Assembly: GCF_000150275.1 (NCBI RefSeq)
Contig: NW_002060966.1
Span: 467,922-531,921, forward strand
Length of the DNA stretch: 64,000 nt
Direction of reading: 5' to 3'
From: Trichoplax adhaerens
Lineage: Eukaryota > Animalia > Placozoa
Shown here: in pieces, positions 1 through 64,000 of the stretch
Numbering within the stretch: the stretch's first letter is position 1
Layout of the letters: each line of letters opens with the position of its first letter
Notes under the pieces: generated by a model
Told to the model about the DNA's origin: nothing
Databases searched by the model: none
What the model saw: the letters and a program-made list of their open reading frames with translations, nothing else
Position numbers and translations under genes: made by a program

Positions 1-100
1 AGCAGTAATAAAGAAAAAAAATGATATCGAAGATTATTTTTTGATTGTTTGACGAGCTGAAATGCCCATATGTAGTACTAATTTTATTCCATCCCTACAG

Positions 101-3100
101 TATGTGGGTTTGAAGCCTTTATCAATAACAAACATATTATTGGCCAAGTCAAAGAAAAAGAGAAAGCGCATAAAGAATATGAAGCTGCTGTAGCTAGAAA
201 AGATGGAGCTTACCTAATGGACGAAGAATCACCAGTATGAACTTTCAAACACAACATAGCTACTATTTCATTAATGAAAATCATTTCAACTTTTTACGTA
301 TTTAATGAGAGCGGTTGCGGTAATTTCCTGTCTACAATAAGTTTATGTTAACATACGAGTATATAAGTTAATAACCACAGGCAATATTAGCCATCTTTTG
401 AAATTCACTTCCTTTCAATGCATAGAAAGTTAAGCAGTATTGCTTTATATTTACCATTTCTTTAGGATATTTTTACTGTCAGCGTTGGGAATTTACCTCC
501 TAATTCTAAAGTATTAATCAAAATAACTTATGTCACCGAGTTGTCTATGGAAGGTGACTGTTTCGACTTTTTCCTGCCATCTAATCTGGCTCCGTGGAAA
601 AAACAAGAAGCACTATCCAATGTAACCCAGGTTTGCGTAGAATTTTTACTTTCATCGCTAGACATATGGTTAATTAGTATCTAACTACTGAAATTTAAAA
701 TCTCATTTAGGATGCAGTGAGTACGGTCAAGATTAACGAAGTCAAATCAGTGTAAGGCAAAAACTTTAAGAAATGATACTTTTATTATTGAGTAGAGTAC
801 ATAGCAATAAATATAGTCGGATTATAAAGTTAAAATGCAATAGTTATTTTACTAAATAATACCTTCTTGGACGGTGTACTGGTAATTTAAGCGCCAGCGA
901 GATTTTAAAAGCCTGACAGTAATTTGCTAGCTATCGTTTATAGAGAATAAGATCCCCTATCTTGCAATTATTTTACTGCACTCGAGGGTTTATGTGCTTG
1001 ATTATTTCATCATTATTGATAATAGCAATGCAACGGTTCAGGTTCGAGTTGAAATGCCGTTCGAAATTAGATCGATTAGCTCGCCAACACATCAAATTAG
1101 ACAAAAAGTAAGCAATTCATTCTTTATCCAATAAAAATAAATAAAACGAGATAACGAAGCAATAATATTTACAGACGACTGCTACTAAAGCTGTGGTGGA
1201 AACTGGACAAATGACAAAGTTCGATAATGGATTTCGATTATTAATACGATTAGCGGAAATTCACGTACCAAGAATGTGGGTTGAAAAATATCCAGATACT
1301 GATAGCCAGGTCAGTTGTTTCTATTCTATCTCGAAGTCAGTGCGAGAAAATAAGGATAGAAGTGCTTAAATAATTCATAGTCATTCTTAGTAATGGCCAA
1401 TATTGATAGAGAAGATACCCAGTCAGGCTTTGCCGTTTAGTATAATTGTACGCGAGATATAATATCGAATAATTTAATATTAAATTCGATGGTCTTAAAC
1501 TATCTTCAAATTCTGATTCAATGAGTATAGTAGAATCAAATTAAACCGGTTTTGTTCAGTATAACCGCACATAAATGTCAAATAATTTAACTATATAATC
1601 TTGATAGTATTAAATGCTATTTAATAGTCTAATATTTATTGAACCGTTATAATACAGATGCATCTTTATGTGTACCTCTAGGCATGCATGTTAACTTTCT
1701 ATCCAGAGTTTGATGTAACAGAAAATCCTCGACCAGAAATTATCATAGCTCTAGATATGTCAAATTCCATGAAGGTGCCGTTATTACATCTATGAATTAG
1801 TTATAAAGTTTGTTTGATTACCAACATTCTATTCTATGTTGATACGTCATAAAAAAGAAATTTCAATTAGGCAAGAGCCGTTATTGCCCGTAATCGTAGA
1901 CAAGCAGTTGTAACCACGATCGTTCCTCTAGTCTAGAAATGAAGTAATTAAAATATGAGTTAAAATGAGAAATATAAGATAATTAATAAACACTGTATAA
2001 TGAATAGATCCAATAATATCTCCTAGTATATTCTTAACTAATATAGAATTGACATACATCACATTATCAACGCAGTATAATTAATATATGTAGATGCAAG
2101 ATTACAGTAACGACATAAAAGAATATTTCTTTAAGATTCTTTTAGTCTACTTTAGTAGTAAAGAAATCGGAACAACGATATTTCCAAATGCCATCATCTA
2201 TATTTCGAAAAGCTTTATTTATGTCTTATTTTACTACTAAGCCCAATAATTCTATCAATAACTGTAGCAATGCTTAATGGATACCCAGAAGATTGCAGCT
2301 TTAATCTTGACGAATCTTCCTCCAGAGTGTCGATTTAATATTGTTGTATTTGGTTCAGGTAAATGCAACCAAATTACTGTTGCACAAAGTAAATCTAAAA
2401 AAATTGACATAAGTTAAATCGTGTCTTGATTGTTTTCTTAGCACATAACGAGCTATTCCCGATGTACCAAGAAGTGAGTAAAGAATCGGTTAATATGGCA
2501 ATAAAATTTATCGGAGTAAGTAGATAATAAATCTGGAAAATAAATATTCATAGTAGTGTTTAAAAAATTCATAGATAAAGGATTAGAGCTAATAGATTTA
2601 CGATTCTAGTACATGACTATTGCCTTGAGAAGCTACAATCATCAGTTAACATAATTATTTTATGATTTATAGTCCTTGTCGGCGTCTTGGGGAAATAGCA
2701 ATTTTTACCACGTTATCGATAATTTTACGCATATCGTTAAAGAACTAAAAGCCAATTCCGTTTCTAACGTATTCTTAATTTCCGATGGACATTTTGGCGA
2801 TGAAAATTCCATTACTGCCATTTTAAGGCGTGATAAAATAGACAATTTGAGATTATTTACCTTTTCTACTGGGTCAGTAGTATTTTTAATATTTCTGATA
2901 CTCGATTTTATGAACCAAGTCATTTAATATTAATGATAATCCAATAAGATCTGATATAAAGAAGAATCCGCATAATCGGTTTGCTAATTTATCTTCTCTA
3001 CGCATACAATAGAGATACGAGTAATCGTTATTTTATGCGTACTTTGGCGAAAATTGGAGCTGGCTATCATGAACACTTCGATACAAAATTTAGATCCAAA

Positions 3101-6100
3101 TGGCAACAAAAGGTTCAAAAATCGTCGTATAATGAGTGATTGAAGGGATAAAATATATTCTGGCCTAATATATTTAAAATTTATCCTTTGTTTATACTAT
3201 TTCACGTGTTATATCTAATCTAACCTAATTAGATACAAAATCAAATTTATAAAGCTTCTCAACCAACATTAACATCAGTAGCTGTCCACTGGCAGCAATT
3301 TGATGATAATCCTCAACAACTTATGCAGGTGATTATAGTCAAATTCTGTATACATTCAGTGAATCTATCGGCTGCTAGAATTGAATAAATCTTCAAATTT
3401 AGCTCCTTGGGTATCGATATAAGAGAAGATTTAACACTATTACTTCAATAAAATAAATTACCTTTGATTGCAGACAATATTTTAATTTTCTTTTACAATA
3501 GGCTCCCGCTGATATCGTTAGTTTGTTTAATGGATCAAGACAAGTTATATATGGTTTTGTTTCCAATTGTACGCAGGTTAGGAAATAGAATCTTTATCTC
3601 ACGAGCATTTGTAATTTTTGTAATGATCCTGTTAGTATTTTATGACATGAATTATGCCTGATTAATAGGCTACTTTGGAAGCCAGCATTGGTGAAATCCA
3701 AATTTCTACTGTCGTATCTACATCCGAATTGTGTATCACAACAGGAAGGGTGGGTCTTAATAAAATTAAAACTTGGGTTTCACGCAATAGTTATCCTTAG
3801 GTTGAAATGGAGACTTTAGCTTAGTCGTTGTTCGATTTTCAGGCTTCTATTCATAATTACATTAGTAAATGTCATTTTACACATTAATTGATTGGTGCAT
3901 TGACTGTAATAGAGCAAATAACGTTTAATCTAAGTATTGGTAATTGGTAAATGAGGAGATAGATTTGCAAATAATGTAGAAAATATTAAAAACATGATAT
4001 TGGCACTTTAACTGTGTCATATTTAAATTCGATTTTTGAAATCTATTTTAAACCTTAAATTTACTATCAATATCACTAGATTCTACATCAATTGACAGCG
4101 CGAGCTCTAATTCGTGATTACGACGACGGAGTCTATAATATAAAGCGCACCACCCATGAGGTAGCTATCAAAAATATCAAAATGGGAACGCAGTGTAATC
4201 TATATTATAGATAATTAGATATTATGAATAACCGCTATGACGATGTACAGGCTTTTAAAATAGATCGGAAAGAAGATATCATTAAAATAAGCCAACGCTA
4301 TTCTATTGTCAGCCCATTTACGAGTTTCGTAGCCATTGAAGATCGTAGCCAGGTAGCATAAATGAGATATCTTGTCGCAGAGATTAAAATAAACAGCAGA
4401 TTTATTTATTAAATGTAAATATAATTTACACTTTCGTACAGGACCAAAGTGACCGAAGAGAATCCTTCGATTTAAGTAAATTAATAAGACTTGAAGACAT
4501 CGATGATCTATCTTATGTGGGTTGGAGAGGAAAGACGGTAAGGCGATCCTATAATTGGCAGTACTAATTTCAACGTTAGCTAAATGGACACGGTAATTAT
4601 TTTGTTATTCTAGCAGTAGTTGTATTTACATCCAAAAGACGGAAGTAAAATAGAACACCGATTGCTCTTAAATTTCTATATTAAAACTTATCTATCATTT
4701 AAGTAGTAAACTATTTAAAGTAAATTAGCTAGATTCGAATTATTCCAGCAAGCTTGTACTTCCAATGCTTTTAATCCACTGTCAACAAAGTATCAGTAAC
4801 CCTAGCAATCAATTCTATATCGCATACTCAATATTGATATGTTACTATGGGTATAAAATTTGCTTCGGTATGGTAGCTTTTGTATCTAGTTTATAGTTTT
4901 AATAATTTGCGATCTCTAATATGACGATCATGTTCTATTCCATTGGCAATATCAGTTATCCATTTACTTACTTGAATGGTAACTTTGTTTCATGTATCGG
5001 CCAGGAAGACGATAATAAAGATAGTATGATATCTGGTAAAAAATCTGGAATTGGAGATTCACGACAATCTTCCAGAACGAGAGAAAATGTGATTCGGTGT
5101 TATACTCCAAGTTCATTCCCTTCAAGCTGTGCAAGTACGTCATCGGATGAATTCTCTACAAATAGCGAATCAAACTATTCTATAATATCGGAAACGGAAT
5201 TACCGGAGTTTTCCGATCCTGAGGTTACCATTGATGTTATCAATAAAGATGCGGAAGAGGAAGATGAAATTGAAGAAGAAGAAGCAGCATATTGCTGTGG
5301 AATAGATGAAGATGAAGAAAATGATGATGATTTATGTAATGAATATATATTAGAGGCGAAAGAAGGTACTAGGATCGTATCAGATGATTTTAATGGTCTA
5401 CTTTTAGGAAGTAATCAATGGATAAATAATAATTCTAATACTTCAATACATGAGAATAGATTAATAAAAAACTAGCCTTACCTTAGTAACTAATTTTGGC
5501 TGGATTTGAAATTAATATAAATCATTATAAAGTACCGTTATCACTTAAAAGTTTGAATTCCTTGCTTAAACATTAAATTTGATTAATGACATCTATCGAG
5601 CCAGATGAGTGTGAACCAGAAATTTGCAAGGCATTTTCAAGTAAAGCAATTGATGACAGCGAAGAAGGGGAAATGCTTGCTTTACCTAAAAAGGTTTTTC
5701 ATTGCTTAAACTAGAGCATTATTTAGCCATGATGAGATTATTTACCAATAGAGCAATTTACAACTTGGTAATATAGATATATTGTCCGTTTTTCTTCCCT
5801 ACGTATAGCATTTAATGCGATTTACATTAATGTATTCAATGCTATTCATTATTCTAATTCTCACTCAAATATGAACTTCTGATTAATCATTAGTACAATA
5901 TGCATAATTATGAGACGATAACAATATTAAGCTCATTATTTAAAATTACAATGATAATTACAGGTAGTACAGCATTGATTCTTATAGTTTTAAGTTATAG
6001 CCCTCTTAGTAAAGGCAAAAATCGTCAACTTACTACAAGTTCATTTTTAATTTCATTCTGCTTTTACAATAACAATGAATCTTTAAAGTTGCCTTCATAG

Positions 6101-8627
6101 CATTACGTAACAAAAAACACCTTATAGAACTTGTTTAGCAATTTCATTGCTCCATCTTATTTCATTTTTAGAAAGAATTTTACGCGGCTGCAGGTAAACA
6201 TTTCAAAATTATACCCACCATGAAGAAGAAAGCCTTATCCAAAAAAAAAATGGACAGGAGTAATCATAACTTCATACTAGCTGATTCGATCTATAGAACT
6301 CAAGGCATCATTAGCTTATTCTAGTCTGTCAGGTAAAATTTATTTTATATAAGAAAATCTTTTTATTCGTTTAAAAGGGACAGAAAAGGTCCTTGACGAT
6401 CAATTTGGGAACTTTTATGATCCATCGACCTCATCAAAGCACCTTTCAACTCGAACGTCTGAGAAGGTGAGCAATTACTCTTACTGAGTATAAAAATTAG
6501 GTTTGGACATGCTTGAGGAGTAAATTATCGATACAAATTCAATTTCCGTCTTTAGCTTGAAAGAGCAATAGTAGGTAGTTCTGAAAACTTCTCCATGGAA
6601 GAACAGACGTATACGGCAGAAATAAAAGATGAGAGAACGCAAAGTAAACAGTAAATCTATCTATGAAATTTCAAATGATATTCAATATGTATATATAGTA
6701 TATATCTATCAGATAGAAACTGTCTATTAATCGTTATTTTTATATTTCCAATAAATTAAGAACTATCTATAGGTATGAAGCAGACTAGAGGTGCATTAGA
6801 TTCTTCTATAGAAGCAATTTCATCATTTAATTCAAATTCTCCACGTACTGCTCAAGATGGCCTTCAAGCAGGGGTTAGTAAAACTTAAAGTGTATTCAAA
6901 CAGCTTCAGAATTTGAATTTTGCTCTGGGAAGTCATCATCCATTATATTATATTTGCTTTTTATCAGCAGAAATTAATTCGGAAGTTTAGAAGCCTAGCT
7001 ACTCTCAGAAGAATGGAGGAGTCAAGTAATAATATAATTGAATTTTACTTATTAAGGCGATATTTTGCGTAGAATAACTAAGCTGGCAGTTTCATTTTTG
7101 GATAGAAAATGAGCTTTAATAACTTGTATGCATTTATATATCTATGCTATGTTCAATTTACACTCGCACAATAGATTAAGGTATTTTATTTAACTGAAAT
7201 AGCTTAAAAAATTAAAATCATGTTATATACAGCTATCCCACCTCCTCCGTCATCTTTAGGACCCACACCGACTTTAAGATCTCAACATTTTCGGATAAGT
7301 AAAAGTCGGATAGCTTCAGGACCTCCGCCAGCACAAGCATCTCAACCATGTCCACCTCCTCCACTTCCAGGATCTTCAGCATCTGAGCTATTCCCGCCTC
7401 TTTCATATTCACAATCTAAGACTAATGAAGAACTATTAGTTCAACAAATACACAAGCCTAAACCAAGTTCGTCTATTGAAATAAACAAGCACAAGGCGAA
7501 GATAGAATATCAATACGCTAGTATGAATGGAGCTAAGGAGGATATTGTAGAAATAGAACCTAACAGGGCGGCTAAACTTGGTTCACTGGCAACTTCTGCT
7601 AAGGCCTTAAAAGGATTCTTACGTGTCGGGAGACAAACTAATAGCTTTCTATCTAGAACTAACTTTAATTCTTTAGGCGCAAGTGCTGATGATCATTCTA
7701 ATTTAGCTAAGGAGGAAACATTAGACGATGATAAGAAGGTAGAATACAGGCAAATGAAATTCAGAAAATCTAAAGCGCTAGCAAAAAAGTACAAATCTGC
7801 GAATACTAAAGACAATCTTGTTGATGAGCCTGAAAATCCAAGTAAGAATTAAATTGCAATATAATCAATTTATTAATAATTTACCCGCACTAAATTATGT
7901 TCTAATAGCCAGTAAGTTAATCTAAGAAAGAGTTTGTAGATAAATTATATTAGTCGAGAAATTAATCCTAATCGTTTTAATTATTCATAGAGGAAATGAA
8001 AAATTTGACCTATATAAATTGCAGGGAATTGATGATGTTTCAAGTATCGGTACGAAATAATTTAATATAATAAAGTCATGATTAGAACATAGACTTACAC
8101 TATCGATATAAGGAATCTTTTTAAAGATACACTAACGATAAGCTGTTTTTTATAGCTGCCGATGTTTAGTATAACAGGATATCGTAAACTGATATTTCTT
8201 AATATTTAAAGGATGGTTATTGGGAAGTAACACCGGAAATAGCTGCAATAATAAGAATATCTGTGGAAAAGTTATTTAGATTACTAACTGAAGCTGGAAT
8301 TTATTCATTGGGTAAAATCGAATTAATCTACAGTAGTACTTTCAATACTATCATGCCATTGTAACTGATACTTTTATACCATGTAAAGTTTGTTCTAATA
8401 TTTAATTTTATTCACTTTATTTAGGCTCTAAAGCTTGTAAAGATATTGTTCGTATGGTATTTACCAAGATTGTAATCGTTATTCTTGGAAAGATTGCACA
8501 GTTGCAGGAGTCACTAGCACGTGCTACGAAATGGCTGGTATTCATGGATAAAAAATATCCATCGCTGCTATATCGTTTTGAATTAGGATCAAATTGGGAA
8601 TGTGTGGCTAGAAAATGCCAGCTTTAG
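101..8627 (+). CDS. PARP4: Vault poly(ADP-ribose) polymerase PARP4/VPARP, 3' portion (VIT, vWA, linker, C-terminal MVP-interacting region); multi-exon, 5' end lies before the window
   Basis: Spliced exons (101-234, 466-630, then ~1175-1309, ~1682-1774 and onward) give CGFEAFINNKHIIGQVKEKEKAHKEY..., DIFTVSVGNLPPNSKVLIKITYVTEL, EIHVPRMWVEKYP, IIIALDMSNSM, VFLISDGH, QAPADIVSLFNGSRQVIYGFVSNCTQ, LTARALIRDYDDG and FTSFVAIEDR. These are colinear with my recollection of vertebrate PARP4. The last exons give DGYWEV...EAGIYSLG and ...YPSLLYRFELGSNWECVARKCQL*, stop at 8625-8627. Exons between 4.9 and 8.0 kb are less certain. Confidence 0.93.
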
Positions 8628-11541
8628 GAAATTACATGATTTTGACTACGGATGATTCCATACGGTAAAAGAGCTAAAGAATACACTTTAAATTTTTCCT
8701 TAATTCACAAAGCGATACGTCTGCTTTATTCTATCGTCGTTTATTTAATGTTTTATCTCTAACCAAAATGTGATAGGTATGTAAAAACTTTGCTTACTAT
8801 GTCGGCCAAGTTTACTGGTATTTTTAATTTTATATTCTATAACTAATCTCATGTCCAAAGTTTTGGCTATGGACTCCTATGATATGCTATAACACAGCAA
8901 GTAGATTCAGTTCTGCGTACAATTTTACATTTGAAATGTATTACTATAAAACTAATTACGACTTCAGGCCATAAAACTGTATTATCTGCTTGATGCGAAT
9001 TGATCAAATCATTTCCAAATATATCAATTTGCGACCATAATACATCAATAATTTTGAAGGAAGTTTAATTTATTTGTAATAAATTGGTGTTATAAATCTT
9101 TGAAATAATTTTTGGGAGTATAATTGATAGAGCTGATGTCACTTTTCGGTATATTATACTTTTGGGCCTAAATTTTATATTTCAGAACATATTGAGTTTA
9201 TGCATACTCGTATAATAAACAATTTAATATTTTGGTCTATTTAAGCTGTAAAAACAAAAGCAAAAGCAAAAGCATGTATTCAATGCAGGGAGTTGGTTCG
9301 CATTGCAAGGTGACTTCTTGCTCTTTCTTACCTATGAAGTCGCGCTTTCGTTACAAGTTATGACTTAATATGGCCAATGAAGTTGCCACTAAATACTGAT
9401 TCTCTCCTTAGAGCATTAAAATAGTTATTATCCAGTGTTATATCACTTGCTAATAATATTCTTTGCCTTATGCTTACGAGATTCATAGAAGCAAGAACAA
9501 GTTAATAATCTCATGATTTCTGATATACACCAAAATTCATTGAAAGGCTACTACACCTAAATTTATGTTTACCAATAGAGCGTCTGATAGATCAATACAA
9601 GGAAGTATATGTAATGACTAGCGCGTATTTCCTCTTCATAAAGAAAATAGATAGTTATAATTGTTGTACTTATCAATATAGTGTATTTTGCTTTAGCTTT
9701 AGCTAGAGAAGATACGCATTATTACTAAGAGACCAATTAAATTTATTTTTATGTCAATTATTTTTGAGATAGAATATTGTTTGTAATCATAGATGTTATT
9801 TTGTTAGGATTATCGCAGCAGTCAATGTTAACGAACATTAAACTTTAGTCCTGTACACTATTGACGACTTGGAAATTCTCGAACTCTATAGTAATCACAT
9901 TATGCAACTTATTTAATATGGGAATCAAAAGCTGCTGATGATTGAACTGTGTCTTGGACATTTATAGTTACTAAATTTAAAAGGCTAAAACTTTAGTATA
10001 ATTGGATAATTATATCCTTAATTTACATTAGGCGCAGTTTAATCAAAAGTATAAAAGGAGAGGTAGTAGCTAAAAATATTAATTTGACTTACCTATTCTT
10101 GAAGACTGAACTAGGAAATGCGAGTCTAACTCGTAAGTTCTTTTATTATACGCAAGCAACTATTATTGGTGTTTGGTGGTGATTGAGGCTAGATGCTGTG
10201 TCTTAGCCCGTAATGTTATTCGCTATACTTTTATTAATGCTTGATGGAGACTTAGTCTAGGCGCTACGTGTTAGACTTACAAGTTTTAAATTTCTATTTT
10301 CTTCTAAAATATTTTGTTTGAATGCTTCACGGTTGCTTTGATTGAATCATTTAATAATTTGCTTTATTGCCTCTATCAATTAAGTATTTTATAGAATTAC
10401 TCACAATAATATTTAGTCTTAGCACCTACTGACATGCACGCCTACAGTACATATTAGTGTTAGGTAGAGTACGATTTTAAGCCTACCGAGAGTTATACAC
10501 TGCTAGGTTAGAGAATATCTGTCTTTTGAGATAGAGAGGTTTTAGCTTATAGCGGCTTCAAATAAAGAATTGCAATAATATCAAATTTATTTAATAGCAA
10601 TGCTGATATCAATATCGGTAGGATAATACATTACAGTACTGTACTAGTAATTGAACTAATTGTTCACTATGGGGTAATAGACTCTTAAAAATCATGAATA
10701 TCAACTTTAATTAATAGAACTGCAGGTTTGTATTCAAATTGAGAATTATATTGCTAGTATCTGCCTCTTCGACAATCTGCTCATTGTAACAACTCTATCA
10801 AGAGCCACCTTTATCTGATCATCATCTAAGATCTTTAATTTTATTTAGTTGCTAGTCCTATATTTAATAAATATCTTTAATTAGGCCGTAAATGAGGCTA
10901 TATCCGAAAATTTGATTAATATTCTCGATCGGTTTTTTGAAATTTCAAATAAATATTACAATCTAAGTACCTCTGTATTCACGGCCAGATAACTTTACTG
11001 AATCATTAATAAAATACCATCATTATTTAGCTATAGAAACGTTAATTAGAGAAATTACTAGACTAAGTTAAATTACAGTAATGTCAGAACAAAAATGAAA
11101 TTTCTATCCTACTGTATGTTAATAAATTTTTATGGCTATTAAAAAGAACGACTTATCCCAAGAACTTTGATTCGTTACAACTACTATTCTTATATAATTA
11201 AGTAATCACTGTCTACGAATAATTTAACGTTATGTCTGAGTATTATTGTACTGTATATGTACTTCGAATAATAAGATACGTAACTCGTATAAATACATAA
11301 TTCAATAATTAAATGCTTAGAAAAATTTGCAACTTAACATGATGCATTATATTTGCAAGGTTAGCGCATTGAGAACGTCAATTAAAATATTAAATTGGTA
11401 GTACTTGTATTGCATTTGATTTAAGAATTCTCGGCCTAGTGTTAATTAATTAATTTCATTGGCAAAATGTCTATTATAGCTATATACGGGTACTAAAAAT
11501 AAAATTTATCTTAGTTTAAATTTTATAGTAAGATTATCTAG

Positions 11542-11830
11542 AACATTTAGACGTCAAACTCTTCATAAATGATATGCACTAGAGTGTTGGAGCGTAATAG
11601 AAGCAAATTGCCACGCATTTAGGCTTTTACTGGACTCACATTCAGAATTTGAAAAAGAAACTCCATTTAGTGTCGCCTGCCAATGCCAAGCCATGCCTTA
11701 TAAATTGACCTCTGATCAATCAAAGACATTTACAGTAGAAATTTTAATCGATGTACCGCTCAAGCACCATCTATATTCGGTTGCAGAGAAGCTACGTGCA
11801 GCAGTACTCAAAGATGCAAATAGAAGCTAA
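11542..11830 (+). pseudogene. Death-domain exon, decayed copy 1
   Basis: After an AG acceptor: HLDVKLFINDMH*SVGA**KQIATHLGFYWTHIQ/FEKETPFSVACQCQAM...TFTVEILIDVPLKHHLYSVAEKL. Three stops and a 1-nt deletion; homologous to the 15.75 and 20.7 kb copies. Confidence 0.7.
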
Positions 11831-14800
11831 GACGATATTAGAAGGGCTTAGCTATGTACAAAATTCTCGACAATATTAATCAGAGTTAGAATAGATTATA
11901 TTGTACGATTATACCAGCGTGTTTTCTCGTATATATTATTCACATTACACTTATTAAAGTCCCAATTGCGTACATGTTTATAGCCTATTATTGTAGGTGA
12001 TGATGAACAAATCTATTTTACTTTTTACCAGGCAGGGTATGTTACGGACATTACAAATATTGGTATATTAAATTTGCTTTATTGGCGGTATTTGAATTAA
12101 GCGCTGAACAAATAGGACTAGAACAGGATTACTAACTCGAATTTACATGATTTAAACGTTATTGATTATCAATCAGTTTATAGCTAGTTCTTGTTAGTTT
12201 ACAATTCAATTACCCTACTCATACCATTGATGCAAGCTCAAAATACTATAAGGATCACTGATGATTATTCCTAGTATTAGATGCTACACTTAAATTACTG
12301 CTGAATAGTAAATTTTTACACGCTAATATTAAGTAGAAGTTTTCACCTACCGATAAGAGCAAGACATGCTAATGTAGAGCGCTGCCACATTGTTTATACG
12401 AATAAATTTATTTGCATTTTGTATAGAAATTGACCAATATTAAGAGCGAATAAAATAGATATATGTAATTGTAATCTTCTAATTTCTGAGAGAGGTTGAA
12501 TGATAAATTTGTACTCCCCTAATATTACGTCTGCCATTAGAGTGTCTAATAAAATAATACAATAAGTTGATAAAACGTCTATTGCTGTACTATCTGCCAT
12601 ATACTATTTGTAGTTACTAAAAGGTTAAAAGACATCTACGATGATTGCTTGAAAATACCCGTTTGGTTTTAAGCCTATTTTATAAGCCATGCTCATATAT
12701 AGCACTAAATTATCAACTCACTGTCAAAATAATTGGTAATGTATGCGCATAAGCTTGTATTTATGTTCTATTTTCATATATATATATATATATTTATCTT
12801 TTGCTTTATCGTATGATGCAATACCAGCTGACAATAAGGACATGCACCAAGTTCCTCATAATCTGATATCAATATCTATTTGGTAATTACAACACGTAGA
12901 AAAACCAACGGCTAAAGATTAAAGTCAGGTAGTTTGATAAGGTATCATTCATTTTCAGGTACTGCTTTTTAATTTGTTTATCTAAATAAGAATTTTATTG
13001 CTTTAATGTTTCTTGTACCACTAATGATGAAAGCTATAAAGTTTAAAGGCAGGAACTACAAGATTACGTTATTTCTGCTGAATTGTCTATCCTCTACAAA
13101 TCAAACAAATAAAGACCATCATGTAAGAAACTTTACTAAAGTATGAGTCAGTGATTGATAGATTCCACTTCATGATAGTAATTGCAAGAAAATCTACCAA
13201 TTTTATGAAGACAAGCAAAGTATTGAAATAATTAGCAGGAGTGCGAGATTAATTTGAATATTTTCCACCTCCGTCCCGGTGCAGCATGATTTTCTTGTAG
13301 CACTCAGTCATGATAAATAGGTAATGGTTGATAAACTGTTAACAAACCATTAAAACAATCTGTAGGTAGGATAGATTAGTGGATGCATCTTTAAAAATTT
13401 AAACTCTCTAACGCCATCAACTTACCATTTAAGTGTTGATTAGTGCAGCAGCAAGTAACTTAATTATTAGAATTGTAACCCCCGTAAAACCACCAGCTTC
13501 GCTAGATATTTTTCAAAGATTTACAATTTCTTAAAAACGACTATGCAACGTTTTCATTGCCCATTGACTCCCATCGCCACGAGTTTCACTGACTTCATTG
13601 ATGATTGCAATCTGAGGTAGAATAAAATAGTCGACGTATCATATCATGAAACTGAGCTACAGTAAAATGCCATGAACTAAACAATATTATCTGGGTTATT
13701 GAATAACCTCTACCCTCATTTTTATAGCCCTTTATCGATGGCGCATGAAACAACGTCCAGGAGAGATACCTATCAATCTAGAGAGAACATAAAATATTAA
13801 AAATAATGGCTAACACGAATTAATATGCCAATAGATACTCGAGGATATTAGATCCTCTAGAATCAGTAAATTCGACTGAAAGAGTAGCTTTTAATATATT
13901 TGTAGTAATATTCTGACTTCATACTGGTACGTATCCATATCACATAATTTTCAGCTTTAAGTTGAAGTACAGTGTATCGCTTCCTTGCTCTCTTTAGTTA
14001 CCTCTTGTTCGAATTAAATTTTCATTTAGTGCAAGCCCCAATGTGCCATGCAGTTGATATTTGATACGCAGCAACTTAATTAAAGAAATTAAAACAATGT
14101 TTGAATTGAAGCCAATGTTCATTAATTACTTATTCGCTTAACTAAATAGATATCAGCTATGGTACCCACTATATCGTATCGTTTCTACGCCTGAATTTTT
14201 TATTCATTTCATTTCTTTAAAGTTGATAGCCTATAACCAACACACCATGTGGATCATTGAATTGAATTTAGACTAGATCATGACCTATAAAGTTACACGG
14301 GTTAATTTGTCAACTTTGGCTTAATTAATGTTTACGCATAATATAATTAAAAATAGAAATTTATTTGGAGAAAAACTAAAACTACTACAAAAAAAATAAA
14401 TATTATGGGCCTACTGTCAGGATTGTCATCTCTAAAATCTAGCTGCAGTACCGGTACGACTCTAAGTCCTGACTACATCCACATCATTAGCGAATTGCAG
14501 TAAACCAACAATCTCTCTAAGACAATAATTGGCCCAAACTTTATTGAAATGTCAGCCAATTTAGAGTACAGTGATAATAACATTAGTTATCAGCATATAG
14601 ATAATATTATACAACTATGCAGTTATCCATTAAAAAATATGCTAACCGTCATAGATAAATTGATATCAACTAGATAATTTAGCTTTCACGAGCACGGACT
14701 TCTAGGTATCTAGTAGTCTATGTCACGAGTCAATTATCAATATAAATAACATAACTTAGTTCTGGATCGTAGATTATTAGTCATCTTTGATATGAAGTGA

Positions 14801-15750
14801 GGCAGCAGAATTTATTACATTCATCTAAAGGCATCCATAGTAGCTCAGAGCCATAGAATATCTTATAGATTTATTAGAGTCCTGATGATCATACACACAG
14901 TAAGGTATTAAGTCACTACAGATATTTGGATAAGAATAGTATCGCAACTCATGTATTAGGATATGGTTACTTTATTGTACTTTAACTGCCAAATATGATG
15001 TCTAAGTTAATACTGTGACTATTACCACACTGGATGACAGATTAATCGCTGTAAGATATTATTAGTTACTACCAATAAATTGTAAAATTAGGTAAAATGT
15101 AAATATGCGTATACTGATTATAGCCGCAAATGCTACGAAAAGTATGCAGGTACAAGCAGTCAACTTCGGAATATCCTGGTACTTTCTTTTAGAAGTCTTT
15201 CTACTTATTGTATTAGGCTAGAGTAGATGTGTGCAGATTATCTTTGTATTAGCAATCTAATAAAGTTCTAATTCCCTACAACTTTTTAAATCCCCTAATC
15301 GATTTTATCGAAATAAATTGCGTCATAGCCAATAAGTTCTCGGATAACTACCTATATATTACGATTTCTATGCAAAAGTTACTCTATAACAGATATACGA
15401 CTATACAGTAGAGAATTTCGTTAACGGTTTACTTTAATTTACGCATGTATTTTTCTCGATATGACATAAGGAAAATGAACATGTTTCGCAAGACATAACG
15501 ATATGTATGTTGGGTAGTTAAGCTAGATAGTTCCGTTAATTGTTTAAAATAATGCTATTACTGGATTCGTAAATTGGATTCAATTTGAATTAATACTAAA
15601 GAATAAAATTTTAGATAGTTATCAGTTAGCAAGTGAATTTGAGAATTCTATCTCTGTAACACCTGTATTTGTAATCTACTTAATTAGCTACATAGGATAC
15701 TAAATAAATGTTTTCGTAGTATATACTTCCCATTCAGATATTTTACGTAT

Positions 15751-16041
15751 ATCATTTAGCTGTCTGACCTTACTTGAAAAAATATTACCTAGGAAATTAG
15801 AACAGTTTGAAAAGAATTAACTCCAACGCTACGCTATGACTGGACGCCGGTTAAGAAATTTGAAAGAGAAAATCCGTTCAACGTAGGCGATCAATGCTTT
15901 GAAATGCTCGATACACGCAGCAAAAATAACAAATCTGCGCTTATAATAGAAATTCTAACGGATAAACTAATTGATTGCGGTCTTCGTTCTGTTGCAGAGA
16001 AGTTATATTCAGCAGTATATAGCGATCCAAACAAAAGCTAA
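15751..16041 (+). pseudogene. Death-domain exon, decayed copy 2
   Basis: EIRTV*KELTPTLRYDWTPVKKFERENPFNVGDQCFEMLDTR...IEILTDKLIDCGLRSVAEKL; several stops and a +1 frameshift in an A-run. Confidence 0.75.
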
Positions 16042-19000
16042 TGTAACTTATTAAGGGTTAATAACTGCGTATAAAAGTAGCTGCTTTGATCAGATTTAGT
16101 ATCGATGAAATAATGTTATTTACTATAAACATGTACATGCACAAAATTTATTGCAATATAGATTATATTATACTGTAGATTGTAGAATAGATCAATTTAA
16201 TAACCGTAACTAATAATAGTGATAAGCATTTGACTTTAAATTGTCTTTATAAGATAGTTAGTGGTAATAGGATTAATTTCCGTAATTAGTGCTTATAAAA
16301 ATGAAGCCTCAAGCTATTCTAGATTGCATTTTGCTTTAAATTGCTGAAATAAAGTGCGGGCCTTTGACTAGAGAACTTATTCAAGTCTCAATTATATTCC
16401 TGATTTTAGGCGATAGCAAGCAAAATTACCTAACTTTTCATCAGATGTGGTATGGTACTACTAATTGTCCACCCGTCTATTGCTATTACTTCATTATTAA
16501 GATTTGAATTAAAAAGCTAAAGAAACGGGAATTAAAAAAACTTATTAACTCAAATTTGCTTATTTAAAATCTTGATTAATCAATAATCAATAATTTAGCT
16601 ACTTTTTCTTAGTATAAATTTCAAGAACTTGTACACGGGTGCAAGATCAGTACATTATTTAAAACGTTGATGATTACTCCTTAAATTAGATTAAGACACT
16701 AAATTACTGCCTAGTAGTACATATGACAGCTGAATTCAAGTAGAAATTTCTTAACTGTTGCTAGAAGAAAGATATCTTAGCAGAGAACATTATAGCATTC
16801 TTCTGTTAGAACTGATTCATTTGCATTTTTATCGGAAGTAGCAAATGATAAGAGCAGATAAAGTAGAATTGTCTTTTTATTTTAAACTATACTAATTTAT
16901 ACAGATTAGGATACCCGATTAGACAATTAATTAAATTTATTAGAATAATTGCGTCATATTCTTCTCTCGTTATATAAGTACTTACTTATTATTCAGCGTT
17001 ATTTACTGCAACACTTTAACATTAGGCTGTACTAAATTAATCTACAGGCTAGCGAAGCAAAATAATCTATTTAAATCGTGACTATAATGATTAATCTGGT
17101 GGCCGAGCCGTTAAGAAGTTGAAATAATAGAATACTAGTAAAATGGCCTAATTTGAAATATTGCAAACTACTACAGAGATAGTCTATCGTGGTAAACTGG
17201 TAGGACTGGCTGGTATTCAGATTAATGAGAAAAAGTTATTCATGCAATACAGTTGAAGCTTCAAGCTCATGGTCAATTTACAATCCAAGAAGTAGGAGAA
17301 AATGTTTTTGTTTTTAATTTTTAACACCTCATGTTATAATCCTTCCATATACTGTAAGTAGTCAAAAGAATCTCTTTCTAGCTAGTACAATTTATTACGC
17401 ACACTGACTTCGAGGAAAAGTTAATTTCTCCATTTGATCCTGAATATTGGAAATTCAAGTGATCTTAACGAGACAAATTCCAATCGATGGACCCAAAGCC
17501 GATAAGTTAAAGTGTCCTATCAAACTTTGTATCGAATATAAATAGGATTTGTAAACAGATGTTGTGATATCCGATAATTATAGCATGAGTGCCAGCAATG
17601 TAATTCAAGATAATATTGTTGAACTATGAACACTAATACTAATACTTTCGGTTGTATTTGTTATTCAATTAAAATGCGGAAATAAAATAACGAATTATTT
17701 TATGAAACAATAGAATTACTTCTACTAAAAAGGTTCCAACGTTGGAAACCCATGGATAAGAGGATGCAGTATCATAAATATATATGTTATGGCCAATATC
17801 AGTAACAATATCTCTCTTAAACTATATAATAGTATCATATACTGATATGAATAATTTAAAGTTATGATGCTCAATTAACTCTTTAGTCCTACATGGCGGC
17901 AATTGTCATTAGAGCGTTCGGTATTTTATTGTCTATTGGATCATCCATATTTTAAGCGGTGCACACGTAGCAGTCGTCATATTACCAACAAACTAGGTAG
18001 CTTTTAATAATCCTGTTGGACAGTTAAATGTGTCCTGCGTAGGTTCGTGATATCAAAGATAAGCGAGAGCAGTCTCAAAATTTTTCACTTAATTCAAGAT
18101 TAATTTGGTGAGTAGATATAATTAGCAGTGTATGTACTTGGATTAATATACGATATGATCAGAAGAAATATAGCAAGATTAGGTTAAATTAAAGCAACGT
18201 TAGAACGAAAACGAAATTTCTGTCTTACGCTAATCAATTTTTGCAGCTGTTAAATCAACGACCTAACAAGAAACCTTTTATTCGTAAAAATTATTATTCT
18301 TGTATAATTCATTAATCACATATTAGGTATTATTAAGTGTTATGGTACAATTGTATTTGTACTTATTCTGAAAACTAAAATACTATAGCATAAGAACTAT
18401 CTTGCAATTAGAGAAACACCCATCCGGCAATTTTCAAGATCGTTAGAGTTTTAAGAACCCGCATACGTCACAATATCGATGTAATTTACTAGAACCGTAG
18501 AATAGTTAAATATATTCCAAAATAAAATACCCAGATTACTTTCTTTCTATTTCAATCTTTACAAATGAGAATGATTATTTACGTACGATGTCAGAAAATT
18601 TTGTTTTGTATAACTTAAAATTTTACGATAGGTAATGGTTATTACAAGTTTTCTTGAGGATGTATAAGCATACAGTGCTTTATTTGCTTATTATACTTAT
18701 TGTCTGATAATTCGAATTTAAAAATGCTATAGCTGGTTATAAAATGATAGGATATTTTCATAAAATAGTATATACTTCAAGGTGTGGTAATGTAATATTT
18801 AGAATCTGTTAAAATTGCTACGCTTGTAATACTTAATATCCTATTTTATTTTGCTATGTAACATTATATACTCTCATTACGGACTACTTCCTGACTAGTT
18901 TACTAGTCTAACGTAAAACAATTACTTTGAGTTGCCTCTACAGATTACTACCCTAATCTATCGAAATATCTAGTAAGAATATAGTACTGCAACTATAACG

Positions 19001-20715
19001 CTTAAAAAGTACCCTTCTAAAAGGCTCACAACCAGTAGATAGACTATACTATAATCTACAAAATATTGACTATTTTTAGCCAAAATAACAATAATCAGGT
19101 TATCGATATTCTACTATCTTTACAGATAAAAAATACTTGATTATCTATACTACGGTAGACCACTTACATTTTATTATGGTATAACAGTAGATACCTTAGT
19201 AATTTAGCGTCATATGTCTTGCCATCAACACTCAAAGTAAGCTATCTTTAAAGCATCTCTGCAAGTTTTCTTAATAGAATATTATTCATAAATAATATTG
19301 CTAACAATTTTTAGGAAATTTCTGAAATGTGTAATAGTGTCCTTATCACGATACCCGTACTACTGTGAGTAGAATAATGCTGCGATGTAGGTTATCATTT
19401 AATATAGAATTGTACAGCATATTCATTTTTGGATAAGAGTAAACGAATTAGTCAGACACCTAATAATATTTATAAGAAAGCTCAAAGGACAGATTATCTT
19501 CATATCATAGTTTACCTCAAGTTACATTCGTACGCTAACAATTTGTAAAATAGCGCACTAAATTATACTAATTTATATCTAAAATAATAAGGCTAATTTA
19601 GTTTATTAGTGTAACATTGCATGTAAATAGATACTCTGTAGCTGCTCGCGAATCTAGTTAGAAGCTATAAATAAGGGGGGGGGGAGGAAATGTTTTAATA
19701 CAAAGTGTTCTAATTTTCATCTTAGTAAAGATTGGCAGTTGTGCTTAGTCGCCGTTGAAAGCAGTCTCTGTGTTATACTTGGGGTTGTAATAACAAAATA
19801 GTTTAAAAATCATCAATATAGAAATTACTTTTGCCCTTTCAGTAGAAAGTAAATGATGCCAATGATGATAAATTTCAACACATTAGATATTTATATTTTA
19901 AAATAATGATAAAATTTAGAATATTAACCCTTACGTGACATTAGGTTAGTTGTCTTTCTGTTATTCTTAACTGACTTTCATTTAAATCTTTACTACTAAC
20001 TAAAATCATTCTTTTAGTGATTTCTAAACAAGTAAGACTTATCATTTATTTCAGATGGAGAATACAGGTATTTAAAAGTTTATTAATTAATTTAAAGGCA
20101 TGCAGATCAATAATTATCACATTTACTTTATAAATAATTTTTGATAATATATTTCAAGAGGTTAGAGTTAACCTATCATTTTAAATCTATGATGCAGCAT
20201 TAGTTGCAACTGTCAAGACATCATGATTACTGCAAGTCGCTAACTGTAACTTATTCCATTGTGTACAGACTACCACATACATCATAAAAAGCAAGGAGAG
20301 CCTAAATTTTTAAAGCAAGGTTTGATTTCAGGCAGAATTACTTAAAAATTTAGCAAAATATTTGTGCTTCTCTCGCTTAATGCATACTGACGTTACGATA
20401 AAGACTAAAATATTGTTTATATAAAGGAATTAAGTAGAAATAAACTGTTATCAGTGTAGTAACGAAATACGTTCTATTGCAACCAGTGTCATTCAAAAAA
20501 CCTGATATGATGTACTGGATTCGTAAATTAGATTCAATTTGAACGCATATTAGGATGTAAAATTTTTAGTAGTCTTGGTTTAACATTTGAATTTTAAGAA
20601 TTTTACCTCTGTCGCGCATTTATAATGTTATTTGCAATCTGCATAATGCAGTACATAATGATGCCAACAGTAAAAGTTGTCGTAGTGTGAACTTCCTATT
20701 CAGATTATTTAAATG

Positions 20716-21000
20716 TATTATTTAGATGCCAGACCTTATTTGAAAAATACTACAGAAGAAATTGGAACAAATTGGAAATAATTAGCTACGAAGCTGGGCT
20801 ATGACTGGACCGCGGTCCAGAAATTTGAAAAAAATAATCCGTTCAGCGTTGACGATCAATGCTTTGCAATGCTCGATAAACGCTACAAAGATGGCAAATC
20901 TCAAGTTACAGTAGAAATTCTAAAGGAAAAACTTGTTGAATGCGGTCTTCGTTCAGTTGCAGAGAAGCTTTATTCAGAAGTAAATAAAACTAGTAACTAG
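20716..21000 (+). pseudogene. Death-domain exon, copy 3 (least decayed)
   Basis: LDARPYLKNTTEEIGTNWK*LATKLGYDWTAVQKFEKNNPFSVDDQCFAMLDKRYKDGKSQVTVEILKEKLVECGLRSVAEKL. It has the death-domain pattern (IGxxWxxLAxxLG ... Q..ML ... TV..L...L...G...VAE.L) with a single in-frame TAA. Confidence 0.8.
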
Positions 21001-23750
21001 AATTTAATTTGTAAACTAGCTCTTATATTTTGCTATGAATTTGGTTTTCGCTTGGTTATGTTGCACCCTGTCTCTTGTTAATTAATAATTTGGGTCTTTA
21101 TTTGACTTTGCTAGTAATAAATATAATTTACCTCGTAGAAAGTTAGAGTGGATTTCAGTGTTATAGCTCTCATAATAAATGAACGTATGCATGAAAATGC
21201 TATCACCATCAGAAACTAGTTTTGATTCCTTCAATTCGATAAAGAAATCAATTTGAATTATTAACATAAATATGAGAATTACAAAATCGTGAAGTATTTA
21301 TAGTATATTGCATGGACTATTGGTATAGTTAAGCCTAAAATAGGCTGCAACTTTGCGTAATACAATTATAGCTGGATGTGGCACATCTGGAGTTAGGGTA
21401 AGGATAGACTTCACCTATTTATCTTTTCGTGTGCAATGTTTAATAATATGTCGTTGATCGGGACTGTAAGCTAAACATTTGACTGTTAGAACAACATTAT
21501 GATTCAAGGTCAGAAAGTGAACTAATAATGCTTTCATTCATCTATCTAGCAAATCTATCTCGTAGCATGCTACTATTATAATTAAAGATGTATTTCTAAT
21601 GTGTTTGCTACTGTACTGAACTAATTCTACTTCTCAATCTTAACCATAAAATACTTTCGCTCTTATATTTGGTAACATTAATTACCAATATTCGAAATGA
21701 TGCATAGACTTCGATAAAATTGATAGCAGAATAAACCGTAATTCAATACGAGAAATGCTTATTACTGTAATTACTTATAGTCTGAATGAAGTATTGGTGC
21801 GAGTTAATGAACTCCCAAACTTTATGTAGCCATAATCTTTCGTAAAAAACGCATGGAGTCTTACAGATGTCAATGAAAGGCGAATTCTAAGTCTTTCTCA
21901 GACATTTTTTTAAATAAAAATTTTTAAACGCCATAGTTTAGATATTACGATACAAGTTATTTGAGTTCTAAAATGTTTCAATTGCTATTTTTACTTAAAG
22001 AGATGTTTAAAAATGACATACTAGAAACGCTGAAGACAACAATAACGACCATTAATATCATAACTACTTATTCCATATAACTATATCTTACATGATAGCC
22101 ACCAAATCCAATTCGATCCACAATAATTATCCTAAGAGATAGATAAACCGCGTAATTGTTCACGATCTAACATTTAAAAAGTTCCTTGCCTTATAATTGG
22201 AAAATCCTGAACATTTTGAATATTACCTCAATAAATAATTGGATACATAAATCCTCTACTAATTAGTTTCAATTACCTTAAATTTAGCCGAGAAATACAT
22301 AACTATTTCGCAATATCACAAGGCATTGCAGATTTTGGTAAAAGGATTATCGGGGTTCGTACTGGCTGCGACTAATTTTAGTAATTTATCGGCTTTGCTA
22401 AGATAAAATATAAAATAGCAACGTAAGCTTAGATAATTAATAAATTTATTCATAATATTTACAATCTATTAAAAGCAACATTTGCTCGCACGTTCATATT
22501 ACTATATTAAGTAAACCCTTTTAGTATTTAACTTCGTTGCTTAACATCAGCTCACATTCTTGCGTTATTAAGCATGCTAAAAGTTAAGCGTAATTATTTC
22601 CAGAAATCACTCTGCAATGGCTATCTTCAGACAGCAAAATAGAGCGAAATAGGTGTCAATAGACTATTAGCAAACTAACCTTTCTGCAATTTATAGAAGG
22701 AATTAATCTACTGACAAAGAAAGAGAGATCTGCTACTAATAAGATATAAATTATACAGTGATATATCTCGATAACGTAGAGAATGGAAACTAAGGATCAC
22801 GTCAGACGAGATTGCATTGGAATATTCACGCTCTGATAAATCAAGTACATCAAGTCTAGAAAAGAGTACTGTGAAATTATATTATCCGTCTAACAGATTT
22901 ACTAAATACTTTAGTAAATGATGATTGGATACTTATCGGTACCAAGTAATTGTTATACTTTATTCACATTGTATCAATTGAAGTATATCTGCATAATTAG
23001 AAATATAACGTACTTTTATTGAAATAGAAGAATAAATCATCTATTGTAGTTACAATTAATTACATTATTATTATTATCATCCATGGACTTCTACCTGTTA
23101 TTAATTAGTGAGCAAAAAGAATAGTTACAGTTTCCAATCGTGATATATAATACCGTTCTCAAAACACGTGATGTGAAAGAATCCAACTGTTGCACTGATA
23201 AGTATATTTACGGCCTAAAGTTGATAGTTTATCTAGTAGAAAAGATTCCGATAATAACAAGTCTAGACCATTGTAATAGACCTACTGCTACTTCGTTAGG
23301 TTGGTAGTTTAACGATCTTCCGGTCGTAGACAAACTTCGATTCTTAAATAGCGTAGAAACGCCTAACTTTAAAGAATAGTTAACAAACCTTAAGTTACTA
23401 GCACATTTGGGCATAGTCTAGAAGCTGTCAGTCCCAGCTCTCAGAACGTGGTATAAGAGTGAATACTATACCGGTACTTTACTGTTTCATTATCAGCTAC
23501 GGCCACTAACATAAAATATTTTGCGCAAACCATTACAACCATAAAATGATCATTGGTCTTCGAAATCATAGAAAAACGAATAATAACGTTACACAATCCA
23601 AGGTAGTCAAGTAAGACGAAGAGTAACAGAGTATACTCGCACTGCTCTTTGAGGCTCTTTTATTGTTAGAATTAGAGATAGAAGAAATGGTGAAGATTTA
23701 AAACATGGAAAGATAATTTCATTGTTTCATTTAGTGAAAAGTCGTTGGAT

Positions 23751-24770
23751 ATGGCAAGTACAAATAAAATTGATAGCCTTACGCCTTGTGATAGCCAATC
23801 TAAGGAGAAAAAATCCATCATGGAGGACCTTAGAAACTTAATTACGACTGGTGGAAATGAACAGCAACAAAACAACTACGAACAGGCTTTAATAACCTAT
23901 AACGAAGCTTTAGATCGAATTAATTTCGTAACGATGGTCGAAGACAAGGACGAGAATGAATATTATCATGGTCTTTATTTAGAAATCTATCGAGAAATGG
24001 TTAAAATTTACAAGAAACTACTTCGTTATGAAGATATCCTGTGGATTTATCAAAAAATGTTAAAAGTGCAAATTGAAGTATCCGGAGAAAAAAGTCAAGA
24101 TGTAGCTAAAATCTATGAAAAGATTGCGTATGGTTATGATAGTCTCAATCAAACCCATAAAGCTATTGCCATGTTTGAGAAACATCTACATATTAAATTA
24201 GAATTATATGGCGAAAATAGCCATGAAGCTGCTGATGCTTATTTTGATGTTGGATTAGAGTATGAGCGCCAATCACATCATTATAAAAGTTTGTCTATGC
24301 TTAAAAAATCATTACGGATTAAAATAAACCTTCTTGGAGGGGAGCACTACGATCTTGCCAGTATCTATAGTATGATTGGCGATATATATACTGATCAAGA
24401 TAAATTTAAGGAAGCAATCGCCATGTACGAAGTCTGTTTAACTCTTGAAGTACGTCAATATGGAGATAACCATCTTTGTATTTCAAATCGTTATAACTCT
24501 ATTGCATGGGCTTATCAATGCCAAGACCGATACAATGATGCATTGGGCTTGTATCAGAAATCATTAAATATAGTTGTTGAATTATTTGACGAAAATGATG
24601 ATCATATCCTCGAAATCCAAGAGCAAATTGCTTTAATCTCTAAAGAACAACATCAGCAAAAAAATTCTAAATTGATACCACAAGATAATCTTCAGAGCAA
24701 TGAAGATGCCGCAACAGTAAATGAAATTATAATCAAGGAAGGTGATCAATCAGTAGGTAATGCTCATTAG
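23751..24770 (+). CDS. Intronless TPR-repeat protein (42-aa kinesin-light-chain/nephrocystin-3-type repeats), ~339 aa
   Basis: ORF with repeated KSL.IK..L.G..H.D.A..Y..IG motifs; first ATG at 23751. Confidence 0.88.
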   Translation: MASTNKIDSLTPCDSQSKEKKSIMEDLRNLITTGGNEQQQNNYEQALITYNEALDRINFVTMVEDKDENEYYHGLYLEIYREMVKIYKKLLRYEDILWIYQKMLKVQIEVSGEKSQDVAKIYEKIAYGYDSLNQTHKAIAMFEKHLHIKLELYGENSHEAADAYFDVGLEYERQSHHYKSLSMLKKSLRIKINLLGGEHYDLASIYSMIGDIYTDQDKFKEAIAMYEVCLTLEVRQYGDNHLCISNRYNSIAWAYQCQDRYNDALGLYQKSLNIVVELFDENDDHILEIQEQIALISKEQHQQKNSKLIPQDNLQSNEDAATVNEIIIKEGDQSVGNAH

Positions 24771-25650
24771 CCAAAAAAAATATTCATTTAGTCTTATCTT
24801 ATCGATTTTATTTATACCAATTCTTAGCCGATTTAGAATTTATAAATATATATTCCTTACTATAGTTACCTGTTCTTGAAATTTCGTTATTGGTTTCGGT
24901 TCTATCTCACTTTAATTGCGGTTATCACGATATCAGAGGCGATTCTTAATGTAAATTTAATCCAATTGAGATTAGGTATATAAATCAGTTCTGATAAAGC
25001 ACCGATGATAATTATGAATTTAACATAACGCTAATTAATCATAGTTACAAAATCTATTCACTAGCTCTATTAATGGCTACGATATTTCTTGAATGAAGCA
25101 CTTGAAATTGTCGTATTACAGTCAAATCAATCATTTTGACTATAAAATCATACACATTAAACAAGAAAAAATTAGCCAATCATAAAATTGCTACATAATG
25201 TTTGGTAAGCTTTAAATTGCAGTATAATCAGCTTGATTTAAATTAGTTTTCGTTTACTACTGTCTCGCTTATGATTGGAGTAATTCCAGCTATCATGCGC
25301 TGTAATCTAATGTGAAGTCAACTTCTTATTCTAAATGGGTAGTTTCTACAGTACAGTAGTTAATACGGTTGAAATTTCACTTGCCAGATAGCGAATGGGG
25401 CGCTGCTCATGCTTACAAAGTTTGAGAAGTTTGATTTTTAAATGAAATTGATATCGTCAAATTTTCTGAATCATCAGCACTAATTAAACTAGTAGAATTT
25501 CAATTCTATCATTTACTTGTATTTCTACAGCCATTAGCTTGTGTATATGATAGTGAAATAAAAATTGACTAAGTGCTAGTAAATAGATACGCGTATTCTG
25601 TATATAAAATTATCGCTGAAATACTAACAACTAAACCAAATTTGATGTAG

Positions 25651-28600
25651 TTTATAATTTGGAAAAAGAAGAAAGTACAAATGATGGTCGTTATGAAAGC
25701 CCAGTGGCTAAAAATGTACCTTTTAATTCTTTTAAAGCTAAAATTAATCCAGCCGAAAAGCAAGCCGGTAAGATATTTCATGTCTCTAGTTTGGATCTAC
25801 CAGTGTTCCAAGGTAATACTGACCGAATTATCAATATAGTTTGCAGTGCCATGATGTAGGTTATTACATTATTATTTTTCCTAGTATTAGAGAAAATTTG
25901 CATAACCTATATTCATATTCCTAATAGGGAAAAATATTCTTACAAGATCGAGTCATTTATTACCTGAAGATGATCATAGTATGAATGACAACCGATTACA
26001 AAAGGCGACTAGCTTACAGGATAACGTACCAAATCCTAATAAGCAACCAAATAAATTAAAGAAAGTTAATATTATCAATTCAAGGATTTATATTGTTGAC
26101 GAGTTACAGGAAAAAATATCGAAAGGAGGCCTGAATCGCTCCGAAGAGAATGAGAGCAACTCTAGCTTACCAACTAGTAAATCGGATTCCGAAATTAGCA
26201 CTAAAATTTTAATACCCGAAAGTAATTATGACACTCCAGGGCAAAATAAGTCTATTAGCGTAATAGATCCCAAGTACGATAATTCAGTATTTGATAGCAT
26301 TGTTAAAACTGAATTCAAAGACTTGGAGAAATCTGAAACTAAGCTGTTTTTACCTGAGAACAGACCCTATCCGCCGATCAGACAGCCTCGCCGTAAGATG
26401 AACAGTCATCCAGCAAGTACTAATTTAACTACTAATACAATAAACCTATCTAGTCACAGCGATGATAGGCATTCAATAGCTGTAAATTTCAGTGAAGTAA
26501 GGAGTCAATCATGCATTGAAGAACTACAAAATGATAGTAATCAGTCTATGAAAAAATCATCAAGCTGTCCAAACACAAGTATGAATAAGAGTCCTACTAG
26601 TCAGAAGAAATCCAAATTTAAACCAGACGATTTTTGGCTTAGTAGAAACCTCGCTACATCGAATGAAGATAGCGTAGCAAAGTCTAGGAATAATACTATG
26701 AATAAGTCTCCAACGGAGAATAAATTTAATAATAGATTAAATCTAGAGCAGCAAAATAATTATCAAAATGTCAACACATACAATCAATCAAATCTTAAAC
26801 CTAGCCAAATTCGTGGAAAGGCCTCACAGCAGAGTGACCCTGAAAGTTCTTCTCATGATAACATTCAGCAATTAAATGGGAAAAACACATTGTCTAATAG
26901 CCAAAGTAATCGATCTCCCAGTAAAACATGGCAAGCTAGCAAGAGTAATCAGATCATCGAAACTACAAGCAAAAATGACTGGAGCCATCCATTACAAAAG
27001 GAAATTACTAATCCATCATCTACTAAGAAGAAAGTCGTTAGTACTCAGTCTAAGCTAGATAACCGATCTTTAATAAGCAACCCATCGAACGAAGAGAAGT
27101 CCGTTTCGATTGAATTACCTGTTCTAGACTACACTAAGTATTCTCAGGAAATCAAATCCAAGCGGAATAATAGCTCTGGACGCCAACATGATAGCAATAC
27201 TTTGATGAAGCACAAATTCCAAGCATCTTCAACAAATAATGACACGTTTGATAAGAATAGACATCAGCAGAAAAATAATGTGAAATTTAGAAAGGGTTCG
27301 ACATCAAGCAGTACTGAATTTCCAGATGAAGGTATTATTTGGCAGAAAAATACGAACAAGATTTCGTCAGAAAAGAAAGCGCAATGTGCTAGTCCTGAAT
27401 CTCCTAATGAAGTTCAATCCAAACATAAAATAAAGCTAACGTCAGGCATTAAATCTAATGAAACAGACTTTAAAGTTCAAGTAGAAAGCAACCAACAGCA
27501 ACAAGATTATAAATCATTCAATTCTGTAAATAGATGTAAATCAAATAGCTCATCATTTCAGAACGATGGCGGACCAATTCCTAAAAGTAATACAGGAATC
27601 TTGTCTACCGACTTAAAGCAAAAAGATAGTGCTAAACCAACCTCAGCGAACCACTCGAAATTAATTAATTCTAGAATAGGAAATGATGGTAAACCTATAA
27701 TTAAAAGTAAACCTAAATTGGGTCCTGGCGCCAATTCAGTAATGCGAAATAAAGGTAGCAGTTTATTTCCTAAAGATTCTTTCAAATCAACTCATACTGA
27801 GCCTAGCCAAAGCAACGAGAGGCCAACTGAAAATAATTCCAAATCTTCAGTGAATAATGATGGTCATGATTCATGGCCCCGAAATACGTACCTATCCAGA
27901 TCAAGGAGTTCTGATGTTGTCCACCTAGATAAATATTCGTCTGATGATATAATCAAGCTTACTTCTAGTTCTCCCCAGCAGAAACTAAATTTTTATATAA
28001 GCGAATCAGAAGCGAACCTTTCCGTGACGGGAGATGTTTGTAAATTGGATGATAAATCGGAGACCTCACCACAGGACGACGTTAATATCGTAATAAATCA
28101 AAGTAAAAATCGCAGAATGCATCATACTATTCAGATTACGAAAAAATACTCAAAGCAAGAACAACTTGATCAAGTGAGTAAGGTAAATTCTGATGTACCT
28201 AAAGGAATTAAAATACAAGATAATTTTTGCGACCCTTCGACTCTGGTATCAACCGTTGCAGCGAATAAAAGTCGCGACCAAAACCGTAAAGAACTTACGC
28301 GTATGCCAGAAAATCAGCTAAGAGAAAGACAAAATATGGGAAACGAAATTCCAGCCCATCAATTCAAGCAAGTGAATTTACAAGAAAATAAGAATGCACA
28401 ACAATCCAAGGCTCAATTTGGCAGCAATCAGGACCATTCTCAGCAAAATCAACTACCAAATCAATTCAATGATAAAGAATCTTTAGGCTGGCAAAATACG
28501 AACCATAACTATACTCCTGAATACCGGTCTGTTGAAATGCAACAGTTTGACATACAGCATGCTCAAAATTCTAAAACGATGTCTCATAAAGCCTCTATTA

Positions 28601-31600
28601 CTGGCAAGAAAGGAAGTGCATATTCTAATTCCCAAGTTCGCTCATTCAGTGCTAAAAATAATTACCATGGACAAAATAACAATAATGGGGATCAAGCCGA
28701 ATTTCTAGTTAGTAGGCAATTAAATCAATCGAAATTAGAAGGTCAGTATAACTATTATAAAATGATAGTAGCATTTCCTACAAAATACAACAGCAATATA
28801 CTGATTGTAATGATCATGTTCTAGACACTAAGGATAAGCCCGTAATTAAAAAGAGCATCAGTGTCCAGAATGAGCATAGCGGAAAATCAGGTAATAATTC
28901 ATCTAAAGCTCAACAAGATGTTACTGGGCAAGAAAAGAATATTAATAATGACATCAATCGTTCGCGTAATATTTTGATAACTGACACAGATACACAAATA
29001 GTAGCATATAGGCCAGAATTACCACAAAAAATGCAAGTAATAGCATCATCTCCAGGTAAGTCTTTAGGTAATCAAGAGTGAGATACGTCGTAACTTAAAA
29101 TCATTGCCAATTTCATTTCAGTAATCTATCCATACATTTATCTCTATCGAAGTAGGAGATTCGGCTGTTTCAGCCCAAATAGTGTAATTTCTATAATTAA
29201 TCTAATTTATTTACGTACTTTTCTCTTTGTAGTGTTATGTTTTCATATCAGATTTACACGGACTATTTAGCAAAACTTATAAACTAATCTTATCACTTCT
29301 ATAGAATTGATTTAACTGTACAATCTGAAGATTTTAAGTATACGGTAGCTAATTATAACTATTGCTAAAATATCTCACATGTTAATATTTCATTAGATCA
29401 CGATGAGTATCCTGAGCTATCGGCTACATTCGAATTAGTACCTAATAAAGTCTTCTATTTCGAAAACAGTAAAATTTCTGGCCTACGAATTACATTTCCA
29501 GCTCAGGAAAGATCTAATAAAATCCGAACTCGCATGGTTATTCATTATGCTGATCCTCCATATTCCAATGAATTAAAGGATCAGTCGATCATTCAGTTAT
29601 CTTCAATCATTAAATTAGATAGCTATGATGCCAATCGTGGTTATAAACCTTCCATACTCTTACGATTACCAATTCCTTTGGCAACAAGAATTCTTGAAAT
29701 ATATAAAATTGACTCTGTGCAAGCATTACCGGTGAAGGTTTTATATCGTATTAGCGAGTATTTTCCTACGTGGGAAAAGCTAAATATAGACTACCAGTAT
29801 TGCTTTGAGAATCAAGGTGGTCACTGCATAACAATTCCAATCTATCGTACTGGATATTACGTTCTTGGATACCAATATCAATCAGATAGTTTCAATTCAA
29901 ACTCATATCATAGTCTATATTATGTCTTTCCAAGTCTACAACAAGAAGTTAACGTCTTAGCAGTTCTTTCTGCTATTCAATCACAGTCTGATCATGTTCA
30001 TTTAAAATTTTTTGTGATCCGTAAGGGAGAAAACTCACAAAGTATAATTGACAAAATAGCACCACCCTACCGGGAGACTTTATTACAACATACTGGACTT
30101 GAGTATGCCATTCTAAGCAATGGCAGATATAAAATGAATTTCTTACCAAAAGATATTACCTGCGAAGATAGATTTCAAGATAAAAACATAACCGTAAATT
30201 GGAGCCTTCGCCATTATATTTGTATCGATATTCAATGTCAGGTTATTAATCGTGACAAATTGAATAATTTGTGTGTAATAAAGTTAGAAAGATTGGATGA
30301 GAGTCATGACATTCTGGAATGTTATCAACTATGGTTAGTAAAATGAAGGCTTTCCTGTAATCTTAAAGATACATTTACACAGATTTTACTTGTCGCAAAT
30401 CTTGAGCTGATTCCAATCTTCCCTCAATGCAATTTTAATGAGCTCTGCCACCTTTCTTTTTCAGCCTAAGCTTTCAGATCATCGCTCTAAAAAGTTGTCT
30501 AGAACTAGACGAAAACGACTACAACAGTCAATACTAGTACAAAGTAAGTACCAGTACCTTAATTAGTAATTATTGGATAGGTAATCTGTATCAGGTAGTG
30601 CAATAGCCGAAAAAGGCGTGGTATGTTGATGCTATAAGTCATATATAGTCATATTCTAGTAGAATTAAGAGTAAATTAAACTGTCAGTTGAATACGATGA
30701 CTGACTACCGTACTCTTTCTTGATTTCAGATTTCTTAGATAATTCAGTAAAGCTTATCAAAACTGTAAAATTTATTGTAAACTGCTGCATTAATCGAAAT
30801 ACAAAGATATCTTAATATCTTCGGTGAAGATATTAAACTACTGCTTTATTTATTTTGCTACTTGTAGAAATCGCTGAAAATTTAACAGACACTTCTGAAG
30901 ATGAATTTGGTGAGTGTATCATTTTAAGTCAGATCTTAAATCTAAAGCTACGTAATTTAAATCCTATTGAAACATCGCTTCTGAAATATCAATTATACTG
31001 GTGACCTGACACTACTCTTAAAAATTTATGATAAAACACTTCTCAAGATTAAATCATTGTTTATATTAGCGATAATTATTCTATCCTTAATAGCTAAATA
31101 CTCGAATATAATATGTTAGAGAAACTCATGATATCCGTGATATAATAAGGGGAAAAATAGAATAATTATAGTAGCGACTTGACACCGCTCTTCAAAATTT
31201 ACTAAATAATTCTCAATATTAAATTACTGTTTATTTATAGCGTTAAATTTTCTAACATTAAAATAATTGTTCGAATACATAATTTTTAAAAAGATATCGT
31301 ATCATAGCAAGGGAAAATTGAAGCTACTATAGTAGCGAATTAGCGTCACTCTTCCAGACTTGCTTTAATAGTTCTAACGATTAAATTATCTTTACAGATG
31401 AAGATAATTATTTCTATCTTCGATAAAACATTCTCAAATGCACAATTTAAAAGAAGCATTATATTAAAATAAGTGCCTATAAGGACTATATTGCAAAACA
31501 TGTGGTACAAGATTTATCATACATTAAAAGACATTCTATTGCGTCTACCAGATCACTTTTACTTTAGGACAAGTGACAATAAATACAATCGATATTAAGA

Positions 31601-32134
31601 TAAAATTTTTATTCTAGCAGTAAATTAAAAGCAGACTTGGATATTAGCCAGATCTTTTAAACTGACTCCTGATTTAGCTGTAATATAATAAACCATATCA
31701 TGGTTATAATTTATCCATGTTAATTTGAAGTTAAAAATTTATTGGCTTCGAATTCAATTCATATCGAAAATGTAATTGTATATAATGTCTATTTTTCTCT
31801 GCTCTTAATAGCTCATAGGAAATTAGAAATGAGCTTGGACATCATTCGAGTCATAAATAAGCATTTGAAAATTATTTTGGAATCCATTCCATTGCTTGAA
31901 TTAATATATGATCTAAGAATAGATCGTGTACTTAGCGATGATAATGTCGTCTATTTGAAAGAAATTCGAGGCCAGAAAGAGAGAAATTATGCCTTTATTT
32001 TACTTTTGCAGCAACGGCAAGATCGCGATTTTTACAAATTTTGCAAATTATTGCAAGAACATCAGGTTAAATCCCTTAATAAACTAGGCATGCTATTAGA
32101 AGCAGAAGCCCGAAACAGAGACACTATCGATTAA
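25651..32134 (+). CDS. Large protein: disordered S/N/K/Q-rich N-terminus + ZU5-like/UPA-like module + C-terminal CARD
   Basis: Phase-compatible exons 25651-25767, 25928-28741, 28825-29055, 29397-30337, 30465-30543, 30868-30909 and 31812-32134. A possible first coding exon 25395-25419 (MGRCSCLQ) would give ~1523 aa. Exon 29397-30337 has ZU5-like motifs (GLRITFPA, LSSIIKLD, ILLRLPIP, VKVLY...TWEKL). The last exon has a CARD-like pattern (IINKHLKIILESI...LIYDL...VLSDDNV..LKE...ERNYAFILLLQQR..RDFYKFCKLLQE). Confidence 0.72.
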
Positions 32135-33857
32135 ACCCTCTCAAACTGTACAAATGGAATGCTTTAACAAAAAAATATAATCAGCTGCCTTTGTAAGTAA
32201 AAGCGTATTGCTCAATTCAAAAAATTGTAATAATTTTAAAGTAAATGATCCTTCCTGGTGCAACAGTATCTGTTGGAGTTCTATGATATCATAAACTTTA
32301 ACAAATTGATTTTATGCTACAATTACTCATCCAAAGAATGATACTGCGATATAATAACATTTAACCGTTTTATAAGAATTCGCTGATTTAAATAGAGGAT
32401 AAAAAGGGCAACGTTGTGTAACTACAAATCAAAACGTGAATTGTATTTTTATAGCAAATCACTATATCTATGTGCATGTTGATAGCGACTATCGGTTGCT
32501 GATATCAGAAATGGCTTAATGTAAGTAAATTGTATTTAATTGTGTTATGTTAGCACTTTATTATTAATTAATAGGCATATAAATATTAGCCAAGTGCCAA
32601 GATTGATAAATTATACTTAACTATTTTTGTAAAGATATACGAAATGATAGCTTGCTTTTATGCTCTGTGAATCTTCAATTAAGATTTAGAAAAGATTCTT
32701 CCCCATGGTATATAATTTGCAACCAACAACAATTTCAAATTTCTATTAAAATTAAAATCATTTACTGCAGAATGATATAAAATAACTTAGTTTGAGCAGG
32801 TAAAGATCGAACAGGAAGTAGTTGATAAGTACTAATTTCGAATCGGATTAAATGTCTGCATCTTAGCTTAGTTAATATTTATTTCAATTTTTGTTATAGT
32901 TTAAATACAGAAAATTGCAGACACTCTTTTAGAAGCATACTTCGATATCTGGCCAAAAGTTTACGATAAATTAACTAGGAAAATATTGGATCAAAACATA
33001 TTTTCTAGTATTTCTAGCTTAAAGCTCAAGAAGCGATAATTTAATCCATAGAGTCTATAGCTCACAATCTAATCAAATTAAACCTTTGAGGTATGGAATA
33101 TTTGCACGATTGCATATTTCCTGTTCCTTTACAAATGCAAAAGCAAATCAATAGATTAGTCATGGCAGAATCCACATTTCTGCATCATGCAGCCTTTATG
33201 TACAGTTTTCCTGTAGACTACTATAAAAAGTGATAGCAGTACTTACTGCGCGATGATTATTAGTTATCGTCGGTAGTATGAGTAAAGAAAGATATTGAAA
33301 GTTAGCTTATAGTGCAATCTGACAGTAAAGGAAATATGAATGTTATTATCCACTGAAAGATTTGCTTGAACAGCAGCTGTAAGATAAGCGATCACTTGAT
33401 AGGAGAATACTGTAAGCATATATGCATTTATTGCATGTATGATTGACAAACGTAATTAAACAAGCAAATTATGCGCGAATATTAGCCTAACTGGATGACA
33501 AAGTAAAGGAAATATTCTATTAAAATAAAAAATTTTACCATTCATCTCTAGTTAGTGGATAATGATCTATTCAGCTCAAAAAGGTGAGTGATCGAAGATA
33601 AGACTTAATACGCCAGGATTAAGCTGCTTATCATTCATTCTAACTAATCCTGCTTCCAGTCAACGCTATACTATACAGAAAAGTAAATTCAGTTTATCGA
33701 TAACATTCTGTTCACATTCAAAGAATACTATTGTCAATTAATCAAGTCGCAAAATATACAAATATGCAAATATAGTCTAAGTCAGTGAGAGTTATTATTA
33801 ATGTATGGTAAAGCAAAATAGTGTATCAATTGCTTAATCCCATGCAACCCACCCACA

Positions 33858-33907
33858 NNNNNNNNNNNNNNNNNNNNNNNNNNNNNNNNNNNNNNNNNNN
33901 NNNNNNN
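33858..33907. other. Assembly gap (50 N)
   Basis: Run of 50 n characters. Confidence 1.
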
Positions 33908-35964
33908 TTTTTGATTGCTATATATCATATTACAAAAAGTATTTCTAAGAGGATAATGTTCGTTAGTCAGCGATCTGATAGTTACTGAACCTCTGTTAAA
34001 TGAGCACATTATCGTAAACCGTCAGTAAAGCGACGGGGAGTTTGCACTAGTCTTTTTTAACTGCATACCAGAAAGGAAGCTGTTGTGGCCTGAAATTAAT
34101 TTTAATTTAATGACATTTCAAGTAGACTATAAGAGGGTATGAAACAGATCTAAGCTTTTGGGAGGGATAGTATCAGTTGACTAAATATGAGTTAATTGAG
34201 AAAAAATTTAGCTTTGCTGAAGTTCAGCTAAAGAATCCAAGTGTTGCATTGTAGAATTTGCAGAATGACATAAATAGCCTTACTTACAATATATCGGCTA
34301 TATATTAGCTACTCAAGTCTACGCAAATATAGACCAAGTATTGAAGAGTTTTCATTAAGGTGCGTCAAAGCAAGATTTCGTACTAAAAACCTAACCTTTT
34401 CCAACTGCATACAGAAAAGGAGGCTGTTGTAGATTTGCATTGATTTTCACCTACTGTTTACTTTTAGTCACCTGGCATTATCAAATATCAATCGAAGACT
34501 TTAATTCATTTAACCGAACAACCGAGATCTTATAGAAGACAAGATTATCTCGTTAAAGCCATGGGATTGCATTATCATAACAATTAATTGAAGTAGTCAT
34601 GACTATATGAGCAAGTATCGTACGTTGATGATAAGTATAAGGAAAAAGCTTTTCTGTTATGTCCATGGACGATACTTAATATTTGTATAGACCTAATGTG
34701 ATTGCTTCATGGCTAATTATAATTATGAGACGAAGGAAAGGAATTGTGGTCATTAAGGTTCACTGTTAGAAAGGAAATCAATTGTGATTCAAAATGACGA
34801 TAATCAATAGCTGCTAATGCTGACAAGCCGCTTCATTCCAATTTTTTCAAACAACATCTGAACTCTACTTGTGCAGTTGCGAGTATCTAGTCGATAAACT
34901 TGAGTCCAGTTTTTCCGACTTGAACTCAGTAACAAATTTGAAGGTGAGTAAATAATAATTAATTTCATTACAGATTGAATCAAGGTCGATTCTTCTTTAC
35001 TGAACTCATCAACTAAGCATGGCAGTTATTGGCTATATGCAAGAGCTTTATGATCAATATAGAAAATGCACTATTACGTCAATGACTAAAATTTTAACTC
35101 AGTAATTGACTAAATTTTCTAATCGTATATACCATACGGTATGTCTGTCATCAAGTTCGAATTAGTAAGTTACGTCTGAGTGACATGCATTAAATTCAAT
35201 CTAATATGCTAGAAATTGGGTAAGTTAGTGGTTGTTTGAGCATTCTTTACCCTGTAGTCTATAATTTTAAAAGTGAATTTTTTGGTCTTCCATTATTAGT
35301 ATTCATACTTCATATTTTACTTAATTGCCTGCACTGCAATCACACTAATACTCATAATTATGTTCAGAAGCAGTAATGTGTTAATTTTTATGATTAATAA
35401 AGTATCAGGAAGAACTGATCAATTCTTATCAGAAGAATTATAATTTGCACGATAGGTAGAAGATGTAAAGTTTCACCTTAGCTTAACAATTAGATTATTC
35501 TAACAACTTTGAAATATTTCCAATTTCTACCGTATCATATCTTCAACAGTTACTTTATTAGCAAGGTGAATATTTACCGTTATGGTAACTTGCAGTGTTT
35601 TCTACAATTACCAACTATAAGTCGTTAATGACAAATAATAAAGTTGTCAAATTAGGCAGCTAGCCGTCAGCCTTATATTCACCTTCTGTTCTGTCTCATG
35701 GAAGGTTGTCGAGTGGCATATTCTATTTCCTTCACAGTCATCCATCCTAGATTAATTCTTTATAGCTAACGACAACAGGCTAATCAAGCTATTTCAGTGG
35801 AAGTTATAATACATACCTTGACACATTTAACTAAGTGAGATTTTATTAGATATGTAAGAGATATTTTATTACACGCAAAACTTGACTTTATTTTACTTTG
35901 TTTTGCTAACTTTAAATCTTATTGCACTATTTCTTCAAAGACTTCAATACTCCAGTAATTGCAA

Positions 35965-38295
35965 ATGGATATAATTGGTAAGTAAAATTAAATTACACTA
36001 AAATGAATCAGTAAATTTCCATCATAATAAGCGATAGTTGAGTAAAAAATTTATAAATTAAAATAAATTAAACCTGCTATCATAAATCTTATATGGTCTA
36101 TACTATGTAATCATTACTGGTGTAGATGTGTTTATTAGTTTTAACAGCACAAAGTATGATCAAGCAGAGTGTATAAAAGAGATTTTAGAAAATAGATTTC
36201 CAAACTTAAAAATAAGAATGCACGAAAATCAAGTGCTTTCCGGAGATAATTTGACCCTAGAAAAGGATTATAACATCTGTTCCGCCAAGGTACTTTTAAC
36301 AATGATTGATTAGAAAACTTGCATTAATGATAAAGGTCTGTTAAGATTTCCAATTAACCCTAAAAAGATAACCAAACAGAAGAAAACATAGGTTGATCAG
36401 GCTATCTTTTATCATTCTTATCCATATTTCTATAGCAGTGATATTGAATAACGAATAATGGTTCGAGGTATCGGTGATTCATAAGACTATTTTCTATACT
36501 TGATGCTTGTAGATATTCATATGTTGTTTAAGTCAAGATTATGCAGACTCAGTATGCTGCTGTAAGGAACTGGAGCGGGCATTTGAACTGGCTAAGCCGA
36601 TTATACCAGTTTTATTGGAAAATTTCGATATCGAAAACGGACTAACCAATAATCTGACAAGGCAAAACTTATTCCCATATATCTGTGGCAGAAGATCTTT
36701 CAACCTAATTTATAATCAAGGTTTCAATAGCTATTCCCTATCTGAAAATATGCTGCATCTTCTAGATTCATTAAAATCATGGGTAAGAATTACGTAATTT
36801 ACTAGCCCAATATCAGGTTAAAAGTTTTTGAAAATTAATTTAGGATATATATCATATAAATAATAATAGAAATGGATATACCATGATTTATGATATATTC
36901 AATATGAGTTTATTCATATAATATTCAATGTCGTGAGTTTATTCGCATTGCCTAGAAGAAATGTTTAAGAAGGCCAAGTTTATAATCTAGGTTGTAGGAA
37001 GTAATGACAGAATTTCAGCCATGAACCAACATTCAAGCGCTTCTATTCACGACTCGGGCAATGGTAAATATTGTTTGTGTAAATGAATGAAAAGATATTT
37101 TTCCAAAGTAAAAATATTTCAATTTATTGTAGGATTAATAAGCGTAGGAATGAGCTTATAGTTTGTGCGATCTGGAATGATACAAAAATTTAACTAAATT
37201 ATTTGATGGATAACTTTTGTTATTAGTAAATCACATCCAATAAAGTGATTGACGCCTATGTTATGATCGATGATATGAATACGTAAAAATATAATTATTT
37301 CAGCTTTTCATGAGCAAAGTAAATCTTCTAGGATTATTACTAAAAGCAAATACCGTAGATATAATTGTAAACAATTTCATTAAATTGATACAGTTTCACG
37401 AGAGATCACAGCATTCTAGCATAAACATACTTTTGGCTCTTAGTATATCAACAATGACATTTATATATTTATGTTTTTGCTGTTTAAATATAATGAACTC
37501 AAATGCGTCATCTCAAATACAAGCTTAGCAACATTTGTTTATTTTCTAATTTCACTTGATCAGACAGTCTGATAGTTTCTTATATATTATTTATCCTCAG
37601 CTAAAATAGAAAATTTTAGCTACGGTTTCTGACCAGCAAAATAAGTGCTTATAAAAAATATTTTTGAAATTGTTGTGATTTATCAAATTTATGAGCTTTA
37701 GCTAGTAACTTATTACTAGGTGCGATTTCATAATTTTAATATCATTTGTATTAGCTGCAACAGTGGAAGTACAGCAAAGCTGTGAGATGGATCCAAGGGC
37801 TGATCAAGGTTTGACGAACATACTTTTCTGCAATGACTACGCTGCATGCAGATTAGGCGTAATGTTTTTATATTAATCGCAAATAAGCTAATGAAAATCT
37901 AGATAAGATATAAACTGTTAAAGCAATTATATACCATGACAACGTATAATAATGTTCGTTATAAAATAGTAGAATTACATCAGTTCATCAAAATAATGCA
38001 GAATTATGCAAGCGATAGAATTTCATGATTTAGGTGGATTGGATACTTTTTAATAAATGCGTTTGTCATATATGCTAATGCTATGTGGCGAGGGTTATTT
38101 GAAGTTATTTTTAGCTAAAACCAGTTTAATTATAGTACAATCCTTTTCAAGGCGTCTTTAAATAAAATTCGTTTAATATCATTGATATTCATATAATTTC
38201 AAAAATTCATTTTTATGTATTTAGCCGCCAATCCGGTCTCCAAGTTATGGTCCAGCCTACTAGACAAAATTAGTCAATTTTTGCCGGGATATTAG
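35965..38295 (+). CDS. TIR-only protein (TIR_2-type), ~214 aa
   Basis: Exons 35965-35977, 36126-36289, 36513-36782, 36991-37063, 37755-37808 and 38225-38295 splice in frame: MDIIDVFISFNS...IFICCLSQDYADSVCCCKELERAFELAKPIIPVLLE... The DVFIS, S..Y..S..C..EL and IIPV motifs are TIR hallmarks. Likely non-coding 5' exon ending ~34943 (AAG|GTGAGT). The last three exons are less certain. Confidence 0.85.
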
Positions 38296-39996
38296 GTTGA
38301 ACCTAACTCAAGAAAATCGGCCTTGCAATATGTATCAAACTTTAGCAACAGCTTAGCTTGTAATACTTGATTTTAATCACTGGTCACTTGATGCTTATTA
38401 ATTCACAATTAGCAGTACTTGCCAGTACACTAAAAAACTATTATTACAATTTGTTACCCTGCTTTAGTCGCAATTTGATAAAATATCGCAAACAAGATCT
38501 GATAGTTTTATCTATCATATTTACAGTAATGATCATATATTCACCTTCAATGACTAGAAGATTATGTACAACGCATCCATTTTGATCATATTCTATACAA
38601 TAAAATGGAAATTCCCAATAGTTTTATTCTTCAAAAATTAAAGCTATTCAAGTATTTTACCGATTGTAACAACTATGCTGATACCCTTTTGACTATTGAA
38701 GATTTAATTTATTTCTATGTGAACATCTTTCATAAAGTACCAGTATCAACGAAATAAATCACCCTAAGCAAGATGTTTTAATAAATATGGATCAATAGTT
38801 TACATACATATATTTCTAAACTTGTTGATGATAGATAGAAGCGAGTAAAAATTGCTATAAAATCTAGACAAACTATTAGGATAATCATCAAGCATAAGTA
38901 ATGAGTTATTCTATGCAATAAAACGCTAATCGAACAGTCAAAAGCTTCAAATATTATTTTAAGAAACTTTAAGTGTAACTATATTTGGGCTGTGTAGTAA
39001 AATTGCACGAAATAGAAGTAAAAGAAATCCAATCCCATTACCAGCAGAATTATAGAGGTATTATCTTGAAGCGAAGTTGGTATAACGATGTCATGCTGCG
39101 GTAGTGTTTGAAATGTTCAATTTGATTAGATAAAAGTACGAAAATGTTAATTCCGAAAATGTGATTGTAAATAAATACAAGACCCTCATTGAAAAACTAT
39201 AATATCATTGCTAGTAAATTTTCCATCTAAATGAATGGTAATTAACTAATGCACTAAAATGATGGTATACTCTTAATGCAAGAAAATTGAATTACCTTGG
39301 TGGTACTGATATGGTTACATAGCGTTATATTTCTACAACAGCTTTGATTCGCGATTTTAGCTGTCTAAAAATTGATATATCGCGCGTTAAATTATTCATT
39401 GTTGCCATGCTACTACGCTTATGGCTAATGATGAGAAAATTTTATACTTTCTAAATTAGCTGTTGCCATGCTGCATACAATAAACGGCATCCATTAAACA
39501 TTATAGTTTATGTGCAACACATGCATATATGCACACTTCTTAGCGTAGGGTAGCAGCAAGTATCACTTGTAATGCCATTAAGATGTTATGTAACAAGCTA
39601 GTAACTACCGTAGAACAAATCCTATCACTGCTGCACTAATAGTCTAACTGACTATGACCTGAAACTGTTAATTAAAAATGTTTAAATAGTTTAGTGCTAA
39701 TACTTTTCAAAGTTACCTCTTTTTGCGAAATACTGGTGGTGAATATAATACACATTAGTGCATAGTAGTGATTATAGTATTTATCACCAAGAAACAATTT
39801 AGAGTGCAGCTTCCCTCAACGAGGTCTTAAATTTCAACTATATCTTTATATAAAATACACTAATCTAATGATTTTTAATTTTACGCAAATTTTATTTTCA
39901 TTCTAAGTTTTGCGCAAGTTTTGACTACGCCGTTATTATTTCATTATAAGAATCGTATTGAATCTTTGATTTGAAATTTTTCATTTTCTAAATAAG

Positions 39997-41046
39997 ATTC
40001 GAATGAGGGCAGACCCTAACTCAGGATACGCTTCGTACTTAAAGTGTACACAGGTAAGGTATCCTGTAGTGTAGAAACAGGCCTTGGTTCGAGAGTCGTG
40101 AAGGATTTAACTCGGGACTTGAAGGAGAGAAATTTTCATTTTTACATGGATAACTTCTTCACGAGTACCGAGTTATTTCTGGAGCGACCATCTAAGGGGG
40201 TATATTGCTGCGGAACTGCCAGGCAAAACCGTAAAGGTTGGCCTCGAGAATTGCGTGGTAATAGAATCGTGAAGAAGCGAGGTGATAGTAAAAGTTTACA
40301 GTGCGGTACACTAGCAGCCTCAATTTGGTATGATAATAAACAAGTTCGTTCCTTGTTTATTACATGCACGAATCCATAAGCGTCAACGATAAAACTTAAA
40401 CGCAAATCTGGTGATTCAATTGAGGTCGCTAGTCCATCAGTTGTACCTCATTATGTAAAGTTTATGGGAGGTGTGGGATAGGACTGATCAACTCAGAGCT
40501 GCCTATCCTACCAGGAGAAAGTCCAGAAAGTGATGGAAGTACCTTTTCTGGTTTTTATTAGATCAATCGATTGTAAATACATTCGTCTGCTTGTTGCAAT
40601 CTGCTGATCACTGAAGGACAACGAGATCAGGGAAACACCGAAGGCGAGGACCGAAGCAGTTTCGAACGAAACTAGTGAAGCTACTAATTTCGACTTTCCT
40701 AGGGAGTCGAAAGCGTCTTTTTGATTCAAATAGGTTTGAAGACAATGATATACACTTGGTAGTGCCATCGAAGAAACCTCGTAGATGTCATTGCGGCGCG
40801 AAGAAGTTCAAATAAAGAAAGCAAACAAAATTGGAATGCGACTCGTGCAAGGTAAACTAGGATGAACTCTTCAACGTAACATAACATATATATAAGCGAT
40901 TAATAAATCGTCATCTATTTATCTCTTCATCAAATTAGATTGGCTTGTGTGCTGAATGCTTCAAGCCATACCATGAAGAACTGAAGAGGATGCGAATGAC
41001 TTTAGCTAAAGGCTGTAGCCACTGGGATAGTACTAGTTTAATTTAA
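39997..41046 (+). mobile_element. piggyBac (PGBD-like) transposase pseudogene, C-terminal half, with an intron
   Basis: IRMRADPNSGY.../VYTGK...GLGSRVVKDL...YMDNFFTS...CGTARQNRKG...WYDNKQV...MGGV(D)RTDQ...WKYLFWFLLD...C-terminal CDSCK|IGLCAECFKPYH. Contains frameshifts and stops, and is more GC-rich than its flanks. Confidence 0.9.
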
Positions 41047-44000
41047 TTTGTGTTAATTGATAATGCCCAGCTACCAAGCTCCTGTTATTGCGTTGCTTAG
41101 GTTTTAGGTTATATAAATTTTAGCTGGTACTGTTTTTAGTTATAAATTGTGTATATTCAAGTTTCGTTATTGTTTTGAAATTTCTGGCGACAGCCACTGT
41201 GCTTCTGTAGTAATTAACGATGAATGTAGCTTATATAGTTTCCCTAGATAATGCTATTTAAAAATTTACGCTCGCATTGCCTTTTGTGTTAGTAGCTAAT
41301 ATGCTCCTGATAGAAATTATATACGATTGCCTTTGAGCCAGCTTCAGCTGCTTCCTCATTCCTTGTTATAATTCAGATGTAATAAATTTAAATCTTTACG
41401 TATTTCTAACTTGCAGTATGATTGTGATATTTGGGGGATATGCTTAAAAGCGCTGCAGAATAACATAAGCTTAGCTTTATTGATACGAAACTAACTATGC
41501 ATCGTTTCAAACCTAATCAATCTCTAGGTTTAAACATTATCAATAGATCAGTTTATTACATTGCAAGTATTATAACATGAAGCTCTTGGTCTCTACATGA
41601 GTGACAAGTACAGCAAAGTGAAGGAATGAGACTAAGTAAACCTGAACAAAAGTTTTGTGTCCATTACGATTTTTTAAATAATATTGAAGATTGCAATAAG
41701 CTAAAATGATCTTAACATTTCTTCTATTACTTCGCTTTATGCTCGTTGTAGCTTAAAATGTTTCCTGAATCAAGAGTAACATATTTTCTTGAATCATAGG
41801 CTTGTATTTTAATTTTTGATTCGATAGTTACTAACCCTGCATAAATATTAGCTTTGTTCGTTCGATAGATTGTTTATTTAAAACTAGTTAGTGTAACCTC
41901 CCAGGGAATTGTTTTTCTATACGAGAAGACCTAACGTGTTGCTCACGTATATCTATGTAGTTTCTAAACTTCTTGAAATAATTGTTAGTGAGGATCCTGA
42001 AAGGATCCCTACTCTCGCAAGTACACTACTTGTAAACTTTTCTATAAGTTCTATAGGGTAGTCCATAGCAATTCCTACTAACGTATAATAATATTGCTAA
42101 TTTATTCAACAATAAGGGCGATATGTTACCGTCGCCAGTGCATTATCAAACATAACTTATAGTCAAAACTTAATTATGATTTCTTCCAATTTGAACTTTT
42201 AATACTTATTGGTTAAGGTACCCAAAAAAATTTACGACTGTGCTCTCCTCTACGAATGGAACTTTATTGCTGAACTAATTTCCAACTAAAAACGATTACA
42301 TCAAATGAAATTTTACAGAAATAGTATAGATACCTTACCAATAGCTCTCTACTTTTTGAATGGCGTAATCTTCGCCGAGCAAATGGCTTATAAGGACATT
42401 GTTTAAACGTAAGAGATATATGATAAAGTCAATCCATTAGAGCGGCTGCACGAAATAAAGGGTTAATTACTAAATATTCATTCTAAACTTTTATAGGAAA
42501 ATGAATACGATAATTAAGAACTGATACCTCTATTTACATACGTTACTTTACGTAGGCTACTAGAAAGCTGAATTATTTGAAACTTGCATTTTCTAAACTT
42601 AAAAAGCTGCCGTGTAAATTGATTCGATGTTTGCCTGTAGGATGATCAAATGGAGTATCAATACGAGAACGAGCTCATTTATAAGTTTTATTTGAATTAA
42701 ACTTGTCGACTAGACTGGTCGAATTTGCTTTACGATGCACAATTCTATCATTGAAACCAGCAAATCTACCGATAAATAATCCCTAGTTTACACTCAAGGA
42801 CATAAATTTGTGGTAGTCAGCTTGAAATGCCCCCAATATATAAATTTATTAATCGATATTTAGTTGCTTTATCAAAGGAAAATATGTTATTTTAGTAGAA
42901 ACCTTCTCGCGACATGAATTAAATACCGCTAATCCAATGATGAAGAAGAAGGTATTAATGCATAGAAGTTATTTAGTGTGACCGTGCGCCAGCAAAACAC
43001 TGGAAAGATATATAAAGGGTCACGGCCCAAACACATAGAGAGTTTTTTACAGTTGATCTAGTTAGTGATCTGAGCTGATAAATAATAAAGTAACTCTAAA
43101 CGCTATCGAATAGTCTCTCACTGAGATTAAGAAAGTTAGTCTTAGTCTGTACTATTCATCAAGAGTTAGTTTGAAGAATAGTCGGTGACAGTAAGTAGGT
43201 TAGTAGTTGCTAGCCTTGATAGTACAAGTGTCGCAGAGGAGATTTGTGACACATGGTTACATTAGCCAAGAAAGCAGTAAACGCCTGGCTAGAATATTGG
43301 AACAAGAAGCGAAAACTTTTGTGAATCTGGGTAGGTATCAAGATATTTTCACAAGTACAGTAAGTGTAAATTTACAAGATTAGGGGCTACATGAAGAAAT
43401 TAGGAAATATGTTGGAGATAAATATTACAAATTCCGCTAATTTGCCTCCCTGAAAGTATTTTAAAATTAAAAAGAAATAAAGTACGTCAATAGTCATGCT
43501 AAATTCACTATTATTTTACTATAGACCACAAAAGATGGGTAAATAGATAATAAAATGAGAAAATTGGATCAAGATAGCAGGAATACTTTGAGTAGCCCTT
43601 TTATGGCCGCAAAATATATATACTGCCCTGATTTTTGCTTTAGTTAAGAACTATGGGTTTGACATATTTATACTTCATAATCTTAACGTAAAGTATACTT
43701 AACTAGATGTAACCGATCTCTAAATATCAATAGAGCTTGAAGGCAAATTTATATGCTCATATGCTTGTAGTAAATTATAATTTCCTATCTTTCCATTGCA
43801 ACGAATTTTTAATCGAAAATTTGTAGCATTACTCACGCAGGAATATTTTACATAAAATATTTTAGTTTTAACTAATATCGAAACATCATAACTACATTTG
43901 ATAGAGTAAATTTTATATAAACATTTTAATTAAAAAGTGATCTAAAGATTAGAATACTGCCGAAATCAGCACGTTACTTGGAATTTACGCTATTGAAGGT

Positions 44001-44639
44001 ACTGGAGGTTTTTCAATTAATTATTTATTATAAAATGGAACTGTTGCTAATATATAATCAAAGAAAATTCCACAAGAGTTGTTAGAGATCATTAAAAAGA
44101 ACTGATTAGTTATCCGACGAAGAATTTTATCATCCATTGCAAAATGAAAGTTGCGCTTTAGGTTGCAACTAAACTATAAAAAATTATTAGAACATTTTTT
44201 TAATTCATATTATTTCTTGTATAGAGCTAAACTTTATAAGAATAAAGTGGCATCTAGCAGATTTATTCAAAATTGATGTACTATTTTGATTATTAACGTA
44301 AAGTAACACTATAATTATTTTATCCGCTCCATTAGTGATATGTCGGATTTTTGCCTAGCTTTTTATCTTGATTGATACGAATATACTTCTTCATCGATGG
44401 AGTTATATATTCTAAAATATTTCATTGGAAGTGATGCCAATCGGTAATCCTGCAGTGTGCCGTCTTAAAATATCTGCCATCTATAAATACTTTATTGAGC
44501 ATGCAGAATACGTCATTTTGTCGTTACCTAATTCAGCAAGAGTATTTTTAATACATATTACTATCAACTTTTGCTGAAATCATTACAACTTAGTATATAA
44601 GCGATTGCATAGCAGCTATCAATATTTTGGTAATTTAGT

Positions 44640-44695
44640 AAATTAGTTGGACAGTTAGTTAGTAGGTTAGTTAGTTAGTTGGTTAGTTAGTTGAA
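44640..44695. repeat. Imperfect (GTTA)n microsatellite
   Basis: gttagttagtaggttagttagttagttggttagttagttg. Confidence 0.85.
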
Positions 44696-44895
44696 TAATC
44701 AATTGGTTGCTTGTTCATAAAGTGAGAGGACACTTTTGTAAGGATTTCAGAAATTAAGATTTGTAAGCTTGAAACTAGCTGATGAAGTATTTTTTAGAGA
44801 ATTGATCGGCGAACTATAGCTGAGGAAGTAATTTATCGACACAGTAGAAAATTTTAAAGTAAGAAGAATGAGATTTTTTCGATTTTGTTGTCACG

Positions 44896-47010
44896 AAACA
44901 GCTTTGCAACAAGATAACGTAATGTATGATTTATAAGTCAGTTCCTTGAACCACGTATCAAGCAACGATATCACCACTGTCATGAATACTTTACTCAACT
45001 AGCAAACTATACAAAGACTTAGACGCCTCATATTTTACGTTAAACACTTAGTTTAAGAATTAACTTTATTACCCGATTTACTGCAATTATACACTCTTCC
45101 TCAAGAGTTTATGAATCTTAGTTTGTACGATTAACTTTGGAATAATTCACTGAATTAGATATTAATTTTAGCTACTGCTCCCTAATACAGACAACAGTAT
45201 TTACGAATAAAGACATCTGATGACTAACTATTAATTTCATTTTATGTTTATAACATTATTACATTAATATTTGCATACTAACAGATCCAATTTGTAGTGG
45301 TAAGTATATTTTATACGTATAAAATAGTTTACTACTACATCACCCAGACAGACTGTCAGAATTGTTGCTGAAACTACAAATTCAATTGGTTGTATCCCTG
45401 TTACGATGAAATTTTCTAAATTTCATCATTCATTAGATTTTACACTTTTTATTTCGTCAAAATTCATCCAAAATTTGGTTAGTAAAAGTCATTTTTAATT
45501 TCCTATAGCATTTCGCATTGCATTAGTATATAACTTACTTGAGCCTGTGTTGAAATAGCAGTTTTTAAATATTTTAAAGTTTTAAAAACTTTGGCATATT
45601 ATTCTGATCTTTAGCTCCTAATAGCAAGGTTAAGCTGATTTGGATGGAAATAAGTCGGAATTTACTAAGTTATATTAATAAATAATACATATTTCTCTTA
45701 TGGATGTACTGTTTGTTGAATTAAATATTCACTCCACGTCCTATTAATTCAGTCAGAGTTTAAGAAATTATTTTACTAACCACAAGCACAACATTACTTA
45801 CAGTTAAAGTAGAGAAATAAATTGCTTTGCTAGAGCTATAAATGCATCAAAAAGACAATTCTAATTGAAAGCAAGATAGAATGGTGATTTATCAGGTCGA
45901 TGAGAGAAAAATGCAGTTACTTTTATTCTCTTCTTCTATCACAATTTCGGTCCTCATAGGCACGAATTCCCCATACAGTTGTTGATCAGCAATAAACCTT
46001 CAAGTGTCCGTTATGAGACGATGGATTGATGAAATATAAATCTGACTTTGGACAATTTTCTAAATAATAACTGGTACGGTGGAAGGCTTATTTTAGGTTT
46101 AATCAAATGAATAAACTAATTATTTGTACGTAGCATATTCATGAATTAAATAATTCAGGATTTTATAATTCCTGAAATTATTACAATTAATTAAATTAGC
46201 CTCTTATACTGTGAGGTTTATGATACGTTGAAAGAATACAATTTTTAAAGGGTAATTTATGATTTTAGTCACAGTCAAATAAATACCAAATTATAAAATT
46301 GGCATGAAATAGTATTGAGTTATCCTAATAAAACTAACAACTAATCACACAACTTTACATAAATACTTCCTTAGGATTCCCTTTCAATTTGAATAATCTA
46401 CTGTAGCAATCTTATTTTAACCAGATATCGTTTTATCAGTATAGCTAATGTATACTATATTATAGAAACTCACTACAACTATTATGGTGATATAGTTAGA
46501 AAGTGTTCAATATACAAAGTCAAAAAAAATATAGATAAGCAACACTAATAGATTATCTTCGAATAATATCAATACTGTTTACATCATATACATTTACTAG
46601 ATAATAGCTACTTGATATCCAATATGAGGTACAGGTATTCAAACTTTTATGCGTGCACAGGTAAGGTAGTGTTATAAAACAGCTTTGCAACAAGATGACG
46701 TAATGCACGATCAATCAGTCGATTCCCTGAACCACATATCAGGGAGCAGTATCTACTCTTTCAAGAACTCTTTTTTTATACTAGTAGACTATAAAAAGAC
46801 TTCTACGCCTCGTATCTTACGTTAAACACTACTCATAAGAACTCACTTTATTATGCGATTTATCGCATTTATCGGCTCTTTTACAATAGCAAAGACATCC
46901 TAGTTAGTAATATTAACGTTGAAAACTGATAATGAATCAAAGGCTAATTTTATCTACTGCTACCTAATGAAGACAATGGTATTTACGAACATAGACATCG
47001 AATGACTAAT
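44896..47010 (+). repeat. Diverged direct duplication of ~335 bp (44896-45229 and 46677-47010), exon-like
   Basis: Both copies start aaacagctttgcaacaagat and end gtatttacgaa...gacatc..atgactaa, with colinear similarity in between. Confidence 0.8.
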
Positions 47011-49794
47011 ACAAAATTGTCAGATTACAATATGTCCGATCCTGGAACATTTCTGCGATAATCTACAATCTACCATAAGTAAATTATAATTACAGTGATT
47101 TGAATTGTAAGAAGATTATTCTCGATTCTCTAATTAAACAATTAACTTTAGTAGGCTGTATAATCACCATAAAAGCAAGTGCTACATTTAAATGTCTTAT
47201 ATCTAAATTAGAACTCTTCATATAAGTTTAAATCAACAAAATTATCCTAACATAGATGTTTGTACTATAATCTCGATTTTACAGTGTATAACATTACTAC
47301 ATGTTACAGTGTTATATACTGTAACAGGTAGTAATTTATTAAGACCGCACTTAGCTCTATGCATCGATAAATCTTCTGGTTACTTATTAATTAATCGATT
47401 TGTAAGGTATCATACCTAGTATCGATTAATTAATTACACATTGTATTTGGTATGAAATATATTATCACCAACTTTAATCCGATATAAATCATAAAATTAT
47501 TCATAAGTATATATCAAAGATTTGAATGAAAATTTTGACCTAGATTAACTTTTCTTAATCATTCCTGTCACAGGCTTACCACTTTTTCACAATTAAATTC
47601 ATATTACAAAATATAGTTACAATTAAAAAGTAAATAAAATAGAGTTGGTTAACACCATAGAGAATTACTATTATAAATTTAGAGAATTTCACGAGAAAAT
47701 AGTTGAGTCTTGACTGAAAAATTAGTTAGATATACTGTACAATTTACAATGATAAGCAATTACTAAGTAGTTTCTCAATAAAGAGAATCATAAACTAGTA
47801 AATATAGCATAAAGAATCTCTATAGCTAAATCGTCATGAATGTTTTCCAATTATAAATGAACTTTAATTATAATTATTAGAATATACTGATAGCAAACGC
47901 ATAAGGAGAAATATCTAAATAATTAGAAATAATGGGTGTAAAATTTGTACTAAGCAGACATTAGCTATGAAGCATGTAATCAAGAATTGACGGATGCTAT
48001 AGTGCTTCATAAGCTATACGATTATACTAACTTTTACTTAAATCTCCGGAAGTAAAGTTACCCCAATAAAATAGTTTTCCCTATAAATTACATCGATCAA
48101 TTAAATAATTATAAATCTATCAGGAGCAACAACAATTAAATTACGGTAATAAACTATTACAATATATGTAGAGAGCATAACACCTGAAGATTTTGTTTAA
48201 GCTATGAAAAAATATTAAGCGAAGCAGTACAAACTTCACTCAAAACTATTATTATCTATGACAATGTTCGATACATAAATTATCGAACATTTATTTTGTT
48301 TCGATAATTTGACAAGCTTAATAATAAGATATCTGCTAAAGTTAGAATGAAACTTTGTACAACAGAGAGCTTATTTCATCAACACAATATTCTACGGAAA
48401 TCATAACAAATACTTTCATCTGTCCGTCTTATTTCTTATTCCGATCTGTGTCGTAAGAATGCAAATAGTATCTAGGACATTGACATAATATTTATAATTA
48501 CAAAGCTATATGGTATAGTAAACAGTTGAGAGTTTTATATTGGGAGGGTTTATGGCTTTTTAGCTATTGTCAGCAGTTTAATTTAATCCATTACCAAATG
48601 AGATAGTCAATTATAATGTCACACATAGCATAATAGGTCAATTATAATTGTGCCTGTAGGCAAATTGAGTACGCATTATAGATCAATTGACAAAACGATT
48701 TGGTCATAGTCATCTAAAAAAGAATTTATTGTTATTCTGATATACTTATATTTCAGTAGCTGTGAAGCGTTTCTGTATCATTATGATGCAACATGTTTCT
48801 CACATTCTTTAGTTATATTATATTATGCCAAAAATAAAATAGGAAACCGATTAGAAATGGTTATCGAAGAGGCCATAGATAAGATCTATTAATTTGAATG
48901 AAATAAGTTCTTTTTAAATCTGCTATACTATGCAGCGCTCATGCTGTGGTTTGTAATCCAATACTAGCTTTTATATTACTCAGCTAAGAATGAAGAAACA
49001 TTTTACTGCCCTATTTGTATAAGTAATTTGACCTTAATTTATTGCAATCAACCATGTCGTACTGAGCATAAAAGATATTGGCAGGAAATACTTTAGATTG
49101 CCGTTTCTAAAAGCATTATACGCGAAAATTTCTGTTCGAGACACTTGTTGATATGACTACGTAATAACAGTTTACCCGGTAACTGCAAAATATTTTGATA
49201 ATTAGGCCATGGTGTATATACATAATCTCTCATGACCTCTCCAGCCCAAAAGGGCGCTAAAGAGAACGATCTAGATCACCATAGTAACAGATGTAGGCAT
49301 TTCTATTGCATTTTATTTTTTACGATCATTTTATTCTTATAAAATCAAACTGGTAGTAGACTTTTCTTTGGTAGCAATTTGAAATAGTACCGGAATCGTG
49401 CCATATTTGTTATGGATTTTACGATAGCTGATGATTGTTGATAATAAAAGAGCGAATCAAGAAATTAATTGGTTCAGAATATTGACAGTCATGCTTTTAT
49501 CACCATTTCTTAATCACCAATTGTGATTTAAGCTTTTTTTGATCGATTAAGTCACATGGTTAATGACGCAAAGCACTGCCTAAGTAAATAATTCCGATGT
49601 TAATTCGAAGTCGTACTGACAACGATATTCTCCTACTTAATTAAGAATTTAAGTTTGAAATCATAGCAGTTCGTAAACTTCTCATGTATCTGTAAAAACT
49701 AAGAGTAACATTCGAAAATTAAAAGGATATCCAACTCACAGGTTTTAAAAAAGTTCATCAACTTCATCAATCAAAAAGTAAGAAGCAACTTACG

Positions 49795-52440
49795 ATGGGT
49801 TCTGGTAGCAGTCTACAATCTAGAACGGTAGACTATAACGCAACGGCAAGAGCAATGATAGCAAAGGGTAAACGACTTCTAGATAAAGGATTATATCAAG
49901 AATCGCTTCAAGAATATCAAGATGCTTTGCAAGAGATGGATACCATTAATTCTACAAATCCTAATAGATCAAGTAACAAATTGGATAACCCCATGCTAGA
50001 TATTTATCATGGCATGGCGATAGCTCATGAGAAACAAAGCGAATGGACAGATGCAGAATCAGTGTATTATAAAATGATTCTATTGCAAGTCCAATTAACC
50101 GGAGAGAAGACCGTTCAAGTTGCTGATTTATATCGCCAAATGGGAAAATTATATTCAAAATTAAGCCAATTCAAAAAAGCTTTAATCATGCTTGAAAAAT
50201 CCCTTCAAATTCGATTAGAATTATTTGGGATTGAAAATTTAAAAGTAACGGAAGCTTACGATGACCTCGCGTTGTATTATTGCCGAATGAATCGATTTCA
50301 TGATGCCCAAAACAATTATGAAAAATCATATAATATCCGTTTAAGGGAATTAGGCCAAAATGATATCGAAATCGTCAAATCATATAATAATATAGCAGAT
50401 GTTCATATGCAGCAATGCCATTATAATGAGGCTTTGTCCTTCTATCAAAAATCGCTCAATCTTTGTAGACGAATTTATGGCGATAAACATCGTGATGTCG
50501 CTCAATCCTATCAACACATAGGTGATGTTGCTGTTAAACAGTTGCGATATGAAGAAGCGGCGGTCATTTATCAGACATGTTTAAATATGACTTTGGATTT
50601 ATTTGGCAAAAAGCATGAAGATATTGCTCTTATATATATTAAAATGGCTGATATGCATATTCAGCAATCGGAATATCACGAAGCCATGAGTTTGTGTAAG
50701 AAAGTGCAAAAAATGTATCAGCAAATGGATGAAAAAGAAAATCCAAATTCTACAGCACTAACGTTAAAAATAGCTAAAGTCTATCATTTACAGAGAAAAT
50801 ATGATTCTGCTTTAGGATTACTGCGGAGTCTATTGACAAAATTAACTCAGATATATGGGGATAGGCACGTGGATATCGCTGCTACTATGGAAGCTATATC
50901 AGAAGCAGTTTATGAACTTTTTGAATATGAAACAGCACAAGACACTTTTGCTAAGACTTTACGTATGCGGTTAGCATTAACTGGCGAAAATAATGTCGAT
51001 GTTGCGAGGATATATTTTCGCTTAGGTGATATTAACTATGCCCGAGGTAATATTCCTGAGAGTATCAAATCTTATCTTCGATCTCTAAAAATTCGTTTAA
51101 TCGTCTTCGGAGATAGCCATCCATCTGTTGCTGAAGCCGGAGATAGTATCGCGTTTATTTACATGATTTTTCGTAAGCATCATGAAGCTTTGGATTTATT
51201 CGAAAAATCGCTCAAGATCCGCTTACATGTGAATGGCGGAATGAGTCCTAATACGGCTGCATCTTATAAAAATGTTGCTGTTATTTACTCCAAAGTTGGA
51301 AGACTGGAAGATGCCCTAGAAATGCTTCAAAAATCTCTTGATATTCGCTTGCATCTAACTGATGGCAAAAATAAAGATGTTGCTGTGTTATACGAAGAAA
51401 TTGCAACAATCCATGCATTACAATCTAAATATGAAGAAGCAATTACCGCGCTAGAGACATCATTAGAGATTCTAATACCCTTAGTGACGGAGGAACACCG
51501 GGATGTTGCCAATATTTATCTTCGTATCGGGGAAATATATAAAGCCCAAAAATTGTATAACAGGGCAGAGTTTTACTATCATAAGTCATTAACAAAGTTA
51601 ATAGCAGCTATCGGGGATAGCAACTTAGAGGTATCTGGTCGTTATGAGGAATTAGCTTACGTACAATACTTGAACGAGGATTATGATCAAGCAGAAGTTT
51701 TATATGCGAAAGCTTTGGACATTCGTTATACTGATCTGCGCCAAATAGACGAAAAAGTTGCAGAGTTGTTCCAGATACTGGGAACTATATACATGAAATT
51801 AGAAAATTATAACGACGCTCTTATGGTTTTAAATAAAGCTGTCGATGTTAGGACTCAGCTTTCAGCTGATCGCAACAGTGATTCTTTTGCCAATTTGTAT
51901 CAAAATCTAGCTGCAGTTCATACTAGACAATCAATGCAATATAATGCACAGCCTCTATTACTTAAAGCTTTAGCAATTCGAATTAAATTACACGGAGATA
52001 ACAGCATTAATGTTGCTAATACATATGAGGCTATGGCTCATGATTATCAGCAACGCCAGCGATATCAAGAAGCTCTTACCATGTATCAGAAGGCCTTAAA
52101 AATTGCAGATGATCAATTAGGACCTACTCATATATTTGTTGCTCAATTATATGATTTCATCGGAGATGCCTACAAAGACTTGCATGATAACAAAAATGCA
52201 AGAACCATGTATCAGAAATCATTACAAATTCAGGCTGATGTATTGAAATTAGAGAATCAAGACGTTTTAGACTTGTACAGTAAGTTAACTGATCTCATTC
52301 AGCAGCAAGGAGATTCTGAAGACGCTGCTTTACTGTTAAAGCAGGCTAAACTTTTGCACCAGAAATTACCAACCTTAACTACAAATAATATTTCACTTAG
52401 TAAATTAAAATACATTTTCTGGGAAGGCAATCGGTCATAA
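49795..52440 (+). CDS. Intronless TPR-repeat protein, 881 aa, ~19 42-aa TPRs, N-terminal MGSGSS myristoylation motif
   Basis: Long uninterrupted ORF with regular 42-aa TPR periodicity; the N-terminal repeats align with the 23751-24770 TPR protein. Confidence 0.92.
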   Translation: MGSGSSLQSRTVDYNATARAMIAKGKRLLDKGLYQESLQEYQDALQEMDTINSTNPNRSSNKLDNPMLDIYHGMAIAHEKQSEWTDAESVYYKMILLQVQLTGEKTVQVADLYRQMGKLYSKLSQFKKALIMLEKSLQIRLELFGIENLKVTEAYDDLALYYCRMNRFHDAQNNYEKSYNIRLRELGQNDIEIVKSYNNIADVHMQQCHYNEALSFYQKSLNLCRRIYGDKHRDVAQSYQHIGDVAVKQLRYEEAAVIYQTCLNMTLDLFGKKHEDIALIYIKMADMHIQQSEYHEAMSLCKKVQKMYQQMDEKENPNSTALTLKIAKVYHLQRKYDSALGLLRSLLTKLTQIYGDRHVDIAATMEAISEAVYELFEYETAQDTFAKTLRMRLALTGENNVDVARIYFRLGDINYARGNIPESIKSYLRSLKIRLIVFGDSHPSVAEAGDSIAFIYMIFRKHHEALDLFEKSLKIRLHVNGGMSPNTAASYKNVAVIYSKVGRLEDALEMLQKSLDIRLHLTDGKNKDVAVLYEEIATIHALQSKYEEAITALETSLEILIPLVTEEHRDVANIYLRIGEIYKAQKLYNRAEFYYHKSLTKLIAAIGDSNLEVSGRYEELAYVQYLNEDYDQAEVLYAKALDIRYTDLRQIDEKVAELFQILGTIYMKLENYNDALMVLNKAVDVRTQLSADRNSDSFANLYQNLAAVHTRQSMQYNAQPLLLKALAIRIKLHGDNSINVANTYEAMAHDYQQRQRYQEALTMYQKALKIADDQLGPTHIFVAQLYDFIGDAYKDLHDNKNARTMYQKSLQIQADVLKLENQDVLDLYSKLTDLIQQQGDSEDAALLLKQAKLLHQKLPTLTTNNISLSKLKYIFWEGNRS

Positions 52441-53840
52441 CTTTAGCCATTAATTAAATCTTTACAGGTTACTTGTGCATTATTTGTGGCTTATCTTTGG
52501 ATTTGAAGTAATAATTATATAATTGATCTAGTTTCGTCTTTAAATACATAAATAGATATGAGAGCTTTGATTTTCCTGTGATTTTCAAAATATTCATTAC
52601 TAGCCAAGTAGCCTTAATATCAGGATAGTCAGAAACTAATTTAGTAGCATCACATTGATGAAGCATCGCATTGGAATTAAATGTTTGGTGTAAACGAATG
52701 ATAAATCATAATATCAATTTTCGAACAGATTGGCCACATTTTATAGGGATTAAAATTGTATAACGGGAAATACTTAGCTACAATTTTTATCATATGGTGA
52801 ACACCTTTAATCACTATTGAAATTGTAGAAAGAAGACTACGAAACTGCAAGTTCGAAAAATTTTTGTTTAATTGAAATGCCAACTGGACATCTAAGTGAA
52901 ACATTACAAAAATATATAGTAAATGTATATGATTTTGTATTATTTTTGTCAGGACAGATTGAATTTGAATCAACTACTCGAAAAGTCCAAGACTTTTTAC
53001 TATAGTTTATAATTCTCTAGAAATTAGTTACTAAGCCAAAGCACTAGAATTTATTACCTATATCTGTTATAGAAGTAATTTAGAACGCGATGGATATCTG
53101 ATTGGCTCTACAGGAGTTAAACATAAATTGTGTGTGATCTCTAACTGTATATATATATATATATGCTGCAACATTCGCGTTAAATATAAACTTTACTACT
53201 TTTTTGCGGTAATATTTAAATTTACCCAAATAGTATTTTAACAGGATTAAAAAATTTGTCTTGTTATCACGGTCAAGACTTTGTCATGAAATGTATATAC
53301 TGTCAATTATATCTCGAAGTTAATACTGTGTACGCTGTGTAGCCATTGTTAACCAGTATACTTTCGTTGATGAATAATTATTATCCTGCAGAAGTAATTT
53401 ATTAACTTTGACGACGTCTAAGAAAAGTCTCCTTAGAGGCATTACCCATAAATTTTGATCATTTGATTAGACAGCTTATCCAAGCCTGCCTATTTTATCT
53501 TTACCTTAAGTTATGCTATAAATTAAGCGCAAGAGGTTCATAAAATACATACTGTTTTGTCGTTAGTTTAGACTATAACTCATTCGTTTTAATAAAGTCT
53601 TTCATATAATTCAAGCCGTTAGTAGTTTTGTAAGATGTAGAAAACATTTAGCAATGACTTTAAGCGATTCAAAACTTTATTCTCAAAGATTCAGACAAGC
53701 AAAGTTTGATCAATCAATCGGTGAAGCGATTTAGTAAGTGTAAAGTAGAATTATAACTATAATTTTTTATTAGTGCAGGGCTAAATTCGTAGCTATAACA
53801 CCCGCCTACTACGCTAGATGAAAAGTATGGCATCCAGCTT

Positions 53841-54523
53841 CAGATATTTATATCCCTCCTCTTGTAAAATAATTGATAGACTCTTTTACTTGGAGTGGAG
53901 CTTTTGATAGACATGTTATGTATTCAATTATTATGCAGCGTCTGTTTGACTGTAAAAGAATAATTTATAGTTTTGATTTTACTGTTCGTTAGTTATTAGA
54001 GTTTCATATAGCAGTAAGTTATTAAACGTTCAATATTGCCTTATTATAGCAATAAATCTTATTAAAATGTACATATGATCTGAATCATGATGGTTCTACT
54101 CCTTCATACTTTCTAAATTTTTTAAGAACAGATTCGAATCGTTGTTGTTCTCGAACTTTAGCAATCTATCGCATTGAAATGTTTTATACAGATTTATATC
54201 CCTGCTCCTGTAAAACAATTGATAGACTCTTTTAATTAGAATAGAATTCTTGTAGAAACATTATGCAACCACTTTAATTAACTATCCCTATTAGATTATA
54301 AGAGAGTAATTCATAAATTGAGTTTCCCTGTACAGTAGTGTTCATTACGGCTTGCGGTCAATTTGTATGTAACTATGGATATTCATACTCGTAGTAAAGT
54401 TTCATTTAACAGTACCAAATTTTTATTAGAATGCCGTATGATCTGAATTGTAGTAATACTACACCTTTATACTTTCTAATTATTTTAAGAACAAATTCAA
54501 ATCCTTGATGTCATCAAACTTTA
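53841..54523 (-). pseudogene. Tandem ~350-bp duplication, probably decayed TPR coding sequence
   Basis: 53841-54160 is similar to 54189-54523. The minus-strand translation has stop-riddled TPR-like pieces (YQKLHSK*KSLSIILQEEG). Confidence 0.4.
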
Positions 54524-54665
54524 AATAGAATTACGAATAAATAAGTGGCTAAATACTATTTATTCCAAAATGGATCATATCACAGTATACGAATACTTAT
54601 GTTCAAGAAGTATTAACGATCTACCAAAAGAGTAAATAATACTAAATAGAGAGCTTTATAAAGAT

Positions 54666-57600
54666 TCACTTCAATTTATTCGCTGTTAGAAATAACGTTG
54701 CATTGGGCGTTAGTCCAGATTCATATAACGTTGCATCCATATCCGTATATAGCTTCTTGGGAAAGGAAGAACGAATCTCAAACGGTGGTTCCGAAGACGA
54801 CCTTTATAACAAAAGGTAAATTTAATTTCTTCTAGCCTTCAAATTTGATAGATGATACAGCTGTATTTTTACACTTTACCTTTGGTTACTTATATATTTA
54901 TATAGATCCTGAATCGTATCATTAAATTTTAATTTAACGATATATACCTGTATTGTGAAATTAAATAGGTAAAGTTTAACAGCCTTCAGATACATATCCC
55001 TTAATCTAGTGTTCGCAAACACCAGAATGCCCTACATTATACAAAGTAACGTAGTAATTAATGATTACTTGGCTATTGTCTTCATTCTTAATTCGCAACG
55101 TTGTAATATCATGTGGAGTTGCAGGCCTCTCAGATTCATCAGCGTGTCTAATGATAGAAAACAGCACGAAACCAACGGGAATTTGGTAAATTAAATCGAT
55201 TAAAAACTTTTAAATGAATGGGTAGTTTCCTAGTATGCTTAAAATTATATTTATTTACAATCCGGTTGCCTATTAAGCAGATACAATTCGTAAACTAAAA
55301 GTATATGCGTAGATATAGCTATCAATATGGAACAAGCCTTTATCATAAAATACTGCATTAATTAAATTATGTGATTTTATTACTATATTCTTAATTTAGC
55401 CGTCTGATCTTACTTTACTTTCATGTCTTTCACTTGTTTAGTTTCTACGATCACAACTTTACTTTTCGTAGAATCGCTTGTCTGATAAATTTTAGTTTAA
55501 ATTTAAAATTTTTAGTAGCCTCTCAATAATACATAAGAAGAGGTGCAGTGCTAATAATGGAACTGTGAGTCTTAGCAAAATCTTTGTCAAATCTCGTACA
55601 ATAGTTTATATATATATTGATTTGATATGTAAATAGTTTACCTGAATATTTTCCTTAATATCTGATCGAATATTAACAATTTTTCCATCGCGTATGACAG
55701 ATTCAGGCAACTTCGATAAAAATTTATCTACAGTAACTGGTTTTCCTAATCAAGATATTTTCAAGAACTTTGTCTCAATTCAACCCTTGGCTATACATAT
55801 CTAAGCTATTAAATGATATACCAGCTAATTTGCTAGTGACTTTAACTTTATCCCGCCGCGACACCATGTTGCCCGGTGGATTCGACTTTCCGCCCAAAAT
55901 ATTTCCAAGACCAGGAAAATTATCTAATCGCTGATTTCGATATTCTGTTTCACGATGATCGTAAATCTATAATCGATAAGAGGATAGAATTCTCAGCAAA
56001 TGTCTTAATGAAGCATAATCAAGTGGGCTTGAAATTCAGTTCTAAAGATTTTAATATTTCATTCAGTTTAGGAATAACCTGGAATGGTACGCCGTCTGGA
56101 TGTCTAGATTGTAATTCTGATGGAAAATAACCATCACAAATATCGCGAATAAATTGCTGTATAAGCAATACGAGAATATGCGTACAGAAATGTATTTCAA
56201 ATCAGTATTTTTAACATAAAGGTTCAAAGTTTAATCTATAAAACTTCTGTTATGAAATCAGACGCTATTAATTACGTAGATGGTTAGGTAATCGCCTTTA
56301 TAGGCATACTGATAAAGGCAACATTTGCTAGTAAATCAGTTTTACCTGTGCATAGGGTTCATCATAATACCTAAATGGACCTTCGTATAAAGCGAAACCA
56401 TTGCTATAAATCGAGATAGGAATTGCGTCTGGAATCTGAAATGGTAAGTATTTAAGTACATCAGTTACCAGAGTTTACACATCTAGAAACCAGAGACGAA
56501 GGTCATATCCTTTTTAGATATGAATGTTGAATATTAACTCGTTTATAAACCTGAAAAACAGCTCTTCCTGTTGTCTTGACAATCTTAGGATTATCCGCAT
56601 TTGCCAATAAATTTAGTTCCTACAAGCAGTTAATGACAAATGTTAGAGGATTAACTAATACAGAAACCAACACAATCGAATAGTGGCCTTATAGCGTGCA
56701 TTTTTCTCAGATAAACAGGCATTCGGGCAACTATTTTGTGCTTATTGGTGGTAGCAAACATTAACATGTGAGAATAAAATTTCTGTCTAACATTTCTAAA
56801 AAAAGTCATGCTTTGTTTGATACTGTATGAAAACCTTGTAGAAAGATTTTGATAATCACAAATTTCTCTACGTAGTACAATATTAACTTACCTTAATATT
56901 TTCAATCACAAGATTAAAATCAATTGCCGTTGCTGTTGCAAGTGATTGTTCTGATAAATATTAGAATGTAAATTAGATCAATTTCGATCATTCCTATTGC
57001 ATGCAATAAGCTTATTGATAATGACTGATTGATTTTGGGAGAATGATCAAACCTGGTTGCCACATAGTCGTCGATGCAGTATTTTGTTTCTCAGAATTAT
57101 CTTGTGTACTACTGTCTTCGTCGTCTTCGCTTTCGTCATCTCCTATCCACACGAGGCCATAATCATTCAAAAATCGCTGCGTAATTTAGAGACAGATACA
57201 GAGTAAGAATTTTAGATGAACTTGTATGGTGTATTATAAAGTTAATACAAATTTGAGATTGTTAGATTTAAGCAATATCCATTCAAAGGCGTGAGAAAAT
57301 CTTAACCTCCATTTCATGGACTTGTCTTTGTAATGTAACGCATTTTGCTTTTAGTTCTCTGTAAGATTCTTCGTCATCATTTCTAGCTAAAAGAGATGAA
57401 TTTAAAAATATGAAATAATGAAAGCAGAAATGATTTGTGCCTAGTCTTTTACGGGATATTTGTATATAATAGCTAATTTATTATAGAAGATCAAACGAAA
57501 GTACATATATACTGATCAGTTTTCTAAGTATTTTAAGAACAAGTCATATGCAATGCGAATAGAGTTACGTAAGTATTGTAGTCCTATGAGATATCTTAAT

Positions 57601-59084
57601 GATCGACATATTATTCATCTAAAGTCGAAAATTTTGATCAGTCTTTCGAAATTACAAGTTTATTATATAATAAAATAAGTATTATAACATCAGTGGCGAG
57701 GAGTCAAGTGAGCGTATATAAGTTTAGGCCATGATTGGAAATTAATTAGAAATTTGATCACTGATGTACACTGAACCCCTACAATATCTTGTCATTAAGG
57801 TATGAGATATCGAATTTTCTGCAATACAACTATTTAAAACTACAACATTGCGTTATAAGATGGAATAAAGAATAGATTTTCTGCATGGCTGAAGTTAATC
57901 CATTCATGACTGTGGTATAGCTTCAGGTTTATATTTGCACAAATAACATTTTTGCTTGCGAATTTATAGTATCTCATCATATCTGGTAGTCTTACAAAGC
58001 AATAGATAGAATTTGTCTTACCATTCTTTAACTTTAGCTGCTTGACTTGGAACTCTAGGTGCCTAATTCTTTTATCCTAGATTGATTCAATATCACACAG
58101 ATTTAAGACTGTTGTATTTCATAAGCAGAATATTACTAGCAATAAGTAGCATAATGTTAAATAGGACCTTTTCAGCTCCATCTTGCTTCGCTAATGCCAA
58201 TTGCTTCTCAGTTGTGGTTAATCGCTTAAGCATAACTGACATAAGATCAGCGTCTGCTTCACTATCGCCTGAAATAATAGGCAGTTTAGCTAAGATCATA
58301 ATTCGAAATAGAATTCGGTAGCTATTACAGTTCAAGCCTGAGTGTTGTTCAAGAGGGAACTAACGTAACGGGAAATTATTCTGCTTACCTCTAGGTGACT
58401 TTCTTGAGCTTCGATCGTGCTGAATGTCATTAACTATTTCCTTCTGTAAGTAATCACTAAATTTCTTATTCATTTCTTGAGCATATAGTTCCTCATCTAA
58501 TTTCATTTTATAGCAAATTCAATTACACTTAAAACTATCTCGCCAATTAGGTTTACAGTTGTGATGAAGTCATTACTAGAATAAATCAAATGAAGATATT
58601 GAAGCCGCTACCTGTTCTTTGAACTTGAGTATTTCGGAATGGAGCGATTCTCTTTTTCCTATTTGATGTAATGATTGAATCATAAAGTAAATTATCGACT
58701 AATATGATGCAGAAGACTAGGCATCAACGTGTAAAGGAATGCGATCTTGAGTATAGCTTTCTGAGTTGTCTATTAATTTAACACGAAATAATACCGCAAA
58801 TCTCTGTGAATTACATATCGATAGTATAAATAGAAGTCATCGTCTATCGCTGCGGAAAGTAGATTACATCATTAAATTATAAGCAAGTCATAACATTCAT
58901 TCTCCGTGTCTGCCTTTATGACTATAATTTGTGTTTATACCATCCTCTACCATTCTAAAACTTACGTTATCTGTTCTTCATTGTCTTCCTGCTTTGGAAG
59001 GGAGTATAGATTGCCTTCTTTCTGATTTGATGGCACTAAAGGCACCCTTTTGGTTTTTTTCAAACTCTGTATCGGTCCACTCAT
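54666..59084 (-). CDS. UBXN11: UBX domain-containing protein 11 (coiled coil + SEP + UBX), multi-exon
   Basis: Start MSGPIQSLKKTKRVPL (ATG 59084). Internal exons give KCVTLQRQVHEME|RFLNDYGLVWIG, IPISIYSNGFALYEGPF, DICDGYFPSELQSRHPDGVPFQV and KFLSKLPESVIRDGKIVNIR. The end is FEIRSSFPKKLYTDMDATLYESGLTPNATLFL, stop at 54666-54668. Confidence 0.92.
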
Positions 59085-60449
59085 ATTAATATCCAATAAT
59101 GATATTTAGTTACGCACAATTTATTTTCAACTGTAATGGTAACTTTAAATAATTCCTTATGATTTCTTTTTGTAGCTTCAACTATATAAGGCTTCTTAAA
59201 CTAATCAGATCAACCTAATCGATTGAATAGTGACGGTTTAAAATTCACATTTAACTCTGATTTCATGGATCACTTAGTACCAAGAACTTTATTAATAGAT
59301 TAACTTTAACGTAGTCATTGTATAACATCGATGTCGTTATTTATAAATATAAAATGCGTTGATTACAGCAGTTAATGCTGTACTATCAATACTAGAACAG
59401 CATAGGTGCTGTGATTAGCTTAAAGTCTTGTAGCATACTAAATAATAATAGTTTATGTACTGTATCGGTCATGTTAACGCCTTGTGTAATACGGTAATCA
59501 TATTAATTATTAGCAGATGCAAACACTGCATAGTTATCGTTATAAGATTCGAAACAAATCCATATTTGTTCAAGTACAGTAATTTTTCAGAAATATAGTG
59601 AATTTATATGGAATGACAGCGAAGAAACTGGCTGTAGGTTGGTCATTAATAGCCAATAACGGTCTAAGACTGTTGATGTCTCGGCGACAAGAGTCAACTT
59701 TAAATAAAGTAAATATGATTCATAGATTGTCAAATCTTGCATGGAATAGATGCAATAAACAAATTGTGAATTTGATATGCAATAACTACATTATTGTTTA
59801 AAATGTAGAAATTATTCTCCTTTGTATTCGCTCGAGAATAATGAACTTGTTAAGTGCTCCCCTCGTAATGATACAGTTCGTATAGTTAATTAACTCTAGC
59901 TATTTTATCAACTACAGCTAGATTGGAAATAGAATAGCCTGCTGAAGTTGTAATAACTTTACAATCTATAACTTAGAGTAAGAGGAATTTATGGCTCTCA
60001 AATCCTCATAAACACCTTAAATCAAATGGAATGCAACTTAATGTTAGCTGTTTTCTGTAGAGACGCCCGATTATTGTTGTTAAAGACAGTTGTGACTACG
60101 TGTACACAAGCTGGTCGTGCCATACATTGAAGTAGTCGTTTCGTTCCCATTTCAGAAATCTAATGGAAAGAGAACATGTGGAGCATTGTTTATCAGCCAA
60201 TAATTCTAATTAATTATGAAATGGCAAATTCTGCAAGGATTTACACTTACCATAACACGTTACACTTCAGAAATAAACGTGCCTACGTCATACTGACCGA
60301 ATGTATTTCAGAATGAAATTATTATATCGGTAGGATAAGGGATAATCTATAAGGATGTTCCGCTATAATTAGTACTACGAGAAATATGAATCAATTAAAA
60401 GCACAAATGTAGCGTGCTGCTCAGATGATTATAACTGATTCAACTCCTA

Positions 60450-60930
60450 TGTAGGAGCTACTGATGAAATGCATTAAAAAATCCTACAAGCAGCGACAAG
60501 TAGGCCTGATCGATGCTGTACTTATGCAGACTTTATACTAGATCTCCCAAAATGTACTTATAGCTCTACAACGATACAACATAAAGCAAATTAGGACAAC
60601 GTTAAAGAAGACAAATAGAGTAAGTATAATAACTTCATTAGCCCATGAATGCATAAGAAATAGCAAAGCCAAAGTCTAACTGAACGGATATATTTTTGAA
60701 CGACATATTTTATGCATAATATGAGGAATTGCTGATTATGGAATGTTATAAAGAAATCGTGCAAACTGCGACAAGTAGGTCTGATCGATACAGCACTAAT
60801 CTAGAGCCATAGTTAGAGCCCTAAAGATACGCTTATAACTCTACAGCGATGCAATATCGAATAAATTAGGATAATGATTAAGAAGACGGATAGTGTAACT
60901 ATAGTAACTTCATGACCGGTGCATGCGTAA
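60450..60930 (+). repeat. Diverged direct repeat, ~200-bp unit with ~275-bp period
   Basis: gcgacaagtagg(c/t)ctgatcgat at 60493 and 60768, with colinear downstream similarity. Confidence 0.8.
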
Positions 60931-61092
60931 AAATAAGAGTGATACTTAACTAATACTAACCGAAAGTATTGTCGATCACCAGAATAGTTTCTATAAGGTA
61001 CGGAATAGGGTATAAGTAGTTTGTGTTTAATAGACGGCATTTATACTGTATCCCATTTGACACGCAAGCGTAGTTTCGTCATTATTGATGCC

Positions 61093-61106
61093 GTATCCAT
61101 AGCAAC
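61093..61106 (+). promoter_or_regulatory. RFX X-box motif upstream of CCDC81
   Basis: GTATCCATAGCAAC matches the X-box consensus GTHNYYATRRNAAC, ~175 bp upstream of the ATG. Confidence 0.6.
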
Positions 61107-61279
61107 TTAATCAAGCTAAATTGCTGTATGGCAATAGTTGACATTAAAAAGATTTCAAGCTATAACATAAGTCAGCGTCACGGAATTGAAATCGGACATG
61201 AAATTTTAGCTAGTAATATCCGATTATTCTTTAATTTAAAAGGTTATTTCGTTGTATCATCATCTTCCTCATTGCCAAG

Positions 61280-63916
61280 ATGAATGGATTAATTGATGAA
61301 GCAAAAAAGAATCGTTTCTCAACCATTCCTGATCTTTCCACCAATGGTAAGTATAAGATCATAAAATGTGATGATGCTATGGTCGATTGCTTTAACACCA
61401 GAGAAAAACTGATCATAATAATCATAAGCATGTTTCAAATTGATACGGTGATCTATTGATAAGCTATACCCTGTACATTTGAACTTTAAGATTTGATAAT
61501 TTGTTCTCTTTCATTTTATCAGATGTCCTTGATATTTGGGACAATATTTCGAGATTTGTCGAACAGCAAATGCTGTTGCAAAAGGTGTGCTACGCTATAT
61601 CACTTCATTTATTGACAAAGGATTAGTAACTTTCAAAACTTGCTACATTAGCGGAAATAAATGTAAAAGGCTATTTGAATGTCATATTGACGGCATATTT
61701 ATATTGATTAGGGTGTTTCCATACCTGGCTTGGGGACATTTACTTTCTCTCAAAAGAAACTCGATATGGGTGGCAATAAATATATTCTATTCCAACGTCC
61801 TATATTTACGATATCCGAAAAATTCGCCCAAAGCCACGGCATAGCCTTTACTAAAACTTATACCCCAGGTAGCTATAACATAGATATATGTACAATATCA
61901 AGATGATGTAAAGTGATTCAAATATGGCATGTACAAGAACTCGCAGTAGCATTTCTAAAAATTGATAGAAATTAATTTAACTGCAATAAAGTCTATCAAG
62001 TAATCATAACAACCTAAACGGAGTGATTAGAGAACGATTGTACGATGATAATCAGGCGCCATTATCAATCAACAATACACTTTAGTGATTTTGTGTTGCA
62101 AATGATAGGGTGGAAAATATCGACGAAGTTAATGCTTTTCCCTGCTGTTGTACAAATTTTAATTAAATTAGTTCATTGCAGTGAATATATAATTCTTGTA
62201 GATCGATCATTATTTTTCTTTTAATCATCGGTAACTTTTCGATTAACTATTTATTGAGTATTGTTGTATTAACATTTCCACAGTATAGCAGAAAAAGCAC
62301 TCATTTCTATTTCTATTTACATATACATATATAAAATTTAAACGAGAAAATGTTGTACCGTAATTAAAATGAGTTAAGCTGCTAGTAAACTTTAATTTTC
62401 TTTAAACGAAATTGACAGCTTACTGCAAGCTTTGCGCCAATAAGTAATATTTAATGGAAAGTAAATTGTGATTATGCCAATGGGGTCTAACGGTAGTTGC
62501 AGTTAAGTTAGATTCAACTAGTCTTTCCAATGGTAGGTACATATTACTTCATAGCAAGGATGTTTCTGATCGGTTTTTACCTATTATAAAAAATAGGTGA
62601 GATCCCGGTCATATCTTTAAATCTATCGTATTTATCCAATGAGAGTCCATTTAACCGTGATACTATCGAGGCTTGCGTAAAAGAGGTCCTTATGGCTCTG
62701 TCAAAGTCGGTTCGAGCAAATCGTAACATAGAGTTTACATTTACGGGCGTCGGTAGACTATGCATTCGTAGCAAAAAGGTCAAAATGAAGTTTTTCAAAG
62801 AGTTTATTAATTGTATGGACGGCTCTGGTCATCTGGCTCAAGCCTTGAGCAATGTAAGATATTTATAATAAAATAAGTTCAAAACATGTGACTGGTTCAT
62901 GCTAATAACTAATCAACGTTATCCACAAACAGAGACCTTTTACCGCTGATTCAGTCATTTCACCCACTAAACGCCCTGGAACTGGGAATACAGTTATTTT
63001 ACCCAGGTACTACTCAGAACATAAACAAATCATTGGGATATAAATGGATATTTCATCAATTATGATACAAGCTGAAGTTAACCGTTTATTTCTTATTTCA
63101 TTTGCTGTAAATTAGATTGAATACACCCGTAGATAAAGATGCCTTAGCTCCAGAAACTAGCCGACTAACTCCAATTTCCAGGCGTTCAGTTACTTCTTTA
63201 GGCCATGTAAGTGATGGTCGAAAAAGTATGCCAATTATCCAAGAAGACATGGAGGAATTTAAATTAAACGGTATTGGAGAGAGTACTTTAGGATGAGCCC
63301 TTCATTTTCTAGTTGATATCGTTTTTATCTGACAGCTTAATAACTTTAACTAGATGAGGAAAATTTAAAGCACGATAATAAATCAAACGTTTTGAGGGAA
63401 AGCGAGATACACGGAAATTCTGATCAAAAATTGTCGTTTAAAAACAGTCCAGAAGAAATGATTGAAAATCAATTATCACCTATTAAACGTGATACGCTTC
63501 TAACTCCGAATAATTCCAGAGCCCCTTCACGGCAGCAGTCATTATCGCCTAGAGAGCAGTTGAGTCCATCAAGACGCACTAGTAATGCAAGCAGGTTATC
63601 TGTAGAAAAACCTTCCGGAAGTCGTTCTCCTTCAACAGCTAGAACTCATGTTGATAATCAGAAACCATCTGAGGATTCAACTGGCAAGCTACAAACCGAG
63701 TTTGGAGAAAAGAATGCTGTTGCCGCAGGTAAGGTTTTACTATGCCCCCATCATGGTCAAGCTGGACAAGAATTATGTTATTTGTGTCACCAGCGGGAAG
63801 CAAAGAATGTTCAAATATCTTATGCTAAAGAGAAAGCTCAAATGGATAGAGATTATGATACAATCTTACAAAAATATCAACAACAACAAGATGCAGAACG
63901 TATTACTAAAGAATTG
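61280..63916 (+). CDS. CCDC81: Coiled-coil domain-containing protein 81 (HU/IHF-like domains), multi-exon, continues past the window end
   Basis: MNGLIDEAKKNRFSTIPDLSTN|DVLDIWDNISRFVEQQMLLQK|GVSIPGLGTFTF...QRPIF.ISEKF...|EIPVISLN...CVKEVL...IEFTFTGVGRL...VKMKFFKEF...RPFTADSVIS...GQELCYLCHQR; the last exon in the window ends at the donor at 63917. Confidence 0.9.
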
Positions 63917-64000
63917 GTAAGCACTATTATGCTTTCGGCATAGTTTATTTCATAAAGAGCCCTCAATATCGATTAGTTCACTGTACTATTTTCAGTCAAT

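What the first reader, a model, noticed from the sequence alone, without database searches (positions are those of the whole stretch)
25395..32134. CARD8-like architecture (giant disordered N-terminus + ZU5/UPA-like + CARD) in an early-branching animal
Seen: separate ORFs in the track join through phase-compatible GT-AG splices into one ~1,520-aa protein. It has ~1,000 aa of S/N/K/Q-rich disorder (mostly one 2.8-kb exon), a ~310-aa ZU5-then-UPA-like beta module, and a terminal CARD. Established: disordered region + FIIND (ZU5-UPA) + CARD is the layout of the vertebrate inflammasome sensor CARD8, and PIDD1/UNC5/ankyrin use ZU5-UPA-death domain. Inference: this may be an independently assembled or ancient caspase-recruiting sensor, with the long disordered arm acting as a protease/degradation tripwire. 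At the ZU5 end the sequence reads IYRTGYYVLG, with Gly where PIDD/CARD8 have the autoproteolytic Ser (HFS/SFS). It may therefore be non-self-cleaving, like UNC5.
Basis: partly seen in the sequence, partly recalled or inferred. Interest (0 to 1): 0.8.

Follow-up and report, generated by a model that had tools for sequence, protein, structure and literature searches.

The report
Placozoan ZU5-UPA-CARD gene, non-cleaving
This stretch of the Trichoplax adhaerens genome encodes a long disordered region followed by a ZU5-UPA module and a CARD, the same layout as the vertebrate inflammasome sensors CARD8 and NLRP1. It appears to have been assembled independently from placozoan parts, it lacks the self-cleavage site, and its function is untested.

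Summary
The exons at 25981-32134 join through GT-AG introns in compatible phases (4377 nt, 1459 aa from the ATG at 25981).

- **Long exon.** The 2.8-kb exon is a unique, non-repetitive S/N/K/Q-rich open frame.
- **ZU5-UPA.** The 313-aa exon has no Pfam hit, but its AlphaFold model (pLDDT 82.5) is a ZU5 followed by a UPA. It matches ankyrin ZU5 (Z 10.6), CARD8 UPA (Z 9.6), and by Foldseek ankyrin-B, UNC5b and the NLRP1 FIIND.
- **CARD.** The last exon folds as a CARD (pLDDT 92; Apaf-1 CARD at rmsd 1.7 Å).
- **Cleavage site.** Where paralogs carry HFS, this gene reads R-T-G, so canonical autoproteolysis is unlikely.

- It belongs to a placozoan family of at least 17 ZU5-UPA exons, usually arranged TPR → ZU5-UPA → Death domain. 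This is the only copy followed closely by a CARD.
- Its CARD groups with the N-terminal CARDs of placozoan NB-ARC genes, which points to exon shuffling rather than CARD8 orthology.
- H1 lacks one base near 30326 that H2 has. The CARD stays in frame in H1 only through a weaker donor.

An earlier report of this scan noted the TPR-ZU5-UPA(-Death) family elsewhere in this genome. No transcript data were available.

The parts
23546..23610 (+). Putative first coding exon of the public H2 model (start codon, 21 codons plus 2 nt; donor GTAAGA)
   Evidence: The N-terminal peptide of P0001 maps here. Inclusion in this gene rests on the H2 MAKER model only.
23735..24755 (+). TPR exon (TPR_12/TPR_10 repeats). 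The donor GTAATG lies 13 nt before the in-frame stop at 24768-24770. Phase-1 exit.
   Evidence: Pfam TPR_12 E 1.9e-31. Identical to P0001 residues 26-362. A TPR array lies upstream of ZU5-UPA on the same strand at 5 or more paralog loci.
25395..25419 (+). Unsupported alternative 5' end.
   Evidence: Phase-compatible with the acceptor at 25651, but not used by P0001.
25651..25767 (+). Small exon (117 nt, symmetric phase 1-1)
   Evidence: Identical to P0001 residues 364-401. No Pfam hit.
25928..28741 (+). Giant low-complexity exon (2814 nt, symmetric phase 1-1), S/N/K/Q-rich, predicted disordered. Contains an internal ATG at 25981.
   Evidence: 947-aa ORF. Composition. Unique in the genome, no tandem repeats. 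The H1/H2 difference is 4 substitutions, of which 1 is non-synonymous.
28825..29055 (+). Exon continuing the polar linker (231 nt, symmetric phase 1-1)
   Evidence: Splice sites and phase. Identical to P0001 residues 1341-1416.
29397..30337 (+). ZU5-UPA exon (313 codons from 29399). ZU5 is about 29408-29875 and UPA about 29933-30337.
   Evidence: AF2 model pLDDT 82.5, pTM 0.77. Foldseek: 4d8o E 2.8e-9, 3g5b 7.5e-8, 7crw_A 3.7e-5. VIA: 3f59_A Z 10.6 over residues 4-159; 7jn7_C Z 9.6 and 7crv_B Z 9.4 over residues 164/179-313.
29846..29854 (+). R150-T151-G152, at the position of the HFS/SFS autoproteolytic motif of PIDD, NLRP1 and CARD8
   Evidence: Alignment A1: paralogs read HFS (6 of 16) or HFC (2) in these columns. 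The motif lies between strands 142-148 and 152-159 of the model.
30326..30339 (+). End of the ZU5-UPA exon, with two candidate donors (GTTAGT at 30334, GTAAAA at 30338) and a 1-nt H1/H2 indel
   Evidence: H2 has an extra T after window 30326 and its model uses GTTAGT. In H1 only GTAAAA keeps the frame.
30465..30543 (+). UPA-CARD linker exon 1 (79 nt) with a basic cluster (R/K-rich, RRKR)
   Evidence: Phases. Identical to P0001 residues 1730-1755.
30868..30909 (+). UPA-CARD linker exon 2 (42 nt, acidic)
   Evidence: Phases. Identical to P0001 residues 1757-1769.
31812..32134 (+). CARD exon (106 codons plus the stop at 32132-32134)
   Evidence: Pfam CARD 15.9 bits, E 0.013, below the cut-off. 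Paralog exons at 33-42% identity pass the cut-off with 45.1, 33.7 and 25.2 bits. AF2 pLDDT 92.1, six helices with helix 1 broken. Apaf-1 CARD TM 0.78/0.88, rmsd 1.7 Å. Profile against PDB: ICEBERG E 0.004, CED-3 E 0.007.

Best explanation
The locus is one multi-exon Trichoplax adhaerens gene, the H1 counterpart of TrispH2_009717. It is a divergent member of a placozoan expansion of TPR / ZU5-UPA / death-fold proteins. Two things have happened in this member. The usual C-terminal Death domain is replaced by a CARD of the type at the N-terminus of the placozoan Apaf-1-like NB-ARC genes. About 1050 aa of unique polar, low-complexity sequence, carried on three symmetric phase-1 exons, lies between the TPR array and the ZU5. 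These points are shown: the domain identities, the splice-phase compatibility, the family context and the loss of the HFS site. The rest is inferred. Because the ZU5 autoprocessing site is R-T-G rather than H/S-F-S, the protein most likely stays as one uncleaved chain. It would then work like the non-cleaving ZU5-UPA-death-fold supramodules of UNC5 and ankyrin. In that model ZU5-UPA holds the death-fold domain in a closed state until a partner binds the TPR or the linker. The freed CARD would then engage CARD-bearing partners by homotypic interaction. Candidate partners are the Apaf-1-like NB-ARC proteins and the two CARD-caspases that Kamm et al. 2019 report for Trichoplax sp. H2. The resemblance to CARD8 and NLRP1 is convergent domain shuffling, not orthology.
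For: - **Gene structure.** All junctions are GT-AG and in phase. Every exon is intact in H1 and 99-100% identical to the 1876-aa H2 model. That model came from an evidence-based MAKER pipeline (PMC6057997).
- **ZU5-UPA.** Supported, by a weak profile hit to ankyrin-2 ZU5 as the only PDB hit, by a paralog passing Pfam ZU5 (26 bits), and by ESM Atlas neighbours that are ZU5, UPA and FIIND clusters.
- **CARD.** Supported.
- **Family.** There are 17 further ZU5-UPA matches in the genome. Only 17 hits appear among 1.84 billion representative proteins, and those named are from Trichoplax. TPR → module → Death on one strand recurs.
- **CARD origin.** The nearest CARD exons are followed by NB-ARC P-loop exons.
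- **HFS loss.** The motif's requirement is documented in PMC3210808.
- **CARD partners.** CARD-bearing partners exist in placozoans (PMC6321704).
Against: - No transcript evidence could be examined, so the fusion of the TPR exons and the use of the long introns (895 nt and 902 nt) rest on a gene prediction.
- In the H1 sequence the stronger donor GTTAGT at 30334 would shift the frame and end the protein in the next exon, before the CARD. The in-frame model needs the weaker GTAAAA donor, or a 1-nt assembly error or polymorphism in H1.
- No ortholog outside Trichoplax H1/H2 was found.
- The closed-scaffold mechanism is an analogy with UNC5b and ankyrin. No ZU5-UPA-CARD model was folded.
- Window-level Pfam scores for ZU5, UPA, FIIND and CARD are all below threshold.
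Confidence: 0.6

Rival explanations
1. CARD8/NLRP1-type tripwire. The long disordered arm is a bait for pathogen proteases or for degradation. Its destruction by the proteasome releases an active UPA-CARD fragment that polymerises and activates caspases.
For: The order of a disordered region, ZU5-UPA and a CARD matches CARD8. The UPA half matches the CARD8 and NLRP1 UPA best (Z 9.6 and 9.4). About half of the paralogs keep HFS or HFC and could self-cleave.
Against: Functional degradation needs a pre-cut chain. Here the P1 Phe is Thr and the P1' Ser is Gly. In CARD8 and NLRP1, Ser-to-Ala abolishes cleavage and Phe-to-His cripples it (PMC3210808). There is no sequence-level FIIND signal. A TPR array probably precedes the disordered region.
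Confidence: 0.08
2. Gene-model artefact or decaying copy. The exons belong to two or more transcription units (for example a TPR gene ending at the stop at 24770 and a separate downstream gene). Alternatively, in H1 the transcript uses the GTTAGT donor and encodes a truncated, CARD-less protein.
For: - The TPR ORF has its own stop 13 nt after the proposed donor.
- The introns of 895 and 902 nt are long compared with the other introns of this model.
- The H1/H2 1-nt indel makes the stronger donor frame-breaking in H1.
- The H2 paper warns that TPR-rich genes give deviating gene models (PMC6057997).
- An earlier follow-up in this genome found worn copies of the same family (s1-741765).
Against: - All nine exons are open and 99-100% identical between H1 and H2, with mostly synonymous change in the giant exon.
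- Phases agree at every junction.
- TPR → ZU5-UPA adjacency on one strand recurs at several paralog loci and in independent gene models of H1 and H2 (P0007/P0018).
- The CARD exon has no start of its own, begins in phase 1 after an AG, and ends in a stop.
Confidence: 0.22
3. Ancient orthology. The gene descends from a ZU5-UPA-CARD (FIIND-CARD) gene already present in the first animals and is a true relative of CARD8/NLRP1.
For: Same domain order. Fold matches to the NLRP1 and CARD8 FIIND. A chordate FIIND cluster is among the ESM Atlas neighbours (score 0.90).
Against: The ZU5 half matches ankyrin ZU5 better than FIIND. All sequence-detectable relatives are placozoan paralogs with Death domains. 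The CARD's closest kin are placozoan NB-ARC CARDs. In the papers read, FIIND-CARD is reported only for human and fish NLRPs (PMC11508797).
Confidence: 0.05

Closest known systems
CARD8 (vertebrate inflammasome sensor: disordered N-terminus, FIIND = ZU5-UPA, CARD)
   Same: Same order of a disordered region, ZU5, UPA, a short linker and a C-terminal CARD. The UPA half superposes on CARD8 UPA (7jn7_C, Z 9.6, rmsd 3.0 Å over 116 residues).
   Different: The autoprocessing site is R-T-G instead of S-F-S. There is no Pfam FIIND signal. The disordered part is about 6 times longer and is probably preceded by TPR repeats. The parts come from placozoan families. DPP8/9 control is unknown.
NLRP1 C-terminal half (LRR, FIIND, CARD)
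   Same: A repeat array, then ZU5-UPA, then a CARD. The rat NLRP1 FIIND matches the whole module (7crw_A, Foldseek E 3.7e-5, Z 9.8).
   Different: TPR instead of LRR. There is no NACHT or PYD within the H2 gene model, and no ORF of 70 aa or more in the 13 kb upstream. No self-cleavage motif.
UNC5B and ankyrin ZU5-UPA-Death domain supramodules (non-cleaving)
   Same: Best overall fold matches (4d8o E 2.8e-9, Z 12.5; 3g5b E 7.5e-8; ankyrin ZU5 3f59_A Z 10.6). There is no nucleophile at the ZU5 end, so the same uncleaved, possibly auto-inhibited mode is expected.
   Different: The death-fold domain is a CARD, not a Death domain. There is no netrin-receptor ectodomain and there are no ANK repeats.
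PIDD1 (LRR, ZU5, ZU5, UPA, Death domain; HFS autoprocessing)
   Same: The placozoan paralogs (TPR, ZU5-UPA, Death; HFS kept in about half) resemble PIDD1 in logic: a repeat sensor, a self-cleaving ZU5, UPA and a death-fold domain.
   Different: A single ZU5, TPR instead of LRR, and in this member a CARD and no HFS.
Placozoan TPR-ZU5-UPA(-Death) family (e.g. TRIADDRAFT_54879, TRIADDRAFT_54880, TRIADDRAFT_52770; annotated 'uncharacterized', 'Death domain-containing' or 'Nephrocystin-3')
   Same: True sequence homology (E 5e-38 to 1e-26 within the genome). The module is a single exon, and TPR lies upstream.
   Different: It is the only member with a CARD within 2 kb downstream and the only one with the giant low-complexity insert. 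It is a long orphan branch with 31% maximum identity.

Membership tests
ZU5 domain (Pfam PF00791) | Sequence match to the family HMM above the gathering score | tested here: not met
   No hit at E <= 1 for the window exon. Paralog model P0002 passes (26 bits against a cut-off of 21), and it is homologous to the window exon at E 5.9e-66.
ZU5 domain (Pfam PF00791) | ZU5 beta-sandwich fold | tested here: met
   Model residues 4-159 against ankyrin ZU5 3f59_A: Z 10.6, rmsd 2.7 Å, 124 aligned. Predicted model, pLDDT 82.5.
UPA domain | UPA beta fold directly after the ZU5 | tested here: met
   Residues 179-311 against CARD8 UPA 7jn7_C: Z 9.6, rmsd 3.0 Å, 116 of 127 aligned. rNLRP1 7crv_B: Z 9.4. Whole-module matches to 4d8o, 3g5b and 7crw_A.
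FIIND (NLRP1/CARD8; Pfam PF13553/PF23679) | Sequence match to the FIIND HMMs | tested here: not met
   No Pfam hit for the window exon or for any of five paralog exons and eight paralog proteins scanned.
FIIND (NLRP1/CARD8; Pfam PF13553/PF23679) | S/H-F-S autoproteolytic motif at the end of the ZU5 (Ser nucleophile, buried Phe) | tested here: not met
   R150-T151-G152 aligns with HFS of the paralogs on the loop before the last ZU5 strand. The requirement is documented in PMC3210808.
FIIND (NLRP1/CARD8; Pfam PF13553/PF23679) | Autoprocessing into non-covalently bound N and C fragments; restraint by DPP8/9 | not testable with these tools
   Needs protein expression and biochemistry.
CARD (Pfam PF00619) | Sequence match above the gathering score | tested here: not met
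   15.9 bits against a cut-off of 23.9, E 0.013. Paralog exons at 33-42% identity pass with 45.1, 33.7 and 25.2 bits.
CARD (Pfam PF00619) | Six-helix death fold with a broken helix 1 that matches CARDs rather than DD, DED or PYD | tested here: met
   Model pLDDT 92.1 with helices 8-16/18-24, 27-36, 42-49, 54-66, 70-81 and 86-100. Almost all top Foldseek matches are CARDs, apart from a few designed proteins (Apaf-1 TM 0.78/0.88, rmsd 1.7 Å; NOD1, CARD8, CED-4).
CARD (Pfam PF00619) | Homotypic binding to a caspase or adaptor CARD | not testable with these tools
   Needs a binding or filament assay.
Placozoan TPR-ZU5-UPA-death-fold family | Significant sequence homology of the single-exon module | tested here: met
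   E 5e-38 to 2e-26 to 11 other loci in the same genome. Alignment A1.
Placozoan TPR-ZU5-UPA-death-fold family | TPR array upstream on the same strand | tested here: met
   TPR exon at 23735-24755. The same arrangement occurs at C1414:12.663-12.669 Mb, C1412:7.770-7.774 Mb, C1414:12.558-12.561 Mb, C1295 and C1404. Whether it lies in one transcript here was not tested.

The most novel reading that the evidence does not exclude
The gene is a working caspase-recruiting death platform of a placozoan, and the roughly 1000-aa disordered arm serves as a protease or degradation tripwire. Release of UPA-CARD would be achieved by some non-canonical cut, for example at the basic RRKR cluster in the UPA-CARD linker or by a trans-acting protease. 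The HFS-bearing TPR-ZU5-UPA-Death paralogs would be self-cleaving sensors. Together these would mean that inflammasome/PIDDosome-like 'functional degradation' sensing exists in one of the simplest animals.
Probability: 0.08. Interest if true: 0.85.

Novelty: new variant of a known kind. Interest (0 to 1): 0.55.

Why it matters
In the literature read here, ZU5-UPA followed by a CARD is described only for vertebrate NLRP1 and CARD8 (PMC3210808, PMC11508797). Those papers were not an exhaustive survey. A placozoan gene with the same layout, built from lineage-specific parts, would show that this death-fold supramodule was assembled more than once by exon shuffling.

The locus also offers a natural comparison. 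It is a non-cleaving R-T-G member alongside HFS-bearing paralogs, which can be used to ask what autoproteolysis adds to ZU5-UPA signalling. The public annotation records only TPR for this protein ('hypothetical protein') and lists its paralogs as uncharacterised. The placozoan immune-gene survey that was read does not mention ZU5 or FIIND (PMC6321704). The family is therefore effectively undescribed.

Tried and rejected
- **Direct Pfam scans.** Scans of the three main exons gave nothing for the middle exon and only a sub-threshold CARD.
- **PDB sequence searches.** phmmer with single exons found nothing useful. The paralog profile gave only ankyrin-2 ZU5 at E 0.15.
- **Word-indexed protein searches.** The ZU5-UPA exon, the CARD exon and P0001 residues 1400-1876 found no further relatives and no transcript-derived fragments that could confirm the junctions.
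- **NB-ARC or NACHT upstream.** I looked for one, which would have made the gene NLRP1-like. There is no ORF of 70 aa or more in 10000-23745 and no called gene in the 6 kb upstream in H2.
- **H1/H2 divergence.** At 99.55% identity it is too low to separate exons from introns.
- **Tree of the module.** It is star-like and places the window copy on a long orphan branch with no supported partner.
- **Rejected readings.** Repeat or transposon origin of the giant exon.
- Exons were searched one by one by reference, and the public protein P0001 was used by its id.


Full report
**Source.** The window is G000:C1391:467922-531921 of a 105.6-Mb, 1414-contig, roughly 31% GC assembly. Proteins encoded on its contigs of 13,260,704 and 9,661,127 bp carry TRIADDRAFT names. 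The genome is therefore Trichoplax adhaerens (H1), a placozoan, and 'early-branching animal' is correct.

**Observation.** I rebuilt the exon chain from the sequence. The exons are 25981-28741, 28825-29055, 29397-30337, 30465-30543, 30868-30909 and 31812-32134. All donors are GT, all acceptors are AG, the phases agree at each junction, and the sum is 4377 nt (1459 codons) ending in a stop.

The giant exon (25928-28741 from its acceptor) is open for 937 codons. It is S/N/K/Q-rich (45% of residues) and 76% polar or charged. It is unique in the genome and has no tandem repeats. The string IYRTGYYVLG is present.

Each exon was searched by reference.

**Middle exon.** It has no Pfam hit and no PDB sequence hit. 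An exhaustive HMMER scan of 1.84 billion representatives returned only 17 proteins. The own genome holds 17 further matches, each essentially a single exon of about 330 codons.

An alignment of 16 members (A1) supported an AlphaFold model with mean pLDDT 82.5 and pTM 0.77.
- Foldseek against the PDB returned, at probability 1.00, ankyrin-B ZU5-ZU5-UPA-DD (4d8o, E 2.8e-9), UNC5b ZU5-UPA-DD (3g5b, 7.5e-8) and the rat NLRP1 FIIND (7crw_A, 3.7e-5). CARD8 (7jn7_B) scored E 0.01.
- Domain-wise alignment gave residues 4-159 = ankyrin ZU5 (3f59_A: Z 10.6, rmsd 2.7 Å, 124 residues). Residues 179-311 = CARD8 UPA (7jn7_C: Z 9.6, rmsd 3.0 Å, 116 of 127). rNLRP1 UPA gave Z 9.4.

Weaker independent pointers agree. 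The paralog profile's only PDB hit is ankyrin-2 ZU5 (E 0.15). One paralog model passes Pfam ZU5. The nearest ESM Atlas clusters are ZU5, UPA and FIIND families. The ZU5-then-UPA reading is supported.

**Last exon.** Pfam CARD scores 15.9 bits, below the 23.9 cut-off. The genome contains at least 61 related exons, and several at 33-42% identity pass the cut-off with 45.1, 33.7 and 25.2 bits. The family profile finds ICEBERG and CED-3 CARDs in the PDB.

The model (pLDDT 92.1) has six helices with the broken first helix typical of CARDs. Its structural neighbours are almost all CARDs, led by Apaf-1 (TM 0.78/0.88, rmsd 1.7 Å).

The nearest paralogous CARD exons are followed within about 1 kb by NB-ARC P-loop exons. 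They are the N-terminal CARDs of the expanded Apaf-1-like genes described by Kamm et al. 2019 (PMC6321704).

**Autoprocessing site.** In A1 the paralogs read H-F-S (6 of 16) or H-F-C (2) where this gene reads R150-T151-G152 (numbering). In the model this tripeptide lies between strands 142-148 and 152-159, just before the last long ZU5 strand. That is where D'Osualdo et al. place the SF/S and HF/S cleavage sites of CARD8, NLRP1 and PIDD. In their work Ser-to-Ala abolishes cleavage and Phe-to-His cripples it (PMC3210808). Both residues are absent here, so canonical autoproteolysis is unlikely.

**Family context.** Gene models and six-frame mapping of paralog loci show a recurrent same-strand order of TPR array → ZU5-UPA → Death domain. 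Examples are C1414:12.663-12.669 Mb and C1295, with TPR → module at C1412:7.770-7.774 Mb and C1414:12.558-12.561 Mb. One variant is Death → module → Death.

The window gene is the only module with a CARD close downstream. It is a long orphan branch in the family tree. This family is annotated only as 'uncharacterized', 'Death domain-containing' or 'Nephrocystin-3'. An earlier follow-up of this scan had already noted a TPR-ZU5-UPA(-Death) family elsewhere in this genome, and my own results agree.

**Gene boundaries.** The only full-length public relative is TrispH2_009717 of Trichoplax sp. H2 (1876 aa, 'hypothetical protein'). It uses every exon above. It also has a start exon at window 23546-23610, the TPR exon 23735-24755 (its donor lies 13 nt before the ORF's stop) and exon 25651-25767.

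All introns from the TPR exon to the ZU5 exon are phase 1. The three intervening exons (117, 2814 and 231 nt) are multiples of three, so any of them could be skipped without breaking the frame. This follows from my arithmetic.

The H2 models came from an evidence-based MAKER run (PMC6057997). I could not check transcript support for this particular gene.

**A caveat specific to this window.** H1 and H2 are 99.55% identical here. However, H2 has one extra T after window 30326. In H2 the exon ends at the strong donor GTTAGT. In H1 that donor would shift the frame and stop translation in the next exon, before the CARD. This could be an H1 assembly error, a real polymorphism, or a truncating change in H1.

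**Interpretation.** The best reading is a single gene encoding (TPR-) long disordered linker - ZU5-UPA - basic/acidic linker - CARD. It was assembled within placozoans from a TPR-ZU5-UPA-Death family and an Apaf-1-type CARD exon. It resembles CARD8 and NLRP1 by convergence.

Because it lacks the nucleophile, I expect it to act as an uncleaved adaptor in the manner of UNC5 and ankyrin supramodules. Opening would expose the CARD to the placozoan CARD network. That mechanism is inference.

The CARD8-type tripwire is unlikely (0.08). A gene-model artefact or an H1-truncated product remains a real possibility (0.22). Ancient orthology with FIIND-CARD is unlikely (0.05).

**Novelty.** I rate it a new variant of a known kind. 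The folds and the supramodule logic are known. The CARD version outside vertebrates, the TPR context and the giant insert were not described in the papers I could read.

Noticed in passing
window 30326-30339 vs L027 12781-12795: There is a single-base difference between T. adhaerens (H1) and Trichoplax sp. H2 at the end of the ZU5-UPA exon. It changes which of two donors 4 nt apart keeps the reading frame.
   Followed up: yes
window 30465-30543: The UPA-CARD linker exon carries a dense basic cluster (K/R-rich with RRKR). It could be a nuclear localisation signal or a protease-sensitive site. The next mini-exon (30868-30909) is acidic.
   Followed up: no
window 25651-29055: The three exons between the TPR exon and the ZU5-UPA exon are all symmetric phase 1-1 (117, 2814 and 231 nt). 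A short isoform lacking the disordered arm is therefore frame-compatible.
   Followed up: partly
own genome, e.g. C1414:12662992-12669339, C1412:7757000-7774000, C1295 (L009): Paralog loci show TPR → ZU5-UPA → Death on one strand. About half of the modules keep an HFS or HFC motif and may self-cleave like PIDD. Public names are only 'uncharacterized', 'Death domain-containing' or 'Nephrocystin-3'.
   Followed up: partly
own genome C1385:92859-211236 and C1404:1696788-1812287: There are dense clusters of CARD exons. The CARD exons checked (three on C1385, one on C1411) are followed by NB-ARC P-loop exons, consistent with the expanded Apaf-1-like family reported by Kamm et al. 2019.
   Followed up: partly
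window about 35965-38295 (L027 18438-19017 in H2): A small stand-alone TIR_2-domain gene lies downstream on the same strand.
   Followed up: no
window 40044-40379: An ORF fragment matches the piggyBac-type transposase family DDE_Tnp_1_7 (E 2.8e-18) in a locally GC-richer stretch (0.37).
   Followed up: partly
window about 33700-33990: There is a run of N (a scaffold gap). The sequence just before it is poorly aligned with H2 and has many small indels, so quality is probably low at the gap edge.
   Followed up: no
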